64,000 bases of DNA from the sequence record OP795442; one strand, given 5' to 3'. Below are positions 1 to 64,000 of the stretch, one piece after another (positions within the stretch are counted from its first letter, which is position 1; the number at the start of each line of letters is the position of its first letter). The position numbers and the translations under genes are program-made. Origin of the DNA: Escherichia phage A7_1. Under the pieces are notes generated by a model. The model saw only the letters and a list, made by a program, of their open reading frames with translations. It searched no databases and had not been told where the DNA came from.

Positions 1-894
1 GAGGTTTCAGGGATAGGCAACATTGATCAAGTCATCACCGATGATATCCGTGCTGGTAAAGTGACTTCCGGTAACACTGTTATCACTCGCACTGTCGGGT
101 CTAATGACCCCGCTCTTGAAGTTCGTGGACCAGGTGAGATTCAGGGCGACCTTAATGTAACCGGAACTGTAACTGGTAACATCGATCTTAGCTCTCAGGA
201 CGTTAACGTTGCTTCTATGACCTCAACGGGAACAGTAAATGCCCTTTCCATTGAGTCTCGTACATCGGTAACTGGATTATCTGGTACATTCGGTGAAGAT
301 TATGAAGGTGCACCTACATACGGGATAACTTCTCTTTCCGGCGCAAACATCAACAAGAACCTTCGAGTTGGTGGAAACCTGACTGTTGTTGGTAACATCT
401 CTGGCAATATCGACTTGTCTGGAAAGGCGATCGAGCCTGCATCTTTGTCTACCACGACAGCTACGTTAACGACGGCGAACATAACAGACCTGACTGTAAC
501 TGGTCAGTTTAATATCCCGACTGTACCGTTAAATGTTCAATCCCTTAGTTCTGAAAACGCTATTTCCGCAAGCAAGTTCAGCACCACACCAAAAGAAGTA
601 AGCACCACCTCTTCTTCTTATATCCCAGACGGCTCAACGAGCATATATAACGTAAACGTTATAAATGATGTTGAAGTGAAAGCGCCGATTGGCCTGTTGA
701 GTTCAGGAAAAGGTGAGTCAGTATTCCTCTTCTTTGAACAGGATGGTACTGGTGGACATGCGGTAACATTCGGATCGGAGTTTGTTGTGCACGGTACTGA
801 AACCATCAACACAGATGCAAACACTGTATCGGTAGTTAACATGGTTTATCGTGGCAAAGGCCCATTGATTGACGTATTCATCACTCGTCGCTAA
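1..894 (+). CDS. tail fibre protein, C-terminal part (5' end lies outside the window)
   Basis: Frame is open from base 1 into track ORF 61..894; Gly/Thr/Ser/Asn-rich with repeated G-N-(I/L)-x-(V/L)-x-G motifs; followed by a terminator. Confidence 0.7.
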   Translation, partial: EVSGIGNIDQVITDDIRAGKVTSGNTVITRTVGSNDPALEVRGPGEIQGDLNVTGTVTGNIDLSSQDVNVASMTSTGTVNALSIESRTSVTGLSGTFGEDYEGAPTYGITSLSGANINKNLRVGGNLTVVGNISGNIDLSGKAIEPASLSTTTATLTTANITDLTVTGQFNIPTVPLNVQSLSSENAISASKFSTTPKEVSTTSSSYIPDGSTSIYNVNVINDVEVKAPIGLLSSGKGESVFLFFEQDGTGGHAVTFGSEFVVHGTETINTDANTVSVVNMVYRGKGPLIDVFITRR

Positions 895-895
895 T

Positions 896-922
896 AGAGG
901 CCCTTCGGGGCCTTTTCTTTTT
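896..922 (+). terminator. rho-independent terminator
   Basis: GC hairpin gaggcccttcggggcctt followed by a T-run. Confidence 0.8.
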
Positions 923-933
923 AGGAGGACAAC

Positions 934-2169
934 ATGATCCCTTTTCCAATTATTAATTTCGGTGGCGGTGTTCCACTACCTGTAGGCGTTACAATCAAGT
1001 ATGCAGTAAGTACCAGCACCGGAAATATTTTTATTCTGCTTACCAATGGGCATCTATATGTAACCGGATCTAATTATCTAAACGGGCTTGGTAAAACAGG
1101 GACCACAAATAATGCAACTTCGGGATGGTCACTTACTAACACAGGTGTTGAAGAAGTTTATGAGGTAGGAACAGAAAGTACACTGTACGGCGGTGTGTGG
1201 GTTAAGAAAAATAATAACCACTATGAATATATCTCTGCTGTAGTCTTTCCCGCTGTTGACACAACTCTCCAAAACAGTTGGAACGTCTTGCCTGAATCCG
1301 CATACATCGTTGGTGGTGTAAATATCTTATCTTCAGCAATACAAATAGCCAGATCATACGCGATCCAACCCGACGGCACTGTTTACAGACTGCTTCCAGA
1401 GGGGCCGCAAGTAGCTTGGCCTGAAAAAACAAAATACCTGTATTTTGCAAACTATAATGCTATTCGTGTCGAGGTGGATGGGACTTTAAAATACCGAGGC
1501 GACAATGGTGTAGATCAAGTGGCAGGCACTTCTGCCGGAACAACATTATCAACTTGGACAACCATCGGGGATTCTTCTGTAAGGTATATTAGGGCAAAAT
1601 GTGCTCGTGGTCAAGTGGCTAACACGAGTGGCGGTTCAGGTGCTCAATCTATTGTACTTGTTGTTGCACAGAGGGAAGATGGGTCATGGGATGCAGTTGG
1701 ATCGGCAGCAAGAGCAGGGATAAACTCAACCAACGTCCTCGGTCCTAATTTAGCACCTATGACAAGCATACCTGCGGGGGTTGAAGTTTATGTCACCAAC
1801 CAGATCAGCTATACAAACGCAAGTGTGAGCACAAGGGCAGCACTGCAAGTATTCATCTCTGACAGGGTTAATGGCATCTATCAATCAACGGGTGGACAAG
1901 GGGGATACACCTATTCTTTATTTAGGAATCTTCCTATAACCACCAACGCAACATCTTTCGAGAACATATCCGAAGATATTATAAACGATGGCGGTATCCT
2001 CAACATGACAGGTTCATTATCCGACACTTTCAAAGTGATTGTTAGTGGTAATGGTAATCTTTACTGGACAGGGAGAGGTTACACAGGGGCTATGTACCCT
2101 GCTGACTTTACGGCCTCTAATACGATAGCTCAGAAGTTTAACTTGGAAGGTATAGTTATTCCAGCATAA
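934..2169 (+). CDS. tail fibre / receptor-binding protein paralogue
   Basis: 411 aa; Gly/Thr/Asn-rich repeats (LYVTGSNYLNGLG, LYWTGRGYTG) shared with the paralogues at 61364-63707. Confidence 0.7.
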   Translation: MIPFPIINFGGGVPLPVGVTIKYAVSTSTGNIFILLTNGHLYVTGSNYLNGLGKTGTTNNATSGWSLTNTGVEEVYEVGTESTLYGGVWVKKNNNHYEYISAVVFPAVDTTLQNSWNVLPESAYIVGGVNILSSAIQIARSYAIQPDGTVYRLLPEGPQVAWPEKTKYLYFANYNAIRVEVDGTLKYRGDNGVDQVAGTSAGTTLSTWTTIGDSSVRYIRAKCARGQVANTSGGSGAQSIVLVVAQREDGSWDAVGSAARAGINSTNVLGPNLAPMTSIPAGVEVYVTNQISYTNASVSTRAALQVFISDRVNGIYQSTGGQGGYTYSLFRNLPITTNATSFENISEDIINDGGILNMTGSLSDTFKVIVSGNGNLYWTGRGYTGAMYPADFTASNTIAQKFNLEGIVIPA

Positions 2170-2171
2170 AG

Positions 2172-2205
2172 AAAAGGCGCTCAAATGAGCGCCTTTATTT
2201 TTATC
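2172..2205. terminator. bidirectional terminator
   Basis: Hairpin aggcgctcaaatgagcgcct flanked by an A-run and a T-run, between convergent genes. Confidence 0.75.
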
Positions 2206-2217
2206 TAAATTTTACGA

Positions 2218-3393
2218 TCAAAACGGAATATCGTCGTCAAAATCCATATCATCTACAGACATATTTACATGTCCTTCAATATCAGGGGTAGGTGAATCTT
2301 CTGCTGACGGAGTTAACTGCGGTTCCGGCTCAGGTTTCTTTTCCTCTTGCTTAGGAGTTGAAGCACCGTTACGGATCTTATCTTCCAATTGACAGATGAA
2401 TCGGAAATTCTCTTCAGTCTTAGCAATAAAGGTTTCGATATTGTCACGACCCCAACGGGCAGAAAGAATGCCACACTGGCCTAAACGAGCACCGAAAGAG
2501 TAATCATCCATAGATTTAAACTCTTCACGCAGTTTTGCTTTGATCGAATCCATCGCTGCAAGAACTTGTTCTACGATCACACCCTGATTTGCAATAGTTT
2601 CATCAGGGAACATTGCATCGGTAATAGACAGTGCATTACCTAAACGAATAGGTAGATCATCTTTACCTTTACCTGAACGTGATCCTGTTCCAGTACTTGC
2701 ACCTTTTGGACCGTAAGCTTTAAAGCCTGTAACCGTACCATCATCTGAACGAACACCTGCAATACGACCACCTTCTGTAATCTGACCCGCCTGTTCATCA
2801 GTGAGGTTTACAGTAACTTCTGTGCCGTCTTCCAGCTTAACAACTACCTTATTGCCTTCAATAGATGTGATATCACCATAAATCTTCTTAGCTGCACCAC
2901 CAGACGGCTTTTGCTGCTGTTGGGAACCACTTGATTGCTGCTGTTTCTGACGAGGCTCACGAGCACCGGATGCGTCAGTAATTTTGATACGTGCTTTCTT
3001 ACCTTCTGTAGAAGAACCTTGACTACCATCTTCTTTGGTATAGGTCTTGATAACAACAGGTAAACGAATTTTCATACCCTCTTTAAGATCAGTGTAACCA
3101 CCTTCAGGATTTTTAATCTGGAACTGATTCTCATACTTCAGGTTTTTAACTTCACCCTCACCAAAAGAAATCCATGCTTGATCTTCACCTTCTTTAAGAA
3201 GAACCGCATAGCGGTGGGTATTGTTAATGCTTTTCTGCTGACCAGTATTCTTGTCTTTGAAGGTAGTCACTCGTGGGCTACCATCTTCATTAATACGTTT
3301 GATCATGATACGTTCAATCGTACCTGCTGCAATGTTTACTGTGGTATCGGAAACAGCATCGTATACAGCATTGATAACTTTAACTTCAGACAT
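2218..3393 (-). CDS. SSB-like DNA-binding protein with acidic C-terminal tail
   Basis: 391 aa ending DMDFDDDIPF, the acidic tail typical of SSB proteins; Gln/Gly/Ser-rich linker; the N-terminal domain is not obviously an OB fold to me. Confidence 0.6.
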   Translation of the reverse strand: MSEVKVINAVYDAVSDTTVNIAAGTIERIMIKRINEDGSPRVTTFKDKNTGQQKSINNTHRYAVLLKEGEDQAWISFGEGEVKNLKYENQFQIKNPEGGYTDLKEGMKIRLPVVIKTYTKEDGSQGSSTEGKKARIKITDASGAREPRQKQQQSSGSQQQQKPSGGAAKKIYGDITSIEGNKVVVKLEDGTEVTVNLTDEQAGQITEGGRIAGVRSDDGTVTGFKAYGPKGASTGTGSRSGKGKDDLPIRLGNALSITDAMFPDETIANQGVIVEQVLAAMDSIKAKLREEFKSMDDYSFGARLGQCGILSARWGRDNIETFIAKTEENFRFICQLEDKIRNGASTPKQEEKKPEPEPQLTPSAEDSPTPDIEGHVNMSVDDMDFDDDIPF

Positions 3394-3476
3394 TTAAATC
3401 TCCTTTAACTATTGAACACACCACTTAAGGCCGAGAAACTATATTACAACTAACTTATTTGAATTGCAAATAACTT

Positions 3477-3857
3477 TTAGAGATAAACTCGCTTAACTTT
3501 TTCATGAACATTATCAAACAAAGTGTTGATCATCTGCAAGTCTTTAATAAGTTCTTCCGTAAATTGTTCTTCTTTGTGAGCAAACACACGAGAACGGTCA
3601 ATGTTTACGGGATCTGCACTTTGGTCACCAGACAGGTCGAAAATGTCGATACCAATACGAGCACGACCTTTTTCAATCTTATTCTCATCATCAATACCAT
3701 AAACACTCATGATTTGCATTTCACGATCTTCTTCACTGTTTGTGTAAATGATCGTCGTATTCAAATTCTTAACACCATCGTAAATGTGAATGTTACGTGT
3801 CGCAGAGATAGGAATCCAATCAGCAACCAAATAATCTTTACCGTCGAAAATACTCAT
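3477..3857 (-). CDS. hypothetical protein
   Basis: Track ORF, 126 aa, fits leftward gene packing. Confidence 0.5.
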   Translation of the reverse strand: MSIFDGKDYLVADWIPISATRNIHIYDGVKNLNTTIIYTNSEEDREMQIMSVYGIDDENKIEKGRARIGIDIFDLSGDQSADPVNIDRSRVFAHKEEQFTEELIKDLQMINTLFDNVHEKVKRVYL

Positions 3858-3911
3858 CTTCTTTCCTCTTTTGTTTAAGTGGGGCCATTATGCCCCACAC
3901 TTAACTTTCTG

Positions 3912-4499
3912 TCAAGGACGTTTCGGTGGACTAACGACACCTTTTTTAGATAAAGGTAATTCGTCTGCATCTTTTCCACGAAGAGATTCTAGCCACTCAT
4001 CTAAAGACAGGGGTACTTTACCATCACCTTTGGACCATACAGATAAGCAATACAGATCGTATGCAGATGGACCTCGATCACCTTTGTCACCATTCAACCC
4101 TTTTAAACTATCCAGCCAATCCTTCTCATTTAGTGGGATAGCGCCAGGATCTTCTTTACGAAGAACTCTCAGGTATGTTTCATAAGCAGACTCTCCACGG
4201 GGACCAATTGGACCAGGTAAACCTTGCGGTCCCTTTGCATACTCAAGACACTTAGAATCTAAATATGCAGACTTTGAACCATCATTAACCACTGAAACTT
4301 TATACAATGACCAAGCCAACAGAACTATCCAACAAGCAAACAATGCAAGCGGGTAAGGGATCATTGAAGTAAAGAATGACAGGGCTAAAATTACAACCTT
4401 GTTCTTGTGATCACGACGGAAAGCGATGATCACAGGGGCTAACCAGATAGCAAAGATAACCCACGCAGATAAGATAAACAACCAACTAATGTATTCCAT
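3912..4499 (-). CDS. membrane protein, superinfection-immunity-like N-terminus plus two short collagen-like G-X-Y segments
   Basis: Two N-terminal TM helices around an FRRDHKNK motif; GPQGLPGPIGPRGES and GLNGDKGDRGPS each followed by SAY(E/D). Confidence 0.6.
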   Translation of the reverse strand: MEYISWLFILSAWVIFAIWLAPVIIAFRRDHKNKVVILALSFFTSMIPYPLALFACWIVLLAWSLYKVSVVNDGSKSAYLDSKCLEYAKGPQGLPGPIGPRGESAYETYLRVLRKEDPGAIPLNEKDWLDSLKGLNGDKGDRGPSAYDLYCLSVWSKGDGKVPLSLDEWLESLRGKDADELPLSKKGVVSPPKRP

Positions 4500-4687
4500 T
4501 AAGCCTCCTCAGTATCGTCTTTAAAGTAATCTAACATCCAACTCTCTACAGGTTTCGCATAGTAACCTGTTCGCCCTTTCTTTTGGAACTCCATAACAAT
4601 TTCATTTGCAATACTTTTTGTGATTGCGATCCCGATTAGTGCTCCACCAGGACCCATTACTGCGTGTGAACTAAAAACATTACTCAT
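4499..4687 (-). CDS. hypothetical small protein
   Basis: Track ORF, 62 aa, start overlaps the upstream stop. Confidence 0.45.
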   Translation of the reverse strand: MSNVFSSHAVMGPGGALIGIAITKSIANEIVMEFQKKGRTGYYAKPVESWMLDYFKDDTEEA

Positions 4688-4750
4688 ATTTAACCCCCTT
4701 TATTCTCTCCGCAACCGACAAGAAGAAGTATACATAAAATGATTAACCTC

Positions 4751-4908
4751 TTCAATAGCTACCTCCAAAATATTTTGTAGCCTCTACTGCAAATATTGTC
4801 CCAAGTATGAACCATGTCGCACTTAGCACGTTGAAAGGTAAAAACCTCGATCCTGCAAGAGAAACCATAATAAAAAATGTTACAAAAATCTCTGGAGAAA
4901 TCATCATT
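4751..4908 (-). CDS. small hydrophobic protein (about 52 aa, not in track)
   Basis: Hand-translated MMISPEIFVTFFIMVSLAGSRF...; ATG overlaps the stop of 4904..5305 (ATGA); approximate coordinates. Confidence 0.4.
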
Positions 4909-5305
4909 GTTTGATAGCCCCTTTGGCAATCATCTCGTCAAGTTCATCTTCCGCACGACACATGATTTGGTAGATAGTTTCTGGATTGTTTAAGAATTCT
5001 GTGTACTTCTTGATACGACAAACTAAACGTGCACGAACTTTACGCTCACGGGCCACATGATTAAAGTAATGTCCCTTTTGTCTGTAGACCCAAGCATAAT
5101 ATACAGTTTTTGCTCTCTGGCGATCAGAACCTAAACGTTCAGCTAATTCCGTGTACGGGTCATTGTTGGTTGGACCAAACAAAAATATTTCTGCAAAACT
5201 TTCCTTCATGATACGAGCTTCTTCATCCGTAACTCGCGGACATTCTTCAGAACCGTAACGTGGGGTTTTAGTGGCATTTGGCTTCTTAGGGTATACTTTA
5301 CGCAT
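4904..5305 (-). CDS. hypothetical protein
   Basis: Track ORF, 133 aa. Confidence 0.5.
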   Translation of the reverse strand: MRKVYPKKPNATKTPRYGSEECPRVTDEEARIMKESFAEIFLFGPTNNDPYTELAERLGSDRQRAKTVYYAWVYRQKGHYFNHVARERKVRARLVCRIKKYTEFLNNPETIYQIMCRAEDELDEMIAKGAIKQ

Positions 5306-5372
5306 TTCATCACTCCTCTAATTAAAACTCTTACTCCCGATGTGAGGAGCCTTTCGGCCCCTCCCTTAAATA

Positions 5373-5981
5373 TCAATCACAACTGCTTGAAGAACTGCTA
5401 CTGCTACTATCCGAAGAATAACTATCGTAAGATGATGAGCTATCATACGAACTTGATCGACTTGAAGAACAGTAAGAACTTGAACTACTTGTACGATCTT
5501 CACTGGATGACATTACGGCAGCATACGTTGCCACACCACCTAAAGCTGCCACCTGAGGATCAACCTGGCTAGTTCCATATCCGTTTGGAGAGTCGCTCAT
5601 TTTACGTGGCGCTGCCCGACGTGCCTGATCAATATATTGTCGCTTTGCCTTCGGTGGTAATTTCTTACCTTGAGCATAAGACGGCAGTTCAACACCCTTC
5701 AGTTGTTCATCCAAAGGTTTCGGCGGCGTAGCCTGTGATTTTGGTCGTTCAACAGAGATATCAACAACCTTCATCGTCTTATCTTTGATGTTTAACCCAA
5801 CCAATACCTCATTTTCTTTTAATGGTTCTTCCAGATCGCGTGTTTCAACTGGACCGAATTTAACGCTTTCAGTTTCCTGACGCTGTTCGGCCTGCTTTGC
5901 AATATACTTGTCGATCGCCGCAGTTTCTACTTCCAGCGGAATAAACAGTGATTTTACCCAAGCAACAAACTTCTTGATCAT
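5373..5981 (-). CDS. hypothetical protein with Ser/Tyr/Asp low-complexity C-terminal tail
   Basis: 202 aa; last ~45 residues are about 70% Ser. Confidence 0.5.
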   Translation of the reverse strand: MIKKFVAWVKSLFIPLEVETAAIDKYIAKQAEQRQETESVKFGPVETRDLEEPLKENEVLVGLNIKDKTMKVVDISVERPKSQATPPKPLDEQLKGVELPSYAQGKKLPPKAKRQYIDQARRAAPRKMSDSPNGYGTSQVDPQVAALGGVATYAAVMSSSEDRTSSSSSYCSSSRSSSYDSSSSYDSYSSDSSSSSSSSSCD

Positions 5982-6202
5982 ACTCTTTCTCCTTTTTCAT
6001 CAATAACAATCAGTGGCTCAATAACTAAAAGACGTTGCTTCATAAGACTTTTTATAGTCTCATCAATGTCAGACAGAAGAATATCTTTTTGACCTTCTAT
6101 CCAATTGAGTGCTGCCTTTTCTGAAACAAATGCAATACCTTCTTGACCAATATCCCATTCACAGAATACTTTATACACCATCATCTTCTCCCTTGTCAAC
6201 AT
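5978..6202 (-). CDS. hypothetical protein
   Basis: Track ORF, 74 aa, overlaps neighbours by 4 nt. Confidence 0.45.
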   Translation of the reverse strand: MLTREKMMVYKVFCEWDIGQEGIAFVSEKAALNWIEGQKDILLSDIDETIKSLMKQRLLVIEPLIVIDEKGERV

Positions 6203-6488
6203 TATTCGGGTTAAGTTTCTTTTCTGCGGCCTTCAAAATAATATCCAGCTTTTCAATTTCCTTATGTAAAGGCTCAGATAATAACTTCTCACCAAAAAGC
6301 CAGAATTTCTTCATGCCTTTCTTAACGCACTTTCCCATAAAGCCCGCGAGGTCTTCTAGTCGCCAAGCAATAAAACTAAATATTGCAGCTAAAAGGTGAA
6401 TCAAGGCCAGCAGTAAACGATGCGGGTTTAGTACAGCAAGGCACAGGATCATAAAGATTATTTTAGTAAAACCCCAAATAATTTTCAT
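6171..6488 (-). CDS. small membrane protein
   Basis: 105 aa with two hydrophobic helices. Confidence 0.45.
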   Translation of the reverse strand: MKIIWGFTKIIFMILCLAVLNPHRLLLALIHLLAAIFSFIAWRLEDLAGFMGKCVKKGMKKFWLFGEKLLSEPLHKEIEKLDIILKAAEKKLNPNNVDKGEDDGV

Positions 6489-6871
6489 TCGTAATTGATC
6501 TCCACTTTAACAATTTTACCAGTTTTATCATTGAATACTTCAATATCGTAGTATTCAATAACACCTTCATCATCAAAAGAACTTTTTTGTTTGCAAGGTG
6601 ATACCCAAAAACCGTGGATTACTGCCTCCTCCAGTCCGTCGGTATGTGATACAACACTCAATGTCGGGTAAGGAACCATAATAGGTTTTACCTCACCACA
6701 ACCACACGTACAGCAAAATACTTCATCTTCTTCCAGTTGGTACAGTCGCTTTTCTGGAACAAAAGTCAGATGCGCCAAAGGATATTTAGAAACGATGGCA
6801 TTAATATAAGGCTTTCCTGCCAAGCTGTCAATAAAATCATTAAATTCTTTTCTATTTTTTGATAATCTCAT
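6485..6871 (-). CDS. hypothetical protein with Cys cluster
   Basis: 128 aa; CCTCGCGE motif; 4-nt overlaps with neighbours. Confidence 0.5.
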   Translation of the reverse strand: MRLSKNRKEFNDFIDSLAGKPYINAIVSKYPLAHLTFVPEKRLYQLEEDEVFCCTCGCGEVKPIMVPYPTLSVVSHTDGLEEAVIHGFWVSPCKQKSSFDDEGVIEYYDIEVFNDKTGKIVKVEINYE

Positions 6872-7104
6872 CGAGTACCTCCAAAAATATTTAAAGCTTT
6901 AGAATAATCAATGTGACCTGGAACAGTGTGGGCCTCTTGTACAAGGCATTGCCGACAAATACGTGACACAACTGTTGTCTTGATCTCTTCTGTATCGTAG
7001 AAGCGAGACATTACCTTTGTAACTTGATTACATTGAGTAATAACAAAATCGTGTTTACAACTTGGTTTGTTTTCTTCAGTTTCTTTCTTTTTAAAAGGCC
7101 ACAT
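6868..7104 (-). CDS. small zinc-ribbon-like protein
   Basis: 78 aa; CxxC-like cysteine pairs (CKHD...CNQ, CRQC). Confidence 0.45.
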   Translation of the reverse strand: MWPFKKKETEENKPSCKHDFVITQCNQVTKVMSRFYDTEEIKTTVVSRICRQCLVQEAHTVPGHIDYSKALNIFGGTR

Positions 7105-7112
7105 GGTGACTC

Positions 7113-7295
7113 CTATTCTTCAACTATTTCGTATTCATCTTTCAAGAGCATAAATTGATAGCCCTTGCCCTTATTCGCAATAATAGTACCAGACGCGCTT
7201 TCTTTTGTCACGAAAAGAATTGAATCTTTTTGGACACCGTAATACTTAAGTTGCTCAAGCAGTTTGGTCTTTGATTCTAAGATTTTGACTTTCAT
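7113..7295 (-). CDS. hypothetical small protein
   Basis: Track ORF, 60 aa. Confidence 0.4.
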   Translation of the reverse strand: MKVKILESKTKLLEQLKYYGVQKDSILFVTKESASGTIIANKGKGYQFMLLKDEYEIVEE

Positions 7296-7552
7296 CAGAT
7301 ATCAATTACTACGATTTCAAGCATTGAATTTTCAACAGCTTCCTTAAGCTCATCGTATACAATAATAGACCAATCATTGTTAAGATTACCTTTGATCAGT
7401 TTGGCTATCTGTTCTAACGAGGTCACAAAAGGTGTGTCACTCTCGTTATTGGAAAGACTTAACTTTGTATGGATAAAGCCATCATCGTCGGCAGTCTGCC
7501 AAAATGAAACAAATTCACCACTGACTTTATGTTTTGCTGAGTAAAATTTCAT
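7295..7552 (-). CDS. hypothetical protein
   Basis: Track ORF, 85 aa. Confidence 0.45.
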   Translation of the reverse strand: MKFYSAKHKVSGEFVSFWQTADDDGFIHTKLSLSNNESDTPFVTSLEQIAKLIKGNLNNDWSIIVYDELKEAVENSMLEIVVIDI

Positions 7553-7573
7553 TTAATTATCCTCTCTGCCAGT

Positions 7574-7840
7574 TTATAACTTTTCTTTACCTAAAGTAAG
7601 ACTAATTTCGAAAGTTTTTGTTATAACTTTGTCGTCTTTGTCGAAGAAATCGAATTGGACATAACTCTCGGTCGAACTGACAACCAGACCTACAGAGACA
7701 GTCCCTTCTGGTACGAGAGCCTTATATTCTTCTTTTAGCACAACGTCGTAAAAATACAACGCTCCACAATAAACTTCATCCCAACCATCAAAAGATTCGA
7801 TGAAAGCTTTTTCAATACCAACTAAAGTATTTTCTGACAT
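7574..7840 (-). CDS. hypothetical protein
   Basis: Track ORF, 88 aa. Confidence 0.45.
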   Translation of the reverse strand: MSENTLVGIEKAFIESFDGWDEVYCGALYFYDVVLKEEYKALVPEGTVSVGLVVSSTESYVQFDFFDKDDKVITKTFEISLTLGKEKL

Positions 7841-7863
7841 TATATTATCCTCTTCGTTTCAAG

Positions 7864-8130
7864 TTAGATATAGTCTACACCAGCTTGTTCCAACAAGTCA
7901 AGTCTCAATTTAAGTTCTTTTTCACGATAATCGGAAACAAGTTTATCCTTTTTCTTTTCTTCTTCCTCAAACTGTTCGAGAGGAAGAATACGAATAATGT
8001 GTTCTGCCTTCATGTAGGACGTTGAACCAATAAGCTGAACATTACCATTTGGTAACAATCGGCCCTTGATCACCCGATAACGAGGGAACAAGTCATATTT
8101 AACAATCGCGGTAACTGCTAGATTACTCAT
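7864..8130 (-). CDS. hypothetical protein
   Basis: Track ORF, 88 aa. Confidence 0.45.
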   Translation of the reverse strand: MSNLAVTAIVKYDLFPRYRVIKGRLLPNGNVQLIGSTSYMKAEHIIRILPLEQFEEEEKKKDKLVSDYREKELKLRLDLLEQAGVDYI

Positions 8131-8449
8131 GTGTATTCTCCATATCGCGAATTCGATCTTCTACCCAACCACGACGATAAATGTTGAGGTAAGATTTACC
8201 TTTTGAACCATGATGGGCATATTCGTCAAAATCAAAATCGAAAGGTGTCTCGGTGTTAAGACCTGCATCAAAGAATTGATTCTTCATTTCGAATTGCACT
8301 TTCATATCTGGATCATTTTTACCTAAAAATGAGGACAAATTAAAACAAAGGCCAGCACCTCGGTAAAAAGCCCCATCTTTTGGTGCACCGATATCTAACC
8401 ATTTTTTATATTCTCGGTAGAAATTCAGAAGTTGCGGACTGCTTTTCAT
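8123..8449 (-). CDS. hypothetical protein (paralogue of 18204..18500)
   Basis: Track ORF 8123..8500 begins at a TTG inside a palindrome; likely start is the ATG about 51 nt downstream (MKSSPQLL) behind a GAGGAG SD; shares WLD-GAP / GLC / F-DAGLN / PFD motifs with 18204..18500. Confidence 0.5.
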   Translation of the reverse strand: MKSSPQLLNFYREYKKWLDIGAPKDGAFYRGAGLCFNLSSFLGKNDPDMKVQFEMKNQFFDAGLNTETPFDFDFDEYAHHGSKGKSYLNIYRRGWVEDRIRDMENTHE

Positions 8450-8470
8450 TTTGTTCTCCTCATTTGTTTT

Positions 8471-8498
8471 GATAGGACTACTATAACATAGTCCTATC
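8471..8498. promoter_or_regulatory. perfect 9-bp inverted repeat (GATAGGACT / AGTCCTATC) in the leader of gene 8123..8449
   Basis: Read directly; 10-nt spacer; no flanking T-run so not a terminator; possible operator or RNA structure. Confidence 0.4.
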
Positions 8499-8582
8499 AA
8501 CTTGTATACTATTTAATTAAAGATTTTATGAATACTTGGTAGGACCCTTCTTTAAATACTCATCTGGATAATAAAAATCATC

Positions 8583-8960
8583 CTATACTCCAAATGTGGA
8601 TTTGATTTCAGCAATAACCTCATGCACATTGTTTTCGTTTACTTCAAATGTGTAGGACGTTGGTTTAAGGAACGTCTGAGGTGAAACATTAACAAAGAAT
8701 TCAAATTCATCATCAAAAATTTCAAAGTATTTTCCCGGTGTTGATTCTTGACTTTTGAAAACAGTACCATCTTCCATAGTAACAGAAGAAACAGATTTTT
8801 CACCAAGGGTGTATGTTTTTAACTCATCAACAACGAAACTAGGACCGTGACGACGTAGTATTTCAACCATAGTTCGGTTGGCCCCGCAAATACCTGTCCG
8901 CTTAATAAATAACTCTTCACACCGAGGATTGAGAATATAAGTTTTTCCTACTTGCATCAT
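8583..8960 (-). CDS. hypothetical protein, tandem paralogue 1 of 3
   Basis: 125 aa; N-terminus M-x-(V/I)-GKTY-x-LN shared with the next two genes. Confidence 0.55.
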   Translation of the reverse strand: MMQVGKTYILNPRCEELFIKRTGICGANRTMVEILRRHGPSFVVDELKTYTLGEKSVSSVTMEDGTVFKSQESTPGKYFEIFDDEFEFFVNVSPQTFLKPTSYTFEVNENNVHEVIAEIKSTFGV

Positions 8961-8970
8961 AACAACCCCC

Positions 8971-9330
8971 TTAGGATAAGTTAAATGTGGATTTGATCAG
9001 GTCGATAGTTTCTTGTGCGTTTTGCTCAGATACTGACACCTGGATAATTTTAAGATCACTGACCTCTTCGAAGTATTTGAACTCAGATTCACGAAGTTCA
9101 AAGTACATTGCCCCACAGCCCACACTGAATGAATCACACCCTACAGCACCATCTTCTGTTGTGATGTTATTAACATACTCATCACCTTCGATCATACTCA
9201 TGTTATTAACAATAAATCGCGGCCCGTGCTCATCCAGAAAAGAAACAATCTCGTGATTGTAACTTGGGTCAGCCTTAATAAATTCTTCCACGAATTTTGG
9301 ATTAAGTTTATAAGTTTTACCTACTTCCAT
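8971..9330 (-). CDS. hypothetical protein, tandem paralogue 2 of 3
   Basis: 119 aa; aligns with 9342..9716 (GKTY, HGP-F-VNN, EDG, YFEL-ESEF, NAQET-DLIK-TFNL). Confidence 0.55.
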   Translation of the reverse strand: MEVGKTYKLNPKFVEEFIKADPSYNHEIVSFLDEHGPRFIVNNMSMIEGDEYVNNITTEDGAVGCDSFSVGCGAMYFELRESEFKYFEEVSDLKIIQVSVSEQNAQETIDLIKSTFNLS

Positions 9331-9341
9331 CTTTGTTCTCC

Positions 9342-9716
9342 TTACGCCAGGTTAAAGGTAGCTTTAATCAAATCTAAAGTTTCTTGTGCATTACTACGAG
9401 AGACGGCAACCTGAATAATAACAGGGTCTTCATCTTCCCCGACTTCTTTGAAGAAGGGAAATTCACTCTCTGCAAGTTCAAAGTATACACACTTGTTACC
9501 TTCGCAGTCGTGAAAAACGTCACTACCTAAAGTACCATCTTCAAATATGACATTGTTAACATATGCAACATTATCATAGAAGTGGGTGGTGTTGACAACA
9601 AATTTAGGACCGTGCTTATAAATAAGGTCAACCAATTCTTGATTGTAGCTAGGGTCCATATTGATAAAAGCTTTTTCTAAGTCTTTATTAAGAATGTAAG
9701 TTTTTCCGATTTCCAT
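9342..9716 (-). CDS. hypothetical protein, tandem paralogue 3 of 3
   Basis: 124 aa; same motif set. Confidence 0.55.
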   Translation of the reverse strand: MEIGKTYILNKDLEKAFINMDPSYNQELVDLIYKHGPKFVVNTTHFYDNVAYVNNVIFEDGTLGSDVFHDCEGNKCVYFELAESEFPFFKEVGEDEDPVIIQVAVSRSNAQETLDLIKATFNLA

Positions 9717-9729
9717 CTTTGCTCTCCTC

Positions 9730-9905
9730 TTATTTGTTGATGAATTGGCTAAGGATTTCGATAAGATCTTTAGCTTGTTTCTTGTCGAGAATCACGCTGT
9801 CTCCTGCATGGCAGATTTCAATAACATCCTCTTCTGCATGATATTCAACTTCCTTTGCATGAAAATCTTCAGTTTCTTTAATCACTTTTACAATGCGCTG
9901 TGTCA
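9730..9905 (-). CDS. small protein (about 58 aa, not in track)
   Basis: Hand-translated MTQRIVKVIKETEDFHAKEVEYH...; GGGAGAG SD upstream; approximate coordinates. Confidence 0.4.
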
Positions 9906-10016
9906 TCTTGTTTCTCTCCCTTTCTCTCTTTCATCGTTTAGTTTCGATAAGGTGATAGTACATCAACTAACCAATTATTATTTAGCAATTAGTGCTAAAC
10001 GCCATAATCAATCTTA

Positions 10017-10259
10017 TTAATTTTCATTTAATACCCTTAGTGCTCTCTTTTCACAAATATCCCTGAGCCTGATTACCTCTCCTATTAGATAGGAAATAGC
10101 CTTAGCTTGTACTGGTTCATCGTAATCCCCAACCGTCCCAAACACTTCATCGAGAGATAGGAAGAACTCTGAAGAGTAAATACTGTTTTGATCTTCTATA
10201 GCACGGTCTGCATTAAATTTAATATCTTCCAGGGCGCTATTACTGATATTCATAGTCAA
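10017..10259 (-). CDS. hypothetical protein
   Basis: Track ORF, 80 aa. Confidence 0.45.
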   Translation of the reverse strand: MTMNISNSALEDIKFNADRAIEDQNSIYSSEFFLSLDEVFGTVGDYDEPVQAKAISYLIGEVIRLRDICEKRALRVLNEN

Positions 10260-10681
10260 ACTCCATAATCTATCTTAACAAGCTTCCCTTTGTAGTATCC
10301 AAAGTTTTTAGGAAATGCGTCGTACTCGAAGAAATCTCGGTCAAGGGTTCTATCTTTATCGTTATCAATCTCATCATAAAGTTTTTGTAGATCAGCTGTA
10401 AATAATTCCTTATTCTCTACTGATTTAGCCTTGTGCATCACAACCATAAGTCCGAATCTGTTTGAGTAAGCTATTGGGCATAGATGCGGGTTATTATACC
10501 CTTTCCACTGACCCTCTGTCATATTGCTGAGCATTCCCTGAACAAACGCCTTCCATGAATTAAATCTTGGGAACTTAATCGCATACTTGTTTGTGATTAT
10601 GACAATTCTCGTCCCACCACTCCTGTTTATCTGCATCTTAATATCTCCAGACCTCGTTACTTGTTTCGATGAGGGCATCAT
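10256..10681 (-). CDS. hypothetical protein
   Basis: Track ORF, 141 aa. Confidence 0.5.
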   Translation of the reverse strand: MMPSSKQVTRSGDIKMQINRSGGTRIVIITNKYAIKFPRFNSWKAFVQGMLSNMTEGQWKGYNNPHLCPIAYSNRFGLMVVMHKAKSVENKELFTADLQKLYDEIDNDKDRTLDRDFFEYDAFPKNFGYYKGKLVKIDYGV

Positions 10682-10723
10682 ACCAGAATGAATCTGTGTG
10701 TCAACACTTTTTATTCAGATAAT

Positions 10724-10750
10724 AAAAAACCACCCCGAAGGGTGGTTTAA
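10724..10750. terminator. bidirectional terminator
   Basis: Hairpin accaccccgaagggtggt with A-run before and T-run after. Confidence 0.75.
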
Positions 10751-10751
10751 A

Positions 10752-11276
10752 TTAATTGCACAGGATGGTCTTTATAGCTGCATCAACTTCTGGACCTTCC
10801 TTACCGATAAAAGAAGCAAGACCCTTAAGTTTACAGGCTTCATACACTGCCCTAGCTTCTTCTTTTGTCCTGTATCTCCCAATATGTTTTTTGTTGATCT
10901 TGACCCTCCATTTCTGGCGATCTTCTTCCCAAGATATGCCTTTTCTTTTTGTCCAGTAACGATTAAGGTCACCGGAGATAAACAGGCAGGTTTCTGGTGA
11001 ATATACCTTACCGCCTTTTAAATCTTTATCAAGGCACTTCCCCTTCCAATCCTTTGTTTGCATCCACGCTTTGAAATTGCTAAACCTGAGCCACTCTTCA
11101 CAGACGGTAGTCCCCTCATAAGAGGGGTCCCTTGACAAAGCGCCCTGATCGTAACAACGTTGAAGCATACTCATCCATCGCATGTAGAATGGGCACATCT
11201 TTTCGTCTGGCCTAACATTGTAACCTGCGTCGTTTATACCCTTTCCGTAAACCATAAAAAACTCCTTATAAATCAA
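10752..11276 (-). CDS. AP2-like DNA-binding domain protein, homing-endonuclease-related
   Basis: C-terminal ISWEEDRQKWRVKINKKHIGRYRTKEEARAVYEA resembles AP2 domains of phage homing endonucleases; no clear HNH or GIY-YIG catalytic motif seen. Confidence 0.5.
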   Translation of the reverse strand: MIYKEFFMVYGKGINDAGYNVRPDEKMCPFYMRWMSMLQRCYDQGALSRDPSYEGTTVCEEWLRFSNFKAWMQTKDWKGKCLDKDLKGGKVYSPETCLFISGDLNRYWTKRKGISWEEDRQKWRVKINKKHIGRYRTKEEARAVYEACKLKGLASFIGKEGPEVDAAIKTILCN

Positions 11277-11282
11277 TAACTA

Positions 11283-13937
11283 CTAATGGCACGCCCCCCA
11301 GTTCATCCCTGTGAGGTATTCTCCAGTTATCATCACTGGTGATTTCATCATCTTAGCTGCTTGTTCGACACAACGAACAACCATCTCTCCTACAGGGCAG
11401 TATGTAATAGTGAAGATACCATTTTCATCAGGATCACACTTAAACTTCCCTTCTTTCACACAATGACCATCTAAGACCATCTTCTTAGCCAAGCAAGCTT
11501 CTACAAATTTTTTCGCGTCAGCTTCGTTGTCAAAGGTCCAGGTCTTCTTGAACTTGTGTGGCACTTCAAGCTGGTATTCATCATGATAGTAAATGATACG
11601 GCGAACACCTTCATCATACCAACCTTTCTTAACCAACTGCCAGTGCAGGAGGATACCTACCAAGTCAAACAGTGCAGCACCACCATTCTGCTGATAAGCA
11701 TTAAGCAATGAGTGTTTGGAACGAGTGTAGATCTTACGTCCATCAAGACCGTAGATGAATCGCTTACCGTTAGCTTCCCAAAACTTCTCTAGTGCTTCTT
11801 TACGACCTTTCAAGCCGATGTTGCTATCCCAGAATGCGTCGATTACTGCCTGGGCCTTCTCAAGAGTGATCCCCAGCATTGATGCAATCTTCGCTGCCTG
11901 TGCCCCGTACATAATTCCGTATGTCACACCTTTACCTTCACCACGAGAAACCTTCTTCCCTGCCGCTTTGGTATACGCTTCTGCGTTTCGGGAGTGAGCA
12001 TCTCCAGATTCCATGATACGAAGATAAGCGCCACCATCGAAATCATACGCGCCCCATGCCGCGATCATACCTTCCAAGTTTGAACCGTCGATACCTACCT
12101 GATATTTACCCTCGGAGGCTCTAAACAGTTCACGCATCTCTTTACCGAGAAGAACTTTCTCATCCGGCTTAGGTACGTTTGCTACGATCGTATGCTTACG
12201 ACGACCTGTGTTAGTTATTCCACTATAACGGGCCGGAAGTTTACCGTCAACCCGTAGACGTGGATGGTTAAGCCATCCGGTATCAACCTTCTCTTCTTTC
12301 AGTGGGTCAAGAACAGATCGTCGGTTACGTAAAGACAGCCATTTAACAATCTGTTTAGCCATTTCACCATCTACTCGCTCAAGGTTAGGGCAAAGACCCT
12401 GCTGATCCTTAAGTTGTGGAGATGTTGGTAATGCACGGGCTTTCTTCCTGAAGAACTTATACATCTTCTCTTTATCTTGCCACTGCTTACCACTGATACC
12501 TAAACTTTTCAGAATCAGATCGCGATATTCAGTCTGGTCAAGATCATCAATATATTGACGAACAATGATATCGACTTCGTTATCGGGACGTTGTTTCTTA
12601 AACTGGTCCTTCGTCGCATCTTTAGTTCGCCACAATGTTGGGACCCAACCAGCATCACGAATAAGGAATTTTTTAACGTCATCCTGATTACCAATACGCA
12701 TCGGGATCATAATGTCCGGCATCTTTTGTTCTTTGATATCCATCAAAGCACGAGCCATATCTTCCGGCGGCAAAGGAACAAGCCCTTGCTGCTTAACGTT
12801 TTGTGCACGGATAAAATCACCCATTTTGGATTCATCTTCTACACCGTGTTCAACACAATACTTGATCGCGGCGGCAGTAAGAGATCCGTCAGCCTTAAAC
12901 GGCTTACTTGGTGCACCTTTAAACTCTAATGCTTCCCAATTGATATTATAACCTAACTTCTCTAACCATTTCCAACCTGTACCGGAAAGAGATCCATCAC
13001 CCTTGAAAGGCTTAGATGGGAATGTCGGTTGTGCTGATTTCGACATTTCTTTCTTCGGTAACTTAGGTTCAACCTCTAACTCAATGTCTGTCATCATCTT
13101 ATCGATACGATCACGGAGCTTGAGTGCTTTTTCTTCATCAAATGAAACACCCTGAATCTCTTGCTCAATCATCAGGTAGTCGGTCAGCATACCTCGACGC
13201 AGGGCATTCTTCCAGTTGATCATTTTAAACTTCTTCTGATCTTTGTCTGTTTCATCCTTAAACATGAAGCGTTTATCATCTGGCATGGATTCACAAGAGA
13301 TCTCTTTCATCAGAGCATCCCACACCATTTCGTTGATAATTACGTCTTCAATAATACGATCGCAATATTTCCAAAGTGGAAGGCCACGCCAATCTTCAAT
13401 CGCCACTTTCTGGTTGGCTACTCGCATACCCCAAGCTTCAAGCCCGTGAGGGCCTACAGGCTTCATTTTACCTGTGACTGGGTTCTTTACCATCTCGGGA
13501 CAACCACGAGGCAGAGGGCGATCTGGATACAATGTACGGGACATTGAAAGTGTATCGAAGATGTTTACTTGTTTACCATTAATCGTACCCATGCAACCAG
13601 GGTCTGCAAACATATCGTAAGTTGTTCCAAGCATCTTCTTAAACAACTGGAGGTCGTAGCCGAAGATGTTGTGGATAGCAATTGCTTTAGGCTCTGTGAC
13701 AAACCACTCGTTTAATTCCTCAATGGTCCGAATCTTAAAGTTTTTACCTTTAGATTGGATAAATTTAACAGCTTGATCGTAACCTTCCCGCTGGGGATCA
13801 AGAAAGATGTTCCAGTTATCTTTTTTATACTCTTTAAACAAGACGCAGTGAATCAGATCAACCTCTGTCAATAGACCATTCGCTTCCGCATCTCCAATAA
13901 ATAAGCCTTTCATTTTTTCTCCTTCTTCAAGCTCCAA
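11283..13937 (-). CDS. DNA polymerase, family A, with 3'-5' exonuclease domain
   Basis: 884 aa; N-terminal FIGDAEANGL (Exo I D-x-E); motif A DGSNLEGM; motif B R-GEGKGVTYGIMYG; motif C YHDEYQLE. Confidence 0.9.
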   Translation of the reverse strand: MELEEGEKMKGLFIGDAEANGLLTEVDLIHCVLFKEYKKDNWNIFLDPQREGYDQAVKFIQSKGKNFKIRTIEELNEWFVTEPKAIAIHNIFGYDLQLFKKMLGTTYDMFADPGCMGTINGKQVNIFDTLSMSRTLYPDRPLPRGCPEMVKNPVTGKMKPVGPHGLEAWGMRVANQKVAIEDWRGLPLWKYCDRIIEDVIINEMVWDALMKEISCESMPDDKRFMFKDETDKDQKKFKMINWKNALRRGMLTDYLMIEQEIQGVSFDEEKALKLRDRIDKMMTDIELEVEPKLPKKEMSKSAQPTFPSKPFKGDGSLSGTGWKWLEKLGYNINWEALEFKGAPSKPFKADGSLTAAAIKYCVEHGVEDESKMGDFIRAQNVKQQGLVPLPPEDMARALMDIKEQKMPDIMIPMRIGNQDDVKKFLIRDAGWVPTLWRTKDATKDQFKKQRPDNEVDIIVRQYIDDLDQTEYRDLILKSLGISGKQWQDKEKMYKFFRKKARALPTSPQLKDQQGLCPNLERVDGEMAKQIVKWLSLRNRRSVLDPLKEEKVDTGWLNHPRLRVDGKLPARYSGITNTGRRKHTIVANVPKPDEKVLLGKEMRELFRASEGKYQVGIDGSNLEGMIAAWGAYDFDGGAYLRIMESGDAHSRNAEAYTKAAGKKVSRGEGKGVTYGIMYGAQAAKIASMLGITLEKAQAVIDAFWDSNIGLKGRKEALEKFWEANGKRFIYGLDGRKIYTRSKHSLLNAYQQNGGAALFDLVGILLHWQLVKKGWYDEGVRRIIYYHDEYQLEVPHKFKKTWTFDNEADAKKFVEACLAKKMVLDGHCVKEGKFKCDPDENGIFTITYCPVGEMVVRCVEQAAKMMKSPVMITGEYLTGMNWGACH

Positions 13938-13947
13938 CTAGACTAAA

Positions 13948-13975
13948 ACAAAGCCCAGCCGGAGGTATGACCCTT
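13948..13975 (-). terminator. terminator-like hairpin just upstream of the polymerase gene
   Basis: On minus strand agccgaagggtcatacctccggct followed by gggctttgtttt; approximate coordinates. Confidence 0.4.
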
Positions 13976-13986
13976 CGGCTAGGTTA

Positions 13987-14079
13987 TCAAAAGTGTCGGT
14001 ATCCTTCATCAATAAAATAAAGCATCACTAACAGGGCGAATACCCCACATAAGAAGATCAAGCCCAATAAGGTGGGCAT
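13987..14079 (-). CDS. tiny hydrophobic peptide (about 30 aa, not in track)
   Basis: MPTLLGLIFLCGVFALLVMLYF...; ATG overlaps upstream stop (TGATG); approximate. Confidence 0.3.
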   Translation of the reverse strand: MPTLLGLIFLCGVFALLVMLYFIDEGYRHF

Positions 14080-14312
14080 CAGTCTTCTATTACCTCAAAT
14101 TCACCACTAAAAGCTACGATAGTTTCACCGTAGCCCATGTTCAATCGGGCAGTTGTAGGTTTGCCATTCCTAGATAGATAGTACACCCTCGCTTCGTAAA
14201 TGTCACCAACTTTTACACCGTAAGCCTGTAGGTCTTTGTTATTGATATCTTTATTTTCAGCATTGATTATTCGAACACTGCTGATCTCTGAGTATACAGA
14301 ATTATCTTTCAT
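14079..14312 (-). CDS. hypothetical protein
   Basis: Track ORF 14079..14354 overlaps its upstream neighbour; the internal ATG (MKDNSVYSE) abuts the upstream stop and is the likelier start. Confidence 0.45.
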   Translation of the reverse strand: MKDNSVYSEISSVRIINAENKDINNKDLQAYGVKVGDIYEARVYYLSRNGKPTTARLNMGYGETIVAFSGEFEVIED

Positions 14313-14596
14313 CAGTATTTTTCCTCTGGACGGAAAACTCCACGGCAAGCCCACATACTTGCTTCTTTGAGGCGATCTTTAGCCTTAGATAAGCAATCAG
14401 ATGCAAAAAGCACGGAATCTAGATCCCCTTCGGGAATCGAAGAGTCATTAGCCAGTCGATTATATTCCTCAATAATCTCGTCTTCTAATGCTTTTAAAAT
14501 AAGACCTAAACGAATTTCAGCATCTTTAATGGCATTCACCTTACCGATTTTTTCATCGGTGTGTGGTTTGTAGCCCTTAATGTCATCAATAGCCAT
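14312..14596 (-). CDS. hypothetical protein
   Basis: Track ORF, 94 aa. Confidence 0.45.
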   Translation of the reverse strand: MAIDDIKGYKPHTDEKIGKVNAIKDAEIRLGLILKALEDEIIEEYNRLANDSSIPEGDLDSVLFASDCLSKAKDRLKEASMWACRGVFRPEEKY

Positions 14597-15090
14597 TACC
14601 AGTCCTCCTCTGTTTGTTCATACTCTGAAGGGGTGATGAAGTAATTCTGACCCCGCTTGCACTGGTTGAAAGTCCCAACATACCAAGTACCGATATCCAT
14701 GTTGATGAAAGTTTCTTCTTGAACAAAGATCAGATCAGCAAGATTATTGTCTGATCGTTGGGTCGCTAACAAAATATGCTCAAAATCTGCCAACGTCATG
14801 TTATAAGAGAAACCATCTTCGTCCTCCATAACCGCAACAACAGAACTGCGCCCCTGAGTGAATTGACGAAACTGTAAACGTAAATGACGATGCTCATGTT
14901 CATTCGTCTTTACCTTTTTCCGATTTTCAAAGTATTCTTCGGAATAATACGGATGCTTTAACTTTAGCTTTTCAATCTCTTCTAAAGAAAGAGCGTCCTT
15001 GTCCCAACCAGTGAACCATTTACCGTTATGATCAAATACCGCAGGGTATTTACGCTTACTTAAATCTTTAAACATCATAATCCTCCCCAT
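14596..15090 (-). CDS. hypothetical protein
   Basis: Track ORF, 164 aa. Confidence 0.5.
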   Translation of the reverse strand: MGRIMMFKDLSKRKYPAVFDHNGKWFTGWDKDALSLEEIEKLKLKHPYYSEEYFENRKKVKTNEHEHRHLRLQFRQFTQGRSSVVAVMEDEDGFSYNMTLADFEHILLATQRSDNNLADLIFVQEETFINMDIGTWYVGTFNQCKRGQNYFITPSEYEQTEEDW

Positions 15091-15400
15091 AAATATCTTG
15101 AATTTTTGAACTTAGGTATTCAGGATCGCTACCATCATACCAGACTTCTACGAAAACCTTTTGGGAACCTTTAACGATCTTTGCACCGACTCTTTCAATA
15201 CCTTTAAAGAAAGATTGCAAGATGTAATCATCTAACACGTTTACTCCATAAGCATCGTGGAGGGATTTTTCATTGTGAACATACACAACCATCTTACCAT
15301 CATAGGTGATTTGGATATGGGGATCATCTTCCCAAGTAATAGCCGGAGAATCCGGCTCAAGCTTTGCAATAACACCAATAGTCAATCGGTTGTCACTCAC
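15068..15400 (-). CDS. hypothetical protein
   Basis: Track ORF, 110 aa. Confidence 0.5.
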   Translation of the reverse strand: MSDNRLTIGVIAKLEPDSPAITWEDDPHIQITYDGKMVVYVHNEKSLHDAYGVNVLDDYILQSFFKGIERVGAKIVKGSQKVFVEVWYDGSDPEYLSSKIQDIYGEDYDV

Positions 15401-16614
15401 TCTTTACCCCCTGCGATGCGTAACATTTTGATAGTTTTCTCCAGTTCTTTACGAGGTTTAGCAACTAAACGACGTTCGTGTCGCTTCAGGAAGCCTTCTA
15501 AGAACTCTAGCGGTTTAAAGGATAACACTTCCTGTACTGATTCGTCAACAGCATACTCTTTCTGGACCATACGATAAACCGGATTTTTTACAGTTACAGG
15601 AGTATAACCCTTCGTGATCGCCATCTGAGTAACAACACGTTTCTTACCGTCGGTCCACGAATCGTCAATAGGGAAAGAATCTTTTCCGTATTTTTCAGCG
15701 AACAACTTAACTGCTGTCTTTGTCAGGTCGTCCTGATCTTCTTGTGACCGACTTTGACCCCAATAATAGCCACCAGAGGTCTTAGCACGACGTTCTGAGA
15801 ACAAAGCAAGGTCATCGTACTGCTCAAGAGCTAAACGCGCCAGAAGCTCGATATCGTCGCTTTCTGACAGTAGTCGGTTTGCTTCATACTTAACCTCAAA
15901 AGTATTTGCACTATCACGATCACGGTCAAGAGTAAAGGCTTCCGGCTTAAAATCATAATCGAATTTAAAATTACCTGGAACACGAGTAACGAACAGTCCA
16001 TTTACAAACAGGTTGCAGTCGCCACCTGTGATAGAGCCATCCTCTTCTTCATTTTGGTATTCGTCCGCAGCATTGTATAGCTTAGTATAAGCTTTACCGC
16101 GGTCATTCTGAATAACGACTGTACGTTCAGTAGTTGGTGCATAGTTATCCATAATTTCCGACATAGCGTACTGAGGGATGTTTTCAATGATAACGGTCAC
16201 AGTATTTGAATCACGACCCGATAAGGCGTTTTCATGGATATCCACCGCCAAAATGTTCTGTTCGTATGTGGTATCGTAAACCATATTTGGAATCCAAAGA
16301 TCATTACCATTTTCGATAACGATATCTGCGCCTTCACGAACAAGCACCAGAAGACCCACTTTCAGACCTTCACCAAACTTACCGATCTTACTGTCATCAT
16401 CACGTTTGGTTGAAACACCCATCAAAAGGCCGGAAACAGGAACAACACCGCCACGAGAGATGATTGTGATCTTACCTTGATTACTATCATCATTCCCAAA
16501 ATAAATATTGAAATCTTCTGTATCGATAGCATTTTGCATGAGTTCACGAGCACCTTGCCACCATGACCAGTGGCTGACGTAATTTTCAGTGATGCTCAAT
16601 TTAATCTGTTTCAT
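15397..16614 (-). CDS. GHKL-superfamily (Bergerat fold) ATPase
   Basis: 405 aa; N-box RELMQNAIDT (E-x-x-x-N-x-x-D); G2-like box GKFGEGLKVG. Confidence 0.65.
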   Translation of the reverse strand: MKQIKLSITENYVSHWSWWQGARELMQNAIDTEDFNIYFGNDDSNQGKITIISRGGVVPVSGLLMGVSTKRDDDSKIGKFGEGLKVGLLVLVREGADIVIENGNDLWIPNMVYDTTYEQNILAVDIHENALSGRDSNTVTVIIENIPQYAMSEIMDNYAPTTERTVVIQNDRGKAYTKLYNAADEYQNEEEDGSITGGDCNLFVNGLFVTRVPGNFKFDYDFKPEAFTLDRDRDSANTFEVKYEANRLLSESDDIELLARLALEQYDDLALFSERRAKTSGGYYWGQSRSQEDQDDLTKTAVKLFAEKYGKDSFPIDDSWTDGKKRVVTQMAITKGYTPVTVKNPVYRMVQKEYAVDESVQEVLSFKPLEFLEGFLKRHERRLVAKPRKELEKTIKMLRIAGGKE

Positions 16615-16626
16615 TTATTTGTCCTC

Positions 16627-17343
16627 TTATTTGTTGTATTGATAAATTGCTTCAGCTAAGCCCCGTGGGGTTAGTGACCGGATCATCTTAGTTCTTGCTG
16701 ACTTACCTCCTAACTTATTCTGCTGATCTGACCAACCAGGTGCAACAGGAACCGGAGAGGTTTTTGGAATTATAAACCCATTTCCTGTCCAAAGTCCAGT
16801 CTTTTTCGGATAAGCATCCCTTGGTTTAATGTATTGAGGAAAATAAGGGTTAACATCATTTACCGGAAGGTAACCGCCATATTCCCAAGGGTTAAAATAT
16901 ACAGTAGGTTTTCGCCATTGTCCAGCTAAAACACTTACTGGGTTTTCAATCATATACGGACAATCGAAAACAAATTCAGCAAGCCAAGCTGCAATCTTCG
17001 CAGTTCTTACCGCCTTGACCTGGAAGAAAGGATCTTTTGCTTTCTTCGATGCAAAGTGACGAGAACCACTAACAGCCATATCGGTACATGGAGGATAGGC
17101 AAGGATCAGGTCCGGCGCAGGCAATCCTAAGTTCTCTACATTCTCCATCCATTCAATATCGATAAAGGCGTTAACGTAAGTGATGTTGGGATGAATTTCC
17201 TTTACGCCTTCATAATCCCCGTGATCAGCATCGTCATAGTTGAAGCAGTAGCATTTGTGCCCTGCCTTCGCCCAGGGAAGAACATCAATCCCTGAACCAG
17301 AAAAGAGACTCCAGATAATCTTTTTATTCATCGTAGCATCCAA
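16627..17343 (-). CDS. minimal C5-cytosine methyltransferase-like protein
   Basis: 238 aa; motif I LFSGSG, motif IV AYPPCTDMAVSG (Pro-Cys), motif VI-like MIENPV, C-terminal TPRGLAEA; unusually short with no obvious target-recognition domain. Confidence 0.55.
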   Translation of the reverse strand: MDATMNKKIIWSLFSGSGIDVLPWAKAGHKCYCFNYDDADHGDYEGVKEIHPNITYVNAFIDIEWMENVENLGLPAPDLILAYPPCTDMAVSGSRHFASKKAKDPFFQVKAVRTAKIAAWLAEFVFDCPYMIENPVSVLAGQWRKPTVYFNPWEYGGYLPVNDVNPYFPQYIKPRDAYPKKTGLWTGNGFIIPKTSPVPVAPGWSDQQNKLGGKSARTKMIRSLTPRGLAEAIYQYNK

Positions 17344-17636
17344 ATAGTGGTTAATTTACAAATACACCAGAAAATCCCGATCAGTGTAGCCAGAGTAATA
17401 ACACAAGTCAATACTATAGGTAAGAATATCGTCATAATCACTGCAAAAACTGAAATACCTATGCTTGCAATAAGATCCGGCACGAAATAGTGAAATGGAT
17501 CTCTTGCCTTTTTAATGTTGTCCCATGTTATTACTACGGAGCTAAGGACGAGCCAGAATAAAAAGTACAAAATGCAAGGAAATAAAGTCATGTGTGACTT
17601 AACCATATCAAACCACATGTTGTAGAATTCAATCAT
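17328..17636 (-). CDS. membrane protein
   Basis: 102 aa, three hydrophobic helices. Confidence 0.5.
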   Translation of the reverse strand: MIEFYNMWFDMVKSHMTLFPCILYFLFWLVLSSVVITWDNIKKARDPFHYFVPDLIASIGISVFAVIMTIFLPIVLTCVITLATLIGIFWCICKLTTIWMLR

Positions 17637-17956
17637 TCAGTTTTCCTCGGTACAGATGCAATAACAGCCTTTTCGACGAGACATACAATAAATCTCCCAA
17701 TCCCTGCCAAAAGGAGAGCAAAGACTGTAAAAGGCAACCCATAAATAAGAACCAAAATCATCAATCCAAAACAAGCGGAAAACAGGACTTCTGTGCCTAG
17801 CCACATTTTGGAGTAATTGATATAATTATGCCGCAATTTTAAAAACAGTCCAGCAATAGAGCCTACAGAAAATATACCAATCAACCAAGGTGCAGTTACA
17901 AATGAACGACTGAACCCTTCCCAAAAAACAAAAACATTAATGATTGCTTCGATCAT
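17633..17956 (-). CDS. membrane protein
   Basis: 107 aa, multiple hydrophobic helices. Confidence 0.5.
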   Translation of the reverse strand: MIEAIINVFVFWEGFSRSFVTAPWLIGIFSVGSIAGLFLKLRHNYINYSKMWLGTEVLFSACFGLMILVLIYGLPFTVFALLLAGIGRFIVCLVEKAVIASVPRKTE

Positions 17957-18207
17957 AAACCATACCTCGCTTCATATAAGAATTCATCAAGATCTTTACT
18001 GTCGTCGGAACCTTCTACTGTCAACGGCATCAGGTGTTCTTTGAAATAATAGCAAAGATTGCCGGAACTCGTTTCCACTAAACATGTGGTTTTGCAAACC
18101 ATCTTAACTTTCACCGATAGTCCCGCATCTTCATGGCTGTGGACCATTGCAAGACAACCATCATAAAGCTTATCCTCGTAAGGTAAGCAAGGATCTGGAT
18201 TTTTCAT
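17953..18207 (-). CDS. hypothetical protein
   Basis: Track ORF, 84 aa. Confidence 0.45.
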   Translation of the reverse strand: MKNPDPCLPYEDKLYDGCLAMVHSHEDAGLSVKVKMVCKTTCLVETSSGNLCYYFKEHLMPLTVEGSDDSKDLDEFLYEARYGL

Positions 18208-18500
18208 CGTGAACTTTCCTCCTCCGCATGTTTACGCACCCATTCTACACGGGACGCGTTCAGGTGTTTGTTATCGTCGTAGTGATACGCTTTCCAACCT
18301 TCGTCGAAAGGGAACTCCCAGTTCAGTCCGGCATCGGTAAACTGTTGCTGCATCTCTTTGAGTAACTTATAGTCACACTCTGAAAACTCTTCCAGTGCGT
18401 TACACAGACCGCAGGTCCGATCAAACGTCTCGGAGTGTGGTGCACCAGCGTCAAGCCACTCAGCATAGGCTTTATAGAATGCTTTAAGTTGCTCGCTCAT
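18204..18500 (-). CDS. hypothetical protein (paralogue of 8123..8449)
   Basis: 98 aa; shared motifs with 8123..8449. Confidence 0.5.
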   Translation of the reverse strand: MSEQLKAFYKAYAEWLDAGAPHSETFDRTCGLCNALEEFSECDYKLLKEMQQQFTDAGLNWEFPFDEGWKAYHYDDNKHLNASRVEWVRKHAEEESSR

Positions 18501-18896
18501 TTATTTATCCTCTGCATATGCAATCTTAGTCATGTAGTCAATACAATCATATTGAACATTGTGGCTATTAAAAACAGCCTTGTCTTTGTAAATAACTTGC
18601 CAATAATCAATGCTTTCAATTTCGGAAAGGTATGCAACACACTCCCCTTTTGGATTAATAAGTTCAACTCGATCAGTTTCTCGTAATTTCCAACCAGTAG
18701 GTAACTGAACAGCTTGTTCCTTAAAAATCACAATATCGTCACGGTGACCAGTTGCCCTTTTAAATGCCCGCAGTAATTCTTTGTATTCACGATATTTCAC
18801 ATAAAGGCCGTCCTCTGATTTTTCCATACGGGCTTCATTGATATTGCAATTACCATCCATATCTCCAACCAGGTCGTAACGATATACAGGTTTCAT
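18501..18896 (-). CDS. hypothetical protein
   Basis: Track ORF, 131 aa. Confidence 0.5.
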   Translation of the reverse strand: MKPVYRYDLVGDMDGNCNINEARMEKSEDGLYVKYREYKELLRAFKRATGHRDDIVIFKEQAVQLPTGWKLRETDRVELINPKGECVAYLSEIESIDYWQVIYKDKAVFNSHNVQYDCIDYMTKIAYAEDK

Positions 18897-19105
18897 TTTT
18901 TAACTTTCTCCTTTTTCTCAGGTTTTACATCGCAAACTTTTTGTTGATAACTGATCGGTGTTACATAGCGCCACGTCTTTTTAAGGTTCTCAACGAGGAT
19001 TCGCATTTGTTCCTCATCAGCACCCCAGCCTGCGGTATGTGCTATTTCATCAACACTCATCTGGCATTTAACGTACCATCTTGTAATTGTCTTCGATTGT
19101 ATCAT
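18893..19105 (-). CDS. hypothetical protein
   Basis: Track ORF, 70 aa. Confidence 0.45.
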   Translation of the reverse strand: MIQSKTITRWYVKCQMSVDEIAHTAGWGADEEQMRILVENLKKTWRYVTPISYQQKVCDVKPEKKEKVKK

Positions 19106-19132
19106 TATCGTTTCCTTAAGGTCAAGAGATTT

Positions 19133-19429
19133 TTATTTAATACCTAATTCTTTTGCACTGTAAATATCATTACCTTCATAGCCTTTGTAGTAGATCAGGA
19201 TATCTTTGACAATCTCTCCCGTCGGTCCGCTCCGGCGAGTACGTGGTCGCTGTGCATTGACCAAATAAACTTCACCACGAGTATTTATTTTTGTTGTACG
19301 ATGGCCTTCGACAAAGGTCAAAGTTGTATATGCAGGAACCTTAACAAGAACTTCTACCTGGTCACCAGCAGTATTCTGTTGTTCATTTGCCATATCGTCT
19401 TTAACAACAGTCGTCATAAGTTTGGTCAT
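19133..19429 (-). CDS. hypothetical protein
   Basis: Track ORF, 98 aa. Confidence 0.5.
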   Translation of the reverse strand: MTKLMTTVVKDDMANEQQNTAGDQVEVLVKVPAYTTLTFVEGHRTTKINTRGEVYLVNAQRPRTRRSGPTGEIVKDILIYYKGYEGNDIYSAKELGIK

Positions 19430-19431
19430 TT

Positions 19432-19695
19432 TTATTCTCCTTTGTTCAATGTGGATACGAATTCGATATAAGATTCTGCATTTCGTTTATGATAAATCTG
19501 AGGATAGCTGTCGGTTACTTTGCCGTATTTGATGTATCGCTCAAGCATACCGACAACACCACCAATGGAATGCACAACAACGCCTTCTTCACCGACAAAG
19601 GTAACCACTTCTACGAATGGACTGTTATCATAAGAACGATTTACAATCAGATCGCCGACTTCAAATTCGATTTTATCATTTTGTGAGTAGTGCAT
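19432..19695 (-). CDS. hypothetical protein
   Basis: Track ORF, 87 aa. Confidence 0.5.
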   Translation of the reverse strand: MHYSQNDKIEFEVGDLIVNRSYDNSPFVEVVTFVGEEGVVVHSIGGVVGMLERYIKYGKVTDSYPQIYHKRNAESYIEFVSTLNKGE

Positions 19696-19756
19696 TTGTT
19701 TCTCCTTTCTGTTTGGTATGGGAGAAGTATAGGGGAGTTTAGGAGGGGTGTCAATA

Positions 19757-19785
19757 GAAAAACCGCCCGAAGGCGGTTTATTTTG
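19757..19785. terminator. bidirectional terminator
   Basis: aaccgcccgaaggcggtt hairpin flanked by A-run and T-run. Confidence 0.8.
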
Positions 19786-19792
19786 AAAAATA

Positions 19793-20902
19793 TCAGAAAG
19801 GTGCTTCGTCGTCGAAATCTACATCTTCAACTTCCGGTACATCAGGAATGTCACCTGCGGATTCAACGATACTCTGTTGTTCCCACGTAGGTTCCTCTGA
19901 AGGTTGGTCCATTTCTTCCATAACCTTCTTGATCTCTTCCTCTTGCTCACGTAGGAAGTTATCATCCGGCTCAGGAATATCTTCCTCTTTAATATCTGAA
20001 CGAGTGAGATCACTGTTTTGTTCAGACAAAGGTTGAATCTCTGCGGCCTTAGGTTTGAAATCTGGAGAACGATGATCATCTTCTGGATGAGCGGCATACC
20101 ACTCACGAAGAGTTTCATAAGGACTCTCTAGGAAGCCCTCTGGCGGTTCCAGATAATCACCTGTATCAATGTCATAGAACACAGGGAATTTACCAGCACG
20201 ACCGTGTTTACGGTCATCCAGGATAACAAAGTAAGAAGTGTTACGTTGTTTCATCGGAAGCTCTGGATCTTTGTTACGTTCAATACCCCACATATAGTAA
20301 GTGTTTCGCATCATTGCACGGCTACCAGCAAACTGCGCCGACTGGACTTGACCACCAAATTCATGAGGCTTACCAGATTCAGGCTTGTTAAGGTGACAGA
20401 AGCAATAATAAGTAAAGCCAAGCTCTTTTGCCAGTTTGGAGATCTCATCCGAGAATCGTTCCAGTTCCTGGTTAGCTTCAGAAGCACTCATACCTTGCAC
20501 AAGACGAGTGATCGGGTCAATAAAGATATCTTCACAACCTTCTACGATCACTGCGTGACGGATAGCACCTTTCAGTTCATCCCATACTGCACGACCATAG
20601 TTGTTATAATAGATAACACTATCACCAACTTCATCAGTAGCTTTGATCAGTTCTTCTTGCTTAAAGTAGCCACGTTGACCTTCAAATACTTCATTACCCC
20701 AAATGTCACGGAAAGTTCCATCTTCTTGAGGAATCATTACCTTTTCTGCGTTAACAAAGTCTTTATGATAACGCTTACCTGCGATCTTCTTACAAGTGAT
20801 CTCGTTCTCTTCTTCAAACTTAAACACCGCAGCTTTTGACTTCTCAATACCCGTGATGTGTTCAACCATTTGGTTAAGAAGTTCAGACTTGCCCATTTTC
20901 AC
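19793..20902 (-). CDS. replicative helicase domain (T7 gp4-like), 3' exon of split primase-helicase
   Basis: Begins (V/M)KMGKSELL, the second half of a Walker A box; RecA-like core; ends with acidic tail DVDFDDEAPF. Confidence 0.8.
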   Translation of the reverse strand: MKMGKSELLNQMVEHITGIEKSKAAVFKFEEENEITCKKIAGKRYHKDFVNAEKVMIPQEDGTFRDIWGNEVFEGQRGYFKQEELIKATDEVGDSVIYYNNYGRAVWDELKGAIRHAVIVEGCEDIFIDPITRLVQGMSASEANQELERFSDEISKLAKELGFTYYCFCHLNKPESGKPHEFGGQVQSAQFAGSRAMMRNTYYMWGIERNKDPELPMKQRNTSYFVILDDRKHGRAGKFPVFYDIDTGDYLEPPEGFLESPYETLREWYAAHPEDDHRSPDFKPKAAEIQPLSEQNSDLTRSDIKEEDIPEPDDNFLREQEEEIKKVMEEMDQPSEEPTWEQQSIVESAGDIPDVPEVEDVDFDDEAPF

Positions 20903-21643
20903 CGTTATGTTCGACAGGGTTCGCTACTCCCTGCCCGTTCTCTTACGAACTGCTACATGTCCCCATGCAGACCAGACTATATCTTCAACCTGTTTCCAGG
21001 TGCTATGCACTTCGGACCGCTTGGTCCTACTCTACTCGATTCAAGAGTCTAGCTCTTGTCTTTCGATAGTCGTTGCTCCTTCCTCTCAACCGCTTTGTAA
21101 TTTGTCTTACGGTATCTCTGTGTATCCCAAAATGCTCTGCAATTTCTTTTTGTTGAAGCGTGGTATTAATAACCATTTCGTAAACCTGCTTCTCAAAATC
21201 ATCAGCATATCTATTTGGATTTCTTCTACCGTTGGCCCAACCATGATCGACATTTTCTTTCGTGGTTGTCCATTCCAAATTAACATCGTTGTTGTTTTGC
21301 CTGTCGCTATCTTTATGATTAACAACAGGAAGGTTATGAGGGTTATCAACGTAGTGTTCAGCCACCAATTGGTGAATAAATCTACGTGTAACCTTACCAT
21401 CTTTACTTAACGAAACTCTAAGATACCCTGAACTATTGGTATCCGGTTTGAGTTTTTTAAGCTTCCGGTAAACATCTCCCCTTCGGGTAATGATGTAATT
21501 TTCAAAACCTTTTATTCTTTTCATTTCCCCCTCCTTGCAATAAACAAAGAGGTTGAGAGGCTTGGATCAGGATTACGTGTTCTACGCTTCCCCTGAGTTC
21601 ACATAGTATTTAGTCGAGGCATCTCTGCCAAGGCTGGCTAGAC
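20903..21643 (-). mobile_element. intervening sequence in primase-helicase gene, candidate group I intron with HNH homing endonuclease ORF
   Basis: About 740 nt between primase stop and helicase start; contains an independent ORF with its own SD; approximate boundaries. Confidence 0.6.
21027..21524 (-). CDS. HNH-family homing endonuclease (intron-encoded candidate)
   Basis: 165 aa; N-terminal GFENYIITRRGDVY (NUMOD4-like), HNH-type core, basic C-terminal DNA-binding tail; AAGGAGGGGG SD. Confidence 0.8.
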   Translation of the reverse strand: MKRIKGFENYIITRRGDVYRKLKKLKPDTNSSGYLRVSLSKDGKVTRRFIHQLVAEHYVDNPHNLPVVNHKDSDRQNNNDVNLEWTTTKENVDHGWANGRRNPNRYADDFEKQVYEMVINTTLQQKEIAEHFGIHRDTVRQITKRLRGRSNDYRKTRARLLNRVE

Positions 21644-22588
21644 TTAATGTTTACCAGCACCGATGAAGTAACCTTCACCTGGACGACGACCCAAGGTAAG
21701 CTTGGTCATGGTGGGCCAAGGGAACTTCTTGCCGAGTTTAGGGATCTCATGTGCCTTTTCGCGGAACTGTGAATAAGTCGAGAAACCATCCGGCACATAT
21801 TCCTTTGGCTTCATTGCAGCCCAAAACAACTGATCAGAAAGTCCTTTGTTATACATGTCGCAAGGGTCCATATCTTCTGGAATGTCCACGACCTTCATTT
21901 GTGGAATTACAGAGTATACCGCTGCAACTGCATCTTTACCTTTCATGATCCCTTTGGCCTTCTCTGCTTCTGTCGCACGGTCAGCATCGAAAGCTACGAT
22001 AATCTCTTCAAACTTACTCAGAAGCTTATAGTTATTCTTCTGTGATAAGTTTTGCACGGCATTGGATGTACCGTTAGAGATAGATACAACTGTGAAGTTT
22101 GGTTTACGAGTGGAACCATCCTTCGGTTTGTACTTCTCTGTCAATACCTGCCACAAGATTGCAGCATCGTATTCACCTTCAGTGATAAAGATCATACGTT
22201 TGGAAGACTTGTTTGCACCTTCCAGACCAAACATATCACAGGCTACAGATTGGAAACCGATAGTTGTAAAGTGCCCTTTCTGTTGCTTAGGGATCGTAAG
22301 ATCACGCTTTTTAAAACCTACAACCTTACCTTCCAATGTGTACGGAAAATAATGTGCTTCTGGAGTCATACCGTCTTTAGCTGACAACTTGGTACGAATA
22401 CCAAATCGTTTAGCTGTCTTTTCGTCGATACCACGCTCAGGGATACTTTTACACGGGTAAGTCAATACATCTTCAACTGTTTCTTCCACACGAGACACAC
22501 CACCACCATAATTACGTGCTACTGAAGCTTTAGGATTTTTATGTCCGAACTTATAACCGCCAAACAAACTTTCGCCAATAGTGCTCAT
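21644..22588 (-). CDS. DNA primase (TOPRIM) domain, 5' exon of split primase-helicase
   Basis: 314 aa; TOPRIM motifs IFITEGEYDA and VAFDADRA; ends GEGYFIGAGKH-stop, the first half of a Walker A box. Confidence 0.8.
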   Translation of the reverse strand: MSTIGESLFGGYKFGHKNPKASVARNYGGGVSRVEETVEDVLTYPCKSIPERGIDEKTAKRFGIRTKLSAKDGMTPEAHYFPYTLEGKVVGFKKRDLTIPKQQKGHFTTIGFQSVACDMFGLEGANKSSKRMIFITEGEYDAAILWQVLTEKYKPKDGSTRKPNFTVVSISNGTSNAVQNLSQKNNYKLLSKFEEIIVAFDADRATEAEKAKGIMKGKDAVAAVYSVIPQMKVVDIPEDMDPCDMYNKGLSDQLFWAAMKPKEYVPDGFSTYSQFREKAHEIPKLGKKFPWPTMTKLTLGRRPGEGYFIGAGKH

Positions 22589-22746
22589 TACTGCTCCTTG
22601 ATCATCGTCGCCAAATAAATAGTGTTACCGTTTGAATTAATACCTGTTGTTACAGAACCCATCAATTTATAACCGTAATCGTAATATTCTACAATACGCC
22701 TTTCAAGAGATAGTGTATTTGTATAAGTCAGGATCTTAACGTCCAT
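22588..22746 (-). CDS. small protein (about 52 aa, not in track)
   Basis: MDVKILTYTNTLSLERRIVEYYDYGYKLMGS...; overlapping stop/start codons with both neighbours; approximate. Confidence 0.4.
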   Translation of the reverse strand: MDVKILTYTNTLSLERRIVEYYDYGYKLMGSVTTGINSNGNTIYLATMIKEQ

Positions 22747-23021
22747 CAAAAACCTCCAGTTTCTTCATTAAATGCCTGACTTACTTGTGCATCACGGACA
22801 CGTTCTTCAATACAACGATACACCACTTCATAAGGGATATCAAGAGCAATTTCTTCACCATCTTCATAAACAGTGATTGAAAAAATATCTAAGTAATCTT
22901 CGGCATCCCAATCTGATTCTGCATCTGGAATACCCTTGTACATAATAACCTCGGCCTCAACTACTACCTCTTTACCGATCGCTTTATGAAAATGTGTGAA
23001 TTCGAAGTTTACTGTACGCAT
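22746..23021 (-). CDS. hypothetical protein
   Basis: Track ORF, 91 aa. Confidence 0.5.
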   Translation of the reverse strand: MRTVNFEFTHFHKAIGKEVVVEAEVIMYKGIPDAESDWDAEDYLDIFSITVYEDGEEIALDIPYEVVYRCIEERVRDAQVSQAFNEETGGF

Positions 23022-23057
23022 TTTATTTTCTCCTGATAATTTATATTTATTTACTGC

Positions 23058-23249
23058 TTACTTTTTGGAAATGATATGTTCTTCACGAACTTGAAGCTTA
23101 GTGCCATCTGTCATCTCGACAAGGTAGGCATTGCAAAGAATGTATTCTTGCAGCATCAAGATCTTACCATCACCTTTCTTACCGTACTTTTCGCCAACTT
23201 GATCGAAGCTCACATCATCATTGATTGCATATTTGAACACATTATTCAT
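23058..23249 (-). CDS. hypothetical protein
   Basis: Track ORF, 63 aa. Confidence 0.45.
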   Translation of the reverse strand: MNNVFKYAINDDVSFDQVGEKYGKKGDGKILMLQEYILCNAYLVEMTDGTKLQVREEHIISKK

Positions 23250-23614
23250 GCGTATTCAACCTCACTGATCATTTCAAAGCCGTCATTTTGGATTAATGTT
23301 TTAACAAAGCCAATATTACCTTCTTCTATGTTTCGATGCAACCACATATAACCTTCAGCACAGTAAACATTAACACCGTAGCCTAGTTTAGCTGCCCGTT
23401 CAAAATCACCGCTTTCTTTCTTAACCAAACAACGAACCGTCTTTTTCATTAGTCTTTCCCCCTTATGATCAGGAACAACGTGTTTATTGATTACTTTAAC
23501 AATACGTTCCCGTAATTGTTGTGTATGCCCATATTTTGAAAAAGTCCCCATGATCTCACCAATATGCTTACTGAATAGGTGAGGTGGGATTTTTAACTTT
23601 CCGAGTTGATCCAT
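23246..23614 (-). CDS. hypothetical protein
   Basis: Track ORF 23246..23677 overlaps upstream gene by 62 nt; internal ATG (MDQLGKLK) behind a GAGGA SD is the likelier start. Confidence 0.5.
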   Translation of the reverse strand: MDQLGKLKIPPHLFSKHIGEIMGTFSKYGHTQQLRERIVKVINKHVVPDHKGERLMKKTVRCLVKKESGDFERAAKLGYGVNVYCAEGYMWLHRNIEEGNIGFVKTLIQNDGFEMISEVEYA

Positions 23615-23615
23615 A

Positions 23616-23840
23616 TCATTCCTCAATAATCTCAAGTTTACCGTTGATAGTGTACAACGTAGTTGCTTTATCTTCAATGGCTTTTAAAGCCTGAATGACA
23701 GAATCATAAAACTGTTCAGATTCCTTAACTTCTTGTTTGCACTTCTGGATATGATCAGCACTAATGTCGCGAAGACTCAGCAGTTGTGCACGGTTCAGTA
23801 CAGATAGGTCTACAGAAAAATCATCAACTTTAAAACTCAT
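23616..23840 (-). CDS. hypothetical protein
   Basis: Track ORF, 74 aa. Confidence 0.45.
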   Translation of the reverse strand: MSFKVDDFSVDLSVLNRAQLLSLRDISADHIQKCKQEVKESEQFYDSVIQALKAIEDKATTLYTINGKLEIIEE

Positions 23841-23885
23841 CTCTAATCTCCTTGTTTGTGTTCAGTTACTTTATCATTTTAAGAT

Positions 23886-23916
23886 AAAGATGCAACAAGT
23901 TTATTGCATCTTTTTG
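23886..23916. terminator. bidirectional terminator downstream of the helicase gene
   Basis: gatgcaacaagtttattgcatc hairpin with flanking T/A runs; approximate. Confidence 0.6.
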
Positions 23917-23922
23917 AATTAT

Positions 23923-25281
23923 TTATTGATCCTTGAAGATACTGGGGAACTTCTCGTGATAGAAGTTTACAACATCTTGGTCAACAATGATATCTTTTAC
24001 TCGTAAGCGTTTCAAAAGGCGAAGACCTTCTACACTCGTGGCACGGGAGAGCATAACATATGCTTGACCAGGTGTGAAAGTACCAAAGCCGAGATCGATG
24101 TTTACCTTACCTAAAGTTAAACCTTGTGCCTTGTGACCAGTGATCGCATAGCCCAACTTGAATGGGTATTGAATGTATTCACCAATAGATTTATCAACAA
24201 GAACAGTCTTTTCAACCATCTTCTTGATCATCTTTTTAGTCCCGTCCGGCATATCAACCTCTTCCTCTTCAAGCATCATCTTTTTCTCAGGTACTTGAGC
24301 AACGTTGTTCCATGTTGCAGGACCAATTGGGACCATCTTGCCATCGATATCTACAACAACAAAGGTTTTTGCGATACGACGCACAATACCGACTGTACCA
24401 TTGACATAATCAGGAACTTTCTTCTTCTGATCATTGTCGTTAACAACGATCATTACTTTAAGACCTTCTTTGAGAAAGAGCTTTTCGTTAACTGGACGTT
24501 CAACAAACTCACCAGTAATACGAGCATTAAATTCATGCTGTTCAGCATTAATCTTTGCGTATTCTTTGTTGTTGATCTCTTCTGCCAGCTTGTTCGTGGT
24601 AGTTAAAGTTACTGCTCCATCAAGTGGACGACCAAAGCAACGCTGATTAAAGAAGTTAACAGCATCGGGGATGTTCTTCCCGATACGGATATTATTAAGG
24701 TGTTCTGCAAACACAGGATCACTTTGACGATGCACTTTGGGAAGATAGGCATAGGTCAAATTCAAGGATTCCCAACTTTCACAACCAAAAGGAATTTCCT
24801 TGCCATGTAGCTCACGGAACAGGGGAACTTCTTCTTTCTTAAGAACAGGCTTGATCTGGAAACCATCGCCAAACATGATGATCTGGAGTCCACCAAAAGG
24901 CTTATCGGATTTACGATGATGGCGAAGTTTCATATCGATTTCCTTCAGTTTGTCACTTCGAGTCATACCGATCTCATCAAACACGATACCATCCAGTGCA
25001 TCAGATGCCATAAGCATAGCTGCCTTTTTAGATTTTGCCTTATAATCCTCGGAAGTTGTGACACCAAAGGTTAAACCAAACGCCTTGTGAGCCGTAACAC
25101 CACGGATGTTTAATGATGCTACACCTGTAGGACCAACAAACAGAAAACTATCGGCAAAGAAGTCACGCAATGCAGCGATCATCATACTTTTACCACTACC
25201 ACCAGGTCCGGTGATAAAAACGTTTTCACCATTCATGATTGCCTGCATCGCTGCTTCGTTACCGATCACTGTCTTAGTCAT
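23923..25281 (-). CDS. SF1B helicase, Dda/RecD/Pif1-like
   Basis: 452 aa; Walker A ITGPGGSGKS; C-terminal AITGHKAQGLT (RecD-like motif). Confidence 0.85.
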   Translation of the reverse strand: MTKTVIGNEAAMQAIMNGENVFITGPGGSGKSMMIAALRDFFADSFLFVGPTGVASLNIRGVTAHKAFGLTFGVTTSEDYKAKSKKAAMLMASDALDGIVFDEIGMTRSDKLKEIDMKLRHHRKSDKPFGGLQIIMFGDGFQIKPVLKKEEVPLFRELHGKEIPFGCESWESLNLTYAYLPKVHRQSDPVFAEHLNNIRIGKNIPDAVNFFNQRCFGRPLDGAVTLTTTNKLAEEINNKEYAKINAEQHEFNARITGEFVERPVNEKLFLKEGLKVMIVVNDNDQKKKVPDYVNGTVGIVRRIAKTFVVVDIDGKMVPIGPATWNNVAQVPEKKMMLEEEEVDMPDGTKKMIKKMVEKTVLVDKSIGEYIQYPFKLGYAITGHKAQGLTLGKVNIDLGFGTFTPGQAYVMLSRATSVEGLRLLKRLRVKDIIVDQDVVNFYHEKFPSIFKDQ

Positions 25282-25492
25282 TATTTAGTTCCTCATATTC
25301 ATATGGGTAGAGTAGATATCCTTTGTTGTCTTTTAGTGCTACGGCTATAACACTCTCAAGGTAAAAATCATCATCATAGTGAATTTCTTCAATTACAAGA
25401 ATATCACCTTTCTTTGGATGGTCATCGCGATCACTGAAATCATTTAGTAGCTTTATTTTTACGTTTTTCATATAACATCTCCGCTGCCACAA
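25274..25492 (-). CDS. hypothetical small protein
   Basis: Track ORF, 72 aa; true start may be the internal MKNVKIKLL. Confidence 0.4.
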   Translation of the reverse strand: MWQRRCYMKNVKIKLLNDFSDRDDHPKKGDILVIEEIHYDDDFYLESVIAVALKDNKGYLLYPYEYEELNND

Positions 25493-25652
25493 GGGTTAAG
25501 ATCATTGCCATATACATTACAATAGAGGTCACACTGATTTGAATGAATAGTTCATCAGTAACATGATTGAAGTAAACATTCTTTACATATCGAACCCCTA
25601 TAAGCCAAAATGCCATCACCACAGCAAATGTTAGTATCATACGTTTTATCAT
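25440..25652 (-). CDS. small membrane protein (holin-like candidate)
   Basis: 70 aa, two hydrophobic helices, charged C-terminus; directly upstream of the cell-wall hydrolase gene. Confidence 0.45.
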   Translation of the reverse strand: MIKRMILTFAVVMAFWLIGVRYVKNVYFNHVTDELFIQISVTSIVMYMAMILTLVAAEMLYEKRKNKATK

Positions 25653-26164
25653 TTCTTCTTCTCCTCTTTGTCTTTATAAAAGATGTGATTTTCTATGGTT
25701 ACTGTTCTTTTTAGAAGTTTACGCCAAACGGGTTTAACCTTCTTCGTATGATAATACAGAGATCCATATGTCGGGTCAAACCTTTTGTACAAAATCTCGT
25801 TATTTTTTAGCTTATGTACGAATTTTGATATACTAAGAGCACCCTCCCAAGAATCTTTATCTGTTATATTATAGGAAGATTTGGTTAGTGTCCACGAGAA
25901 CTGAGAGGCTTGATACACAACACCCTTCATAGTGGTTGGGAACTTATCATGCTTCATACGATTCATAGTTACGAATGCAACAGCCATTTGACCATTGACC
26001 GTTTCTCCTCTCGCTTCCATATAAACATTGCAAGCTAAGGCATTAATAGAGTTATCCTTTTTAGTGCATTTGTGGATAACTTTCTGTGCTCTCTCTTTGG
26101 CATAAGTAACGCCTGGTGCCAGAGACAGAGTACAAATAAAACTATATAATACTAATTTCTTCAT
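25649..26164 (-). CDS. SleB-like cell-wall hydrolase with N-terminal signal peptide
   Basis: 171 aa; signal-like MKKLVLYSFICTLSLAPGVTYA; conserved NVYMEARGE...AVAFV-MNR core. Confidence 0.7.
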   Translation of the reverse strand: MKKLVLYSFICTLSLAPGVTYAKERAQKVIHKCTKKDNSINALACNVYMEARGETVNGQMAVAFVTMNRMKHDKFPTTMKGVVYQASQFSWTLTKSSYNITDKDSWEGALSISKFVHKLKNNEILYKRFDPTYGSLYYHTKKVKPVWRKLLKRTVTIENHIFYKDKEEKKK

Positions 26165-26210
26165 TTTCCCTCCAATTGAGGACCCAGCTTATCACTGGGT
26201 CGCTCTCTTG

Positions 26211-26597
26211 TCAACTACCTTCTGTATGCTTTTTAATTTGGTCAGCGATCCCTTTCCATAGGCCGTTAAGGAAAGGGTTGCTTGTGATTACCTCGCCTAA
26301 CCAGGGGCCGTACAGGCGATATACGTAGTCATCTGTGATCGCATAGATACTTCCATCCCGTACAGCCAGTCCACGCACAAGAGATGTTGTTACACGACGG
26401 CCTGCGAATCCAGTTTTTTGATATTCCACTTCTGTATTCTCAATATAACCGACCAAATTCACAAGGTTTTTTGTCCCATCAATTGTAAAACCACACTTAT
26501 TTTCAAGATCTTCTGAAATAGTGCTGATCCCTTCTAGTGAGAAGTTGCCACCGAACTTTAGGCCATACTTAGCTGCAAGTTTATCGTGCGCTGTCAT
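26211..26597 (-). CDS. hypothetical protein
   Basis: Track ORF, 128 aa. Confidence 0.5.
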   Translation of the reverse strand: MTAHDKLAAKYGLKFGGNFSLEGISTISEDLENKCGFTIDGTKNLVNLVGYIENTEVEYQKTGFAGRRVTTSLVRGLAVRDGSIYAITDDYVYRLYGPWLGEVITSNPFLNGLWKGIADQIKKHTEGS

Positions 26598-26788
26598 TTT
26601 ACACTTTCCTTGATCAGTTGCTCAAAAGTTTCAACATCCTGAGTGATATGTGCTGTACTTCCATCACGGAAGACAACAACGGTAGTTTCTTCACCAAAAT
26701 GATTACCTTCACGAAAGAGAAGAATCTCTTCTACACGTAGAGCAACTTTAAGACCACCCTCACCTGTCAAATTTGCTTTTACGAACAT
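26594..26788 (-). CDS. hypothetical protein
   Basis: Track ORF, 64 aa. Confidence 0.45.
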   Translation of the reverse strand: MFVKANLTGEGGLKVALRVEEILLFREGNHFGEETTVVVFRDGSTAHITQDVETFEQLIKESVK

Positions 26789-26979
26789 TATAAACCTCCC
26801 ATGCTACGAAGAATAACATCTTTCATACGAATAAGAATTTCATTCTTATCCACCTCAGGAAAAATTTCAACCAGTTTAATAAGTAAACTTCTTCCACTTT
26901 TATACTCACCCGATCTTGCAAGGTGTAGAACAGTTCTTGCAAACTCTAACTCGTCTAAAGGTACTTTTCCTTCAACCAT
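26788..26979 (-). CDS. hypothetical protein
   Basis: Track ORF, 63 aa. Confidence 0.45.
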   Translation of the reverse strand: MVEGKVPLDELEFARTVLHLARSGEYKSGRSLLIKLVEIFPEVDKNEILIRMKDVILRSMGGL

Positions 26980-27233
26980 TCCGCAGCCTCCTTCAAGTTG
27001 TCAAACACTTTATAAGCAACACCTGTATATTCTGAATCCCAATCGTCACTTGGGTCATAATCCTCGTTAATCTCTTCTACATCAACATGATACTTATTTT
27101 CGTAGTCCTTTTCAACAAGAATACGAAGATCATGATAAACAGATGCTTCAACTTGGTCTGCTATTTTATCAAAGTAATCTCGATCTGTCATCTTTATACC
27201 CCACAACGTTGGAGAAAAGCTTCGCAAATGCAC
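26955..27233 (-). CDS. hypothetical protein
   Basis: Track ORF, 92 aa. Confidence 0.45.
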   Translation of the reverse strand: MHLRSFSPTLWGIKMTDRDYFDKIADQVEASVYHDLRILVEKDYENKYHVDVEEINEDYDPSDDWDSEYTGVAYKVFDNLKEAAEWLKEKYL

Positions 27234-27445
27234 AAAAAATCTTCTTTTTCTACATTCTTGATATCCATACCGATCTCTTTAAAAAGTTTAGGAAGATCAA
27301 GAGCCTTCGCGTCCTTTTCTAACTTGAAATAGCCGTTCTTATCATACGGAATTTTTTGGAGGAATAGAACATCTGGATTATCAGAGCCTTTTGTTTTTGT
27401 TGCTAGATAATCATAAATATCTTCACGAGGTACTGGCTTCTTCAT
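27194..27445 (-). CDS. hypothetical protein
   Basis: Track ORF, 83 aa. Confidence 0.45.
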   Translation of the reverse strand: MKKPVPREDIYDYLATKTKGSDNPDVLFLQKIPYDKNGYFKLEKDAKALDLPKLFKEIGMDIKNVEKEDFLCICEAFLQRCGV

Positions 27446-27446
27446 A

Positions 27447-27890
27447 TTATTCTCCTGTCAAATTTAATTTGTCACCTTTTCGCATCTCAAGGAAGGCTTT
27501 GAGATCTCCAAACTTAGTTTCCGTAAACGCAGAACCTGCCGGAGCTTTGTTATAATCCCATGTTTCCTTTGCTTCGTCAATATCTCCCACACGAGATTCA
27601 ATTTTCTTTCTGAATTCGTAAACGGAATACTTTGAACGAATAACTTTCGGCGGTACGTAACGCATAATGCCTGCGTCGCTTGATCTCTTTGATAATGAAA
27701 CCTTTTGTTGATGCATTTTAACACATCTTAAAACGTACTCCTCGAATTCCTTTTTAAAAGCCAGGTGAATCAAGGATTCTGGTGCAGAGAAGTGAACCTT
27801 GCGATAAGACCCATCATCATCCATAAGGTAACACACTTCTGGTTTTCCTGCAAAAACTTCAACATCAAAACTTTCAATCTGGAACTTCAT
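27447..27890 (-). CDS. hypothetical protein
   Basis: Track ORF, 147 aa. Confidence 0.5.
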   Translation of the reverse strand: MKFQIESFDVEVFAGKPEVCYLMDDDGSYRKVHFSAPESLIHLAFKKEFEEYVLRCVKMHQQKVSLSKRSSDAGIMRYVPPKVIRSKYSVYEFRKKIESRVGDIDEAKETWDYNKAPAGSAFTETKFGDLKAFLEMRKGDKLNLTGE

Positions 27891-27934
27891 AAAGTAAAAC
27901 CCCCATCGGTTAGGATAGGGGTATATTACATTGG

Positions 27935-28129
27935 TTACTCTACAGAGTCAACCGTTTCAACAAAGATAATATCACCATATTTCAGCTTACGGCGGTTGTC
28001 ACCTTTGTGGGTGTGGTCCACAGGGTTAAATGATCCAATATCATTGGAATGTTTCCAGCCAGATTTAACAGAAAACTGCTTAACAACAGCAGCAAAATCT
28101 TCCGGCTTTAACTCAATCATATGCTCCAT
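27935..28129 (-). CDS. hypothetical protein
   Basis: Track ORF, 64 aa. Confidence 0.45.
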   Translation of the reverse strand: MEHMIELKPEDFAAVVKQFSVKSGWKHSNDIGSFNPVDHTHKGDNRRKLKYGDIIFVETVDSVE

Positions 28130-28216
28130 TACATACTCCTTTCATAAGAAATTTCTCTATAGGGGCTTCATAGAGTAAAACCCCTATTGATTAAGATAGA
28201 ACCTATTATCAGTTAT

Positions 28217-28606
28217 TTACTCGTCAACAACTTTCCAACTCCAAAGATAACCATCTTTAGGCATAGTGGAACCTTTAACAAATATCATTTCGTCATAAAG
28301 ATCATCTTCGTTCGGCAAATCTTCTAAAAGTTTAAACTCAACATTGTTATACTCATTATAGATGATTTGTGCACGGAGTTTCTTGCCTACCTTAATGGAG
28401 TTAGTTTCTGATCGAACACATTCAATAATGTATCCCTTTTCATAAGAAATTTCTTCACGAGATACCTTATAGACCTTGACCAACGCAGGAAATTCCTTTT
28501 GTATTTTCAAAGCTGTATGCTGCGCTTCTTGTTCACTATCATAACCCTTGAAGAATTTAAAAACTTCACCTTCCCACTTGATCCAGACTTCATATTCTTT
28601 TTCCAT
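28217..28606 (-). CDS. hypothetical protein
   Basis: Track ORF, 129 aa. Confidence 0.5.
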   Translation of the reverse strand: MEKEYEVWIKWEGEVFKFFKGYDSEQEAQHTALKIQKEFPALVKVYKVSREEISYEKGYIIECVRSETNSIKVGKKLRAQIIYNEYNNVEFKLLEDLPNEDDLYDEMIFVKGSTMPKDGYLWSWKVVDE

Positions 28607-28616
28607 GTATCACCTC

Positions 28617-28934
28617 TTAAGAAATAAGTTGGATTTTTGGACCTTTTTCTTTTTCTGCTTGACGCAGGCGTTCACGAACGTACAGTTCGATATCAGTTGG
28701 TCGCCACAATTCAACTATAACCACATCGAAACGGTTTTCGTGAGCACCAGGTTGTTTATTCATGTAGCTTGCCATCAGGTCTGCACTTTCTTGATCAGCA
28801 AATACAGCTTTTGCTACGATTGGCTTACCATCTTCAGTTTGTCCCATACTCATGCTCGGAATGTTGTGACCTGCATCATTATCACGAATAGCAAACACAA
28901 GAGTAGTTTCAGCATTTTTCAGAAAGTCAGTCAT
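28617..28934 (-). CDS. hypothetical protein
   Basis: Track ORF, 105 aa. Confidence 0.5.
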   Translation of the reverse strand: MTDFLKNAETTLVFAIRDNDAGHNIPSMSMGQTEDGKPIVAKAVFADQESADLMASYMNKQPGAHENRFDVVIVELWRPTDIELYVRERLRQAEKEKGPKIQLIS

Positions 28935-29154
28935 TAATAATCTCCACGTCAGAATTGATATCAGTTTTATAAAACAGTCCCAGAGTTTCTGCGACCCCTA
29001 TCTCTATGAAAACAGCATCCTCATACACAACTGCATCAGAGGTTGCGTATACTTTATTATAAATTGGCTGGCCTGTAAAGTCACAATCAACAATATATTT
29101 AAACTTTTGGCCTTTCTTTACATCACGGGCCTTGATCAGCTTAACATTAATCAT
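28927..29154 (-). CDS. hypothetical protein
   Basis: Track ORF, 75 aa. Confidence 0.45.
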   Translation of the reverse strand: MINVKLIKARDVKKGQKFKYIVDCDFTGQPIYNKVYATSDAVVYEDAVFIEIGVAETLGLFYKTDINSDVEIIND

Positions 29155-29842
29155 CGGTACTCCCTATTTGTAATGGTACAATACCTAAAGCTTCCAAACC
29201 TGCCTCCACGACCTTACGATTTACAGAAGCCTCAAACTCTGCTTGTGCTTTCGCCTTAACAACCTCGGAGTTTTCCTTAAACACGTTAATCGCATGTTGA
29301 GTGATATCCGGCAGCTTTGAATGAACACGAGTGATCTTATTCTTAAGTTCAGTCAATTCTTTCTTTGTTGCCTTACCTTTCTCAATAAGTTGCTGGACTT
29401 CAATTACGGCTTCCAGATGGTCCTTTAAAAGATCTTTTAAGTCTTTATCCACGTTCAAGCCGATCATGTCAGAACTGTTTTGTTGTCCCTCAATGCCAGG
29501 AACATATCCATCGCCCTTGATATATCTTAATGTGATTGGTACGCCTTGTCCACTATGGGATGCCACTAACTCTGCCCATTGGTAAGATGTTAATTCAATC
29601 TCAATGACACGAGAGTTTCGTGACGTATAATAAGACGGCAAACCATAAGAGATCTCCTGGTATGCGGTATCAATACGTAAACAAACACGTTGATTATGGG
29701 TCGTGTCTGATCCGAACATTTCCACATTCCCACCAGTTGGGTGAGTGATTGATGCCAACCCATAAGCTGGGTGTGTCTGGATTACACGCTCAAATACTCC
29801 AGCTTCAGATAATTTTACTTCGGGCTTCATTACGTTTCTCAT
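29147..29842 (-). CDS. hypothetical protein
   Basis: Track ORF, 231 aa, coiled-coil-like C-terminal half. Confidence 0.55.
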   Translation of the reverse strand: MRNVMKPEVKLSEAGVFERVIQTHPAYGLASITHPTGGNVEMFGSDTTHNQRVCLRIDTAYQEISYGLPSYYTSRNSRVIEIELTSYQWAELVASHSGQGVPITLRYIKGDGYVPGIEGQQNSSDMIGLNVDKDLKDLLKDHLEAVIEVQQLIEKGKATKKELTELKNKITRVHSKLPDITQHAINVFKENSEVVKAKAQAEFEASVNRKVVEAGLEALGIVPLQIGSTDD

Positions 29843-29850
29843 AAAATCCC

Positions 29851-30051
29851 CTATTTTATTTTTACAATGTATTTAGAAGTTCTTCGGATTCTTTGGGTCC
29901 TTGTCCAAGTTGGGTCAACATACTCTATTCCTGCCATACCCTTACTCGGGATGATTCTGGTGATAATCCCCTTAAATATAGTTTTACGATCGTCATAAGT
30001 AAAAGCTACTTTGTCACCAACTTTCATCTCTATACCCATTAAATCTTTCAA
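29851..30051 (-). CDS. hypothetical protein
   Basis: Track ORF, 66 aa. Confidence 0.45.
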   Translation of the reverse strand: MKDLMGIEMKVGDKVAFTYDDRKTIFKGIITRIIPSKGMAGIEYVDPTWTRTQRIRRTSKYIVKIK

Positions 30052-30055
30052 ATCA

Positions 30056-30280
30056 TCAACCCCGTCTTTCTTTCAGTTCCTGTAAGAACAACTCATCAGC
30101 AAGATTATTTAAACTATTTGCCAGATTTCGGGCTTGTTCACGAGTAACACGAATACCAACAGAATCACAACCCTCACGATCGCAGTAGTCAATTCCGATC
30201 AGGATTTTACCTTTTTCAGTTGAGGGTGTAATATTAATTTCTGCCTGATAATCTACGCCAATATCCTGGAATGTCATCAT
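30056..30280 (-). CDS. hypothetical protein
   Basis: Track ORF, 74 aa. Confidence 0.45.
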   Translation of the reverse strand: MMTFQDIGVDYQAEINITPSTEKGKILIGIDYCDREGCDSVGIRVTREQARNLANSLNNLADELFLQELKERRG

Positions 30281-30435
30281 TTTGTGTATACCTCTTGTAT
30301 TTCTGCGATTAATGTTTCAGAGGAACTGGCAATTTCTGCTCGGACTTCCTCTGCTTTTTCTTTATCTTCAAATAGGGTCGGATGAATTTGAGCATCCTCA
30401 CCACAATGAAGACACAGTATAGCATAATACTTCAT
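30277..30435 (-). CDS. small protein (about 51 aa, not in track)
   Basis: MKYYAILCLHCGEDAQIHPTLFEDKEKAEEV...; overlapping stop/start with both neighbours; approximate. Confidence 0.35.
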   Translation of the reverse strand: MKYYAILCLHCGEDAQIHPTLFEDKEKAEEVRAEIASSSETLIAEIQEVYTK

Positions 30436-30797
30436 CACTTATTACCTTTTTCTTCTTCATGCGGCTTAACAATAATCTCTTCAATAATCTCAGGATCAAT
30501 GTTTTTAGTATACATAAAAGTATAAAGCGCCGTTTTCAAAGCGGCACGTTTACCATAGTAATGATCTGCGATGCCATTCTGTTTTGATAGTTTATGAATC
30601 TCCACTATTTTGCTTTCAACTTCTTCGTTGGAGATCTCTATATACTCGACTGCTGACATGCGTTCAATAAATATTGCATTAAGACCGTATAACTTGGCAT
30701 CTCGCTCCACGTATTCTTTGAATCGCTGCCACTCTACCTCATCTTTGATAAGGTCTGCAATTTTAAAGATTACTGGGTGCTTACGTGATTTGGTCAT
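30435..30797 (-). CDS. hypothetical protein
   Basis: Track ORF, 120 aa. Confidence 0.5.
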   Translation of the reverse strand: MTKSRKHPVIFKIADLIKDEVEWQRFKEYVERDAKLYGLNAIFIERMSAVEYIEISNEEVESKIVEIHKLSKQNGIADHYYGKRAALKTALYTFMYTKNIDPEIIEEIIVKPHEEEKGNK

Positions 30798-30853
30798 TTA
30801 TTCTCTCCTCGTTTGTTTTGATAGGGTCATATTACACGACCCTTGATATGTTG

Positions 30854-31111
30854 TCAACTAAAAATTAAAGAAACAACGTGGTAAATTACTTGGGGAAAGA
30901 TAACTACGAAGTACAGATCAACAAATCCAGAGATAAAGTGATAAGCCTTCAGTTTTGTACGTTTACCTTTGTAAAAATCAGAGATGATTTTGAAATATTT
31001 ATAAAGATTCCTTAAAAGTGCAAAACCGATCAACCCCAATCCACTAAGAACCACAACAAAAAGTGAAAACTGGACGTCCGCACTAAAAACACCAACAATA
31101 AGATCTAACAT
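30854..31111 (-). CDS. small membrane protein
   Basis: 85 aa, three hydrophobic segments. Confidence 0.5.
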   Translation of the reverse strand: MLDLIVGVFSADVQFSLFVVVLSGLGLIGFALLRNLYKYFKIISDFYKGKRTKLKAYHFISGFVDLYFVVIFPQVIYHVVSLIFS

Positions 31112-31392
31112 TAAATTTCCTCCAAATCAGCTTCTACGACATAGATACCTGGTAAAACTCTATAAGCCCAGGTGTTAAAAGTACAAGAATACATAATTCC
31201 TTTTACCTTGTAAGTTTTATTTGCAAACTGGCTTACAGGGTCAGTGACTTTAACTACGGTGTCACTTGCAAACTTAGGCATACCGTGCTTTGAAATTGCT
31301 TCACGATCAACTTTGTAAACATCCCTCCCAAAGAACTTTTCTAGTGGACAAAGATTATTCTCAAAATCAGTACCCATAGTCAACATCTCCAT
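31111..31392 (-). CDS. hypothetical protein
   Basis: Track ORF, 93 aa. Confidence 0.45.
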   Translation of the reverse strand: MEMLTMGTDFENNLCPLEKFFGRDVYKVDREAISKHGMPKFASDTVVKVTDPVSQFANKTYKVKGIMYSCTFNTWAYRVLPGIYVVEADLEEI

Positions 31393-31633
31393 TAATTACC
31401 GAGGTGCTTTTGTTTGTCTTACCATTTGAAGTCTTGATATGAGTATCTGCATGAGGACAATACACCACATTCAGACTCATATCTCCTGGGTTAGCTTTGA
31501 GACGATAAATCTTACAACCTGCCTCTTTCATTTCTTGCGGTAAAATGTAATTAGTAGTCTTATCGACAACGCCCTTTTGATCACAACCGGAAATGAAACA
31601 TACCATAAAAATCGCAGCAATAATCTTTTTCAT
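31367..31633 (-). CDS. putative lipoprotein
   Basis: 88 aa; signal peptide with lipobox-like FISGC (MKKIIAAIFMVCFISGCDQ). Confidence 0.55.
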   Translation of the reverse strand: MKKIIAAIFMVCFISGCDQKGVVDKTTNYILPQEMKEAGCKIYRLKANPGDMSLNVVYCPHADTHIKTSNGKTNKSTSVINGDVDYGY

Positions 31634-31980
31634 TTTACCTCCATCATAAATACTTTAACTTTTCGTACCTCTAATCTTACTTTATTAGAGCCTTGAAGTC
31701 TATTTCTTTTTTCAATTGCGTCATTAATGTCGCCATAGAAGTAGTGATCCTTACCTATTGTTGGTATTCCATTGCCGCCTTGCATAGCCAGTGTATACAT
31801 TTCTTTTCCACCTTGCAACCCTTTTGATACTTTTTCTTCAAAATATTTATTGAATTGGGTTGGTGAAGTGTCAATTTCTACATCATCTTCCCATCCCATA
31901 ACTTTATCCCAAAAACGGTCAATCTTGTCAAGAACTTTGTTACTAATCTTTTTAATCTTCTTCAACATAATCTTCCCCAT
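31630..31980 (-). CDS. hypothetical protein
   Basis: Track ORF, 116 aa. Confidence 0.5.
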   Translation of the reverse strand: MGKIMLKKIKKISNKVLDKIDRFWDKVMGWEDDVEIDTSPTQFNKYFEEKVSKGLQGGKEMYTLAMQGGNGIPTIGKDHYFYGDINDAIEKRNRLQGSNKVRLEVRKVKVFMMEVK

Positions 31981-32440
31981 TATTTATTTGGATACCGAAA
32001 CGATTTTCGTTAGTGGAAAAGAAACCATTTTCCATGCGGCGAATCTCTTCTTTCATCACTTCCTGCATCGTTAATTTAAGGATTTCTTTGTTTAATTTTG
32101 GCTTAACTTCACGAAGCTTGTCAAGAAGTTTTTCCATTTCTTCTTTTACTTTTTCTTCCTCATTTTCTATCTCTAATTGGTCCATTGCATCTTTACAAAC
32201 ACAGCAATGACCTGTTACTCTTAAAATGTGATTTTGTATAGGTAGTGCTTTTCTACCGCAATACCCACAAAGAATAGAACCACCAGAGTTTCGAGCATCT
32301 ACTGTCAATGTAGGTTTAGCCCCTTCTGCTTGAGAATCCCAAGTCTTTTTACCCTGGTAATCATACATAAAGAATTCGTAGGATCTTTCATCAACGTGGT
32401 CTTCGAGCATATGTAAAGTTCGTGTATTGAAATGTTTCAT
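31952..32440 (-). CDS. hypothetical protein with zinc-ribbon-like Cys cluster
   Basis: 162 aa; CGYCG...CCVC; first gene of the leftward unit. Confidence 0.5.
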   Translation of the reverse strand: MKHFNTRTLHMLEDHVDERSYEFFMYDYQGKKTWDSQAEGAKPTLTVDARNSGGSILCGYCGRKALPIQNHILRVTGHCCVCKDAMDQLEIENEEEKVKEEMEKLLDKLREVKPKLNKEILKLTMQEVMKEEIRRMENGFFSTNENRFGIQINNGEDYVEED

Positions 32441-32560
32441 TTTTAACTCCTCGTCGTTTGTATGTGCTAACTATACGAGAACTTGAGGGGAAGATCAATA
32501 CTTGATTTGCATTTTATTTTCATTATACTGTGCACATCTAAAACGAGAAGGAGATAACAA
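32441..32560. promoter_or_regulatory. divergent promoter region
   Basis: Rightward TTGATT-17-TATACT plus AAGGAG SD before 32561; leftward TTGATC-17-TATAGT plus GAGGAG SD before 32440. Confidence 0.55.
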
Positions 32561-33124
32561 ATGAGTCAAGATAAAGAGTTAGCCATTGCGATATCCGTAG
32601 CTGCTTCTGCCCATGTTGACCAAGTAGATAAAGGGGGGAATATCTATATTCTTCATCCTTTGCAGGTGATGCAAACATTGCAGCAAAAGGGAAGGGGAGA
32701 TTTAATGGCAGCAGGAGTTTTGCATGATGTGATTGAAGATACTGAAATCACTATGGAACACCTCTTTAAAAAGGGGATTTCAGAAAGAACCTTAGTGATT
32801 GTCGATGCAGTGACAAAGAAACGTAAGCAATCTTCATCTGATTACCTAGAGGGGATTTTAGAGAGTGAGGGTGCTTGTCATGTTAAGCTTGCGGATCTTA
32901 AACACAACTTAGATATTCTGCGAACTTGTAGCACCACAGAAAAAGACTTGCAACGGGTCAGGAAGTATGTAACAATGCACTTGTTGATTACGGAGATGGT
33001 TGATTGGTATGAAAGTATCGGAAGGTATCTCGATTATTGTGATTCTTTTGCCTATTCTAGCTATCTCGACGAACGTAAAGAATTTGTTCAGAAACTTATT
33101 AAAAAATGGAAGGAGTTTAAATGA
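32561..33124 (+). CDS. HD-domain (p)ppGpp hydrolase, SpoT/Mesh1-like small alarmone hydrolase
   Basis: 187 aa; AHVDQVDKGGNIYILHPL, AAGVLHDVIEDTE, VIVDAVTK, KLADLKHNL match the RelA/SpoT hydrolase HD signature. Confidence 0.8.
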   Translation: MSQDKELAIAISVAASAHVDQVDKGGNIYILHPLQVMQTLQQKGRGDLMAAGVLHDVIEDTEITMEHLFKKGISERTLVIVDAVTKKRKQSSSDYLEGILESEGACHVKLADLKHNLDILRTCSTTEKDLQRVRKYVTMHLLITEMVDWYESIGRYLDYCDSFAYSSYLDERKEFVQKLIKKWKEFK

Positions 33125-33654
33125 AAAAGGTATTGAGTATTGAGCCGTTCACAACAACATACTTTGACGATTTGGAACGTCATGGTGATTATGGGGTACA
33201 AGACGCTGATGGTTGGAAAGAATTCCCTGAAGAAACAAAAGGTGACATTACAAAGCTCGGTTGTAAGATCAATGGATCTGAACCAAAAGGTGTTTACACC
33301 ATGTTTTCTTTCCTTGAAGCTATGAACCCAACGTACAAGGGAGATCGGCAATTTGGTTTTTCTTTTGCATCATTCCTTACTTGTAGCTGTGGTCATGGGG
33401 GTTGTGCAGGCTATCATGATAATGTGGTTATTCGACGTAAAAAGAATACCGTGATGGTCATGGGTAAAAAGGGAGATGGTTATGACGAAGGTGTTGTATT
33501 GACAGGTGAATCTGTTGTATACTTCGATAAAAAGCAGTGGGACGGTGTTCTAGAACACTACCTTAAACTCTTCAAAGAAAATCCTGATGGTGTTTTTGAA
33601 GATGCGGGTTTTATGTTTACTGGTCGTTGGGGGACTAAAAATTTTTCAAAATAA
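33121..33654 (+). CDS. hypothetical protein
   Basis: Track ORF, 177 aa; Cys/His cluster CSCGHGGCAGYH. Confidence 0.5.
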   Translation: MKKVLSIEPFTTTYFDDLERHGDYGVQDADGWKEFPEETKGDITKLGCKINGSEPKGVYTMFSFLEAMNPTYKGDRQFGFSFASFLTCSCGHGGCAGYHDNVVIRRKKNTVMVMGKKGDGYDEGVVLTGESVVYFDKKQWDGVLEHYLKLFKENPDGVFEDAGFMFTGRWGTKNFSK

Positions 33655-33724
33655 TTTAAAAACTTGTTGACTTAAGAAATAGAAAAGATATACTTATCAC
33701 ATCAAAAACAAGAGGAGATATAAA

Positions 33725-34954
33725 ATGCAAGCAACTTATCAACGTATGGACCAAACCATGTTCAAAAAACGTATCAGTGTTCGTGATATGGAATCACTGA
33801 TTCGCCTAGGAGCTTCCATCGGAAAGACCGTATTCTTTTTTGGTGGCGCTGGTCTTGGTAAGTCTGAAAAAGTAAAACAGATCGCTGATTCCATGTTCCC
33901 ACATCGTGTAGGTAATAACCTTTGTGATGTTCGTCTGTCGGATAAAGAGCCACAAGATATCGCAGGTATTCCGATTCCGATCTCTTATCCAGATCCGAAA
34001 ACTGGTAAAGAAGTCACTCGTACCGTATATGCAGTTCCAAACTTTTGGCCTACTGATCCTGATTGGGAAGGTATCGTGTTCTTGGATGAACTGCCAAATG
34101 CACCATTGGGCACTCAGCACTCTGCATATCAGGTTATTCTTGATCACGTTGCAGGTGAGCATAAGTTCCCGAAAGGTACTGTGTTTGTAGGTGCAGGTAA
34201 CCGTGATACTGATGGAGCAGGGACTACTTCTATGCCTGGCCCATTGGTTAACCGTATGATCATTGCAGAAGTTGATTATAATCTGGATGTGTGGATCGAA
34301 GACTATGCGATTCCGTTCCGTCTGCACCCGAACATTATTGGTTTCTTGAAGCAGTTTCCAGAGCATTTCTATACTGGTGACGTAGAAAACCGAAGTACTC
34401 CGGTTTATTCATCTCCTCGTCAATGGAAAACAGCATCTGACATTCTGTACAAGTATGATGCGGGTGAGATTAATGAATTTATCGCAGAGGTTGCTCTTGC
34501 AGGTACAGTTGGTGAAGGCCTGGAAGTACAGATCCTTGCTTATCATTTACGTGCTAAAGAACTTCCTCCGATTGAAGATATCTTTAGTGGTGCAGTTGAA
34601 GAACATAAACTTGATCGCAGTAAGAACGACCTTGTTTACGTCCTGGCACAAACTGGCCTTCGTCGCATGGAAGATGAGGTTATGGATAATGACATGACGG
34701 ATGATAAGTTCCTTGAACGTGCAGGTAACTTCCTTACGTTCATGTACAATAACTATTATGCAAACAACAAGGATACGATGATTGCTTTGATCTTGGGCGT
34801 GTTCCGTGGTCCAAACGATAAGCCATCTATCTTGACTGTTAACCCGAAACGTCAGAAAATGATTCCGCTTATGCGTAAGAGTTGCCCGACTGTTTCTGCC
34901 GCAGTTATGGAATACATGACTCGATATGGTCAACTGATTAAAGAATTCGAATAA
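33725..34954 (+). CDS. MoxR-like AAA+ ATPase
   Basis: 409 aa; Walker A GGAGLGKS, Walker B VFLDELPNA, sensor region VGAGNRD. Confidence 0.8.
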   Translation: MQATYQRMDQTMFKKRISVRDMESLIRLGASIGKTVFFFGGAGLGKSEKVKQIADSMFPHRVGNNLCDVRLSDKEPQDIAGIPIPISYPDPKTGKEVTRTVYAVPNFWPTDPDWEGIVFLDELPNAPLGTQHSAYQVILDHVAGEHKFPKGTVFVGAGNRDTDGAGTTSMPGPLVNRMIIAEVDYNLDVWIEDYAIPFRLHPNIIGFLKQFPEHFYTGDVENRSTPVYSSPRQWKTASDILYKYDAGEINEFIAEVALAGTVGEGLEVQILAYHLRAKELPPIEDIFSGAVEEHKLDRSKNDLVYVLAQTGLRRMEDEVMDNDMTDDKFLERAGNFLTFMYNNYYANNKDTMIALILGVFRGPNDKPSILTVNPKRQKMIPLMRKSCPTVSAAVMEYMTRYGQLIKEFE

Positions 34955-34959
34955 TCTCT

Positions 34960-35020
34960 TGACAACGAAAAACAGTTAACTTAATATAAGGGCATCTCGA
35001 AAGAGGTGTCCTTTTTTAAT
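34960..35020 (+). promoter_or_regulatory. promoter plus leader hairpin for the HNH endonuclease gene
   Basis: TTGACA-17-TAATAT followed by a catctc/gaggtg hairpin and T-run; approximate. Confidence 0.4.
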
Positions 35021-35029
35021 TTGGAGAAA

Positions 35030-35524
35030 ATGATGGATTTCATAAAAGAAGGATTTTCTTTCGACCCCCTTGCAAAGTTTCTACTAAGGAGAAATGGAAG
35101 AGAAGTAGGGAATGTAGTAAAGAATCATAAAGGTTATGATAAAGACTATGTACGTGTAACATGGTCAAGGGAAAGGAAAAGAAAATCTGCGTATGCTCAC
35201 AGGATCATTTGGGAATTGCATTATGGCAAGATACCTGATGGTTATTGTATAGACCACATAAATGGAGATGGTTTGGATAACAGGATTGAAAACTTAAGAT
35301 TGGCAACTAAGAGTCAGAATGGTCAAAACAGGAAAAACAACAAGAATAAAAAGGATGGTCTTCCTAAAGGTGTAGTTATGAATCATGGAAAATACACAGG
35401 AAGGGTCTATGTAAATGGAAAAAGGTTACAGAAAATTAGTTCCGACCTTGACGAAATAGTCAATTGGTTGGAGAATAAACGTAAAGAAAATCACGGTGTG
35501 TTCATGAACAATGGAGAACAATAA
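35030..35524 (+). CDS. HNH homing endonuclease, free-standing
   Basis: Track ORF 35006..35524 begins at GTG inside a hairpin; ATG at about 35030 behind GGAG; core HRIIWELHYGKIPDGYCIDHINGDGLDNRIENLRLATKSQN. Confidence 0.8.
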   Translation: MMDFIKEGFSFDPLAKFLLRRNGREVGNVVKNHKGYDKDYVRVTWSRERKRKSAYAHRIIWELHYGKIPDGYCIDHINGDGLDNRIENLRLATKSQNGQNRKNNKNKKDGLPKGVVMNHGKYTGRVYVNGKRLQKISSDLDEIVNWLENKRKENHGVFMNNGEQ

Positions 35525-37062
35525 TGTCAAAAATTAGTCAAGAAGAAAAAGATATGATCGAAATGCAAGTCTTCGAAGCTGAACGTATTATTGAAGCTGC
35601 AAGTCTTCAACTTATGCGCTTCAAAGCGTTCTACGGGGTTATGCTTTCGTCTATGCCTGTTAAAAAGGCGACGGAGTGGTGTAGTACAATGGCGACTGAT
35701 GGACGTAACCTGTATTACCATCCAGAGTTCGTTGCAGGTATGACAGAAGAACGTAAAAAATTGGTACTTGAGCGACTTTCCAAATCTGAGAAAGATCCTA
35801 AAAAGCTGAAAGAGGGTATTGAGTTTATCAATGTCTTCTATCGTCGAAAGACTGCTCGTGAGCTTGCTCTTATTCTTGAGCACGAATGCGATCATGTGAT
35901 CTCTGATCACGCTTCTCGTGGTAAAGGGTTTAATCATGAGCTTTACAATATTGCAGCGGATCATCGTATCAATACAACGGCTGTGCTTATTCACCAGAAA
36001 GGGGATGAGCTAGGTAAAGCCTGGTTCCCTGCCGGAGAGAGAACGGTATTTGATAAAAATGCTGAATTTGGATTTATGGCCTGGTCTTACTGTGATTTCC
36101 GATTCAAAGATATGTATACTGAGCAGATCTATGAAATCCTGAATAAAGAGCAAGATGATAAAGAAAAATCCAAAGGGAAAGGTTCTGGTTCTGGAAGTGG
36201 AGAGGGTGATGGTGAAGAAGGTGGTCAAGGTCGTAAAGGTGTTGATCAACACATGGATCAGAATGGTGATCCAGAAGATTCAGAAGGTGATGATATCGAA
36301 GATGCACTGGGAATCGACCGTAAAGCGAAGCCTAAGCAAACAGCAGAGGAACGCCAGTATAACGATGGGGTTATGCGTCGAGCCATTGAGAATGCCGTAC
36401 AGGCAGCAGGAAGCGGTGCACCGGAAGATGCTCGTCGTTTTGTAGAAGCGGCGGGTAAACCAAAGATTAATTATCTTCGTTTGTTGCGTAAAACTATTGA
36501 ACGTCTGTTCAAAGATGATGTATCATATCGTCGTTTGTCACGCCGTAGTCACTCGTTAACTCGGACTCTTCGTGGCTCGGGTTACTTATCTGGACGACAG
36601 ACGATTGGTTTACCCTCAAAGAATAAACAGAAGACTATTCGTGCAGGTGTCTTCTTCGACGTATCTGGATCATTTAACGATGATCTGTTAAGACCAACAA
36701 TGCGTGAGATTCGTGGATTGTGTAATCTTTACGATGAGTTTGAAGTTACAATGGCTTGCTGGTCAACAAAGGTTGGTAACATTGAAACGTATACGAAGAA
36801 GAATGTGAATGAGATTGCTAACTACAAGATCAAGACCACATTTGGTACGGATGTTTCTTGTGTGTTCGAGGCATTAGATGAAATGAAAGACCCTATGGAT
36901 CAGATCATCATCTACACTGACGGTTACTTTGCTGATGTATCCCAAAAGAAAGATTGGGCCAAAAAGTATGGTAAGAATGTTCTTTGGATTATCCTGGGTC
37001 GTGGGTCTTCGTTCACCCCGCCTTTTGGCAAGGCAATTGATTTTGACAAGTATCTTAAATAA
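35524..37062 (+). CDS. VWA-domain protein with N-terminal HExxH metallopeptidase-like domain (MoxR partner)
   Basis: 512 aa; HECDH zincin-like motif; C-terminal VFFDVSGSF MIDAS motif; Gly/Asp/Glu-rich linker. Confidence 0.8.
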   Translation: MSKISQEEKDMIEMQVFEAERIIEAASLQLMRFKAFYGVMLSSMPVKKATEWCSTMATDGRNLYYHPEFVAGMTEERKKLVLERLSKSEKDPKKLKEGIEFINVFYRRKTARELALILEHECDHVISDHASRGKGFNHELYNIAADHRINTTAVLIHQKGDELGKAWFPAGERTVFDKNAEFGFMAWSYCDFRFKDMYTEQIYEILNKEQDDKEKSKGKGSGSGSGEGDGEEGGQGRKGVDQHMDQNGDPEDSEGDDIEDALGIDRKAKPKQTAEERQYNDGVMRRAIENAVQAAGSGAPEDARRFVEAAGKPKINYLRLLRKTIERLFKDDVSYRRLSRRSHSLTRTLRGSGYLSGRQTIGLPSKNKQKTIRAGVFFDVSGSFNDDLLRPTMREIRGLCNLYDEFEVTMACWSTKVGNIETYTKKNVNEIANYKIKTTFGTDVSCVFEALDEMKDPMDQIIIYTDGYFADVSQKKDWAKKYGKNVLWIILGRGSSFTPPFGKAIDFDKYLK

Positions 37063-37071
37063 GGAGGATCT

Positions 37072-37443
37072 TTGAGCGAGTATACTTACAAGTTGTCAGT
37101 CGGTAGGCGTGGAGTGGTTATGACTATCAACATGATTAATGAAAGTGCGGAGGCTGTGAAATGGTGGGCCTCCACCTTTAACGGGAAAGGTTTTACTTTA
37201 TCTCGTCATAAGGTTGGATCAGGAAAGCCAATAGATCTTGTCAAGGAGGACACTTTCTTGTATCCTGATCGTATTGCTGATGAAGATATTGATTTCCTAT
37301 CTGCTACGGTTGGTAGTTTGTTGGATGAGGAGCCAGACATTGTAAGGTTACTCTCTTTACTTACAGCAATGTGGTCAGCAGGTCATGATGAGGAAAGTAT
37401 GCATACGATGGTAAGGAATACGTTGAGACGTTGGTCTAAGTAA
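37072..37443 (+). CDS. hypothetical protein
   Basis: Track ORF, 123 aa, TTG start 3-5 nt after AAGGAGGA. Confidence 0.45.
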   Translation: MSEYTYKLSVGRRGVVMTINMINESAEAVKWWASTFNGKGFTLSRHKVGSGKPIDLVKEDTFLYPDRIADEDIDFLSATVGSLLDEEPDIVRLLSLLTAMWSAGHDEESMHTMVRNTLRRWSK

Positions 37444-37489
37444 CAACATTTCCTTTATGCCCATTTAGGCATACAATACTATATTAGAT

Positions 37490-37535
37490 GATAAACCCCT
37501 CAACCTGCTCGGTTGCTTCGACGGGGTTTATATAT
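37490..37535 (+). terminator. terminator-like hairpins
   Basis: aaacccc...ggggttt stem then an AT-rich palindrome aaaaaattaa/ttaatttttt; approximate. Confidence 0.45.
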
Positions 37536-37652
37536 CTATTAAAAAATTAACCACACTCACATTCGTTCGGTACTTAATTTTTTAAGTCACCACAAAATTG
37601 TGTTGACACCACAATGAAACAGATGTAGAGTTAACAAGAGAAGGAAAGTCAA

Positions 37653-37751
37653 TTGGATAAGTTTTACATATACTGTCTAACATTGGGATTGATCTTCATG
37701 ATTGTTGGATCAGTGGGTAAAGTTTTACTCAATAGTTTTGGAATTTATTAA
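37653..37751 (+). CDS. tiny hydrophobic peptide (about 32 aa, not in track)
   Basis: TTG start after AGAAGGAAAG SD; (M)DKFYIYCLTLGLIFMIVGSVGKVLLNSFGIY; approximate. Confidence 0.3.
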   Translation: MDKFYIYCLTLGLIFMIVGSVGKVLLNSFGIY

Positions 37752-37763
37752 GAGGAGATCGTA

Positions 37764-38006
37764 ATGAGAGTACGTCAACATCGTGGTACATTGATCGAAA
37801 GTTTGAAAACTGTTAAACAGATTGAAGGTACAAAACAAGCTCTTGTGGATCATATCAACAAAGAGTTAGGTAAACCGTTTAACTTCTCTGTTGATTCGAT
37901 CAGTATTGTGGAAAAAGGAGTTGATGAGCGTATCAACTGGAACAACCATCTGATCCTGATTGATGGATTTGGTGTATTTGGTTATTGTGATCAACATCCT
38001 GTTTAA
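37764..38006 (+). CDS. hypothetical protein
   Basis: Track ORF, 80 aa, GAGGAG SD. Confidence 0.5.
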   Translation: MRVRQHRGTLIESLKTVKQIEGTKQALVDHINKELGKPFNFSVDSISIVEKGVDERINWNNHLILIDGFGVFGYCDQHPV

Positions 38007-38015
38007 GAGGTGGTT

Positions 38016-38117
38016 ATGGGTATTAAATGGTGGTTGTTTGTAGTTCCTGCAAATGATAATGCAGGTGGTGATGGTAAACGTGCAGTCGCACAAACCTATG
38101 TCTATGGTCGTCATTAA
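38016..38117 (+). CDS. tiny protein (about 33 aa, not in track)
   Basis: MGIKWWLFVVPANDNAGGDGKRAVAQTYVYGRH behind AAGAGGTGG SD; approximate. Confidence 0.3.
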   Translation: MGIKWWLFVVPANDNAGGDGKRAVAQTYVYGRH

Positions 38118-38126
38118 GGGGTTATT

Positions 38127-38534
38127 ATGGATGCTTTTTTGAGTATGGTGTTTGCACTAACAGTGGTTGATTGGGTATTTATCGGTATCTATTTACTGTG
38201 TATTCCTTTTGTGATCTGGTTTTACATTGACCTTTTGGCAGGTACTGGCAAGGTAAGTGGGATGGATTACTTCATGTTTATTGTTGTGATCCTGATGGGA
38301 CCTTTAGCTTTGTTGTCTTTCCTTATTGCAAACATTGTGGTAAGAGGGGGCGCTATCAAACAAGCCATTCTTTTAAAGGTGAGTGGAACTGATATCGGTA
38401 AGAAGATCATTGTCTGGAACATTACACGTAAGCTTAAGAAGACTGATACCAAATGGGTTAATCCTTTAGAGCGAGCCGTTCAGAAACGTCACAAAGTCTT
38501 AATAGGGAGAAAACATGGGAAATGCAATCCGTAA
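38127..38534 (+). CDS. membrane protein
   Basis: 135 aa, three hydrophobic helices. Confidence 0.5.
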   Translation: MDAFLSMVFALTVVDWVFIGIYLLCIPFVIWFYIDLLAGTGKVSGMDYFMFIVVILMGPLALLSFLIANIVVRGGAIKQAILLKVSGTDIGKKIIVWNITRKLKKTDTKWVNPLERAVQKRHKVLIGRKHGKCNP

Positions 38535-38678
38535 AATCAAGTGGAAGTTTTGGGAATACGCGCTGGTTGTTGCTGGATATCTTTTCGGATACGGTCATGA
38601 AGTGTACTATGGTGTGAAGCATAATCGAAACATGGCGTACTTCGCGTGGAAGTTTCCAGAGCGTAAGGAAAAGAAATG
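38515..38678 (+). CDS. small protein (about 54 aa, not in track)
   Basis: MGNAIRKIKWKFWEYALVVAGYLFGYGHEV... behind AGGGAGA SD; stop overlaps next ATG; approximate. Confidence 0.35.
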
Positions 38679-39197
38679 AAAGTCACAGAAAGCTTAGTTA
38701 AAAAGCTTCGAATAGAAGAACTCCAGGAAGAAAGGCTCGATCCTATCGAGGTTATCATTGAGAACTACGAGAATGGTAGAGGTAAGCTTATAGTCACCTC
38801 AAGTGGTAAGTCTTGGGTAGGCCAATGGAATGCAATGGGAGGTAGTGTAGAGTCCTTCATCCAACGGGTAGATAATGACTACCTTATCGGATGTATGGGG
38901 CGAGCGCCTAAATTCATTGAAGACAAGGATGAAGATCCTGTCTTCATTAAGAAGATGATCTTGAAGCAACGCCGGACCGATTCAATAACTAAAGGGCAGG
39001 CGAGATGGGCTTGGGATTATACGGAGACGTTTGCCCCTGACCGTGATCACATCCTTCATGGGGTTCCTTTTGCGCTTCAACCCCTGAGGGAGTTAGAAGA
39101 ACCTTGGTATCTGGACTGGCCCACAAAAATCAATACGGATTATGTACACCAAAGTAAGATCCTGGATGTTGTTCGTAAAGTCATAAAGCCAAATTAA
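38676..39197 (+). CDS. hypothetical protein
   Basis: Track ORF, 173 aa. Confidence 0.5.
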   Translation: MKVTESLVKKLRIEELQEERLDPIEVIIENYENGRGKLIVTSSGKSWVGQWNAMGGSVESFIQRVDNDYLIGCMGRAPKFIEDKDEDPVFIKKMILKQRRTDSITKGQARWAWDYTETFAPDRDHILHGVPFALQPLRELEEPWYLDWPTKINTDYVHQSKILDVVRKVIKPN

Positions 39198-39204
39198 TCA
39201 CAAA

Positions 39205-39235
39205 AAGGGGTTGACGGGAGTCGCCCCTTAAGTTA
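39205..39235 (+). terminator. terminator-like hairpin
   Basis: aggggttgacgggagtcgcccct, weak T-run; approximate. Confidence 0.45.
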
Positions 39236-39272
39236 GACTTCAGTTATCGAAACAAAGAGGGGGAAACACATA

Positions 39273-39488
39273 ATGACTAAGATTGTAACTTACGTGTTCG
39301 AAGGTGATTCTGTACCCAGTGAATTTTTTGAAGATGTTTACAGCAATGATCGTGGAGTGGAACCTTTAAAGGTTTTACTTGTTGATGTTACCAACTACGG
39401 TGATGATATCGAAGTCACAGTGCAAGGAACAACCCGAGAAGTCATTGATGAACGTATGAAGTATTGGACACTGTTGCTGAAAAAATAA
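39273..39488 (+). CDS. hypothetical protein
   Basis: Track ORF, 71 aa. Confidence 0.5.
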   Translation: MTKIVTYVFEGDSVPSEFFEDVYSNDRGVEPLKVLLVDVTNYGDDIEVTVQGTTREVIDERMKYWTLLLKK

Positions 39489-39520
39489 AAAAGTTATTTT
39501 AAATTACATAGGAGAAAGAA

Positions 39521-40162
39521 ATGGCTATCTATGCAAAACTGAAAGAAAGTAAGAAAAGTTATTTTATTTCAATGGACCCATCTAACCGACGTATGATTGA
39601 AAATCATGGTGATCGATTCATTGTTCGACCTTCTGAGAATAACGATTCTTACTTACGTCCGGTGGGTCCACGTATTGAGGGTCAGTTCTTAACATCCCGA
39701 GATATCGAAGAGTATTTTACATTCTTCCCTGAATGGTCAGCAGAGTCAGCAGAATACATCGTTAACTTGGCGATCCCGCAGGGTCAGGTGTCTATTGATG
39801 ATCAGTATCTGTTGGGTGATTTAACTGGGGACTATAGAATTAAAACAAGCCACCCGAATATGTGGCGACTCTATAACAACTCTACTAACCCTGATGATTA
39901 TGTCCTAATCAAGCAGAGTAATTTGGAGAAATACTTCACCTTAGAGGAAGATTGCTTAAAGAGAGCATTGAATAAGTTTGACAATTACACCTCTTCTTCT
40001 TCTTCTTCTTCTTCTTCTGTTGAAAAGGAACAGGAACTCGCAGATGATGATGTTTTTGAATTGAAGATTAAACGCACAGTAAGGGTTAAGGATGCAGAAA
40101 TCACAGAGGACAATCTGGATCAGTTCATTGCACAGCTTACTAAACTGGTTAAAGGAGAATAA
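39521..40162 (+). CDS. hypothetical protein with poly-Ser tract
   Basis: 213 aa; internal run of 9 Ser encoded by a (TCT)n repeat. Confidence 0.55.
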   Translation: MAIYAKLKESKKSYFISMDPSNRRMIENHGDRFIVRPSENNDSYLRPVGPRIEGQFLTSRDIEEYFTFFPEWSAESAEYIVNLAIPQGQVSIDDQYLLGDLTGDYRIKTSHPNMWRLYNNSTNPDDYVLIKQSNLEKYFTLEEDCLKRALNKFDNYTSSSSSSSSSVEKEQELADDDVFELKIKRTVRVKDAEITEDNLDQFIAQLTKLVKGE

Positions 40163-40165
40163 AAG

Positions 40166-40480
40166 ATGATTATCGATCAAAGAACGCAAGTAGTTATTGA
40201 CAAGACTTTCAGTGTACGTAAAAGTATCATTGCAGACATTAGTCTTGAGCGTATGACCGAAGAGGGTATTGATACTTCTGTAAACTACCCCTTGATGGAA
40301 GAAGACTTCCTACGTAAAATTATGAAGCAGAGTTTTACCGACTACGTTCGGGTAGAAACGAACAAAGACATGTGGTTAGTCTTTAAACTATCTGCCGATA
40401 CTGATCACGAACAAGAATTCAATGCGGCATTAGCCTGGATTCTTAAATACTGTAATGACAATGATCTGGAGGTAATGTAA
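40166..40480 (+). CDS. hypothetical protein
   Basis: Track ORF, 104 aa. Confidence 0.5.
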   Translation: MIIDQRTQVVIDKTFSVRKSIIADISLERMTEEGIDTSVNYPLMEEDFLRKIMKQSFTDYVRVETNKDMWLVFKLSADTDHEQEFNAALAWILKYCNDNDLEVM

Positions 40481-40707
40481 TGCACAAGCTTCCAAAGAAC
40501 TTTCGATTCTATCGTGATCTGAAATTAAAGTCTGTGCTGTTTGTCGAGAATTTAGAGTTAGAGGAGTTTTATGGTTTTGAATGGTACGAAGGGGATATGG
40601 GAGAGATGAACCTCAAGAATGTTCTCGAATTTTGGGGCAACGATGATGGAGAAGGATACAGCCCCACTCCAAAACACGAGCTTTCCCTTGTTGAGATTAG
40701 ACAGTAA
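40480..40707 (+). CDS. hypothetical protein
   Basis: Track ORF, 75 aa, ATG overlaps upstream stop. Confidence 0.45.
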   Translation: MHKLPKNFRFYRDLKLKSVLFVENLELEEFYGFEWYEGDMGEMNLKNVLEFWGNDDGEGYSPTPKHELSLVEIRQ

Positions 40708-40812
40708 CAAAAGAAGGGGCCTAAACAGGCCCCTGTAAGCATAAACAAGCACAAGACGATAAATGACCTTACCAAAGATAAAAGGTCCTCACAAACGCAT
40801 ACAGGAGCTTAC

Positions 40813-41631
40813 ATGGCCTATCGTAAATTTGACCCACTAATCATTTATGAAGTTGTCCCAATGAGTGTCTCCAATCCTCATGGTTTGCAATCACCTACCC
40901 CACTTGACCATAAGACAATGATCAGGAATGCAGAGTACACCTTAAGAGATCTTGAGAACGAAGAGATTGAAAGTGCTGTGCATGGATTGAAAGACCTGAT
41001 CCGTGAACTTGATACGGATGATTCTGTTCAAGAATATATTGAAAAGTCAGAGGCGCTAATCACGAAGTTTCATGAGTACCGCACTAAGGTATCGCGTATT
41101 CTTGATGAAGCTTTTGATCCTTCATCAAAAGACCCGATAAATGATGACAAGGCAATAGCCTTACTCAGCCAAATAGCTGACGCTACTGACAGCATGGACC
41201 CTGGTTTTGTAAGGGCTGATCATACCTGTGTAGATCAGTTTCCTTTAGCCTATCTTAAATCCAAAAAAGCATTCGGTAGTCTGGCTTTTGTCTGGGAGTA
41301 TGAGAAAGATTCCCTTACTCGTTACATCAATCGGGTAGGTAAGAAAGATACTTCAGTTACGTTAAATATCTTTTGTGATGGTTCCTTGATGGTCCATAAC
41401 AACTGGACAAAAGAGAGCATCCTCTTTGGTAAAGAAAGAGATCAGAAATTTAAACTGGTAAACTATATCCGTTTCGCAACAGAGGATAGTAAAATGGGTA
41501 AGTCATTTAAAGAGGAGGACTTTAAAACTTTCTTTGAGGATTGGCTTTCCCCAACAGAAGAAGAGATCCAACTCTTCAAGGCTGTAAATGGGGATGTTTC
41601 GTTCGACCTCTACACACTTTTTAATGAGTGA
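40813..41631 (+). CDS. hypothetical protein
   Basis: Track ORF, 272 aa; last gene of the rightward unit. Confidence 0.55.
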   Translation: MAYRKFDPLIIYEVVPMSVSNPHGLQSPTPLDHKTMIRNAEYTLRDLENEEIESAVHGLKDLIRELDTDDSVQEYIEKSEALITKFHEYRTKVSRILDEAFDPSSKDPINDDKAIALLSQIADATDSMDPGFVRADHTCVDQFPLAYLKSKKAFGSLAFVWEYEKDSLTRYINRVGKKDTSVTLNIFCDGSLMVHNNWTKESILFGKERDQKFKLVNYIRFATEDSKMGKSFKEEDFKTFFEDWLSPTEEEIQLFKAVNGDVSFDLYTLFNE

Positions 41632-41651
41632 TATTTGTTCGCTGAAACAAA

Positions 41652-41748
41652 TTCAGATTTCAGATCCAAAATCTATTTGAGATATTTCCCTGTGATATTT
41701 GTTTCATGGGGAATTTTCAGATTTCAATTTGAAATTCTATTTGAGATA
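41652..41748. repeat. two about 33-bp imperfect direct repeats
   Basis: ttcagatttca(g/a)at...aaat(c/t)ctatttgagata occurs twice about 63 bp apart; approximate. Confidence 0.6.
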
Positions 41749-41926
41749 AATTTAAGACTCCTGCCACCGTGCCCCATCCATACTGTGTCATTCCTGCATA
41801 CCTGCACCACTAGATCAACTTAGTTGATGCCCCTCTTACAGACTCACCCTCCAGATTCAATACGTTACTGCTCCACTATACATACGATACAAAGCAAACA
41901 TACGACACTCATGACCAGAATAATTT

Positions 41927-42094
41927 GAGAACTTGAGAGGTTTTTCATTTTTGAGATCGTAACCTGAAAACTGTGCACGAGAACTTGAGAGGTTTTTCGA
42001 TACAGGGATTAGGAACTTGAGAGCTTTTTCATTTTTGAGTTTGCATTTGAACTTGAGAACTTGAGCTACAGGCCAGATACTTGAGAGGTTTTTC
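41927..42094. repeat. iteron array, five copies of about 17-bp gaacttgagaggtttttc
   Basis: Direct repeats at about 41930, 41980, 42013, 42049 and 42077; interspersed catttttgag and gaaaaatttttc palindromes; no ORF. Confidence 0.7.
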
Positions 42095-42451
42095 AAATTT
42101 CAGTTTCATTTCAAAATTGAAAAATTTTTCATAAGCATAAAAGTATAGAGGTTGTCAAGGTCTTTGATAAGAAATTTTTCAGGGGGTGAGAATTATTCTC
42201 ATTTGCAAAATAGCGGGCAGGGGTGGTGATTGCCTCGTGAAACCGTCCTCATCACCGTGAATATATAATAGCACCGTTTTTGATTCGAAAGCAACAACAT
42301 TTTAAAAATATTTTTCGGTAAATTTTAGGCGAGCTACCAGCGATTATAGCTATCGATGCCCTTCGGCTATCATCACCCAAGTTTAACGCCGTTGGTAGGC
42401 GATTGTTTTCCTATGTAGGCATTATGGCCCCTGGCGGGGCCGTTGTCAACA

Positions 42452-42730
42452 TTATTTTTTATCTTCTTGCCAGGTAAGAACGCCTAACCAAAAATACACG
42501 TCGCCCTTAGCGTTCGGCGGTATCTTGCTTTCTTTCCCGCCAGCACACGCCCAAAGGTAACCATCGGTAAACGTATCAAGGTAGTCCATATCTTCCACCT
42601 TTCGATCCGCCAGGTTAAGGATAGTATTAACGTCTAAGCCTGTTGCGCTTGCTACCTGGTAGACCGTGCCACCTTGCCAGCCTAACGAGTGCATAAGATG
42701 CAAAGTAGTAGTAGTGGTGATGGTAGTCAT
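42452..42730 (-). CDS. hypothetical protein, leftward orphan gene
   Basis: Track ORF, 92 aa; own TTGCCA-17-TATAGT promoter on minus strand; locally higher GC. Confidence 0.45.
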   Translation of the reverse strand: MTTITTTTTLHLMHSLGWQGGTVYQVASATGLDVNTILNLADRKVEDMDYLDTFTDGYLWACAGGKESKIPPNAKGDVYFWLGVLTWQEDKK

Positions 42731-42778
42731 AGTATCGCCCTTTCTTCTGTTGTGCGCCCTGGTTGGCGCGGTAAAAAG

Positions 42779-42870
42779 ACTATAAATGATCTTCCTTTAT
42801 ATGGCAAGGAAAAAGAAAATTAAAAAAGATTGAAAATAATGTTGACGTGGTGAATCTGGTAGCGTAGTAT
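42779..42870. promoter_or_regulatory. divergent promoter pair
   Basis: Rightward TTGACG-17-TAGTAT; leftward TTGCCA-17-TATAGT. Confidence 0.55.
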
Positions 42871-42927
42871 TCATCTCATCGAACGGCGACATGCCAACAA
42901 GTAAACAAATAAAAGGGCAACAACAAA

Positions 42928-43113
42928 ATGAATAAAAGAATTACAAACGTAAATCCTGGCGAACGTTTCCAACATGAGGGGCATTTGCACACTGTAGTAA
43001 GCAACAAAGAGCATACTGTAAGAGTAAATAGAAATATCTTGCAACTTCGCGATCGTTTTGGTATCGTACAGACTTACACTTTCGAAGCAAATAAAACAGT
43101 TAAAACTTTCTGA
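42928..43113 (+). CDS. hypothetical small protein
   Basis: Track ORF, 61 aa. Confidence 0.5.
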   Translation: MNKRITNVNPGERFQHEGHLHTVVSNKEHTVRVNRNILQLRDRFGIVQTYTFEANKTVKTF

Positions 43114-43124
43114 GGATTTTTAAA

Positions 43125-43460
43125 ATGGCACTAGTCACTAAGTATTTCATTGAAGGCCAGCAAGCGGCGCAACAAGGTTACAGCCGTGTTACTCGTTACA
43201 AGAAAGAAGAAAACAAGATTGAATTTTTCAAGGGTTACGATAGTGTAAACCGTGATGCAATGGTCCTACGCTTCGAATCCGATCCAGTGGGCAAGCCTGT
43301 TACCTCTTACCAGGCATCACCGCAGATTGTTTATGTTGGTACTGTTAAAGAATGTAACGACAAGTTAATCACTTTGAAGCAGGCCGATCGTGCGGGTTAC
43401 TTTGTTGTTTACACTGCTGACGGTAAGCCTTACCAGTACGAAAGCAAATATTTTAAATAA
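43125..43460 (+). CDS. hypothetical protein
   Basis: Track ORF, 111 aa. Confidence 0.55.
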   Translation: MALVTKYFIEGQQAAQQGYSRVTRYKKEENKIEFFKGYDSVNRDAMVLRFESDPVGKPVTSYQASPQIVYVGTVKECNDKLITLKQADRAGYFVVYTADGKPYQYESKYFK

Positions 43461-43466
43461 AAAGTA

Positions 43467-43523
43467 TTGACAGAAAGAAAGAAGTAAATTAAATTATACC
43501 ACGTAACGCCGCAATCGTGCGGC
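43467..43523 (+). promoter_or_regulatory. sigma70-like promoter plus 5' GC hairpin cassette
   Basis: TTGACA-17-TAAATT then hairpin gccgca-atcg-tgcggc. Confidence 0.55.
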
Positions 43524-43550
43524 AATAAAAACTGATAGGAATTGAACAAA

Positions 43551-43763
43551 ATGGCTAAAATCATCATTAAAAAATCCCGTGTATCTTCTGTTGCTCGCGT
43601 CGAAATGGTAAACACTATGCCAGGTTACCGGACTCGCGAGGAAGCCCGAAGCGTTGCAAAACAGATTAAAGCCCGTGGCTTAACTGTAAGTGCACCGACC
43701 AAAACACAAGAAGGATGGAAGGTATCTATTAAATCCGGTACACTGTCAATCAATAAACACTAA
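43551..43763 (+). CDS. hypothetical basic small protein
   Basis: Track ORF 43542 has a TTG start; ATG at 43551 (MAKIIIKKSR) is likelier. Confidence 0.5.
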   Translation: MAKIIIKKSRVSSVARVEMVNTMPGYRTREEARSVAKQIKARGLTVSAPTKTQEGWKVSIKSGTLSINKH

Positions 43764-43825
43764 TAGCCAAAACATTAACGGGGCAACTTTGCCCTCATTA
43801 AATAACATTATCCAGGAGTATTAAC

Positions 43826-43984
43826 ATGACTAGCCAAAACACTAACATTGAAAAAATCAACATTACTAAAGAGCGTAAAGCATGGAATGAAACATTAAAT
43901 CTCAAAGGTAAGAAGCTGAATAAAACTAAACGCGATCGCAGTACAAAGCGGGCCTTTTGTGAATTTACAGCGGATCAAGAGTGA
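43826..43984 (+). CDS. small basic protein (about 52 aa, not in track)
   Basis: MTSQNTNIEKINITKERKAWNETLNLKGKK... behind CCAGGAGT SD; approximate. Confidence 0.35.
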   Translation: MTSQNTNIEKINITKERKAWNETLNLKGKKLNKTKRDRSTKRAFCEFTADQE

Positions 43985-44175
43985 TGATTAAAGTTATTGC
44001 ACTTACTGCTTTATTGTGTATACCATTTTTGGCGCACGGTACTAAGTTTTACGGTGCTAACTTGATAGATTGTAAAGCTCATATGCTGGACCATGAAACA
44101 GGCAACAAATTTCTTAAGCCTTTCCAGATCAATCCAGCGGCATTTAGTGACCGGTGTTTTGTATCAGGAAGGTAA
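43984..44175 (+). CDS. small protein with signal-peptide-like N-terminus
   Basis: Track ORF 43981..44175; MIKVIALTALLCIPFLAHG. Confidence 0.45.
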   Translation: MIKVIALTALLCIPFLAHGTKFYGANLIDCKAHMLDHETGNKFLKPFQINPAAFSDRCFVSGR

Positions 44176-44287
44176 AGCCAGTACGCTGATAATGCATTAC
44201 GATCCGACAACAAAGAAAGGTAGTCTATCAATCCAGGTTGGAGAGGTGGAAGAGTTTTCCGGTGAAATAGTCTGTAATTAATATCTT

Positions 44288-44319
44288 GAGGCCCGTCATT
44301 GTACGGGCCTTTTTCTTTT
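44288..44319 (+). terminator. rho-independent terminator
   Basis: aggcccgtcattgtacgggcct followed by T-run. Confidence 0.8.
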
Positions 44320-44343
44320 ATGAAAATAATTTTGAAAATGTTG

Positions 44344-44411
44344 TTGACAGTAAAATCGATTCTGTTAAGATGTATCACATCAGGACGGGGAACGAAGTAA
44401 ACACTCCCCGT
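44344..44411 (+). promoter_or_regulatory. promoter plus hairpin cassette with no downstream ORF
   Basis: TTGACA-16/17-TAAGAT then acgggga...tccccgt hairpin; next start codon is after a second cassette. Confidence 0.5.
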
Positions 44412-44470
44412 TAAGTAGTCCAGGAGTAAGACATACGAAAAACTCCCCTGATAAAAAGATTTAAAAGTGG

Positions 44471-44527
44471 TTGACACAAAATTAAAAACTGTTAAGATGT
44501 ATCACATACGGCGGCAATAGTGCCGCC
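44471..44527 (+). promoter_or_regulatory. promoter plus 5' GC hairpin cassette
   Basis: TTGACA-16-TAAGAT then ggcggca-atag-tgccgcc. Confidence 0.6.
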
Positions 44528-44547
44528 TCCAACAAAGAGAAATTATC

Positions 44548-44799
44548 ATGGCTAACAAAACTAAAACCACTAAAACTTATAACGGTCACAAAAACAAAAA
44601 TCATTGGAACGTTTCTCTATGGCTTAACAATGATTCATCACTTTACCAGCTGGCGAAAGAATTTATTAACGCTAACACTAATCGTAATGATGCGGCGCGG
44701 GATATGATGATTTTTCTGGAACAAACTGGACAATATAAAACTCCAGACGGTTTCAAGTACAGCACTACGGCGATCCGTGCTGCAATGGTTGGAATGTAA
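44548..44799 (+). CDS. hypothetical protein (paralogue of 46366..46605)
   Basis: 83 aa; shares HWNVSLW and C-terminal TPDGFKYSTTAIRAAMVGM. Confidence 0.55.
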   Translation: MANKTKTTKTYNGHKNKNHWNVSLWLNNDSSLYQLAKEFINANTNRNDAARDMMIFLEQTGQYKTPDGFKYSTTAIRAAMVGM

Positions 44800-44817
44800 T
44801 ATTCAATACTGTAACAA

Positions 44818-44836
44818 TGGCGGGATTAGTTCCCGC
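44818..44836 (+). promoter_or_regulatory. 5' leader GC hairpin
   Basis: ggcggga-ttagt-tcccgcc. Confidence 0.5.
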
Positions 44837-44855
44837 CTTTGCGGAGAAATATCTA

Positions 44856-45143
44856 ATGAGCAAAGTAATTGACTGTAAAGTGTTAACCAAATCATTGTCA
44901 ATCAGTGAGTGCACCAATGGTTATTGGCTTTATGATGAAACACGCGGCATGAATCTAGCTATGGAAGCTAAAACGGCTGAGGCGGCGTATGTGCAAGCCC
45001 TGGAATACTACCAGAGACGTTTAAAGGAAGTAGAAAACAATTATCAGAATCTCAAAGAGAAAGTAGATCATTTCGTTGGTCAATTCGTTGACGATGACGA
45101 GGAAGACGGGCACTACTGCAACCGCTGCGGATCTTACAGTTAA
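44856..45143 (+). CDS. hypothetical protein
   Basis: Track ORF 44817 begins inside the hairpin; ATG at about 44856 behind GGAG is likelier (MSKVIDCKVL). Confidence 0.5.
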   Translation: MSKVIDCKVLTKSLSISECTNGYWLYDETRGMNLAMEAKTAEAAYVQALEYYQRRLKEVENNYQNLKEKVDHFVGQFVDDDEEDGHYCNRCGSYS

Positions 45144-45147
45144 GTAC

Positions 45148-45207
45148 TTGCAATTAGTTTTAAGTACTGTATAATGTTTTACATCGAGAGCGGGAATAGT
45201 TCCCGCC
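45148..45207 (+). promoter_or_regulatory. promoter plus 5' GC hairpin cassette
   Basis: TTGCAA-16-TATAAT then gcgggaa-tag-ttcccgc. Confidence 0.6.
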
Positions 45208-45229
45208 TCACATCAAAGAGATTAAAATT

Positions 45230-45457
45230 ATGGCTATCCTTATTGTTCGTGTATCCGGTACAGTTGGTAACTCCCAGGTTGTAGCAGTTGTAACAAGCAA
45301 AAAGATTAATGAATCTTCTAAAATCTTGAACGAATGGGCCGTTGCTAACTTTGGTCAATGGTCGAGCGTCGAGTATCTCGAATCTTACCAGGTGCCAACT
45401 ATTAGCCTAACCGATCTCAATGTTGATCGCCTGTTATGCCTGGATGAATTGATTTAA
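45230..45457 (+). CDS. hypothetical protein
   Basis: Track ORF, 75 aa. Confidence 0.5.
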   Translation: MAILIVRVSGTVGNSQVVAVVTSKKINESSKILNEWAVANFGQWSSVEYLESYQVPTISLTDLNVDRLLCLDELI

Positions 45458-45464
45458 AAAGTAG

Positions 45465-45524
45465 TTGCAAAGTAAAACGAATAAAGTATAATACATTACA
45501 TCAGGGGGAGAAATGATTCTCCCC
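45465..45524 (+). promoter_or_regulatory. promoter plus 5' GC hairpin cassette
   Basis: TTGCAA-16-TATAAT then gggggaga-aatga-ttctcccc. Confidence 0.6.
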
Positions 45525-45541
45525 ACTAAAAGGAAACTAAA

Positions 45542-45685
45542 ATGAAAACTTGTCAGTGTGGTAAAAAGTCTATTGCTGGTCTGCGTCGCGGTGTTGCTTT
45601 ATGCCAGTATCATTACAATAGTCAAGTATGGGGTAAAACGTGGGCTGACCAGGTTGAAGCAGCAAAGAAAGCAAAAAGTAATTGA
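45542..45685 (+). CDS. small Cys-rich protein (about 47 aa, not in track)
   Basis: MKTCQCGKKSIAGLRRGVALCQYHYNSQVW... behind AAGGA SD; the antisense track ORF 45570..45887 is rejected; approximate. Confidence 0.4.
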   Translation: MKTCQCGKKSIAGLRRGVALCQYHYNSQVWGKTWADQVEAAKKAKSN

Positions 45686-45738
45686 CAGCAAGAAGAAAAA
45701 GAGTAAACTGTATTACGTAGGGCGGCAATAGCGCCGCC
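45682..45738 (+). promoter_or_regulatory. promoter plus 5' GC hairpin cassette
   Basis: TTGACA then ggcggc-aatagc-gccgcc. Confidence 0.55.
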
Positions 45739-45762
45739 ACATCAAAGATAGAGAGAATCAAA

Positions 45763-45981
45763 ATGGCCAATATCCGCACTGTACTGAAAAATGCAAAACA
45801 AGTTTTATTTTCTGACGATGAATATTTTAATCGCAATATCAAAGGCGTTCGGAACATTGAGGATGTAAAGGAATTATTTGGAATCAAAGGTAACGTATAT
45901 CGTAAAGGATTGCACGGTAATAATTTTGAATATAAGTTGGCTGATAGTGATTATAATTTTACACTGACCACCATTAGTTGA
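45763..45981 (+). CDS. hypothetical protein
   Basis: Track ORF, 72 aa. Confidence 0.5.
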   Translation: MANIRTVLKNAKQVLFSDDEYFNRNIKGVRNIEDVKELFGIKGNVYRKGLHGNNFEYKLADSDYNFTLTTIS

Positions 45982-46000
45982 AAGTTTTAACCTAGCGCTA

Positions 46001-46029
46001 TTGACTTAAGCCGATAGTGCTGGCATAAT
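46001..46029 (+). promoter_or_regulatory. sigma70-like promoter (copy 1 of a duplicated promoter)
   Basis: TTGACT-17-CATAAT; about 40-bp leader nearly identical to the promoter at 46294. Confidence 0.6.
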
Positions 46030-46061
46030 AACTTTTATCAAGAACATCAAAGGAAAGTAAA

Positions 46062-46274
46062 ATGGCTATCATTACTAAAATCAAAGTAAACAAAACACTG
46101 GTTAAGCTGGAAGAAGTGAAAGCAGGTTATAAAGTATCTTGGTGTGGCATGTATCGGATGTTCACAGATATAGACGATGCAATCAATTACTACACTAACA
46201 CGATTAAAAACTTTGTTCGTGCTGATGTGATTATTGCAGTGGAAGCACATAAAGCATCGAAAGAAAGTAAGTAA
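46062..46274 (+). CDS. hypothetical protein
   Basis: Track ORF, 70 aa. Confidence 0.5.
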   Translation: MAIITKIKVNKTLVKLEEVKAGYKVSWCGMYRMFTDIDDAINYYTNTIKNFVRADVIIAVEAHKASKESK

Positions 46275-46293
46275 AATTATTACCACAGTACTA

Positions 46294-46322
46294 TTGACAA
46301 CTACTGATAGTACTGACATAAT
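46294..46322 (+). promoter_or_regulatory. sigma70-like promoter (copy 2 of a duplicated promoter)
   Basis: TTGACA-17-CATAAT followed by the same ataacttttatcaag leader. Confidence 0.6.
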
Positions 46323-46365
46323 AACTTTTATCAAGTAGTACAAATCAAAAAGAGAGAATATCATC

Positions 46366-46605
46366 ATGGCTAAATCTAAAACTTTCAACGATCACAAAAA
46401 CAAAACTCATTGGAATGTTTCCTTGTGGATTAATAATGGTGAAGCACTGTATCGGCTTGCTCAAAATTGCATTGCACAAAGTAAAACTAAAGATATTGCT
46501 GCGGAATGTATGTACCGCAGATTAAAAGCGAACGGCACTACAACAACGCCGGACGGATTTAAGTATAGCACCACTGCGATCCGTGCCGCGATGGTTGGAA
46601 TGTAA
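46366..46605 (+). CDS. hypothetical protein (paralogue of 44548..44799)
   Basis: 79 aa; HWNVSLW and C-terminal TPDGFKYSTTAIRAAMVGM shared. Confidence 0.55.
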   Translation: MAKSKTFNDHKNKTHWNVSLWINNGEALYRLAQNCIAQSKTKDIAAECMYRRLKANGTTTTPDGFKYSTTAIRAAMVGM

Positions 46606-46624
46606 AAAGAAAAAGTAAAAGTAG

Positions 46625-46682
46625 TTGACACAAAGAAACAAAACAAGTAAATTAATCACATCAGGCGGGGAATGGCCCCGCT
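46625..46682 (+). promoter_or_regulatory. promoter plus 5' GC hairpin cassette
   Basis: TTGACA-17-TAAATT then gcgggg-aatgg-ccccgc; nearly identical to the cassette at 48749. Confidence 0.65.
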
Positions 46683-46703
46683 AAAAGAGAAGAGAGAAAT
46701 CAA

Positions 46704-47036
46704 ATGAGCTTTTTATCTATCGTGCAGACTAACTTTGAAAATGATTTTATTGCTCAAGCTATCAACATTGACAAAGGTATCCCAAATATCAATTTTGGTT
46801 TTAATAGTGGTGGTTATGAGAGATACCAGTATTTTGTAACTGACGATGGAAGTGTTTTAGGTATCAATACGGTGATGGCTAATATCCAAAACATTAATTT
46901 CAATGATCCCGATGAGCGCTCATTCTATATCGTCGGTATCCAGGTGAACTACAATGATGACTCTTTAATCGATGATTACACTGGCGAGACGTTAGAGAGT
47001 GCTTACGGTGATGAATCAGAAGAAGAAGAAGAATAA
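46704..47036 (+). CDS. strongly acidic small protein
   Basis: 110 aa; many Asp/Glu, almost no Lys/Arg; ends DESEEEEE. Confidence 0.55.
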   Translation: MSFLSIVQTNFENDFIAQAINIDKGIPNINFGFNSGGYERYQYFVTDDGSVLGINTVMANIQNINFNDPDERSFYIVGIQVNYNDDSLIDDYTGETLESAYGDESEEEEE

Positions 47037-47050
47037 GATTAAAAAAGTAG

Positions 47051-47110
47051 TTGACTGAAAGAGTATAAAGAAGTAAGATAATTAACGAATAGGGGGAAAC
47101 ATCTTCCCCC
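47051..47110 (+). promoter_or_regulatory. promoter plus 5' GC hairpin cassette
   Basis: TTGACT-17-TAAGAT then ggggga-aacatc-ttccccc. Confidence 0.6.
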
Positions 47111-47136
47111 ATAAACAAAAGAAAGAGAGATTAAAA

Positions 47137-47319
47137 ATGACAGAACTGATTGCAACTACAAAGATCGAAGGCGTTAACGATGTTACTTTGTCCTATGATC
47201 CTTCTACTCTGGTTTATGTTGTGAAATATGGCAGAATGATCGCAGAACTTGATTGCATTGATGAGGCTTTCGAAAAATATTTCGAACTTATCAATATTGC
47301 TTATGATGACTACCGTTAA
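47137..47319 (+). CDS. hypothetical protein
   Basis: Track ORF, 60 aa. Confidence 0.5.
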   Translation: MTELIATTKIEGVNDVTLSYDPSTLVYVVKYGRMIAELDCIDEAFEKYFELINIAYDDYR

Positions 47320-47349
47320 TATACAACGCAAAAATAGAAAGGTGATAAA

Positions 47350-47559
47350 ATGATCAATGAAAAAACAATCAATGACGTTCGAGAGGAAGTTTTAGCCGTT
47401 GCCGTAGAATCTGGCGCACGTCAGGCATTTTGGAAAGCTACTGATCTTTACCCTGAGCAAGCCGAAAATATTCTCAATCAGGTCAGCGTTAAACTTGAAA
47501 AAATGGGAAAACTGAAAACAAGTGAGCGCCTCGACCAAATCATTAAAGAAAGTTTTTGA
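47350..47559 (+). CDS. hypothetical protein
   Basis: Track ORF, 69 aa. Confidence 0.5.
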   Translation: MINEKTINDVREEVLAVAVESGARQAFWKATDLYPEQAENILNQVSVKLEKMGKLKTSERLDQIIKESF

Positions 47560-47596
47560 TTGACTTTTAACATTGCCCCTATTAGTATTCAGGGGC
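47560..47596 (+). promoter_or_regulatory. promoter overlapped by a hairpin
   Basis: TTGACT-17-TAGTAT with gcccct...aggggc stem spanning the -10 element. Confidence 0.5.
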
Positions 47597-47623
47597 AAGA
47601 TTAAAAGAAACAAGGACACAAAG

Positions 47624-47935
47624 ATGAATGATATTGTTAGCATCATAGGTTTACTCGGCATAGGTTACATCGCCACATCAATTACAATGAGTTACTTCAA
47701 TAAAAGGCGTGATAAAATGTTTTGTTACTTTGAATACCGTTACCGTGGTAAGGTTGGATCATCCCGTGACTATGGTCCGATGTTAGAGATTGATGCGGTA
47801 GGAGCAATGCAGTATCGCCAGTCACTTGGGGCTGAGATAATTTTTGAAGTGTACCGCAGTACAGAAGAAGAGATCCACGACATTATTGACGAGCGTCAAT
47901 ATTACCACGAACAACAAACTAAACGCAGGGCTTAA
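47624..47935 (+). CDS. small membrane protein
   Basis: Track ORF 47573 begins in the promoter; ATG at about 47624 (MNDIVSIIGLLGIGYIATSI) is likelier. Confidence 0.5.
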   Translation: MNDIVSIIGLLGIGYIATSITMSYFNKRRDKMFCYFEYRYRGKVGSSRDYGPMLEIDAVGAMQYRQSLGAEIIFEVYRSTEEEIHDIIDERQYYHEQQTKRRA

Positions 47936-47938
47936 CAT

Positions 47939-48079
47939 ATGACTAATACAAACCGACAAAAAATCATCAAAACTAAAAAACTTGATTTCAATACTTATCA
48001 AGAATGTAAGAAGAAGAAAGTAAAAGATAAGCGAGAGAACAAGCGGCACGAATGGATCACTAATACAATCGATCTTTAA
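47939..48079 (+). CDS. small basic protein (about 46 aa, not in track)
   Basis: MTNTNRQKIIKTKKLDFNTYQECKKKKVKDKRENKRHEW...; weak SD; approximate. Confidence 0.3.
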   Translation: MTNTNRQKIIKTKKLDFNTYQECKKKKVKDKRENKRHEWITNTIDL

Positions 48080-48084
48080 CAATC

Positions 48085-48112
48085 AAGGCCCGCTATAATG
48101 TGGGCCTTTCTT
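48085..48112 (+). terminator. rho-independent terminator
   Basis: aggcccgctataatgtgggcct then ttcttt. Confidence 0.7.
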
Positions 48113-48126
48113 TATGGAGAACAGAC

Positions 48127-48354
48127 ATGATTAATATTCTTTCACTTACAGAAGTGATCCGCTTCCTCAAAAACAACGCCCTGGGAACGTCTATAGCGTA
48201 TCTAATCCCTCAAGGTAAAGATTATGCCAGCGTTACACGTTCAATCACTGCTACGGCTTCCAGGGAAGAAATAAAGGTCAGCGTAAGCCAATTGTTGATT
48301 GTTGATCCATCATCTTGCGAGACTATCCAGGCAGTAAAGATAATTAGAAAATAA
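48127..48354 (+). CDS. hypothetical protein
   Basis: Track ORF 48100 overlaps the terminator; ATG at about 48127 behind GGAGA (MINILSLTEV). Confidence 0.45.
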   Translation: MINILSLTEVIRFLKNNALGTSIAYLIPQGKDYASVTRSITATASREEIKVSVSQLLIVDPSSCETIQAVKIIRK

Positions 48355-48367
48355 TTTAAAAAACTTC

Positions 48368-48396
48368 TTGCATCCATTATTGAGAGGATGTATATT
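48368..48396 (+). promoter_or_regulatory. sigma70-like promoter
   Basis: TTGCAT-17-TATATT. Confidence 0.5.
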
Positions 48397-48439
48397 AGTT
48401 TCATCAAGACGAAATGATGATAATCAAAAGGTGATTGCT

Positions 48440-48733
48440 ATGTTATACGAAGTTTTTGCAGGTTTCTGTTTTTATGGTGCTGCCGCCGTTCGCCAGTGTG
48501 ATGATTATGTAGTTGAATCATTCGATGATCCTTTGGCGTGTGAGATTGTTACTACGGCGTATGAGCAAGATCGCCGTTGGATTAATCCGGCCTGTATCGC
48601 ATCGCCTGAGGTTGAACCTATGCCGGAAGGTGAGGAATTAACAGAGGAAGACTTGCAAGAAGTAAAAGAAGTTATGAGCTACATGATTGATAATCTGGAC
48701 GCTGAAAACTTACAACGTGCATTGCAAAAATAA
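48440..48733 (+). CDS. hypothetical acidic protein
   Basis: Track ORF 48368 begins in the promoter; ATG at about 48440 (MLYEVFAGF) is likelier. Confidence 0.5.
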   Translation: MLYEVFAGFCFYGAAAVRQCDDYVVESFDDPLACEIVTTAYEQDRRWINPACIASPEVEPMPEGEELTEEDLQEVKEVMSYMIDNLDAENLQRALQK

Positions 48734-48748
48734 TTTAAAAAAAAGTAG

Positions 48749-48805
48749 TTGACTCGAAGAAACAAAACAAGTAAATTATTCACATCAGGCGGGGAATGGC
48801 CCCGC
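48749..48805 (+). promoter_or_regulatory. promoter plus 5' GC hairpin cassette
   Basis: TTGACT-17-TAAATT then ggcgggg-aatg-gccccgc; duplicate of the cassette at 46625. Confidence 0.65.
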
Positions 48806-48821
48806 TGAACAAAAAGAGATT

Positions 48822-49202
48822 ATGAAAATGGCTAAAAATACTAACGTTTGTGATTACGCTGATCTGGTTACTCTGAATGCAGATTCTAAAATCAACCTGT
48901 CAAACGTGGAAGCGGTGCACGTCCTGGCCCGCCGCTGGTTCCAAAAGTTATATGGTAATACTTATTTCTCTTTAAGTGTAGATGTGGAGATCGCTGGTAA
49001 ATTGGTAGAAGTAGTTAACGTCCCGTTTACATATGGTTATGGTGATCATTTCGATACCGTGGCACTGGAAGAATTTAGCAAGGTTATCAACATGGAAGGA
49101 AAAGAGTTTTCAGAGTATAGTTACCTTTCCCGTTTTTGCCGTGACAATAACATCCCTGTTTATTCGAACGCTGTTGATGTTAAACGCAAAAAAGATATGT
49201 AA
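48822..49202 (+). CDS. hypothetical protein
   Basis: Track ORF, 126 aa. Confidence 0.55.
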   Translation: MKMAKNTNVCDYADLVTLNADSKINLSNVEAVHVLARRWFQKLYGNTYFSLSVDVEIAGKLVEVVNVPFTYGYGDHFDTVALEEFSKVINMEGKEFSEYSYLSRFCRDNNIPVYSNAVDVKRKKDM

Positions 49203-49208
49203 TTATTA

Positions 49209-49267
49209 TTGACAGTACATAGAAAACAAGTAAACGGTATTACATAGAAAGCGGGAACACTTCCCGC
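49209..49267 (+). promoter_or_regulatory. promoter plus 5' GC hairpin cassette
   Basis: TTGACA then gcgggaa-cac-ttcccgc. Confidence 0.55.
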
Positions 49268-49289
49268 TTATATTCCAGGAGTAAGAGAA

Positions 49290-49541
49290 ATGATCGAACA
49301 AATCAAAACTACGACGGCTAATGTAACGGGTACAATATCGCACTTTATTAGTGATGAATCGCGGGGCGTTCCTTATTGTGCAGTACATGTAAACAAAAAT
49401 GGCGACTACTGGTTAACGGCGTATGGATCTTATTCTTTCGGACGTAGTGCACACCAAAAGATCCTGGATAAAGTACAACCAACGGGTAAAAATATTACCG
49501 CTGAGATGTTTAATAAATCACTTGCAAAGTTAAAAGCGTAA
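49290..49541 (+). CDS. hypothetical protein
   Basis: Track ORF, 83 aa. Confidence 0.5.
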   Translation: MIEQIKTTTANVTGTISHFISDESRGVPYCAVHVNKNGDYWLTAYGSYSFGRSAHQKILDKVQPTGKNITAEMFNKSLAKLKA

Positions 49542-49581
49542 AGTATAATACATCACATCAGGCGGGGAGTGTTTCCCCGCC
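49523..49581 (+). promoter_or_regulatory. promoter plus 5' GC hairpin cassette
   Basis: TTGCAA-15-TATAAT then ggcgggga-gtgtt-tccccgcc. Confidence 0.55.
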
Positions 49582-49602
49582 ACAAAATGAAAGGCCAACA
49601 AA

Positions 49603-49782
49603 ATGAAATCAAGCATGATGGTAGCGACTGTAAACATTATCATTGGTAACGGAACTGGACACCACGAAATCATAAAAAACAAGGCTTACTCTATTAGCTC
49701 CCTCAAAAACGACATGCGTTTATCTTTGGGCCAAATCCGCGCTTACTTTCGTGAAGGCTATCAGAAAAAAGTAGCAAATTAA
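49603..49782 (+). CDS. small protein (about 59 aa, not in track)
   Basis: MKSSMMVATVNIIIGNGTGHHEIIKNKAYSISS...; approximate. Confidence 0.4.
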   Translation: MKSSMMVATVNIIIGNGTGHHEIIKNKAYSISSLKNDMRLSLGQIRAYFREGYQKKVAN

Positions 49783-49785
49783 TAG

Positions 49786-49819
49786 TTGACGCAAAGGTCA
49801 TTTTAATTTAATCTATAAC
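49786..49819 (+). promoter_or_regulatory. sigma70-like promoter
   Basis: TTGACG with AT-rich -10 region; approximate. Confidence 0.45.
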
Positions 49820-49842
49820 AAATCGACAAATGAGGCATAATC

Positions 49843-50145
49843 ATGTTTACCAAAGCAAATGAGTATTTCTTTTTAGATTTACTTGATGAAAGTATCTTTG
49901 TAGCTATGGGCAAAAAGTCAATGGTCTTTAAACGCAAAAAAGATAATGGTGACTTTGAAGATAGCGAAGCCGTGCTAACAGTCAAGGAAGGTAAAGATCC
50001 TGCAACGTCTGTTTTAATCTACACCTTGACCAACGGCGGTGAAGTTATCGCATCAGGGAGTAGCCATCCGATCCCAAAATCGGAAGTGAACACTGTAATT
50101 ATTGGTTTTGTTGCAGCTTGTTTCTACGAGGAAAAAAGCAAATGA
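49843..50145 (+). CDS. hypothetical protein
   Basis: Track ORF, 100 aa. Confidence 0.5.
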   Translation: MFTKANEYFFLDLLDESIFVAMGKKSMVFKRKKDNGDFEDSEAVLTVKEGKDPATSVLIYTLTNGGEVIASGSSHPIPKSEVNTVIIGFVAACFYEEKSK

Positions 50146-50306
50146 ATCCGCAAAATTTATCTTATGTAAACTGGCCCAATAAGGCTGAGAAGAAAGAAAA
50201 CTTGAAACGTCTGGTTAACTTTTATCGTGAAGCTGGTCATAGTAAAGTAACAGCGGTTAAAATGGCAAAGCGCCACCTTAACAAGCCAAGTACTAAACTA
50301 ATTTAA
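50142..50306 (+). CDS. small basic protein
   Basis: Track ORF 50118 extended; ATG at 50142 overlaps upstream stop (ATGA); MNPQNLSYVNWPNK. Confidence 0.45.
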   Translation: MNPQNLSYVNWPNKAEKKENLKRLVNFYREAGHSKVTAVKMAKRHLNKPSTKLI

Positions 50307-50314
50307 AAAACTTG

Positions 50315-50343
50315 TTGACGTTGGCTTGTGCCGTACCTATAAT
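50315..50343 (+). promoter_or_regulatory. sigma70-like promoter
   Basis: TTGACG-17-TATAAT. Confidence 0.6.
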
Positions 50344-50378
50344 GGACGGCATAGGCAAACGAAATAGGATTTATAGAA

Positions 50379-50585
50379 ATGAAAAAGAAAATTGTATATA
50401 ATATTATTAGCTTTATCGCAACTATCCTCCTGGCTATTGCTGGTCTATCTTTGATTGTTGCAGTAGGATCTCTGTTTCCTGGGGCAATAAGTATTAGCAT
50501 AGCTTTCGCCGCATTGTCTGTTTTTACAGGGTATGCAGGGATTAAAGTTACTTACTGGTCAGAAGATTACAAATATTCAAACTAA
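50379..50585 (+). CDS. small membrane protein
   Basis: 68 aa, two hydrophobic helices. Confidence 0.5.
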   Translation: MKKKIVYNIISFIATILLAIAGLSLIVAVGSLFPGAISISIAFAALSVFTGYAGIKVTYWSEDYKYSN

Positions 50586-50598
50586 ATTGAGGTGTAAG

Positions 50599-50748
50599 AT
50601 GTACAAGCTATTAACCTGGGAAACAGAATCATCGTCACCGATCAGCCGGACCTTTTTTGATTTGTGCACGGCTTACAGGCTGGCAAAGGGAGGATATCAT
50701 AAGGCCCAAATCATTGATGAATTTAATGTTATCCTTTATGAATTTTAA
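50599..50748 (+). CDS. hypothetical small protein
   Basis: Track ORF 50533 extended; ATG at about 50599 behind GAGGTG (MYKLLTWETESS). Confidence 0.4.
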   Translation: MYKLLTWETESSSPISRTFFDLCTAYRLAKGGYHKAQIIDEFNVILYEF

Positions 50749-50795
50749 TCAATTCATACACTTAAAAGAAAGTTAGAAAAAGTTTTAAAAAGTGG

Positions 50796-50848
50796 TTGCA
50801 ACAGGTATTGGATAGTAGTATAGTACTTTCAACGGGGCGAGATGGCCC
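50796..50848 (+). promoter_or_regulatory. promoter plus weak 5' hairpin
   Basis: TTGCAA then TAGTAT-like -10, then gggc-gagatg-gccc; approximate. Confidence 0.45.
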
Positions 50849-50877
50849 AAAACGAAAAAACTTGAAAGGTGATTATC

Positions 50878-50970
50878 ATGATGGCAATTTTCTTAGTTTC
50901 TCTTCTGGTTGCTGTATGTTCTGCCACTGCTGCCGCTGTACTTTATGACACTCGCTACAATGAGGAATAA
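50878..50970 (+). CDS. tiny hydrophobic peptide (about 30 aa, not in track)
   Basis: MMAIFLVSLLVAVCSATAAAVLYDTRYNEE behind AAAGGTGA SD; approximate. Confidence 0.3.
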   Translation: MMAIFLVSLLVAVCSATAAAVLYDTRYNEE

Positions 50971-50975
50971 TAAAA

Positions 50976-51194
50976 ATGAATATTGTCAACATTACAGGTA
51001 AGACCGAGATCCTTAAGAATCTTGCACCAGGTGAGTCCACCGTATGGATCTGCAAAGATGGAGAAGTAGAAAAACAAATGAGATTGTTTACCGCTATTTG
51101 TTGTCGGTTAAATATGAAAGTTACACAAATCCGATCGATGATTGTTAGTGTGGGAAACATTCCGACTGAATGCATAATTCTTACAAAGATTTAA
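50976..51194 (+). CDS. hypothetical protein
   Basis: Track ORF, 72 aa. Confidence 0.5.
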   Translation: MNIVNITGKTEILKNLAPGESTVWICKDGEVEKQMRLFTAICCRLNMKVTQIRSMIVSVGNIPTECIILTKI

Positions 51195-51201
51195 AAATAG
51201 C

Positions 51202-51229
51202 TTTACAACAACGATAAAATCAGTACAAT
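51202..51229 (+). promoter_or_regulatory. sigma70-like promoter
   Basis: TTTACA-16-TACAAT. Confidence 0.45.
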
Positions 51230-51270
51230 ACAAATCAGGCAATAAAGCCAACTAAAGAAAGGTAAAGACC

Positions 51271-51510
51271 ATGCAAACTATTATCACTAAGTTTCTTCCT
51301 CCTACGAATACCCGTGGCGCTCGCATCAAAGCAAAATGTTGGTTGACAGATATCACTATCGCCTATCCGGTAGCCGAGATCAACGAAGCCCATAAACTGG
51401 CGGCAGAAGTGTTAATTACAAAATTGAAGATGACAACAGATATTGATTGGAAAATTGTTGCAAGTGGTGAAACACCGGACGGATCAGGTTATGCATTTAT
51501 CATCAAATAA
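51271..51510 (+). CDS. hypothetical protein
   Basis: Track ORF, 79 aa. Confidence 0.5.
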   Translation: MQTIITKFLPPTNTRGARIKAKCWLTDITIAYPVAEINEAHKLAAEVLITKLKMTTDIDWKIVASGETPDGSGYAFIIK

Positions 51511-51513
51511 TTG

Positions 51514-51569
51514 TTGACAACAGCAAAGTAAGCGCGTAGTATTCATTTTACAGGGGCGACAAGCGCCCC
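51514..51569 (+). promoter_or_regulatory. promoter plus 5' GC hairpin cassette
   Basis: TTGACA-17-TAGTAT then ggggcg-acaa-gcgcccc. Confidence 0.65.
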
Positions 51570-51578
51570 GCTTATCAG

Positions 51579-51860
51579 ATGAGACAAATCATGAAAATAT
51601 CATTGGACGTTGCAATCAAGGCCATCGAATCCGGTTACACTCTGGTTAAGGACGATAAGGCTAAAATCGTGCATCACGTTAACAAGGAAACAGGCGAAAG
51701 CATGATCACATATAAAGCCGCCTACTTTCTCCAATCAGTAGCAGATCCGCGCCTGCAACGCCAGGTTACGGCGGCTATCGCTAAAAAATTATGTGCTTTA
51801 CAAGGTACAAGTTTTAACGAGATCGCCCCGTGTTTTGATTGGTCAAGCTTGAAAAAATAG
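51579..51860 (+). CDS. hypothetical protein
   Basis: Track ORF, 93 aa; start may be the second ATG at about 51591. Confidence 0.5.
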   Translation: MRQIMKISLDVAIKAIESGYTLVKDDKAKIVHHVNKETGESMITYKAAYFLQSVADPRLQRQVTAAIAKKLCALQGTSFNEIAPCFDWSSLKK

Positions 51861-51861
51861 T

Positions 51862-51920
51862 TTGACAATACGCAGTTATCTGGTAAAGTGTACTACATAG
51901 CGCGGAAATACTTCCCGCCA
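51862..51920 (+). promoter_or_regulatory. promoter plus 5' GC hairpin cassette
   Basis: TTGACA then gcgcggaa-ata-cttcccgcc (imperfect). Confidence 0.5.
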
Positions 51921-51937
51921 TTAATGAGGATAATTTA

Positions 51938-52075
51938 ATGAAAACTTTCAACGCAACAGCCTCGACAATTGGTTATATTATTACAGTGCAAGCCGTAGAT
52001 CTGGTAGCAGCAGCAAACAAGATTAAAAGAATGATCCCGCTAGGTAGTGAATTTTCCGTTTGGGAAGTAAAATAA
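51938..52075 (+). CDS. small protein (about 45 aa, not in track)
   Basis: MKTFNATASTIGYIITVQAVDLVAAANKIKRM... behind GAGGA SD; approximate. Confidence 0.35.
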   Translation: MKTFNATASTIGYIITVQAVDLVAAANKIKRMIPLGSEFSVWEVK

Positions 52076-52078
52076 TTC

Positions 52079-52140
52079 TTGACAATAGTTTGTTACTTGA
52101 TAGAATGTATTTCGTAGGGCGGGGCAATGGAGCAACGCCC
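52079..52140 (+). promoter_or_regulatory. promoter plus 5' GC hairpin cassette
   Basis: TTGACA-16-TAGAAT then gggcg...cgccc stem. Confidence 0.55.
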
Positions 52141-52158
52141 ATTAATGAGGCTAGCATC

Positions 52159-52263
52159 ATGTTAGAGAAAATTTTCACGGTTGCAGTGGTTGGCCTGGCG
52201 TTATCGGTTGGAGTGGTTGCAACTATGGCTAATATGATCCTATCTTCCCACGGTATCGGTTAA
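52159..52263 (+). CDS. tiny membrane peptide (about 34 aa)
   Basis: Track ORF 52060 begins at TTG upstream of the promoter; ATG at about 52159 behind GAGG (MLEKIFTVAVVGLALSVGVVATMANMILS). Confidence 0.35.
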   Translation: MLEKIFTVAVVGLALSVGVVATMANMILSSHGIG

Positions 52264-52275
52264 GAGAGACACATC

Positions 52276-52662
52276 ATGAAAACAGAAATCATTATTGAAA
52301 TCATCAACGGTTACAAAGAGGCTTTTATCTTTGCTGAATCAGCCAGGAATCACGAAGGTGATTTTATAGATGACATGACTGATTATGATTTTTCAGATCA
52401 AGCCCAGCAACGGATCATTCGTGACGTGGCGGCTTTTTGTGACGCCAATGATGCCGCTATCTCTGAGGCAATGAGCGACGGCGCAACAGCCAACCAGATC
52501 GGGAATGATTTACATTTTACCCGTAACGGTCACAGCGTAGGCTTTTGGGATCGCCCTGAGATATACACTACTAACACGGCTAACCGTTTGACCAATGCCG
52601 CTAAATTTATGCCAAACGTGTCAGCCTACATTGGGAAAGATAATCTGATTTATATTGAATAA
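52276..52662 (+). CDS. hypothetical acidic protein
   Basis: Track ORF, 128 aa. Confidence 0.55.
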   Translation: MKTEIIIEIINGYKEAFIFAESARNHEGDFIDDMTDYDFSDQAQQRIIRDVAAFCDANDAAISEAMSDGATANQIGNDLHFTRNGHSVGFWDRPEIYTTNTANRLTNAAKFMPNVSAYIGKDNLIYIE

Positions 52663-52668
52663 AAAGTA

Positions 52669-52723
52669 TTGACAAGCTGAATCAACCTGACAAGATGTAT
52701 CACATAGGGGCGATAAACGCCCC
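52669..52723 (+). promoter_or_regulatory. promoter plus 5' GC hairpin cassette
   Basis: TTGACA-17-AAGATG-like -10 then ggggcg-ataaa-cgcccc. Confidence 0.6.
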
Positions 52724-52743
52724 ATAACAGAAAGGGTAATCTT

Positions 52744-52938
52744 ATGACGTTAGCAACATGTACCGGATCAAAAATTGCTTGCTTTGAGTTTATGGAAGAC
52801 TACCACACGACCGCAATCACTGACCAATATATTACAGTGATCACGCGTGACGGTATCGCCTGGCATGTTCCGGTTTATGATGGGGATACCTATGAAGTCA
52901 CCGACAGCGACGGCAATACAGCTATCTTTGTTGTCTAA
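52744..52938 (+). CDS. hypothetical protein
   Basis: Track ORF, 64 aa. Confidence 0.5.
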   Translation: MTLATCTGSKIACFEFMEDYHTTAITDQYITVITRDGIAWHVPVYDGDTYEVTDSDGNTAIFVV

Positions 52939-52949
52939 GGGGGAACACT

Positions 52950-53177
52950 ATGCACAATAACATCATTACCGATCGTGCCGCCACTATGCGCCCTGGCGAT
53001 CGGGCACGTTTACAGGTTGGCGCTTATCCGTTCCCTACTTATGACTTTTGCAAGGTGACGGCAGTCGAAAACAATCCCTTTGATCCTGATACTGTGATCA
53101 TATGGTACGAAGGAAGGGGAAATAAGTATGAAGATGTTTTATGGCGGGATGAGCATATCAACATTATTCGTTACTAA
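52950..53177 (+). CDS. hypothetical protein
   Basis: Track ORF, 75 aa, GGGGGA SD. Confidence 0.5.
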   Translation: MHNNIITDRAATMRPGDRARLQVGAYPFPTYDFCKVTAVENNPFDPDTVIIWYEGRGNKYEDVLWRDEHINIIRY

Positions 53178-53237
53178 TCGCCACCTAACAGCCTAAATAG
53201 TAGGAGGCAATGCAATCCCTACTCAATGAGAATGGAG

Positions 53238-53264
53238 CGCCCTGGCTTATGCTGGGGCGTTTTA
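53238..53264 (+). terminator. terminator-like hairpin
   Basis: cgccc-tggcttatgctg-gggcg then tttt; approximate. Confidence 0.4.
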
Positions 53265-53294
53265 TGTTGTATGGAAATAATTTAGAAAATAAGC

Positions 53295-53351
53295 TTGACG
53301 CCGGGAATGTTAGCGCGTATAGTTTATCACATAGGGCGGCAATAGTGCCGC
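53295..53351 (+). promoter_or_regulatory. promoter plus 5' GC hairpin cassette
   Basis: TTGACG-17-TATAGT then ggcggc-aatag-tgccgc. Confidence 0.65.
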
Positions 53352-53371
53352 TCATAATTGGAGTAGAGATC

Positions 53372-53545
53372 ATGGCAATTCTGGCGAAAGATGTAAAAGT
53401 AGGTATGACCTTTAATGATTGTGAAGTTGTCTATGTTGCCGCGCACGGCGACGGTATCATTACCATTGAAACAGAACACTTTGATCGAGATTGTGGCGAG
53501 ATGGAATATTTTTCTTGCGAGTATCATGAAAACGATGAGTTTTAA
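53372..53545 (+). CDS. hypothetical small protein
   Basis: ATG at about 53372 behind GGAGTAGAG; track ORF 53210..53545 is the same frame extended upstream through terminator, promoter and hairpin. Confidence 0.45.
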   Translation: MAILAKDVKVGMTFNDCEVVYVAAHGDGIITIETEHFDRDCGEMEYFSCEYHENDEF

Positions 53546-53549
53546 ACTA

Positions 53550-53604
53550 TTGACACTGTAAGTAATTGTGTTAATATTTTTGTGTAGGGCGGCAATGTTG
53601 CCGC
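53550..53604 (+). promoter_or_regulatory. promoter plus 5' GC hairpin cassette
   Basis: TTGACA-16-TAATAT then gggcggc-aatgt-tgccgc. Confidence 0.6.
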
Positions 53605-53625
53605 TCACTGACTGGAGCTATCACC

Positions 53626-54027
53626 ATGACCTTTACAATCACCTCTTACACTGACGTTGCCAGCATTGCTAAAACTTTCGGCCCTGAAGCCCTTAAATAT
53701 GCGGTATCCAATGGTAATCTGACAAAAGAGGAATGTTATCTGATTGGAAGCTGTAAACGTTGGGCGGTATCTCGTAACATCGAGATTGAAAACGTAAATG
53801 ATGGCAACATCGAATATAGCGTTGATGCAGTATTCCAAGTTGTTGATTTAGGTGGTATCTATAATACCAATCTTAATGATGTGCGTATCGTTCGCACTGG
53901 CTTTGGGGCTTATGATGTTCCAGTTCGTGAAGCTATGGAAAAAGGTTATATTAATCCAGCCATTTTAAGCATGATCATGACTGAGGCCAAACAACGTAAC
54001 GAGATACGGGCTATCCTGGGCCTGTAA
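53626..54027 (+). CDS. hypothetical protein
   Basis: Track ORF, 133 aa. Confidence 0.55.
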   Translation: MTFTITSYTDVASIAKTFGPEALKYAVSNGNLTKEECYLIGSCKRWAVSRNIEIENVNDGNIEYSVDAVFQVVDLGGIYNTNLNDVRIVRTGFGAYDVPVREAMEKGYINPAILSMIMTEAKQRNEIRAILGL

Positions 54028-54048
54028 TGAAATATTAATGGAAAACTA

Positions 54049-54101
54049 TTGACACGGATCGTCAATATGCTAATATTTATCACGTAGGGCGGCAACGCCC
54101 C
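54049..54101 (+). promoter_or_regulatory. promoter plus 5' GC hairpin cassette
   Basis: TTGACA-16-TAATAT then gggcg-gcaa-cgccc. Confidence 0.6.
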
Positions 54102-54126
54102 AGATTAATAAAAATAGGAAATAAAT

Positions 54127-54333
54127 ATGACTACTTCAATGATCAGATCTTCCGACATTAAAAAGGCTTTATCTGCATTGCGTTATCATCATAGAATGAA
54201 AGTAATCAACGATGAGAGCTATCTAGATTCATCGTTAGAAAGCGATACGTTGGAAGCCATTTCAAAATTATCTGATTTGCATAAACGCATGACCGAAAGC
54301 AACCGATCCGACTTCATAGGGGGCGAAATATGA
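54127..54333 (+). CDS. hypothetical protein
   Basis: Track ORF, 68 aa. Confidence 0.5.
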   Translation: MTTSMIRSSDIKKALSALRYHHRMKVINDESYLDSSLESDTLEAISKLSDLHKRMTESNRSDFIGGEI

Positions 54334-54590
54334 GCATTGCAATGTTAATCAATACCGTAGAAGAGGCGAAAGCATTAAAGTTACGTGTTGAACTGATTGA
54401 TCAGCCAGGTGGAGATCTCCTTGTACAAATCTATCCCCCAAAGGATGATTCTGGCGCTTATGATTGGTGCTACTCTGACACGTTCGAACAAGTAGACATT
54501 AAAGCAATAACATCATTTATCAATAGGGCTATACTTGAGCAAACGATAGAACTTAACGGGATGTTAAAAACACCCTGGCACATTTACTGA
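54330..54590 (+). CDS. hypothetical protein
   Basis: Track ORF, 86 aa, 4-nt overlap with upstream gene. Confidence 0.5.
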   Translation: MSIAMLINTVEEAKALKLRVELIDQPGGDLLVQIYPPKDDSGAYDWCYSDTFEQVDIKAITSFINRAILEQTIELNGMLKTPWHIY

Positions 54591-54597
54591 GTTCGAC

Positions 54598-54629
54598 AAA
54601 AGGGCTTGACTTGTTCAGCCCTTTTTTGC
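54598..54629 (+). terminator. rho-independent terminator
   Basis: agggcttgacttgttcagccct then tttttt. Confidence 0.8.
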
Positions 54630-54767
54630 TATTCTTATCAAACGGGCGGCACCTGGGAACAGGGGGGAGGTAATCACTGGACGACTCCGCTATATAGTGA
54701 TAGTAAATAGCTATCAATAATCTCCAAAAATAAAATAAAACATATCGAATCTTTACAATTCTTTCTG

Positions 54768-54796
54768 TTGACACAACAACCGCATTACAGTATTAT
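54768..54796 (+). promoter_or_regulatory. sigma70-like promoter driving an ORF-less leader
   Basis: TTGACA-17-TATTAT; no plausible ORF for about 340 nt downstream. Confidence 0.55.
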
Positions 54797-54804
54797 TTAT
54801 CTCG

Positions 54805-55069
54805 TAGGGCAGCGAAGCAGTGATGTAAAGTAGTTACTCTATGATGTAAGTTCTGAGAAGTCGAATCCGATAAAGTATCAGAAAGTTTCTAAGTTTTCGA
54901 ATCGTCCAGATGAAAAAGGCTGGCAAGTGTTGAGAAAGGGCACGTTGAGTAAGTCCTGAACAGGGGCGCTCCTAGACACCTTCTACTGAGATTGCGATCG
55001 AAGTGTTAAACTGTGAGAAACGATAAAGAGTACCAGGAAAGAAAGAAGTAAAAGAAGTGAAAAAGATTG
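54805..55069 (+). ncRNA. candidate non-coding RNA or long untranslated leader
   Basis: Promoter-proximal stretch with no ORF longer than about 10 codons, then a second promoter; inferred from sequence only. Confidence 0.3.
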
Positions 55070-55099
55070 TTGACACGAAGGTAAGTTTTGTACTATTAT
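55070..55099 (+). promoter_or_regulatory. sigma70-like promoter
   Basis: TTGACA-18-TATTAT. Confidence 0.55.
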
Positions 55100-55143
55100 C
55101 TATCTTGTAGGGCAAACTTCAAAAACATTAAAAAGGGTACAAA

Positions 55144-55419
55144 ATGTTACAGCTTAACGCCAAATTAGACAAAGAAATCACTGAATTTTGGGATATGGTA
55201 GTAGCTACAGATGTTGACGGTGTAGCAAGTCCTTACCTCAACAACATCGAATACCACAATGTTGCTGCAATGAATGCAGAATACGCAGAAGAAGGCGGCG
55301 CGGATAAGTTTGCTAAAAGCAACGGTTTCACTGATGCTAACGACATGATGCAATCAGTATTGTGGCAAGCCCAGGAAGATTTTCAAGAAAAAACCCTTGA
55401 ATTCGCCAGACGTTCATAA
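55144..55419 (+). CDS. hypothetical acidic protein
   Basis: Track ORF, 91 aa. Confidence 0.5.
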   Translation: MLQLNAKLDKEITEFWDMVVATDVDGVASPYLNNIEYHNVAAMNAEYAEEGGADKFAKSNGFTDANDMMQSVLWQAQEDFQEKTLEFARRS

Positions 55420-55471
55420 TAGAATAATCAAACGGGCCGAAAGGCCCACTAACTAACCTAACAGGATTATC

Positions 55472-55744
55472 ATGATGAATCGCATCGACCAATTGAAAGT
55501 AGTTCAGCATATGGCCTACCGTATCCTTGAAGTTCAGAAAGGAAGCAAAAAAGAAGTATGTGAGAAAGCGTACAAGGTATTCAGCCATAAATCTGACGAT
55601 TGGAAGTTGCAGAAAGTCAAAAAGGCCGACATTCTGGGCTATCTTGAAGAAGAGATCCGACTTGCAGACCAAAAACAGATTCGTCGTGATGAGGCTGAAC
55701 ATAACCAGGCTTGGAAAGAATGGTTTAAAGGGTACACTAAGTAA
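55472..55744 (+). CDS. hypothetical protein
   Basis: Track ORF, 90 aa. Confidence 0.5.
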   Translation: MMNRIDQLKVVQHMAYRILEVQKGSKKEVCEKAYKVFSHKSDDWKLQKVKKADILGYLEEEIRLADQKQIRRDEAEHNQAWKEWFKGYTK

Positions 55745-55752
55745 TACTAAAA

Positions 55753-55778
55753 CAGGGGTCATATGGCCCCTTTGTAAA
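55753..55778 (+). terminator. terminator-like hairpin
   Basis: aggggtcatatggcccct then ttgtaaat. Confidence 0.55.
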
Positions 55779-55805
55779 TATCCTATTAATTTACAATTTT
55801 CCCTA

Positions 55806-55835
55806 TTGACAGAGAAGTCAGTTTTGCACTATAGT
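55806..55835 (+). promoter_or_regulatory. sigma70-like promoter
   Basis: TTGACA-18-TATAGT. Confidence 0.55.
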
Positions 55836-55875
55836 TAAGTTCCTGGCAGCAAACAACAAAACAAAGGATAATAGC

Positions 55876-56295
55876 ATGAACATCAAATCAACTAATCCAG
55901 CATACTCTTTCGATAACGCCTTTTGTCACGGTAGCGCCGCCAAAGGTTTTGAAATTGATGGTAAACTGGTTATCGTCAATGTTGATGGGGAAGAGGTTGC
56001 AGTTTATCCAGTAGCAGACGTTAAAAGCCGTTTACAATGCCGCATGGATGTTAACGATTATCGCCTTGATCCGGTTCGTGTAGTTGCCCTGGTTCTGGAA
56101 GAGGAAATTAAAGCAATGCAGCACAGCAACAAATTTATCGGCGATGCACAGGACAACATGAAAGTAAGCCGCCACAAAGTTAATGAAGCACTGAAAGATT
56201 TTGGCTTTAAAGATCTAGTTATCAAACGTGATGAAAAATTCCGCTTTCGTAATGATCTGGCAAATCGCTACTATGAAATATATGAAGCACTTTAA
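55876..56295 (+). CDS. hypothetical protein
   Basis: Track ORF, 139 aa. Confidence 0.55.
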   Translation: MNIKSTNPAYSFDNAFCHGSAAKGFEIDGKLVIVNVDGEEVAVYPVADVKSRLQCRMDVNDYRLDPVRVVALVLEEEIKAMQHSNKFIGDAQDNMKVSRHKVNEALKDFGFKDLVIKRDEKFRFRNDLANRYYEIYEAL

Positions 56296-56298
56296 TAA

Positions 56299-56322
56299 AA
56301 AGGCCGCAATAGCGGCCTTTGT
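56299..56322 (+). terminator. terminator-like hairpin
   Basis: aggccgcaatagcggcct then ttgtct. Confidence 0.6.
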
Positions 56323-56325
56323 CTA

Positions 56326-56354
56326 TTGACACCTGGTAAGCATTTCTTTAATAT
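56326..56354 (+). promoter_or_regulatory. sigma70-like promoter
   Basis: TTGACA-17-TAATAT. Confidence 0.6.
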
Positions 56355-56406
56355 GTATCTTGTAGGGCAAGCAATAACGCAAGCCTATAAACAGGACAAA
56401 CTAATC

Positions 56407-56604
56407 ATGACCATCGCTAATGAACTGATCGCTGTACTGAATGAAGCCAAATCTAATGATATCGATGTACAGATTAAAGAGTTACCCAATGGTCTGATCG
56501 GTTGTACTTGCACTTGTGTCGGAAGTGACTACACAGAAGTAAGCTCACTAGAATCTTTGATCCGTCACCTCAAGGCGATAGTAGAAGATTGGAGAATCAT
56601 CTAA
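56407..56604 (+). CDS. hypothetical small protein
   Basis: Track ORF 56326 begins at the TTG of the -35 element; ATG at about 56407 (MTIANELIAVLNEAK) is likelier. Confidence 0.45.
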   Translation: MTIANELIAVLNEAKSNDIDVQIKELPNGLIGCTCTCVGSDYTEVSSLESLIRHLKAIVEDWRII

Positions 56605-56612
56605 TCAACAAA

Positions 56613-56640
56613 GGGGCCGCTATTGCGGCCCTTATTATAT
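56613..56640 (+). terminator. rho-independent terminator ending the rightward array
   Basis: ggggccgctattgcggcccc then ttattatat. Confidence 0.7.
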
Positions 56641-57328
56641 CCATCGGCGTGACTCCCCCAACTCTATTAATCCCTTCCCCATTTGGATCATCATATCTTA
56701 CCCTATCTAATCATCAATCCAATCACCCTTTGGAATCTCTCTCCCAAAAATCTAAACTAATCTGATAGCTTACCACAACATAACACACAAAGAAAGAACT
56801 ATTTTGCCCACAAAGAAAGGCAGTTTTAAAGAGATACCATTGCCAGAGTATGGAGGTGGCGCGACCGTAGGGAGCGACACTATAAAACGAGTATACCCCT
56901 CCTACCGCTATGCGGTCATCGGTGATAACCGATATCGTTACACGCTATCTGTTCTCTTCGTTTCCTCGTTTTATAGTGTCTATCTGTAGTAATCTTTTAT
57001 CCTTTGTCAACAGATTAATTGGCTTATAGACAATTATTTATAGTGATTTATTATGCATAGCTACTGATTATGTATGCAATAAGGATACAATAAGGATACA
57101 GTAGCGGTAGTGTAGCGACGCTGTAAATATCAACAAAGAGATGCCGTATTTGCCCACAGAATGAACAAGTAAGCAGGGCGGTACGCCCTTTTGCTAATGA
57201 GCGTAGCTCTTTTGCTAGGTAAAACTCTCTTCTCTCTTCTTTCCCAAAATAAATTTTTTCTTGCTTTTATTGCCAGAGTATGGCGGGGCGCTCAGGCTAT
57301 TGATGGCCCTGATGGAGTCGCTCCTGTA

Positions 57329-57432
57329 CAGTTGGAATAGTTCACAGTTGGATAGTCACAAGTTGGTATTATTCTTCCCACTAGTTGGAACAGGCCAGAA
57401 CTGGCAAGGCTTAGAGTCGCTCCACTTGTTGG
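57329..57432. repeat. five AGTTGG-containing iterons
   Basis: cagttggaat, cacagttggat, cacaagttggt, cactagttggaac, cacttgttggac; approximate. Confidence 0.55.
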
Positions 57433-57638
57433 ACGGAAGAAGGGCGCTTGCAGTGCGTATAAGTTGTATTATGTTAAATGCAGATCGAAATCGGTATTCT
57501 AAATCAGATTCAGAAGTCAATAGAAATCTTTAACTTTATTGTTGGGGTAGCACAACATTTTTCTTGACAAGTCGAATCAAAGATGTATTGTGGATTGAAA
57601 ATAAATGAAGATAATGCTTGACTTCTTGGATATTTTGA

Positions 57639-57655
57639 AAACATCGGACCCCCTC
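57639..57655. repeat. homopolymeric C tract (C5 T C5 T C5)
   Basis: Read directly; approximate. Confidence 0.7.
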
Positions 57656-58064
57656 CCCCTCCCCCACGGTCGCCGTGCCTGGCAGCAGTGCCAACGCACT
57701 CAACAAAAAAGAGGCAAACATCCTGTTCTTATCGACGAAGACAACTGACCTCTACTGACGTGACTACAATTGGTGCGTCTCTTCAGGCCATCACCTTTGG
57801 GCACAGATATATTTGGGCAGGATAAATAATGGACCCACCCCGTCATTAGTGACTCAAAATTTTGGCGGGAGGGTATAAAAACTAAAAAGTGGTCGTTTAA
57901 AATTTATGGCAGAGGTCCACTCAGGGTAGACATATACTAAAAATTCTAAACTACTGGAAATTATAAACTACAAGACGGGTGGATGTATAGGGAAGGGAGG
58001 TGACTCAGTGGGAAGTGGTATGTGGTAAGGGATTTATACACACGAGCCTCACTAGGCAAATGTG

Positions 58065-58226
58065 ACTCTGTGGACAATAGGTATTACTCTGTGGACAATC
58101 GGAATAACATGAAGTAGGTCAGTCTCTTCAGAAAGTCTTGACCATTGTGGAAATATATGAAGTAATCCGTCAACCAAAATGGTTTACATTGTGGAAAGTA
58201 AACCAAAATGGTTTAGATGTGGGTAA
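58065..58226. promoter_or_regulatory. cluster of DnaA-box-like TGTGGA(C/A/T)AA motifs
   Basis: TGTGGACAA x2, TGTGGAAAT, TGTGGAAAG, TGTGGGTAA, each 1-2 mismatches from the TGTGGATAA complement of the DnaA R-box; approximate. Confidence 0.35.
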
Positions 58227-58508
58227 ACAGATGTGACTCGACAGGCAAAGTGGTGTGTCTCAGTAGGCCAACAGTGGTTACTCTTTAGGCAAACTACCTG
58301 ATTTTGGGATGAATCGATATTTGTGGGAATCGTTGTACGATATTTGGGCATTATTGTAGGTGGAGTACAACAGTTTGGAAGGACTATATAGTTTGGTGAG
58401 CACAACATTTTTGGTACTGGTACAGTATTTTTGGGGGAAGCATGGTGGCTTGGTTGCAATCCAGATGCAAAAAGCACCCACAATTGGGGTGCTCTCTGTA
58501 GTTCAGGA

Positions 58509-58907
58509 TCATACAGCCAGTCGTCTGAGGGCATACGTTGGATTGTCAATGTCAAATAGATTGACAAGCTTAACAATTCTGTAGCTCTGGGCTTTTACTG
58601 ACTTGTATTGAGATTTATCTTTATCTTCTTGAAGGATGATAGATTCAATTCCGTTATCATAGGCATACTCAAGGTAGCTTTGAGTGAACCCAAGGGCATC
58701 TGCATCCTTCTTGGCTATTTGGTAGACAAATTGCGCCTCTGTTCCGTCATAAATTACCTTCTTGTCTTTCGGTTCTATATAGATTCTACGTGCAGAGCCA
58801 GAACCAATCTTCTGCTCTTGTTCTTTACGTTTTTCAGCCTCTTCTGCCAAAGATTTCCGTGTACCATTCCAACGATGTGCGATTTTACTTACCATTCCGG
58901 CCTCCAA
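58509..58907 (-). CDS. hypothetical protein
   Basis: Track ORF, 132 aa; last gene of the leftward unit. Confidence 0.45.
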   Translation of the reverse strand: MEAGMVSKIAHRWNGTRKSLAEEAEKRKEQEQKIGSGSARRIYIEPKDKKVIYDGTEAQFVYQIAKKDADALGFTQSYLEYAYDNGIESIILQEDKDKSQYKSVKAQSYRIVKLVNLFDIDNPTYALRRLAV

Positions 58908-59152
58908 GTGATATCAACTTTAATTTCTACCTGTGCCAACACGAAAGGGCGGTCATCACCACTGAAGTTATGTCGCCAATCCGTCTCTCGAATGTCCAGA
59001 TAGTCTTTGCTCTTAACGTCATAGAACGTAAACGTACCCGATTTCCTGAACACTTCGTCAATAGGGCCGTCTACATGACCGAAGTATGCGCCTCTTTTAA
59101 TTTCCTGAAAGTTATAGTGTGCCATATTACCCCTTAATAATGTACCTGTCAA
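58889..59152 (-). CDS. hypothetical protein
   Basis: Track ORF, 87 aa. Confidence 0.5.
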   Translation of the reverse strand: MTGTLLRGNMAHYNFQEIKRGAYFGHVDGPIDEVFRKSGTFTFYDVKSKDYLDIRETDWRHNFSGDDRPFVLAQVEIKVDITWRPEW

Positions 59153-59343
59153 TAGTATTCATATTCATCGCCCATGTACCATGAATCGTAACCTTGACCA
59201 TAGGTGTATGATTTAGTTGGTGTTTTCTTTGTCTGTTCTTTAGAAAATAGTGCCGTACCGTCCTTAAGGAAGCCAGTAGCTTCCTCTCCTTTTACTACGA
59301 CACGTCCTTTCTTTTTCCACTCTTCAAATGTACGGTATACCAT
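59149..59343 (-). CDS. hypothetical protein
   Basis: Track ORF, 64 aa. Confidence 0.45.
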   Translation of the reverse strand: MVYRTFEEWKKKGRVVVKGEEATGFLKDGTALFSKEQTKKTPTKSYTYGQGYDSWYMGDEYEYY

Positions 59344-59346
59344 ATC

Positions 59347-59466
59347 TAATCCTCAATTTCTAATTTAACAATTGAAGTTAATGTATCGCCGCAACAAACG
59401 TTAATGTATCCGTTATTAAGGTCAAACAGGACGTGCTCAACTGTTACCATTTCGTAAATGTTCATA
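59347..59466 (-). CDS. tiny protein (about 39 aa, not in track)
   Basis: MNIYEMVTVEHVLFDLNNGYINVCCGDTLTS... behind GGAGAG SD; approximate. Confidence 0.3.
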
Positions 59467-59468
59467 TC

Positions 59469-59678
59469 TCACTTCTCTCCGTGCTCCGCTTCGTCTGCTG
59501 CGGTGATAAGTGCTGCCGCAAGCTTACGTGCTGCCTCTGGTGTATAGTACATTAATGTATTTCCTTCTTCATATTCATCGGGATTGAAGTCTACAGAGAC
59601 GAGGTTGCCGATCCCAGACTTCTTGATGCTAACCTCGGTTTCGTCGAAATCAACGTCTTCAATGCGTACAGTTTTCAT
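59469..59678 (-). CDS. hypothetical protein
   Basis: Track ORF, 69 aa. Confidence 0.45.
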   Translation of the reverse strand: MKTVRIEDVDFDETEVSIKKSGIGNLVSVDFNPDEYEEGNTLMYYTPEAARKLAAALITAADEAEHGEK

Positions 59679-59864
59679 AGTAATTTCCTCTTTATTGTCG
59701 GTAGGGTAATTATGATTTAAACCCTGATGTTAAGTGCTCACCAAGTGCCCCACTGACCCTTCTTTGTGTCAGTGTGATTCATCGTCCTTTCTCCATAATG
59801 TACACCATAATCATGGAGAACGCCAGTATCAGTAGTGGTAGCGCGATCACTACCCCAGCAGTTA

Positions 59865-60011
59865 TCATAGTTGCTCCAGAGCCGACAGCACGGCGACGGA
59901 TGCGAGTAACACTAAGATAATGCCATAAGTCAAGTAGTGATACCAGTTAGGCCATAAAAGGTAGTCACAATTCTCCCAACGGGCGTTCGGGTTATCGTCA
60001 GTATCCTTCAT
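59865..60011 (-). CDS. small membrane protein (about 48 aa)
   Basis: C-terminal part of track ORF 59865..60152 from internal ATG (MKDTDDNPNARWEN...ILVLLASVAVLSAL); the upstream part clashes with 60013..60246; approximate. Confidence 0.3.
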   Translation of the reverse strand: MKDTDDNPNARWENCDYLLWPNWYHYLTYGIILVLLASVAVLSALEQL

Positions 60012-60012
60012 T

Positions 60013-60210
60013 TTACTTCTTACTCGCCCAAGGTAATTCAAGCTTAGTGGGCCGGATGGTAAATTTACGCTCAGGGTTTCCGGTACACAGTTTAGCGACA
60101 ACGATCGCAGCAGCTTGCATACTTCCAAATACGAGGAATTGTCCATCAACAATACAAATTTCTTCTTGCCCTTCCTGCGTGATTACGTATGCGTCATGAT
60201 ATTTGCTCAT
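60013..60210 (-). CDS. hypothetical protein
   Basis: Track ORF 60013..60246; likelier start is the internal ATG (MSKYHDAYVITQEG) behind GAGAGGTGG. Confidence 0.4.
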   Translation of the reverse strand: MSKYHDAYVITQEGQEEICIVDGQFLVFGSMQAAAIVVAKLCTGNPERKFTIRPTKLELPWASKK

Positions 60211-60476
60211 AAATCCACCTCTCGACAACCTAAATAGTCTGTGCAATAGGTACGGAATGAGGTCTTTGCATCTTCCAGAGTAAACCCTGCTGGCATAGCG
60301 AGGTCTGACTCATCCCAAAAGATGTACTCTACGTGACCATCACCGTAGATCACCTCTTGAATGCTTGCCAGATTAGTAGCCTTCATCTCAAATTCTCCTC
60401 GATTATACTCCGCATGAAACTTAAATGGACAGAAAAATTGATTATCTAACATACCCGCACGACGTTTCTTTTCCAT
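60207..60476 (-). CDS. hypothetical protein
   Basis: Track ORF, 89 aa. Confidence 0.5.
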   Translation of the reverse strand: MEKKRRAGMLDNQFFCPFKFHAEYNRGEFEMKATNLASIQEVIYGDGHVEYIFWDESDLAMPAGFTLEDAKTSFRTYCTDYLGCREVDL

Positions 60477-60485
60477 TATAACCCC

Positions 60486-60953
60486 TCACTTTTTGCTGAT
60501 GATTAATTTCTGAATGTTTTCAACGGCTTGGTCGAAGGGAATCTCATATTCTTCGATCAGTGCCAGAAGTTTTGCTTTTGCTTCTTGATTGCGCTCTTCT
60601 TGCACCTCTTTAAGAAGTTCGCCATACTTATCTTTCAGCATTTGCTCAGAGATATCATATGCCTCTGCCAGAATAGCATCGATTTTGTCGTCGAGTTCTA
60701 AACATTCCGGCGTTGCAGTCTTGCCACTTGACCAGCAAGCACCCATATAGCCATCTATACCAACGATGAAGTCATTCCAGTTAGTGTAGTAGCTTACTCC
60801 CTTGGAAATATCGTAATCCTGAGCTAAGGCTTCTTTGAACATCTCATCTGCAAGCTTCTGGATCAGTTCTTTACGATCAGGAGTGCAGAAAGCAAAGAAA
60901 TAGCTGGACGTATGTTCAGGAAATTCACGACGATAGACTGTTAAGCTGTACAT
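60486..60953 (-). CDS. hypothetical protein
   Basis: Track ORF, 155 aa. Confidence 0.5.
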   Translation of the reverse strand: MYSLTVYRREFPEHTSSYFFAFCTPDRKELIQKLADEMFKEALAQDYDISKGVSYYTNWNDFIVGIDGYMGACWSSGKTATPECLELDDKIDAILAEAYDISEQMLKDKYGELLKEVQEERNQEAKAKLLALIEEYEIPFDQAVENIQKLIISKK

Positions 60954-60988
60954 TTTGTTCTCCTCTTTGATTTGATATGCTCAGTATA

Positions 60989-61153
60989 TTAGTTTCCGGT
61001 GTACTCTGCAACCTTTTCTTGCAATTCTGTGTGAATTTTTGCCAGTTTCTGCATTTTGTCCCTGTCCCAAGGCTTCTTCTCAAAGTCAGAAACAGCATCT
61101 GCGTAAGTCTCGATCATTGCCATCAGGTCGTAGTATTTTTCTTGTGGTGTCAT
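60989..61153 (-). CDS. hypothetical protein
   Basis: Track ORF 60989..61243; internal ATG (MTPQEKYYDLMAMIE) behind AGGAGA is the likelier start. Confidence 0.45.
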   Translation of the reverse strand: MTPQEKYYDLMAMIETYADAVSDFEKKPWDRDKMQKLAKIHTELQEKVAEYTGN

Positions 61154-61324
61154 GTTAGTCTCCTGTTTAGTTGATGAACTTAATGTACAGGACAAAAAGG
61201 GAGAATGCAAGAACTTTTTAAAGCCTCTTAGAAGGCTTCTCACGAGGTTATTTAAGTAGGGTATACATTCGGGTAGGTTAGTCAGCTTAGGTCGTTACAG
61301 TGCACCTTGTGAAGCCACAGGCAA

Positions 61325-61353
61325 TAAAAAACCGCCCGAAGGCGGTTTGTGTT
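61325..61353. terminator. bidirectional terminator
   Basis: aaccgcccgaaggcggtt hairpin flanked by A-run and T-run. Confidence 0.8.
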
Positions 61354-61363
61354 TATTGAGTTG

Positions 61364-62561
61364 TTATTCCGGCAATTCCAAGGGTGTAAACTCGAAGAGT
61401 TGCATACCTATGTAACCTGGGAGCAATCCTGCACTGCTATTACCGACACCATATAGGATTCCTTTATCTACATAGTAGTGTGCAACATAGCCACCTTTTA
61501 GTGATGAATATTCTCCACCATATGGTACAGTCGCTGCAAGCTGTGTAAATACTGAATATGAAGACTGGAATTGTGCGCCTGCGCCTTGTAAACTACCCGT
61601 AGCTGCTCCTGTATAGTATACCCTTTTTTCTTCCGGGTGGAGAATACGGGCGCTAAAGTGACCAATGTACAAAGGAGGTAATGAAGGTACATTGGAAAAT
61701 ACCAACGTTGGCGCAACAACGTTTATATTACCCGAGTTGTTTACCCCGAGACTTCCTGACACACTTTGTCCTTGTGCGTAAACGGAGTAACTACCATTTG
61801 AAAGCACAATCCTAAAAAATCCAAACGTTGTCGCAATTATGTCAACTACCGTACCACCGCTAATTTGGCTTTGCCTAAGCCAAGTTGTATTGCTTGAAGT
61901 TGTTCCATTTTGTCCATTATTTGAAAGACCTGCGACATAAACTTCACCACTTTTGGTCAGAAGATAGGATGTATCGTATGTTGACCAGTCAAGATCTATT
62001 TTTTCAACATTCGTGAAGTCAGTCCTTAAGGTTAAGGTTTTTACCGTAGAGGTATCTCCTTTCCCCAAACCCCCTGAGTTGTTAGTACCAGGTTTTTACC
62101 GTAGAGGTATCTCCTTTCCCCAAACCCCCTGAGTTGTTAGTACCACACATTGCATACTGCCCATTGGTAAAGACAACAGCCAGATTACGATGCCCGATCG
62201 CCACCTGCTTAACTATAAGTCCTCTAGGTATAGGCATATCGGCAGTTACATCCGTGGGTGTCCTTATCGTAGTCCCATAACCCGTATTGAAATATTGATT
62301 AAACCCCATAAACAGCCACCTACCTGCGGTTGTCCTCATGAGAACAGCACTAGATGCAGTCCATATCTCTTCCACTTCTCTTGCCAGATAGCGCCATGTT
62401 GTAGCATTTCCCCCTGTACCGCTGAAGTATTGATCTCCTATACCATAGACGTTACCGGAGTTCATAAGCACAACAATGCCACCATTGCCAGCGGCAAACT
62501 TCTTAACGTTACCTTCCACCACTGGCAATTCGGCAGAGCCTAAGTTCATCATTTCTAACAT
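61364..62561 (-). pseudogene. tail-fibre paralogue disrupted by a 55-bp tandem duplication
   Basis: Track ORFs 62082..62561 and 61364..62068 both encode GLGKGDTSTVKT at the junction; removing one 55-bp copy joins them in frame. Confidence 0.7.
62036..62145. repeat. perfect 55-bp tandem duplication
   Basis: ggtttttaccgtagaggtatctcctttccccaaaccccctgagttgttagtacca occurs twice back to back. Confidence 0.9.
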
Positions 62562-62570
62562 AATTTTTCC

Positions 62571-64000: not shown

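Follow-up and report, generated by a model that had tools for sequence, protein, structure and literature searches.

Acidic SSB-Ct-like tails on an SSB-like protein and on the primase-helicase of an rV5-like Escherichia phage

The replication region of Escherichia phage A7_1 raises the question of why two of its proteins, an SSB-like protein and a helicase, end in nearly the same acidic peptide, and whether the two peptides serve to dock their owners on one component of the replisome. The original prediction for the stretch of DNA analysed here (64 kb, hereafter the window) was that both proteins carry the same acidic D-F-D-D-x-x-P-F tail and that, as with the tails of T7 gp2.5 and gp4, which bind the polymerase, both might dock on one shared partner in the replisome. 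The likeness itself is borne out by the two ORF ends. The SSB-like ORF terminates in VDDMDFDDDIPF, that is, in DMDFDDDIPF followed by TGA, and the ORF at 19793..20902 (minus strand) terminates in VEDVDFDDEAPF, that is, in DVDFDDEAPF with TGA at 19793-19795 as its stop codon. When the entire window was scanned in all six frames for DF[DE][DE]..PF or [DE][DE][DE].PF, just these two sites came up, both of which directly precede a stop codon. The chance expectation for a C-terminal DFDD[DE]xPF, computed from the amino acid composition of the window ORFs, is 1.6e-6 over 679 ORFs, and this figure, together with the exactly C-terminal position of both motifs, rules out chance or a compositional artefact. 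The DNA encoding the tails is identical at 24 of 33 nt and differs at synonymous sites (TTT/TTC, CCG/CCT), so the likeness is held at the protein level rather than being the product of a recent DNA duplication; recent gene conversion between the two tails is ruled out by the same synonymous differences. The SSB-like end, DDDIPF with a free carboxylate, agrees with the SSB-Ct consensus D-D-D-[IVL]-P-F, which the helicase end, DDEAPF, fits loosely, P-F and the acidic run being kept and Ile being replaced by Ala.

The first 24 kb of the window share 96% nucleotide identity with Escherichia phage A5-4, a Vequintavirinae (rV5-like) myovirus of ~145 kb belonging to a clade that has been named 'Septuagintavirus' (PMC11370258). 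This region holds a replication module with a polymerase, a primase-helicase, a Pif1/Dda-like helicase and several HNH genes (Table 1); a polymerase, a primase-helicase, a ligase, a second helicase and an exonuclease are all phage-encoded. The order primase-helicase, polymerase, SSB-like gene, all on one strand, is kept in the Vequintavirinae, in phi92 and in distant metagenomic relatives.

Table 1. Positions of the features discussed, in the window unless a locus (L number) is given
Feature	Position	Strand	Basis or remark
SSB-like protein gene, 391 aa, phrog_4477	2218..3393	(-)	ORF call; TGA at 2218-2220
Tail MDFDDDIPF of SSB-like protein	2221..2247	(-)	Identical to E. coli SSB acidic tip (SSB-Ct, residues 169-177)
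Disordered acidic Pro-rich linker carrying the tip, residues 342-382	2248..2370	(-)	
Four-helix bundle domain, residues 247-341	2371..2655	(-)	pLDDT above 90
Small beta domain, SH3-like, residues 169-227	2713..2889	(-)	AF2 strands
N-terminal OB-fold domain, residues 7-140, presumed ssDNA-binding module	2974..3375	(-)	
Family A DNA polymerase, 884 aa, candidate shared docking partner	11283..13937	(-)	Pfam DNA_pol_A
Primase-helicase exon 2, helicase domain, acidic linker and tail	19793..20899	(-)	phrog_239 positions 368-657; DnaB_C match
Helicase tail DVDFDDEAPF, degenerate SSB-Ct-like tip (Ile to Ala at -3)	19796..19825	(-)	
Acidic linker before helicase tail, roughly 95 residues	19826..20110	(-)	Composition
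Putative group I intron, 753 nt, inside Walker A codons	20900..21652	(-)	Weak RF00028 match and HNH ORF
HNH endonuclease ORF within the putative intron	21027-21524		HNH domains
Primase-helicase exon 1, Toprim primase part	21653..22588	(-)	phrog_239 positions 101-366 (ORF 21644-22588); weak Toprim matches
Pif1/Dda-like helicase	23923-25281		
phi92 (Stephanstirmvirinae) locus with conserved gene order	L014:12352-20072		
Metagenomic contigs with conserved gene order	L016 and L017		
GAP31 proteins with extension after the tip	L002:5001-7067 and 18192-19442		
BIS47 proteins with extension	L003:6414-7757 and L006:2201-4276		
PVP-SE1 protein with extension	L008:19986-21230		
rV5 protein with extension	L015:9982-11274		
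phi92 gp156 with extension	L014:19125-20072		
HK75 SSB with extension	L009:2569-3075		

The 391 aa protein matches an Escherichia phage A7_1 protein at 100% identity and belongs to a family, phrog_4477, of 'unknown function'; its homologues, drawn from 117 matching phage records, are labelled 'hypothetical protein' in the listed matches that overlap a single annotated gene. The name 'SSB-like' given to it in the original prediction is appropriate to the predicted fold and not to the sequence family. In an AlphaFold2 model (m715344f26a26, mean pLDDT 76) the protein is predicted to contain an OB fold of the nucleic-acid-binding type, and a Foldseek search against viral models returned its own family first and then many phage 'single-stranded DNA-binding proteins', aligned over 135-160 columns. 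The Pfam SSB family PF00436, on the other hand, gave no match to the protein at E <= 0.01, and the sole SSB signal in the sequence was a weak phmmer match to the OB domain of the HK75 SSB (E 0.005, 546 ORFs searched). Beyond the OB fold lie a small beta domain, which has a weak Pfam match to the SH3-like Myosin_N family under the cut-off and is apparently missing, as judged by eye from the sequence, in the shorter phi92 gp156 (315 aa), and a four-helix bundle, which is conserved more widely in the family than any other folded module and gave no informative fold match when searched alone. As in a bacterial-type SSB, the protein then continues into a disordered linker (disordered at residues 345-383 of the model, with pLDDT below 50 at 345-368) and an acidic tip ending in Pro-Phe, residues 342-391 having a net charge of -11 and containing eight Pro. 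A phmmer search of the window and of the remainder of A5-4 found no canonical SSB, none is annotated, and none is listed in the genome papers on rV5 and on Septuagintavirus (the latter PMC11370258). On the grounds of predicted fold, architecture and gene context, the 391 aa protein is most likely the phage's own non-canonical SSB.

The original prediction overlooked that the last nine residues of this protein, MDFDDDIPF, are identical at all nine positions (9/9) to the acidic tip of E. coli SSB, residues 169-177. That tip recruits at least 17 SSB-interacting proteins, and Pro and Phe are the most conserved residues of the SSB-Ct (PMC10018359); in its recognition the Phe side chain occupies a hydrophobic pocket, the alpha-carboxylate is held by a basic residue and Asp lies on a basic ridge (PMC3159472). 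The identity makes the host SSB-interacting proteins an equally obvious class of partner. The resemblance to E. coli SSB extends to the disordered linker after the OB-fold domain and to the free C-terminal Phe, whereas the two extra domains and the missing PF00436 match set the phage protein apart; unlike in the bacterial SSB system, moreover, a related tip is also borne by a protein that is not an SSB, the primase-helicase.

Conservation of the tip among SSB-like homologues is high. D-F-D-[DE]-D-[IV]-P-F is kept in about 80 of 97 homologues; the short tip forms the C-terminal end in 80 of the 97, down to ~30% identity, and in roughly another 15 the tip is followed by an extension. Counted over the 80 short-tail homologues, positions -8 to -1 are occupied by D (79), F, W or Y (80), D (78), D or E (73), D (78), I or V (80), P (80) and F (79). 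A profile search of 1.84 billion representatives brought the family to 207 relatives, counted as representatives at 50% identity, many of which are ~280 aa long; common to them are the helical bundle and the tail alone. An acidic run plus [IVL]PF ends about 100 of the 140 newly retrieved remote representatives, and ten of these remote proteins, when tested, were all Pfam-negative at the gathering score (10/10), with phrog_4477 as the sole match. The tip is near-invariant across phages of Escherichia, Salmonella, Klebsiella, Cronobacter, Pectobacterium, Serratia and Erwinia. Judged from these alignments, purifying selection acts strongly on the SSB-like tail.

The designation of the second protein as a helicase is correct for its domain, but the ORF concerned is just the second exon of what appears to be an intron-interrupted, gp4-like primase-helicase. 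The family phrog_239, 'DNA primase/helicase', matches both exons (E about 1e-75), and the Pfam matches to Toprim and DnaB_C are weak. Joining position 21653 to 20899 would yield an in-frame protein of 680 aa with the Walker A motif GAGKMGKS, and the joined Walker A region aligns without gaps with rV5 gp225; the spliced product would combine a Toprim primase with a DnaB/gp4d-type helicase domain. U ends exon 1 and G ends the intron at the proposed splice boundaries, and the match to RF00028 is full-length and weak (24.9 bits, E 6e-4, below the gathering score). The same gene is annotated in PVP-SE1 as a join of two pieces that flank an HNH gene, and an intron-like element is present at the same locus in A5-4. 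The last 105 residues of the primase-helicase, which fall outside the conserved part of phrog_239, contain 35 D+E, 9 K+R and 11 P and have a net charge of -26, a composition that points to a disordered linker. Among 120 gp4-like homologues, 90 end in Phe and just 16 in Pro-Phe, so an aromatic end is characteristic of the family and the SSB-Ct-like form of particular lineages; the helicase tip is conserved within the Vequintavirinae only. A literature search on SSB-Ct mimicry by phage helicases found nothing relevant.

The ends of the two proteins were compared in pairs across relatives (Table 2). The paired tails were taken from annotated phage records, and the loci were scanned with the motif pattern, except for the metagenomic contigs L016 and L017, whose genes were read one by one. 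Wherever the pattern was applied, the motif was confined to the SSB-like gene and the helicase gene. The acidic Phe tail is absent from the helicases of phi92 and L017, and this comparison of sequences indicates that the SSB-like tip is near-universal and the helicase tip is a Vequintavirinae-specific addition. Position -3 is I or V in all SSB-like tails and A, C or T in all helicase tails, a constant difference which suggests that the two tails are tuned differently. In 5 of 7 Vequintavirinae genomes both proteins have the same form of tail, short or extended; the 7 genomes amount to about five clades, the window and A5-4 being close relatives and GAP31 and PVP-SE1 belonging to one genus.

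Table 2. C-terminal ends of the SSB-like protein and the helicase in the window and in relatives (the last residue given precedes the stop codon)
Source	SSB-like protein	Helicase
Window	DMDFDDDIPF	DVDFDDEAPF
A5-4	DMDFDDDIPF	DDWDDDAPF
CR3	VDFDDDIPF	EMDDDCPF
PVP-SE1	MDFDDDIPF-APIGLQYGRNFIHCI	DMDEDTPF
rV5	DFCDDIPF-APVGLQYGKSRIHAL	FEDDETPF
GAP31	MDFDDDIPF-APIGLPYGRNFIHCI	DFDNDTPF-APIGLQYANHAIYAL
BIS47	MDFDDDIPF-APIGLPYGRNFIHCI	PDDDTPF-APIGLQYAKHAIYVI
phi92	DFDDDIPF-APIGLQYGRNFLHCF	ENISAGSY (no tail)
Metagenomic L016	EFDDDIPW	QEFEEF (T7-style ending)
Metagenomic L017	MDFDDDIPF	RSLASK (no tail)

The extension that follows the tip in some relatives comprises ~15 residues of the form AP[IV]GL[QP]Yxx[HN][AF]I[YH]x[LI] and is conserved on three unrelated scaffolds, namely the SSB-like family, Vequintavirinae primase-helicases and the canonical SSBs of lambdoid and Vibrio phages. 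The HK75 SSB, for example, ends in PPMDFDDDIPFAPVTLPFPRHAIHAI, the tip and then the extension. In a tblastn search at E <= 10 the tip with its extension had matches in 239 phage records, 145 of which cover at least 80% of the peptide, and a literature search found no paper containing the extension peptides. The SSBs of the lambdoid phages HK75, mEp235 and g341c resemble the 391 aa protein in being phage proteins with DFDDDIPF, and the same optional 15-residue extension is present in them and in relatives of the phage analysed here; they are close homologues of E. coli SSB, however, whereas the 391 aa protein belongs to the separate, unannotated family phrog_4477. The HK75 SSB starts MASRGVNKVI and, judged by eye, tracks E. 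coli SSB through the OB domain. Since the extension buries the terminal carboxylate needed by canonical SSB-Ct pockets, it should abolish canonical SSB-Ct binding. A link between the extension and the overlapping endonuclease gene found downstream in GAP31 and rV5 was considered and rejected, PVP-SE1 and BIS47 being without such a gene.

The closest solved structure to the phage polymerase is T7 gp5 (E 7.7e-16, against about 1e-9 for Taq). The gp2.5 tail of T7 anchors on a front basic patch of gp5 formed by K587, K589, R590 and R591, alongside K594 and R599, and a gp4-tail peptide, DTDF, has been modelled at the same patch in PDB 6P7E (PMC12339929); the terminal Phe of gp2.5 is described as essential (Ghosh et al., 2009, as cited in PMC12339929). 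The phmmer alignment sets WEANG------KRFIYGLDGR of the phage against WVAGEQQVKWKRRWIKGLDGR of T7, with K-R opposite R590/R591, R opposite R599, and K587 and K589 in the six-residue deletion. The patch is partly conserved, and the alignment is compatible with a T7-like tail site. As in T7, an SSB is paired with a gp4-type primase-helicase, both with an acidic stretch and a terminal Phe, and, the polymerase here being of family A and nearest to gp5, the idea of two replisome proteins converging on one docking site would match. Suppressors of a T7 gp2.5 without its terminal Phe have been found in the polymerase gene. The T7 analogy of the original prediction can be retained in part: the helicase is gp4-like (phrog_239) and the polymerase is nearest to T7 gp5, but the basic patch is incompletely preserved and the two tails are not equivalent, since the SSB-like tail is near-invariant and the helicase tail is lineage-specific with A, C or T at -3.

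We hypothesize that both tails act as docking peptides of the SSB-Ct type, each consisting of an acidic run, x-Pro-Phe and a free carboxylate and each displayed on a long disordered acidic linker. The OB fold of the 391 aa protein would bind single-stranded DNA and leave the host-identical tip exposed on its linker, while the primase-helicase, expected to be ring-shaped and presumably a hexamer as in T7 gp4, would carry the degenerate tip on its acidic linker of roughly 95 residues. The terminal Phe of each tail would enter a hydrophobic pocket beside basic residues on the partner, and the single-stranded DNA coat and the helicase would in this way be tethered to one and the same part of the replisome. 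If gp2.5 and gp4 are taken as the model, this common partner would most likely be the T7-like family A polymerase of the phage, which is our first choice because it is T7-like and because the phage brings its own replisome. The tip of the SSB-like protein would very likely engage host SSB-interacting proteins as well, because of its complete identity to the host tip. The assignment of the tails to the SSB-Ct/T7 type of docking peptide has good support in their position, their conservation, the disorder of the linkers, the protein families and the gene context. A partner common to both tails is plausible in view of the T7 precedent and the partial co-variation of the two tails, and this part of the reading is weakened by the constant difference at -3 and by the lineages whose helicase has no tail. 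The motifs with their positions and conservation, the predicted folds and the gene context are results of the analysis; from them we infer single-stranded DNA binding, docking and the identity of the partner, and we consider the reading as a whole, with SSB-Ct-type docking tails, a non-canonical SSB and the polymerase as the likeliest common partner, to be probable on balance, if not strongly so.

A tip that is invariant and copies that of the host exactly speaks for an engagement of host SSB-interacting proteins as well, or even for these as the main target. In the latter case both tails would mainly engage proteins such as chi of Pol III, PriA, RNase HI, ExoI, RecQ and RecO, either recruiting useful host enzymes to phage forks or serving as decoys that draw them off the host chromosome, and the phage polymerase would not be the principal partner. 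Such mimicry would explain why the SSB-like tail matches in all nine residues a tip that recruits at least 17 host proteins (PMC10018359) and why it is as invariant across hosts as the bacterial SSB tip, as expected from many fixed partners; it is also in keeping with the canonical SSBs of lambdoid phages, such as HK75, that have the same tip sequence, although in HK75 the extension follows it. A phage equipped with the replication proteins listed above may, however, have little need for host replisome parts, the helicase tail does not follow the host consensus (A, C or T in place of I, and variable acidic positions), and in many relatives the 15-residue extension buries the carboxylate that canonical partners require (PMC3159472). 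We regard host proteins as a possible main target, though a less likely one than the polymerase.

Docking on the polymerase, which we prefer, has also to be set against functions of the tails that involve no partner at all. The acidic tail might fold onto the DNA-binding surface of its own protein, compete with single-stranded DNA and so tune affinity and turnover, much as the DNA-binding domains of E. coli SSB can be occupied by its own acidic tips in competition with DNA (PMC10018359) and as the C-terminus of T7 gp2.5 lies in that protein's own positive binding groove in an AlphaFold2 model cited in PMC12339929. The strongly acidic character of both linkers is in accord with this, but charge shielding needs neither a strict x-P-F-COOH end nor a near-invariant I-P-F, and the AF2 models contain no confident fold-back of the tail, the tail pLDDT being about 50-67. 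In E. coli SSB and T7 gp2.5, furthermore, self-regulation coexists with partner docking, which makes it an addition to docking rather than a replacement; by analogy, self-inhibition of DNA binding probably coexists with docking here, and we think it quite improbable as the explanation of the tails in its own right. That the two tails have no shared function, being due to chance, to acidic low-complexity composition or to a leftover of recent recombination between the two genes, is suggested by the frequency of acidic tails among replication proteins and by the many endings that the helicase family tolerates. The low chance expectation, the exactly C-terminal position of both motifs, the synonymous differences, which exclude a recent copy, and the retention of the motif in both families across several genera make this extremely unlikely.

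What is new here is that acidic, Phe-terminated replisome tails, a known design, are written in the host SSB's own code on an unannotated SSB-like family. If the docking reading is true, the T7 principle of SSB and helicase tails that share one docking site on the polymerase extends to a large group of ~140-kb myoviruses, and the SSB tip of the host itself can serve as a shared docking code; the widespread 'hypothetical' family phrog_4477 would gain a testable function, and the missing-SSB gap in the annotation of rV5-like phages would be filled. The extension offers a route into how phages modulate the SSB interaction hub. One may speculate further, tentatively and with rather little confidence, that the Vequintavirinae replisome is built around the host SSB interaction code. 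The tip would then be a portable address label placed on the non-canonical SSB, on the primase-helicase and, in this clade, on the protein A54_138 described below, which would let phage proteins connect to the host SSB interactome, compete for it or disable it, and the extension would be a modular cap that masks the carboxylate, so that the tip is off until processed or is redirected to a phage-specific receptor.

Other proteins of these phages were also noted for their C-terminal ends. Outside the window, A54_138 of A5-4 (L011:7429-7980, minus strand; 183 aa, phrog_12009, unknown function) ends in KFIVDEDIPF. Its SSB-Ct-like hexapeptide end is limited to five close E. coli relatives, and it looks like a recent acquisition, since the CR3 and POP15 homologues end differently. 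Within the window, the ORF at 14596-15090 (minus strand), near the polymerase, encodes a protein of 164 aa (phrog_7983, unknown function) with an acidic run and a terminal Trp (YEQTEEDW). It was dropped as a candidate for a third tail, its CR3 homologue ending in FIEPVEVD, and the end is probably not a conserved docking tail.

The polymerase gene itself differs between very close relatives. In the window a single ORF of 884 aa is followed directly downstream by an HNH endonuclease ORF at 10752-11276 (the two together spanning 10752-13937, minus strand), whereas the A5-4 polymerase (L001:11142-14567) is annotated, despite the 96% identity, as three pieces with an extra ORF between them, which indicates that the content of mobile endonucleases or introns varies even at this short distance.

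What the first reader, a model, noticed from the sequence alone, without database searches (positions are those of the whole stretch)
3912..4499. Superinfection-immunity-like membrane protein with two collagen-like G-X-Y segments
The N-terminus has two TM helices around an FRRDHKNK loop, resembling Imm-type superinfection immunity proteins. The C-terminal half carries GPQGLPGPIGPRGES and GLNGDKGDRGPS (five and four G-X-Y triplets), each followed by SAY(E/D). Collagen-like triple-helix segments are not usual for an early membrane protein.
Basis: partly seen in the sequence, partly recalled or inferred. Interest (0 to 1): 0.5.

Follow-up and report, generated by a model that had tools for sequence, protein, structure and literature searches.

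The report
Imm-like membrane protein with collagen stalk
A phage gene encodes a relative of the T4 "Imm" protein (which stops a second phage from injecting its DNA), here extended by a short collagen-like stalk built from tail-fibre repeat modules and ending in a conserved peptide; this architecture has not been described and its function is untested.

Summary
Window 3912-4499 (minus strand) is a real 195-aa gene of a Vequintavirinae E. coli phage. Residues 1-72 are a divergent but genuine Imm_superinfect (T4 Imm, PF14373) domain: hhalign probability 97.6-97.8%, score 64.5 against a maximum of 16.5 for 200 column-shuffled controls. The window protein itself stays below Pfam's gathering score.

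The two G-X-Y runs are not isolated. Each leads into a helix-loop-helix "SAY(E/D)..(D/E)WLxSL(K/R)G" module. The same module occurs in up to 21 matched stretches per protein in giant tail-fibre-like proteins and in exported bacterial proteins.

The gene belongs to a family of about 43 sequence clusters, found only in Certrevirus, SSBI34 and Septuagintavirus-type phages. All share an Imm anchor, a strand motif, 3-13 G-X-Y triplets, zero to two modules, and a nearly invariant tail G(K/R)DADE(I/L)PLSxxGV. Only the window's clade has two modules. The gene is under purifying selection (pN/pS about 0.2).

Most likely it is an inner-membrane superinfection-exclusion protein with a trimeric periplasmic stalk. 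Function, topology and trimerisation are inferred, not shown. I rate it a new variant of a known kind, of moderate interest.

The parts
3912..4499 (-). Complete ORF, 195 aa plus stop: Imm-like anchor, collagen/SAY-module stalk and conserved tail
   Evidence: Homologues of 91-96% identity are annotated 'hypothetical protein' in phages LTH01, A73, W70, A5-4 and UPEC06. pN/pS is 0.16-0.24.
4504..4509 (-). Shine-Dalgarno AGGAGG. The ATG at 4497-4499 overlaps the stop of upstream ORF 4499..4687 by one base.
   Evidence: Read directly from the sequence and the ORF table.
4284..4499 (-). Residues 1-72: divergent Imm_superinfect (T4 Imm-like) membrane domain. It comprises helix 2-29, the basic loop RRDHKNK (28-34, window 4398-4418), and helices 34-46 and 48-72 kinked at P48.
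   Evidence: - PHROG 1039 E=1.1e-5.
- PF14373 E=0.0017.
- hhalign probability 97.6%, with shuffle control.
- AF2 pLDDT 84-90.
- P22 and N33 are invariant; A26, R29 and H31 are at least 90% conserved.
4233..4301 (-). Residues 67-89: post-membrane strand-like motif KVSVV (equivalent to PEVVVVQ / PQYVYVQ in homologues and PNQVIII in T4 Imm), then a degenerate third SAY element (77-79). This is the most variable stretch among close relatives.
   Evidence: Alignments. pN/pS is 0.45-0.52 against UPEC06, and A73 has a 5-aa deletion here.
4188..4232 (-). Residues 90-104: collagen-like run 1, GPQ GLP GPI GPR GES (5 triplets)
   Evidence: G90, G93 and G96 are invariant in the family. The Pfam Collagen model is hit by 12 of 31 members.
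4098..4190 (-). Residues 104-134: repeat module 1, SAYETYLRVLRKEDPGAIPLNEKDWLDSLKG (helix-loop-helix)
   Evidence: AF2 helices 105-116 and 125-133. There is 40-47% identity to multi-copy modules in 400-2800-aa proteins and tail-fibre PHROG hits.
4065..4100 (-). Residues 134-145: collagen-like run 2, GLN GDK GDR GPS (4 triplets)
3975..4067 (-). Residues 145-175: repeat module 2, SAYDLYCLSVWSKGDGKVPLSLDEWLESLRG (helix-loop-helix)
   Evidence: AF2 helices 146-157 and 166-173. Single-module relatives P0029, P0033, P0035, P0163 and P0168 carry the equivalent module directly before the tail.
3915..3977 (-). Residues 175-195: family-wide conserved C-terminal peptide GKDADELPLSKKGVVSPPKRP
   Evidence: P182, L183, S184 and G187 are invariant; D177, A178, D179, E180 and V188 are at least 90% conserved. 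The tail is present in 42 of 43 cluster representatives. It shows no non-synonymous change among close relatives.
3887..3915 (-). Promoter-like TTGACA-17-CATAAT overlapping the 3' end of the ORF. It probably serves the downstream DUF7325 gene (3477..3857).
   Evidence: Consensus scan only, 11 of 12 matches. DUF7325 assignment.

Best explanation
The gene encodes an inner-membrane protein that most likely protects the infected cell against superinfection by related phages, as T4 Imm does.

**Shown here.**
- The first ~72 residues are homologous to the Imm_superinfect/T4 Imm domain. This includes the arginine equivalent to T4 R33 and the strand-like motif that follows the membrane helices.
- The rest is a family-specific extension: short collagen-like G-X-Y runs, zero to two tail-fibre-type helix-loop-helix modules (two in this phage), and a nearly invariant ~20-residue C-terminal peptide.
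- The whole gene is under purifying selection.

**Inferred.**
1. Topology is N-out, basic loop in the cytoplasm, C-terminal extension in the periplasm.
2. The extension trimerises into a thin collagen/helical-bundle stalk. A rough estimate from a 0.29 nm rise per residue is about 3 nm in the shortest relatives and 13-16 nm here.
3. The membrane domain binds the incoming tape-measure protein and blocks channel formation, as reported for T4 Imm. The stalk adds avidity by holding three Imm domains together, and/or presents the conserved terminal peptide to a periplasmic partner such as the incoming tail tip or an envelope component.
4. The loop that contacts the tape measure in T4 (W50) is remodelled by a 6-residue insertion with a conserved proline. 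This fits specificity for a different tape-measure protein.
For: **Homology to Imm.**
- Database matches: PHROG 1039; PF14373 sub-threshold for the window protein but hit by 19 of 31 homologues.
- Weak tblastn hits of residues 1-71 fall almost only on genes annotated as superinfection immunity genes.
- Profile-profile comparison:
  - hhalign gives probability 97.6%, E=2.9e-12.
  - The rerun score is 64.5, against a shuffled mean of 9.6 (sd 1.9, maximum 16.5) and 17.1 for the reversed profile.
  - Against T4 Imm alone, hhalign gives 81%, E=1.2e-5.
- Shared residues and motif:
  - T4 R33, needed for exclusion (preprint 10.64898/2026.03.06.709160), aligns with the nearly invariant R29.
  - The post-membrane VhVhV motif is shared with T4, Erwinia, Acinetobacter and bacterial PF14373 proteins.
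- UniRef already labels the CR8 and PBES02 homologues 'Superinfection immunity protein'.

**Mechanism of the prototype.** T4 Imm binds the tape-measure protein gp29 and its N-terminus is periplasmic.

**Topology.**
- Across 31 members there is no K or R before helix 1, a mean of 3.9 K/R in the loop, and 1.6 in the 15 residues after helix 2.
- Some PF14373 proteins carry a cleavable signal peptide before the domain, which places the domain's N-terminus outside.
- The module occurs in virion fibres and in about 28 of 148 signal-peptide or lipoprotein-type proteins.

**Real, constrained extension.**
- The glycines and the tail are invariant.
- pN/pS is about 0.2 and the tail is unchanged among close relatives.
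- There are 376 representative proteins sharing the module.

**Context.** The gene sits in a same-strand block of small genes with DNA-replication genes further along. The position is syntenic in relatives. No holin or defence-system families are hit.
Against: - No functional data exist for any family member.
- The window protein scores 18.7 bits against a PF14373 gathering score of 27.9. BLASTP to T4 Imm alone gives E=0.12.
- PF14373 is a large family of small membrane proteins in which, to my knowledge, only T4 Imm has been tested. Homology therefore predicts function only loosely.
- T4 W50, important for exclusion, is not conserved.
- The second hydrophobic region is broken at P48 into helices of 13 and 25 residues. 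It could be re-entrant, which would put the extension in the cytoplasm.
- Runs of 4-5 triplets are far shorter than known stable bacterial collagens. The AF2 monomer leaves the G-X-Y runs and the tail disordered (pLDDT below 50).
- Trimerisation was not modelled.
- Stalk length varies about five-fold in the family, which argues against a fixed-distance ruler.
Confidence: 0.55

Rival explanations
1. Same protein, different topology. The second hydrophobic region (helices 34-46 and 48-72, kinked at P48) is a re-entrant hairpin, so the collagen/SAY extension and conserved tail are cytoplasmic. They would act there, for example by tethering a cytoplasmic phage or host factor to the membrane.
For: - AF2 splits the second hydrophobic region at the nearly invariant P48.
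- In T4 Imm the corresponding loop (W50) lies between 'helices 2 and 3' and contacts the tape measure. That is compatible with a hairpin whose tip reaches the periplasmic face.
- The very C-terminus is basic (KPRK).
- Phage tail fibres that carry these modules fold in the cytoplasm.
Against: - The positive-inside count favours only the 28-34 loop as cytoplasmic.
- A 13-residue helix cannot span half a hairpin comfortably.
- Modules of this type are otherwise found in extracellular or exported proteins.
- Signal-peptide-bearing PF14373 relatives fit a simple out-in-out path.
Confidence: 0.15
2. An envelope-modifying or receptor-side exclusion protein rather than an Imm-type injection blocker. 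The Imm-like helices serve only as a membrane anchor. The conserved terminal peptide on its stalk binds peptidoglycan, an outer-membrane receptor or a Tol/Ton-type component. This would alter adsorption, tail penetration or lysis timing, analogous in logic to T4 Spackle or T5 Llp.
For: - The most conserved part outside the anchor is the terminal peptide, present in 42 of 43 representatives. This suggests a specific binding partner.
- The family evolves by changing stalk length and modules.
- T4 uses a separate periplasmic protein (Sp) against the tail lysozyme (PMC7677548, listed).
Against: - The anchor conserves Imm-specific residues: P22, N33 and the nearly invariant R29 and H31. A mere anchor would not need them.
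- No known binding motif was recognised in the tail.
- The peptide pattern found no relatives in 185,579 bacterial and archaeal species genomes.
Confidence: 0.12
3. A lysis-related small membrane protein, such as a holin, antiholin or lysis-timing regulator, rather than an exclusion factor.
For: It has two hydrophobic helices with a short charged loop. A review notes that T4 Imm itself 'reportedly molecularly resembles a holin' and that imm mutants affect lysis inhibition (PMC6832632).
Against: - No holin family appears among the 20 PHROG hits at E<=1.
- The gene lies among small genes of unknown function next to a 391-aa SSB-tip-bearing gene. No recognisable endolysin or spanin is among the neighbours examined at 2218-6871.
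- A 130-residue fibrous extension is not a holin feature.
Confidence: 0.08
4. An evolutionary accident. A fragment of a tail-fibre gene was fused by recombination to a small Imm-like gene, and the extension has no function of its own.
For: - The modules are clearly of tail-fibre type.
- Synonymous divergence between the window and A73 is confined to codons 71-175, a sign of mosaic exchange.
- Module number varies from 0 to 2.
Against: - pN/pS is 0.19-0.23 in the module region.
- The reading frame is intact in every relative.
- The collagen run plus tail is present in all 43 representatives, including those without modules.
- The tail downstream of the modules is invariant.
- There is no DNA-level repeat indicating a recent event.
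Confidence: 0.04

Closest known systems
T4 Imm (gene imm, NP_049660; Pfam PF14373 Imm_superinfect)
   Same: - Two long hydrophobic helices around a short basic loop.
- The motif P-x-(I/V)-I-A-x-x-R-x-H-x-N, with the T4 R33 equivalent conserved.
- W57 and W63-S64 in helix 2.
- A strand-like VhVhV motif after the membrane part.
- A phage gene lying among non-structural genes.

   Evidence: Mechanism of the prototype.
   Different: - T4 Imm is 83 aa and ends shortly after the strand motif. The window protein adds about 125 residues (collagen runs, two modules, conserved tail).
- It has a 6-residue insertion with a conserved proline at the loop holding T4 W50.
- It scores below the Pfam gathering score.
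- Its function has not been tested.
Other PF14373 proteins of phages and bacteria (55-121 aa, some with a signal peptide, SHOCT or zinc-ribbon additions)
   Same: The same membrane domain is retrieved by the joint profile, with hundreds of hits. The post-membrane strand motif is shared.
   Different: Among the 120 best hits, only the Vequintavirinae family combines PF14373 with collagen (PF01391). None of the nine longer PF14373-only hits I read carries the GKDADEIPLS tail.
Tail-fibre and exported proteins carrying the repeat 'G-X-Y ... (K)SAYE(L/I)Y..G.TPLSxxEWLxSLKG'. Examples: Listeria phage LPJP1 QXN67846 (5 copies), metagenomic P0100 (15 matched stretches), and P0102 with the Phage_tail_C domain.
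   Same: The module sequence and its alternation with short G-X-Y runs are shared, at 40-47% identity.
   Different: - Those are long (median 740 aa) virion fibres or signal-peptide and lipoprotein-type proteins with many copies.
- Here two copies sit on an Imm-type membrane anchor.
- The phage's own genome relatives have no other copy of the module (one matching place per record).
- The adjacent tail-fibre gene of A73 lacks the module.
Prophage collagen-like side-tail-fibre proteins of E. coli O157:H7 (EPclA/B; Ghosh et al. 2012, PMC3368898)
   Same: These are phage-encoded, non-hydroxylated collagen-like segments in an E. coli phage. They trimerise with the help of flanking helical and C-terminal trimerisation domains (abstract).
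   Different: Those are soluble virion proteins with much longer collagen domains and different flanking domains (PfN, PCoil, PfC). They have no membrane anchor. No sequence relation was detected here.
Other injection-stage exclusion proteins: T4 Spackle (periplasmic inhibitor of the gp5 lysozyme), HK97 gp15 (tape-measure-directed) and P22 SieA
   Same: The proposed stage of action is the same: blocking genome entry at the envelope. HK97 gp15 and T4 Imm both target the tape measure.
   Different: No sequence similarity was found to any of them. The idea that the stalk adds a Spackle-like periplasmic function is speculation.

Membership tests
Imm_superinfect (PF14373) / T4 Imm | Scores at or above Pfam's gathering score (27.9 bits) | tested here: not met
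   The window protein scores 18.7 bits, E=0.0017, covering model positions 1-26 of 42. The individually listed homologues reach 24-25 bits over the full model. 19 of 31 match at E<=0.01, best 3.8e-6.
Imm_superinfect (PF14373) / T4 Imm | Profile-level homology to experimentally characterised T4 Imm and its annotated relatives | tested here: met
   - hhalign of the family profile against T4 Imm plus four Imm proteins gives probability 97.6%, E=2.9e-12 over 52 columns.
- The rerun scores 64.5, against a shuffled maximum of 16.5 and 17.1 for the reversed profile.
- Against T4 Imm alone it gives 81%, E=1.2e-5.
- PHROG 1039 matches at E=1.1e-5.
Imm_superinfect (PF14373) / T4 Imm | Two long hydrophobic helices, a short basic connecting loop, conserved P..IIA..R.H.N and W...W(S/A) motifs | tested here: met
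   R29 corresponds to T4 R33. The exception is a 6-residue insertion in the second hydrophobic region, and T4 W50 is not conserved.
Imm_superinfect (PF14373) / T4 Imm | Small single-domain protein (about 55-120 aa) | tested here: not met
   The protein is 195 aa with a roughly 125-residue extension. The top 120 joint-profile hits are 55-127 aa.
Imm_superinfect (PF14373) / T4 Imm | N-terminus periplasmic, located in the inner membrane | not testable with these tools
   The evidence is only indirect: positive-inside counts and signal-peptide-bearing relatives. The T4 topology is cited. The primary paper (Lu et al. 1993) is not held in the library.
Imm_superinfect (PF14373) / T4 Imm | Excludes superinfecting phage by blocking DNA entry and binds the tape-measure protein | not testable with these tools
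   This needs plating, DNA-entry and co-purification experiments. The tape-measure gene was not looked for in this window.
Bacterial/phage collagen-like proteins (PF01391) | Uninterrupted G-X-Y repeats reaching the Pfam gathering score (27.2 bits) | tested here: not met
   The window protein scores 14.3 bits, E=0.034, with runs of only 5 and 4 triplets. 12 of 31 relatives hit the model, best E=6.5e-8. Family members carry 3-13 triplets.
Bacterial/phage collagen-like proteins (PF01391) | Glycine at every third position conserved in evolution; proline-rich X/Y positions | tested here: met
   G90, G93 and G96 are invariant and P91 is at least 90% conserved. Run 1 reads GPQ-GLP-GPI-GPR.
Bacterial/phage collagen-like proteins (PF01391) | Forms a trimeric triple helix | not testable with these tools
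   Only monomer prediction is available, and the G-X-Y runs have pLDDT below 50.
Tail-fibre 'SAYE...EWLxSLKG' repeat module (no Pfam model) | Roughly 30-residue unit: (S)AY(E/D)xY ... P(L)(S/T)xx(E/D)WLxSL(K/R)G, preceded by G-X-Y triplets | tested here: met
   - There are two full units plus one degenerate SAY.
- phmmer of residues 68-195 finds 376 representatives at E<=1e-3, with up to 21 matched stretches per protein; the best non-family hit has E=1.2e-79.
- The units were read directly in P0100, P0103, P0123 and LPJP1.
Tail-fibre 'SAYE...EWLxSLKG' repeat module (no Pfam model) | Part of a virion fibre or secreted surface protein | tested here: not met
   Here the modules are attached to a two-helix membrane anchor in a 195-aa protein encoded among non-structural genes.
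Holins | Match to a holin family; gene located in a lysis cassette | tested here: not met
   No holin PHROG appears among the 20 hits at E<=1. All nine neighbouring genes are of unknown function, and none is recognisable as an endolysin or spanin.

The most novel reading that the evidence does not exclude
The family is a new type of superinfection-exclusion device: a trimeric periplasmic fibre rooted in the inner membrane by three Imm domains. Its collagen/helical-bundle stalk is built from modules borrowed from tail-fibre genes and exchanged by recombination. The stalk holds a conserved terminal peptide out into the periplasm, where it captures the incoming tail tip (tape measure, tail lysozyme or tube end) before it reaches the membrane. 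One protein would then combine what T4 divides between Imm and Spackle, with stalk length tuned in an arms race between related phages.
Probability: 0.15. Interest if true: 0.75.

Novelty: new variant of a known kind. Interest (0 to 1): 0.5.

Why it matters
T4 Imm has been known since the 1980s. Only a 2026 preprint proposes that it works by binding the tape-measure protein. Nothing is known about how the very large PF14373 family varies on that theme.

This family offers a natural experiment. The same anchor carries an add-on of graded length (0, 1 or 2 modules; 3-13 collagen triplets) and a fixed terminal peptide, in lytic phages of E. coli, Cronobacter, Pectobacterium, Enterobacter and Salmonella that are easy to handle.

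If the stalk is periplasmic and trimeric, it would be a rare case of a collagen-like structure in the Gram-negative periplasm. It would also be a case of tail-fibre shaft modules reused for defence against other phages.

There is a practical side too. Several relatives were isolated on pathogens such as Cronobacter, Salmonella and Pectobacterium, and phages of this kind are candidates for therapy or biocontrol. Exclusion genes affect how such phages can be combined in cocktails.

Tried and rejected
**Searches that found nothing useful.**
- Sequence search of the extension (residues 76-195) and of a multi-module protein (P0103) against all PDB chains found nothing meaningful. No solved structure of the module is known to me.
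- Foldseek of the AF2 model against BFVD and PDB returned only the near-identical homologue (A0A8T8L7J9) and noise. The full-length monomer model (pTM 0.27) is unsuitable as a fold query.
- A literature search for motif strings such as SAYEIA or WLASLKG hit only surnames.
- A search for 'collagen-like' plus 'superinfection immunity' found no relevant paper.
- Lu et al. 1993 on Imm topology is not held in the library.
- The scan of 185,579 bacterial and archaeal species genomes for the tail pattern found no relatives. The viral-contig scan found only 4 loci.
- PADLOC gave no hit. NCBIfam gave only weak collagen-adhesin and KCU-star hits.

**Ideas rejected.**
- Recent internal duplication: there is no DNA repeat at the 123-nt module spacing.
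- The protein mimics the phage's own tail fibre: the relatives have a single module-bearing locus per genome, and the adjacent A73 tail-fibre gene has no G-X-Y or SAY motif.
- Real homology to Sel_put (PF04328): those hits have no individually significant stretch and look like summed weak repeat matches.
- Holin: see the rival explanations.
Full report
**1. What is there**

The finding's coordinates hold a single ATG-to-TGA ORF of 195 codons on the minus strand, at 3912..4499. It has an AGGAGG ribosome-binding site at 4504-4509. Its ATG overlaps the stop codon of the upstream 62-codon ORF by one base.

- Two long hydrophobic helices flank the loop F-RRDHKNK.
- GPQGLPGPIGPRGES is residues 90-104 (five triplets).
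- GLNGDKGDRGPS is residues 134-145 (four triplets).
- These are followed by SAYE and SAYD.

In the six-frame translation of the whole 64-kb window there are only three runs of four or more G-X-Y triplets. Two are in this ORF. The motifs SAY[ED] and WLxSL[KR]G occur nowhere else.

There is a third SAY at residues 77-79. Each SAY opens a roughly 31-residue unit that ends in WLDSLKG or WLESLRG. The feature lies on the minus strand.

**2. Where the window comes from**

The region is 92-96% identical in DNA to Escherichia phages A73, W70, vB_EcoM-LTH01, UPEC06 and A5-4. These are 137-145-kb Vequintavirinae; one source names the group Septuagintavirus. In all of them the gene is annotated 'hypothetical protein'.

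The gene lies in a long same-strand block of small genes.
- Downstream is a DUF7325 gene (3477..3857).
- Next is a 391-aa protein (2218..3393).
- A divergently transcribed tail-fibre region lies just beyond.
- DNA polymerase genes lie further along the same strand.

**3. The N-terminal domain is a divergent Imm domain**

The window protein alone gives modest matches.
- PF14373 Imm_superinfect: E=0.0017, 18.7 bits, below the gathering score of 27.9.
- PHROG 1039 'immunity to superinfection': E=1.1e-5 over residues 7-67.
- BLASTP to T4 Imm: E=0.12.

The signal becomes clear at family level.
- Homologues from CR9, DU_PP_I and SSBI34 hit the full PF14373 model at about 2e-5.
- 19 of 31 aligned members hit it at E<=0.01.
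- Weak tblastn hits of residues 1-71 land almost only on genes annotated as superinfection immunity genes in T4-like, Ounavirinae and Acinetobacter phages.
- A profile of five family N-domains, compared by hhalign with a profile of T4 Imm plus four annotated Imm proteins, gives probability 97.6%, E=2.9e-12 over 52 columns.

Membrane helices can inflate such scores, so I ran controls.
- The real comparison, rerun, scores 64.5.
- 200 column-shuffled versions of the Imm alignment give a mean of 9.6, sd 1.9, maximum 16.5.
- The reversed alignment gives 17.1.
- T4 Imm alone as template still gives 81%, E=1.2e-5.

The alignment pairs T4 R33 with window R29, which is at least 90% conserved in the family. 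A 2026 preprint reports that T4 Imm binds the tape-measure protein gp29, that R33A and W50A weaken exclusion, and that the N-terminus faces the periplasm. T4 W50 lies in the loop where this family has a 6-residue insertion with nearly invariant S45 and P48. The putative contact loop is therefore remodelled.

The similarity also continues past the membrane part. T4 PNQVIII, Erwinia PQKVILV, Acinetobacter NQTVIV and bacterial GTVVINQ or VQHIYVQ align with the family's PEVVVVQ, PQYVYVQ and (in the window) KVSVV.

AF2 with the family alignment models residues 1-72 confidently (pLDDT 84-90). It gives helices 2-29, 34-46 and 48-72.

**4. The extension and the family**

A profile search of 5.8 billion proteins, plus an all-against-library phmmer search, gave 43 cluster representatives of 103-195 aa. 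All are from phage genomes or metagenomic contigs. In the phage collection the family is confined to Certrevirus (CR3, CR8, CR9, PBES02 and Pectobacterium, Enterobacter, Pantoea and Klebsiella phages), Salmonella phage SSBI34 and the window's clade. A scan of 185,579 bacterial and archaeal species genomes found no relative.

The common architecture is:
- an Imm anchor;
- a strand motif;
- (G-X-Y)3-13, with G90, G93 and G96 invariant;
- zero (34 representatives), one (6) or two (3, the window clade) SAY modules;
- the tail G(K/R)DADE(I/L)PLSxxGV(L/V)KPRK, present in 42 of 43, with P182, L183, S184 and G187 invariant.

The joint Imm profile retrieves hundreds of PF14373 proteins of 55-127 aa. 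Only this family combines PF14373 with collagen.

**5. What the modules are**

Residues 68-195 match 376 representative proteins at E<=1e-3.
- Most are 400-2800 aa, with up to 21 matched stretches at 40-47% identity.
- Reading them shows a repeat '(G-X-Y)n-(K)SAYE(L/I)Y..VP.G.TPLSxxEWLxSLKG'.
- A related form, 'SAYELAKLAGFSGTEAEWLASLKG', occurs five times in a Listeria phage LPJP1 protein.
- One carrier has a phage tail-tip domain.
- The window protein also hits several tail-fibre PHROGs.
- About 28 of the 148 best carriers start with a signal peptide or lipoprotein signal.

The module is thus a shaft element of extracellular fibres. It has no Pfam model. The PF04328 and KCU-star hits look like summed weak repeats. 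No sequence match to any solved structure was found.

AF2 predicts each module as helix-loop-helix: 105-116 with 125-133, and 146-157 with 166-173 (pLDDT about 55-71). By analogy with helical trimerisation domains that flank phage and bacterial collagens (PMC3368898, plus my own knowledge of the streptococcal Scl2 V domain), three such hairpins could form a bundle that registers the short triple helices. This is inference.

The relatives of this phage have only one module-bearing locus per genome. The neighbouring A73 tail-fibre gene lacks the motifs. The protein is therefore not a copy of the phage's own fibre.

**6. Selection and mosaicism**

Against A73 and UPEC06 the ORF has pN/pS of 0.16-0.24. 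The G-X-Y plus module region is at 0.19-0.23. The tail has no amino-acid change.

Between the window and A73 there are no differences at all in codons 1-70 and 176-195, but 29 differences in codons 71-175. The middle has therefore been exchanged or evolves separately.

The single-module protein P0168 starts like module 1 (GESAYETY) and ends like module 2 (SLRGKDADE). This fits unequal recombination between modules. No DNA-level repeat links the two modules, so the duplication is old.

**7. Topology**

Across 31 members the segment before helix 1 has no K or R and one or two acidic residues. The loop has 3-5 K/R (mean 3.9). The 15 residues after the second hydrophobic region have 1.6 K/R on average, roughly balanced by acidic residues in most members.

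Some PF14373 proteins carry a cleavable signal peptide before the domain, and the T4 Imm N-terminus is reported to be periplasmic. A simple out-in-out path puts the extension in the periplasm. This agrees with the extracellular habit of the module.

The caveat is the break at P48. It could make the second region re-entrant and the extension cytoplasmic. I give that about 15%.

**8. Most likely mechanism**

The protein is probably an Imm-type exclusion protein. It would be made in the infected cell and inserted in the inner membrane. There it would block the tape-measure-mediated DNA channel of a related incoming phage, as proposed for T4 Imm.

The extension is likely a trimeric periplasmic stalk that clusters three Imm domains and/or presents the conserved terminal peptide to a partner.

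- **Shown:** homology, architecture, conservation and selection.
- **Inferred:** function, topology, trimer state and partner.

The five-fold variation in stalk length argues against a fixed ruler.

The rivals are a cytoplasmic extension, receptor-side or envelope action, a lysis role, and a functionless fusion. They are weighed in the Rival explanations section.

**9. Comparison with what is known, novelty and verdict**

It works like, and is homologous to, T4 Imm. It fails two formal membership criteria: the Pfam gathering score and the small single-domain size. Its loop equivalent to T4 W50 differs.

UniRef already labels two short homologues 'Superinfection immunity protein', so the Imm link is not new to databases. 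I found no paper that links collagen-like sequence to superinfection immunity.

The combination of Imm anchor, collagen-like runs, tail-fibre modules and conserved tip appears undescribed. I classify it as a new variant of a known kind.
- Interest: 0.5.
- Confidence in the proposed function: 0.55.
- Confidence in the domain homology: about 0.9.

Noticed in passing
window 2218..3393 (-): This 391-aa protein (phrog_4477, unknown function, no Pfam SSB hit) ends in ...VDDMDFDDDIPF. From my own knowledge, that is the same acidic tip as the C-terminus of E. coli SSB, which recruits many host replication and repair proteins. It may be a phage SSB or a competitor for SSB-tip partners.
   Followed up: partly
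window 3477..3857 (-): The DUF7325 gene just downstream has essentially the same phage distribution as the Imm-collagen gene. It is found in 28 records, drawn from the same Certrevirus, SSBI34 and Septuagintavirus-type phage groups. It stays next to, or one gene away from, the Imm-collagen gene. This may be a functional pair or simply shared ancestry.
   Followed up: partly
window 3879..3915: A near-consensus sigma-70-like promoter (TTGACA-17-CATAAT, minus strand, 3915..3887) overlaps the stop codon of the ORF. A GC-rich stem-loop (3879-3898) sits within it. On the minus strand it is not followed by a T-run, so it is not a canonical terminator.
   Followed up: no
window 3975..4301 (codons 71-175 of the ORF): All 29 nucleotide differences between the window and phage A73 in this gene fall in codons 71-175. 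Codons 1-70 and 176-195 are identical. This is a sharp mosaic boundary that suggests recombinational exchange of the stalk.
   Followed up: partly
window 5373..5981 (-): This 202-aa protein (phrog_13005, unknown function) ends in a roughly 45-residue serine-rich low-complexity tail (SSSSSSYCSSSRSSSYDSSSSYDSYSSDSSSSSSSSSCD).
   Followed up: no
window 4098..4190; also proteins P0102 and P0103: The SAY module gives sub- or near-threshold hits to Pfam Sel_put (PF04328) and NCBIfam KCU-star, which are YbdD-like small proteins. From memory, the resemblance is (D)Y(D/E)xYV...P..P(M/L)(T/S)xEE(F/W). It is probably summed weak repeat matches, because no single stretch passes.
   Followed up: partly
proteins P0182 and P0241: Small non-Imm proteins also carry two SAY modules. 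P0182 has a single-pass membrane anchor and P0241 has a lipoprotein-type signal (LASC). Membrane-tethered mini-fibres with this module therefore appear to have arisen more than once.
   Followed up: no
loci L003 and L004 (Cronobacter phages PBES02 and CR9): In these Certrevirus phages an extra gene of about 215-220 aa (ADU18_0145, CR9_037) sits between the Imm-collagen gene and the DUF7325 gene. It is absent from the window and from DU_PP_I.
   Followed up: no

What the first reader, a model, noticed from the sequence alone, without database searches (positions are those of the whole stretch)
8583..9716. Three tandem paralogous genes of about 120 aa
Three consecutive leftward genes share the N-terminal M-x-(V/I)-GKTY-x-LN motif and a conserved C-terminus (NAQET-DLIK-TFNL), with divergent middles. 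Tandem triplication with divergence is typical of arms-race loci such as anti-defence or specificity factors.
Basis: seen in the sequence. Interest (0 to 1): 0.45.

Follow-up and report, generated by a model that had tools for sequence, protein, structure and literature searches.

The report
Three tandem T4 Frd.2-family genes
The three neighbouring genes are real, diverged copies of the phage T4 "Frd.2" protein family, which has a predicted fold but no known function; here they sit in an unrelated E. coli phage that probably acquired them from T4-like phages, so the finding is a modest extension of a known family and not a new system.

Summary
**Observation:** confirmed. Three leftward ORFs lie at 8583-8960, 8971-9330 and 9342-9716. 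They are homologous along their whole length, with BLASTP E-values of 3e-20 to 3e-42.

**What they are:** not orphans. All three match Pfam PF03197 (FRD2) at 68-74 bits against a cut-off of 29, and all three match phrog_622. They therefore belong to the T4 Frd.2 family, which a 2025 paper groups with T4 GoF and MotB.1.

**The genome:** the window comes from a Septuagintavirus (subfamily Vequintavirinae).
- All five sequenced relatives keep three copies.
- T4-like phages carry one or two.
- Three other Vequintavirinae have none in the 6 kb after their polymerase gene.

**Origin of the copies:**
- Copies 2 and 3 are sister duplicates.
- Copy 1 belongs to a separate T4-like subtype.
- A T4-type promoter/stem-loop cassette sits at the downstream edge of the array.

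**Expression:** the genes are packed 10-11 nt apart behind a sigma-70-type promoter, which points to early expression.

**Selection:** orthologues evolve under purifying selection (dN/dS 0.04-0.31).

**Structure:** the AlphaFold2 model has pLDDT 89.7. It shows an SH3-like small beta-barrel followed by a C-terminal strand-helix tail, and no solved structure is a significant match. The family is strongly acidic (median pI 4.5).

**Function:** unproven. My best guess is an early host-takeover factor that binds a protein of the transcription or mRNA-turnover machinery. An anti-defence role is not excluded.

**Verdict:** a new member of a known kind, of modest interest.

The parts
9342..9716 (-). 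Copy 3: Frd.2-family gene, 124 aa, pI 4.4. First of the three in the direction of transcription.
   Evidence: ORF. PF03197 E 1.3e-18 (67.9 bits, cut-off 29). phrog_622 E 8e-22. AF2 model pLDDT 89.7. RBS GAGGAG upstream.
8971..9330 (-). Copy 2: Frd.2-family gene, 119 aa, pI 4.3. Sister of copy 3.
   Evidence: ORF. PF03197 E 1.3e-20. 52% identical to copy 3, E 3e-42. c2+c3 clade has 95% bootstrap.
8583..8960 (-). Copy 1: Frd.2-family gene, 125 aa, pI 5.1. Belongs to the 'HGPSF' subtype shared with T4-like (Mosigvirus-type) phages.
   Evidence: ORF. PF03197 E 3.5e-20. Best non-Septuagintavirus hits are T4-like phages at 46% identity. 98% bootstrap clade with the T4-like proteins.
10677..10748 (-). 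Terminator hairpin (AAACCACCC-TTCG-GGGTGGTTT, then a T-run) followed by a sigma-70-type promoter (TTGACA-16-TATGAT). This is the likely start of the transcript that carries the 141-aa, 80-aa and 58-aa genes and then copies 3, 2 and 1.
   Evidence: In UPEC06, A73 and LTH01 the same cassette type (TTGACA-N17-TAAGAT) lies directly upstream of copy 3. No terminator-like site was found on the minus strand between it and copy 1.
9730..10681 (-). Three small accessory genes (141 aa at 10256-10681, 80 aa at 10017-10259, 58 aa at 9730-9906) lying between the promoter cassette and copy 3. They are present only in this phage and A5-4.
   Evidence: The 141-aa protein is 77% identical to a protein of T4-like phage vB_EcoM_G4507.
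8440..8530 (-). T4-type intergenic cassette: AT-rich region, a weak promoter-like site, a 13-bp hairpin at about 8471-8498, then RBS and ATG of the next gene. It marks the downstream boundary of the Frd.2 module.
   Evidence: - 78-89% DNA identity to an element present at up to 10 places per T4-like genome.
- In LF82-1 the element sits between that phage's two Frd.2 genes, and the homology ends right after ATGAAAA.
- The hairpin has a z-score of -3.3.
- It occurs once in the window.
- The next gene (8123-8449) is a native Vequintavirinae multi-copy family.
39521..40162 (+). Possible fourth, very distant relative: 213 aa, with the motif FISMDPSN..MIENHGDRFIV. Not established.
   Evidence: hmmsearch with the family HMM gives E 2e-5 among 679 window ORFs. 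hhalign gives only 53% probability over 32 columns. The AF2 model is unusable, pLDDT 44.9.

Best explanation
**Identity (shown).** The three genes are diverged paralogues of the phage T4 Frd.2 family (Pfam PF03197, phrog_622). This family is the sister of T4 GoF and MotB.1.

**Origin (inferred).**
- They sit in a Septuagintavirus (Vequintavirinae) genome.
- The family otherwise occurs almost only in T4-like phages.
- It was most likely imported from a T4-like donor into the plastic region downstream of the DNA polymerase gene.
- One copy then duplicated in place to give copies 2 and 3.
- Copy 1 represents a second T4-like subtype.

**Expression (inferred from sequence).** The three are co-transcribed from a host-type sigma-70 promoter, and so are probably made early.

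**Protein (predicted).** Each is a small, strongly acidic two-part protein. An SH3-like/Sm-like five-stranded beta-barrel carries a two-helix insertion, and a short C-terminal strand-helix tail follows.

**Mechanism (inference, about 0.3-0.35).**
- They act as early host-takeover modulators.
- Each uses its barrel to bind a protein or ribonucleoprotein of the transcription/mRNA-turnover machinery, not naked RNA. This follows the genetics of the relative GoF.
- The three diverged copies would supply three binding specificities.
For: **Family membership.**
- PF03197 scores 68-74 bits against a cut-off of 29.
- phrog_622 matches over the full length.
- tblastn finds 649 phage records. 644 of them are below 60% identity, and every one of those shown in the 60-row sample is a T4-like phage; they include annotated frd.2 genes of T4, RB69, Bp7 and JS10.

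**Link to GoF and MotB.1.**
- The family HMM reaches a Karamvirus 'goF mRNA metabolism modulator'.
- Foldseek against BFVD retrieves GoF (E 1.2e-4) and T4 MotB.1 P39415 (E 1.9e-4).
- This reproduces PMC12152347.

**Fold.**
- The AF2 model has pLDDT 89.7 with strands at 6-9, 38-47, 50-58, 63-65 and 89-92.

**Real, selected genes.**
- dN/dS is 0.04-0.31 among orthologues.
- All five relatives keep three copies.

**Import and duplication.**
- No family member lies in the 6 kb after the polymerase gene in Certrevirus POP17, PMBT16 or SEW_6S.
- The tree topology supports separate origins for copy 1 and for copies 2+3.
- A T4-type cassette sits at the module boundary.
- The neighbouring 141-aa gene is 77% identical to a T4-like phage protein.

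**Early operon.**
- A terminator plus TTGACA-N16/17 promoter cassette lies upstream.
- Gaps between the genes are 10-11 nt, each with an RBS.
- T4 Frd.2 is described as an early protein (PMC12152347).

**Protein binding preferred over RNA binding.**
- The family has a median pI of 4.5 and a median net charge of -11.
- Wild-type GoF and MotB.1 had no strong effect on reporter RNA; only the GoF D25Y mutant did (PMC12152347).

**Some fitness role.** T4 frd.2 was the only 'Fit' gene of unknown function in the CRISPRi-ART screen (PMC11879866).
Against: - No member of the Frd.2 branch has any demonstrated biochemical activity.
- T4 frd.2 amber mutants plate normally (PMC12152347).
- The CRISPRi-ART signal is marginal: score 0.83, p = 0.027, against 3.3 for gene 32.
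- Acidity argues only indirectly against RNA binding.
- Early timing rests on promoter consensus, not on data.
- The direction of horizontal transfer is inferred from distribution alone.
Confidence: 0.5

Rival explanations
1. **Anti-defence or specificity array.** Each paralogue neutralises a different host immune protein or allele. The array grew by duplication and gene capture under an arms race.
For: - The locus lies in a hyperplastic accessory region bordered by promoter/stem-loop cassettes that mediate gene shuffling in T4-like phages (PMC2839356).
- Copy 1 is replaced by a different allele in LTH01.
- Family members show N-terminal/C-terminal domain mosaics.
- Copy number varies from 1 to 3.
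- The proteins are small, acidic and early, which is typical of phage inhibitor proteins (my own knowledge).
- Amino-acid variation among copy 3 orthologues clusters at residues 43-51 and 67-76, which map to the beta2-beta3 hairpin and to the irregular segment after beta4 in the model.
Against: - dN/dS is 0.04-0.31 with no excess of replacement changes.
- All three copies are retained in every close relative.
- The family is almost universal in T4-like phages, whereas counter-defence genes are usually patchy.
- T4 frd.2 knock-down gave a mild defect in a laboratory strain.
- No literature links it to any defence system.
Confidence: 0.2
2. **Direct RNA chaperones of the LSm/Hfq type.** The barrels assemble into rings or dimers and bind phage or host RNAs, changing their stability or translation.
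For: - PMC12152347 predicts an LSm-like fold for the Frd.2 N-terminal domain.
- That paper shows that GoF(D25Y) stabilises a gene-41 leader reporter RNA.
- Weak Foldseek matches include the Edc3 LSm domain.
Against: - Net charge is -5 to -13 for the three copies, and the family median pI is 4.5.
- Wild-type GoF and MotB.1 had little effect on the reporter. Frd.2 itself was not reported in that assay.
- The two-helix insertion between the first two strands is unlike canonical Sm proteins.
Confidence: 0.12
3. **RNA-polymerase-docking Tudor-like domains.** The barrel mimics the RNAP-interacting domains of CarD, Mfd and UvrD and binds the beta-subunit lobe, modulating elongation or termination.
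For: - goF mutations were isolated as suppressors of T4's failure to grow on rho mutants (PMC12152347).
Against: - Foldseek against the PDB finds nothing significant.
- Published work concluded that GoF(D25Y) acts post-transcriptionally.
Confidence: 0.1
4. **Decaying duplicates with no function.**
For: Paralogues are highly diverged, with synonymous sites saturated (dS > 1.7).
Against: - All reading frames are intact with an RBS.
- Purifying selection acts on each copy separately.
- The copies are conserved in five genomes from Ireland, Uganda and China.
Confidence: 0.02

Closest known systems
Phage T4 Frd.2 (Pfam PF03197 'Bacteriophage FRD2 protein', phrog_622)
   Same: - Full-length homology at 33-36% identity, with shared signature motifs (GK.Y, N, G..F.V, YFE..EF..F.E, V...N....L..TF).
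- The same size, about 120-130 aa.
- Acidic.
- Lies in a small-gene accessory block near replication genes.
- Preceded by an early-type promoter.
   Different: - The host genome is a Vequintavirinae phage, not a T4-like one.
- There are three copies instead of one.
- The core motif is HGP(S/K/R)F instead of T4's NGGWF.
- The acidic linker before the C-terminal strand-helix is shorter.
frd.2a/frd.2b tandem pairs of T4-like phages (JS10, SP18, LF82-1 and related Mosigvirus-type phages)
   Same: - Tandem arrangement of diverged paralogues.
- Copy 1 clusters with the LF82-1-type proteins.
- Copies 2 and 3 group weakly with JS10 frd.2a / SP18 frd.2b.
- The same intergenic promoter/stem-loop cassette is associated with the genes.
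   Different: - Three copies here, not two.
- The pairs in T4-like phages lie after gene 32, between it and frd. Here the array lies after the DNA polymerase gene.
T4 GoF (comC-alpha) and MotB.1, the 'LSm-like fold' family of Kim et al. 2025 (PMC12152347)
   Same: - The predicted N-terminal small beta-barrel is shared: Foldseek E about 1e-4 to GoF and MotB.1 models.
- An HMM-level link to GoF-like proteins exists.
- These are also early, non-essential proteins.
   Different: - Different C-terminal domains.
- No detectable pairwise sequence identity to T4 GoF or MotB.1.
- The only functional data, RNA stabilisation, concern a GoF gain-of-function mutant.
PeSL cassettes (promoter-early stem-loop) of T4-like phages (PMC2839356, PMC4122927)
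   Same: The 8440-8530 element is an intergenic composite of an AT-rich/promoter-like sequence and a stable hairpin. It is repeated many times in T4-like genomes, and here it lies exactly at the junction between imported and native genes.
   Different: - Its stem is AT-rich, not the typical GGGG/CCCC.
- The promoter match is weak, 9 of 12.
- It occurs once only in this window.

Membership tests
Pfam PF03197 FRD2 / T4 Frd.2 | Score above the curated gathering threshold of the family model | tested here: met
   73.0, 74.3 and 67.9 bits against a cut-off of 29, covering model positions 2-95 of 96.
Pfam PF03197 FRD2 / T4 Frd.2 | Full-length similarity to bona fide Frd.2 proteins, including the N-terminal 30 residues that the Pfam model does not cover | tested here: met
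   phrog_622 aligns residues 1-123. tblastn to T4, RB69, Bp7 and JS10 frd.2 covers 98-99% of the query.
GoF/MotB.1/Frd.2 'LSm-like fold' family (PMC12152347) | N-terminal bent five-stranded antiparallel beta-barrel followed by a separate C-terminal element | tested here: met
   Prediction only. The AF2 model has pLDDT 89.7, five strands within residues 6-92 and helix 107-120.
GoF/MotB.1/Frd.2 'LSm-like fold' family (PMC12152347) | Structural similarity to GoF and MotB.1 | tested here: met
   Foldseek against BFVD: GoF of phage VR7 at E 1.2e-4 and T4 P39415 (MotB.1) at E 1.9e-4.
GoF/MotB.1/Frd.2 'LSm-like fold' family (PMC12152347) | Early expression from host-RNAP promoters | tested here: inconclusive
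   Sigma-70 consensus promoters lie upstream. There are no expression data.
Canonical Sm/LSm/Hfq RNA chaperones | Closest structural neighbours are Sm/Hfq proteins | tested here: not met
Canonical Sm/LSm/Hfq RNA chaperones | RNA binding and ring oligomerisation | not testable with these tools
   The acidic pI of 4.3-5.1 argues against it only indirectly.
PeSL regulatory cassette (for the 8440-8530 element) | Intergenic composite of a sigma-70-like promoter and a stable stem-loop, repeated in T4-like genomes next to accessory genes | tested here: met
   The hairpin has z = -3.3. The element occurs at up to 10 places per T4-like genome. The promoter-like site matches 9 of 12 positions and has a TG.
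PeSL regulatory cassette (for the 8440-8530 element) | G/C-rich (GGGG...CCCC) stem acting as a terminator | tested here: not met
   The stem is GATAGGACTA/TAGTCCTATC with no U-tract. It resembles the AT-rich variants that PMC2839356 mentions for the IP loci.
Anti-defence protein (generic) | Patchy presence among close relatives and/or positive selection | tested here: not met
   All five relatives keep three copies. dN/dS is 0.04-0.31. One allelic replacement, LTH01 copy 1, is the only sign of turnover.
Anti-defence protein (generic) | Inhibition of a defined defence system | not testable with these tools
   No library of anti-defence proteins was available. The PADLOC scan, which holds defence proteins, found nothing meaningful.

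The most novel reading that the evidence does not exclude
The Frd.2/GoF/MotB.1 barrels are phage-made mimics of the Tudor-like RNA-polymerase-interacting domains of CarD, Mfd and UvrD. They would dock on the RNAP beta lobe early in infection, either to alter elongation and Rho-dependent termination or to block host factors that use that site. The three diverged copies in this phage would then be a set of docking variants. This reading would explain the old goF/rho genetics and give a function to a family present in nearly every T4-like phage.
Probability: 0.08. Interest if true: 0.7.

Novelty: new member of a known kind. Interest (0 to 1): 0.3.

Why it matters
- Frd.2 is one of the most conserved T4 early genes still without a function. 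It was the only 'Fit' gene of unknown function in a genome-wide T4 knock-down screen (PMC11879866).
- The family was not found in the 6 kb downstream of the polymerase gene in three other Vequintavirinae. Where it was imported, it was expanded to three copies, and each copy is kept under purifying selection. This shows that it confers a portable benefit that does not depend on the T4 genetic background.
- The three natural variants are ready-made material for partner-finding experiments.
- Beyond that, the locus is a tidy example of cassette-mediated gene flow between unrelated lytic coliphages. It is not a new kind of system.

Tried and rejected
1. **T4 Frd.3 or Frd.1 as a truncated paralogue.**
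   - The idea arose because 80-aa 'DUF5417' proteins were listed in the same 90% cluster as P0009.
   - Translating T4 frd.3 and frd.1 showed unrelated sequences.
   - The shared cluster is an artefact.
2. **Solved structures by sequence.** Nothing was found below E 0.047.
3. **PADLOC.** The only hit was a chance Csm4 match at E 0.006.
4. **Rfam on 7000-11500.** Nothing approached a gathering score.
5. **afdb50 fold search.** The library was unavailable.
6. **IMG/VR scan for more loci.** Only two loci were found, one with two copies, so no wider copy-number census was possible.
7. **The 213-aa ORF at 39521-40162 as a fourth member.**
   - Only five near-identical homologues exist.
   - The AF2 model has pLDDT 44.9.
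   - The question is left open.
8. **Giant bacterial proteins and a repeat protein in the representative search (P0063, P0066, P0074, P0076, P0078).** On inspection these look like chance matches of short beta-hairpin motifs.
9. **GC content as evidence of foreign origin.** The three genes have 36-38% GC, the same as the neighbouring native small genes, so this is not informative.

Full report
**1. The observation**

One search lists three minus-strand ORFs at exactly the reported coordinates:

| Copy | Coordinates | Length |
|---|---|---|
| 1 | 8583-8960 | 125 aa |
| 2 | 8971-9330 | 119 aa |
| 3 | 9342-9716 | 124 aa |

Each has a Shine-Dalgarno sequence 5-9 nt before its ATG. The gaps between the genes are only 10-11 nt.

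The three proteins align along their whole length, with 35 invariant columns. BLASTP gives:
- c1/c2: 37% identity, E 3e-20.
- c1/c3: 35% identity, E 2e-19.
- c2/c3: 52% identity, E 3e-42.

Shuffled controls reach at most 22 bits, against 65 bits observed.

That criterion is not met. Two details need correcting. The C-terminal motif NAQET-DLIK-TFNL belongs to copies 2 and 3 only. The 'divergent middle' is still alignable.

**2. What genome this is**

The surrounding DNA is 93-97% identical to Escherichia phages A5-4, A73, W70, UPEC06 and LTH01. These belong to the genus Septuagintavirus, subfamily Vequintavirinae. In all of them the three genes are annotated as 'hypothetical protein'. The paper that describes the genus does not mention them.

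**3. What the genes are**

- All three proteins match Pfam PF03197, 'Bacteriophage FRD2 protein', at 68-74 bits against a gathering score of 29.
- All three match phrog_622 over their full length.
- tblastn with copy 3 finds 649 phage records. Five are the Septuagintavirus relatives. The other 644 are below 60% identity, and those listed are T4-like phages, among them the annotated frd.2 genes of T4, RB69, Bp7 and JS10.
- The family is small: 45 clusters at 50% identity among 1.84 billion representative proteins.

A 2025 paper (PMC12152347) groups T4 Frd.2 with GoF and MotB.1 as early, non-essential proteins with a predicted N-terminal 'LSm-like' beta-barrel. I reproduced that link in two independent ways:
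- A profile built from the window's proteins reaches a Karamvirus protein named 'goF mRNA metabolism modulator'. That protein in turn hits phrog_622 at E 9.5e-19.
- The AlphaFold2 model of copy 3 retrieves GoF (E 1.2e-4) and T4 MotB.1 (E 1.9e-4) from the viral structure library.

**4. Structure**

The model of copy 3 was built with a 38-sequence alignment and has pLDDT 89.7.
- It shows five strands (6-9, 38-47, 50-58, 63-65, 89-92).
- Two helices (11-35) are inserted after the first strand.
- A C-terminal helix spans residues 107-120.

Comparison with solved structures gives little:
- Foldseek against the PDB finds nothing at E <= 0.001.
- A sequence search of the PDB finds nothing.

The fold is therefore a generic small beta-barrel, and its subtype and partner cannot be read from structure. 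The whole family is strongly acidic, with median pI 4.5 and median net charge -11. The three copies have net charges of -5, -13 and -13.

**5. Evolution of the array**

*Tree.* A neighbour-joining tree of 43 family members places copies 2 and 3 as sisters (95% bootstrap). Copy 1 sits in a clade (98% bootstrap) with an 'HGPSF' subtype found in T4-like phages such as LF82-1.

*Paralogues and orthologues.*
- Synonymous sites between the paralogues are saturated (dS > 1.7).
- Orthologues across the five genomes give dN/dS of 0.04-0.31.
- Each copy is therefore old and individually maintained.

*Copy number at the loci examined* (annotations):

| Phage or locus | Copies |
|---|---|
| T4 | 1 |
| JS10 | 2 |
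| LF82-1 | 2 |
| IMG/VR contig L008 | 2 |
| Each of the four Septuagintavirus relatives examined | 3 |

Tandem frd.2a/frd.2b pairs are already annotated in JS10 and SP18.

*Other Vequintavirinae.* Three of them (Certrevirus POP17, PMBT16, SEW_6S) have no family member in the 6 kb downstream of their polymerase gene.

*Signs of turnover.*
- LTH01 carries a different allele at the copy 1 position. It is 50% identical and has the T4-type C-terminus.
- T-even phages show N-terminal/C-terminal domain mosaics, for example P0007 against P0039.

**6. Boundaries and regulation**

*Upstream.*
- In UPEC06, A73 and LTH01, copy 3 directly follows the polymerase stop codon, a terminator hairpin and a TTGACA-N17-TAAGAT promoter.
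- This promoter is of the same type as the repeated cassettes in the window's 43-54 kb region.
- In this window and in A5-4, three more small genes (141, 80 and 58 aa) lie between the equivalent cassette (10677-10748) and copy 3.
- The 141-aa protein is 77% identical to a protein of a T4-like phage.

*Downstream.*
- Just after copy 1, an 85-bp element at about 8440-8530 is 78-89% identical to an intergenic element. That element occurs at up to ten places per T4-like genome.
- In LF82-1 it lies between that phage's two Frd.2 genes. The homology with the window stops right after ATGAAAA of the next gene.
- The element contains a 13-bp hairpin (z = -3.3) and occurs once in the window.
- The next gene (8123-8449) belongs to a native, multi-copy Vequintavirinae family.

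This matches the footprint described for PeSL cassettes, which mediate modular gene shuffling in T4-like phages (PMC2839356, PMC4122927). The stem here is AT-rich, not GGGG/CCCC.

Together with the family's distribution, these boundaries support import of the Frd.2 module from T4-like phages. This step is an inference.

**7. How it most likely works**

*Shown:*
- Family membership.
- The predicted barrel.
- Purifying selection.
- An operon-like layout behind a host-type promoter.

*From the literature:*
- T4 Frd.2 is an early protein, and frd.2 amber mutants plate normally (PMC12152347).
- A dCas13d knock-down classed frd.2 as the only 'Fit' T4 gene of unknown function (PMC11879866). The score is marginal: 0.83, p = 0.027.
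[quoted passage not shown] Wild-type GoF and MotB.1 do little in the reporter assay.

*Inferred:* these are early host-takeover modulators aimed at the transcription/mRNA-turnover machinery. Because they are so acidic, I favour binding to a protein or ribonucleoprotein over binding to free RNA. The three copies would provide different specificities. I put this mechanism at about 0.3-0.35 and the identity at above 0.95.

*Rivals:*
- An anti-defence array (0.2).
- True LSm-type RNA chaperones (0.12).
- RNAP-lobe-docking Tudor mimics (0.1).
- Functionless duplicates (0.02).

**8. Novelty and verdict**

- The family is catalogued and tandem pairs are annotated, so this is not a new kind of element.
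- Three things appear to be unreported: its presence outside T4-like phages, the three-copy array, and the cassette footprint at its edge.
- I rate it a new member of a known kind, interest 0.3.
- The most novel reading not excluded is the RNAP-docking idea (probability about 0.08).

Noticed in passing
window 8440-8530 (-): A T4-type promoter/stem-loop cassette lies between copy 1 and the next gene. It is 78-89% identical to an element repeated up to 10 times per T4-like genome, and it occurs once in this window. The homology to LF82-1 ends at the start codon of a native Vequintavirinae gene.
   Followed up: yes
window 8531-8582: The spacer after copy 1 keeps the first ~15 nt (ATGATTTTTATTAT) and the last ~30 nt (…CATAAAATCTTTAATTAAATAG) of an 80-aa gene that is intact in phage A5-4 (A54_267). 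It is therefore a deletion remnant.
   Followed up: partly
window 43459-54104 (+): At least seven repeated cassettes lie upstream of small rightward genes. Each has an A-rich tract, TTGACA-N17-TAAATT/TAAGAT, then a GC hairpin (GGCGGGG-AATG-CCCCGCC) and an RBS. These look like the phage's own PeSL-like early promoter/stem-loop units (families D1-D6).
   Followed up: no
window 39521-40162 (+): A 213-aa ORF with a run of nine serines and the motif FISMDPSN..MIENHGDRFIV. It is a weak match to the Frd.2 family HMM (E 2e-5 in the window) with hhalign probability 53%. Its homologues occur only in Septuagintavirus, and the AF2 model is unusable (pLDDT 44.9).
   Followed up: yes
window 10256-10681 (-): A 141-aa protein (phrog_4301) that is 77% identical to a protein of T4-like phage vB_EcoM_G4507. 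It has distant homologues in jumbo phages, one of them annotated as a serine/threonine kinase. Among the close relatives it is present only here and in A5-4.
   Followed up: partly
window 10752-13937 (-): The DNA polymerase gene is intact here (884 aa) with an HNH endonuclease gene immediately downstream. In A5-4, A73 and LTH01 the polymerase gene is split by an inserted gene.
   Followed up: no
L004 3010-3399 (phage LTH01): Copy 1 is replaced by a 129-aa allele only 50% identical to the window's copy 1. It carries the T4-type C-terminus VSGVAKVHCVVDENNVDEIIKLLQKTFKK. Related T-even proteins (P0007 against P0039) share an N-terminal domain but have different C-termini, which indicates domain-level mosaicism.
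   Followed up: partly
window 62035-62144: A perfect 55-nt tandem duplication (family D9).
   Followed up: no
window 44570-44799 and 46376-46605 (+): Two stretches 1806 nt apart share 76-85% DNA identity (families D4 and D8). This indicates another pair of paralogous small genes in the rightward early region.
   Followed up: no
window 8123-8449 (-): The 108-aa gene after the array belongs to a family present in 2-6 copies per genome in phAPEC8-like and other Vequintavirinae-related phages. It is another multi-copy small-gene family of unknown function.
   Followed up: no
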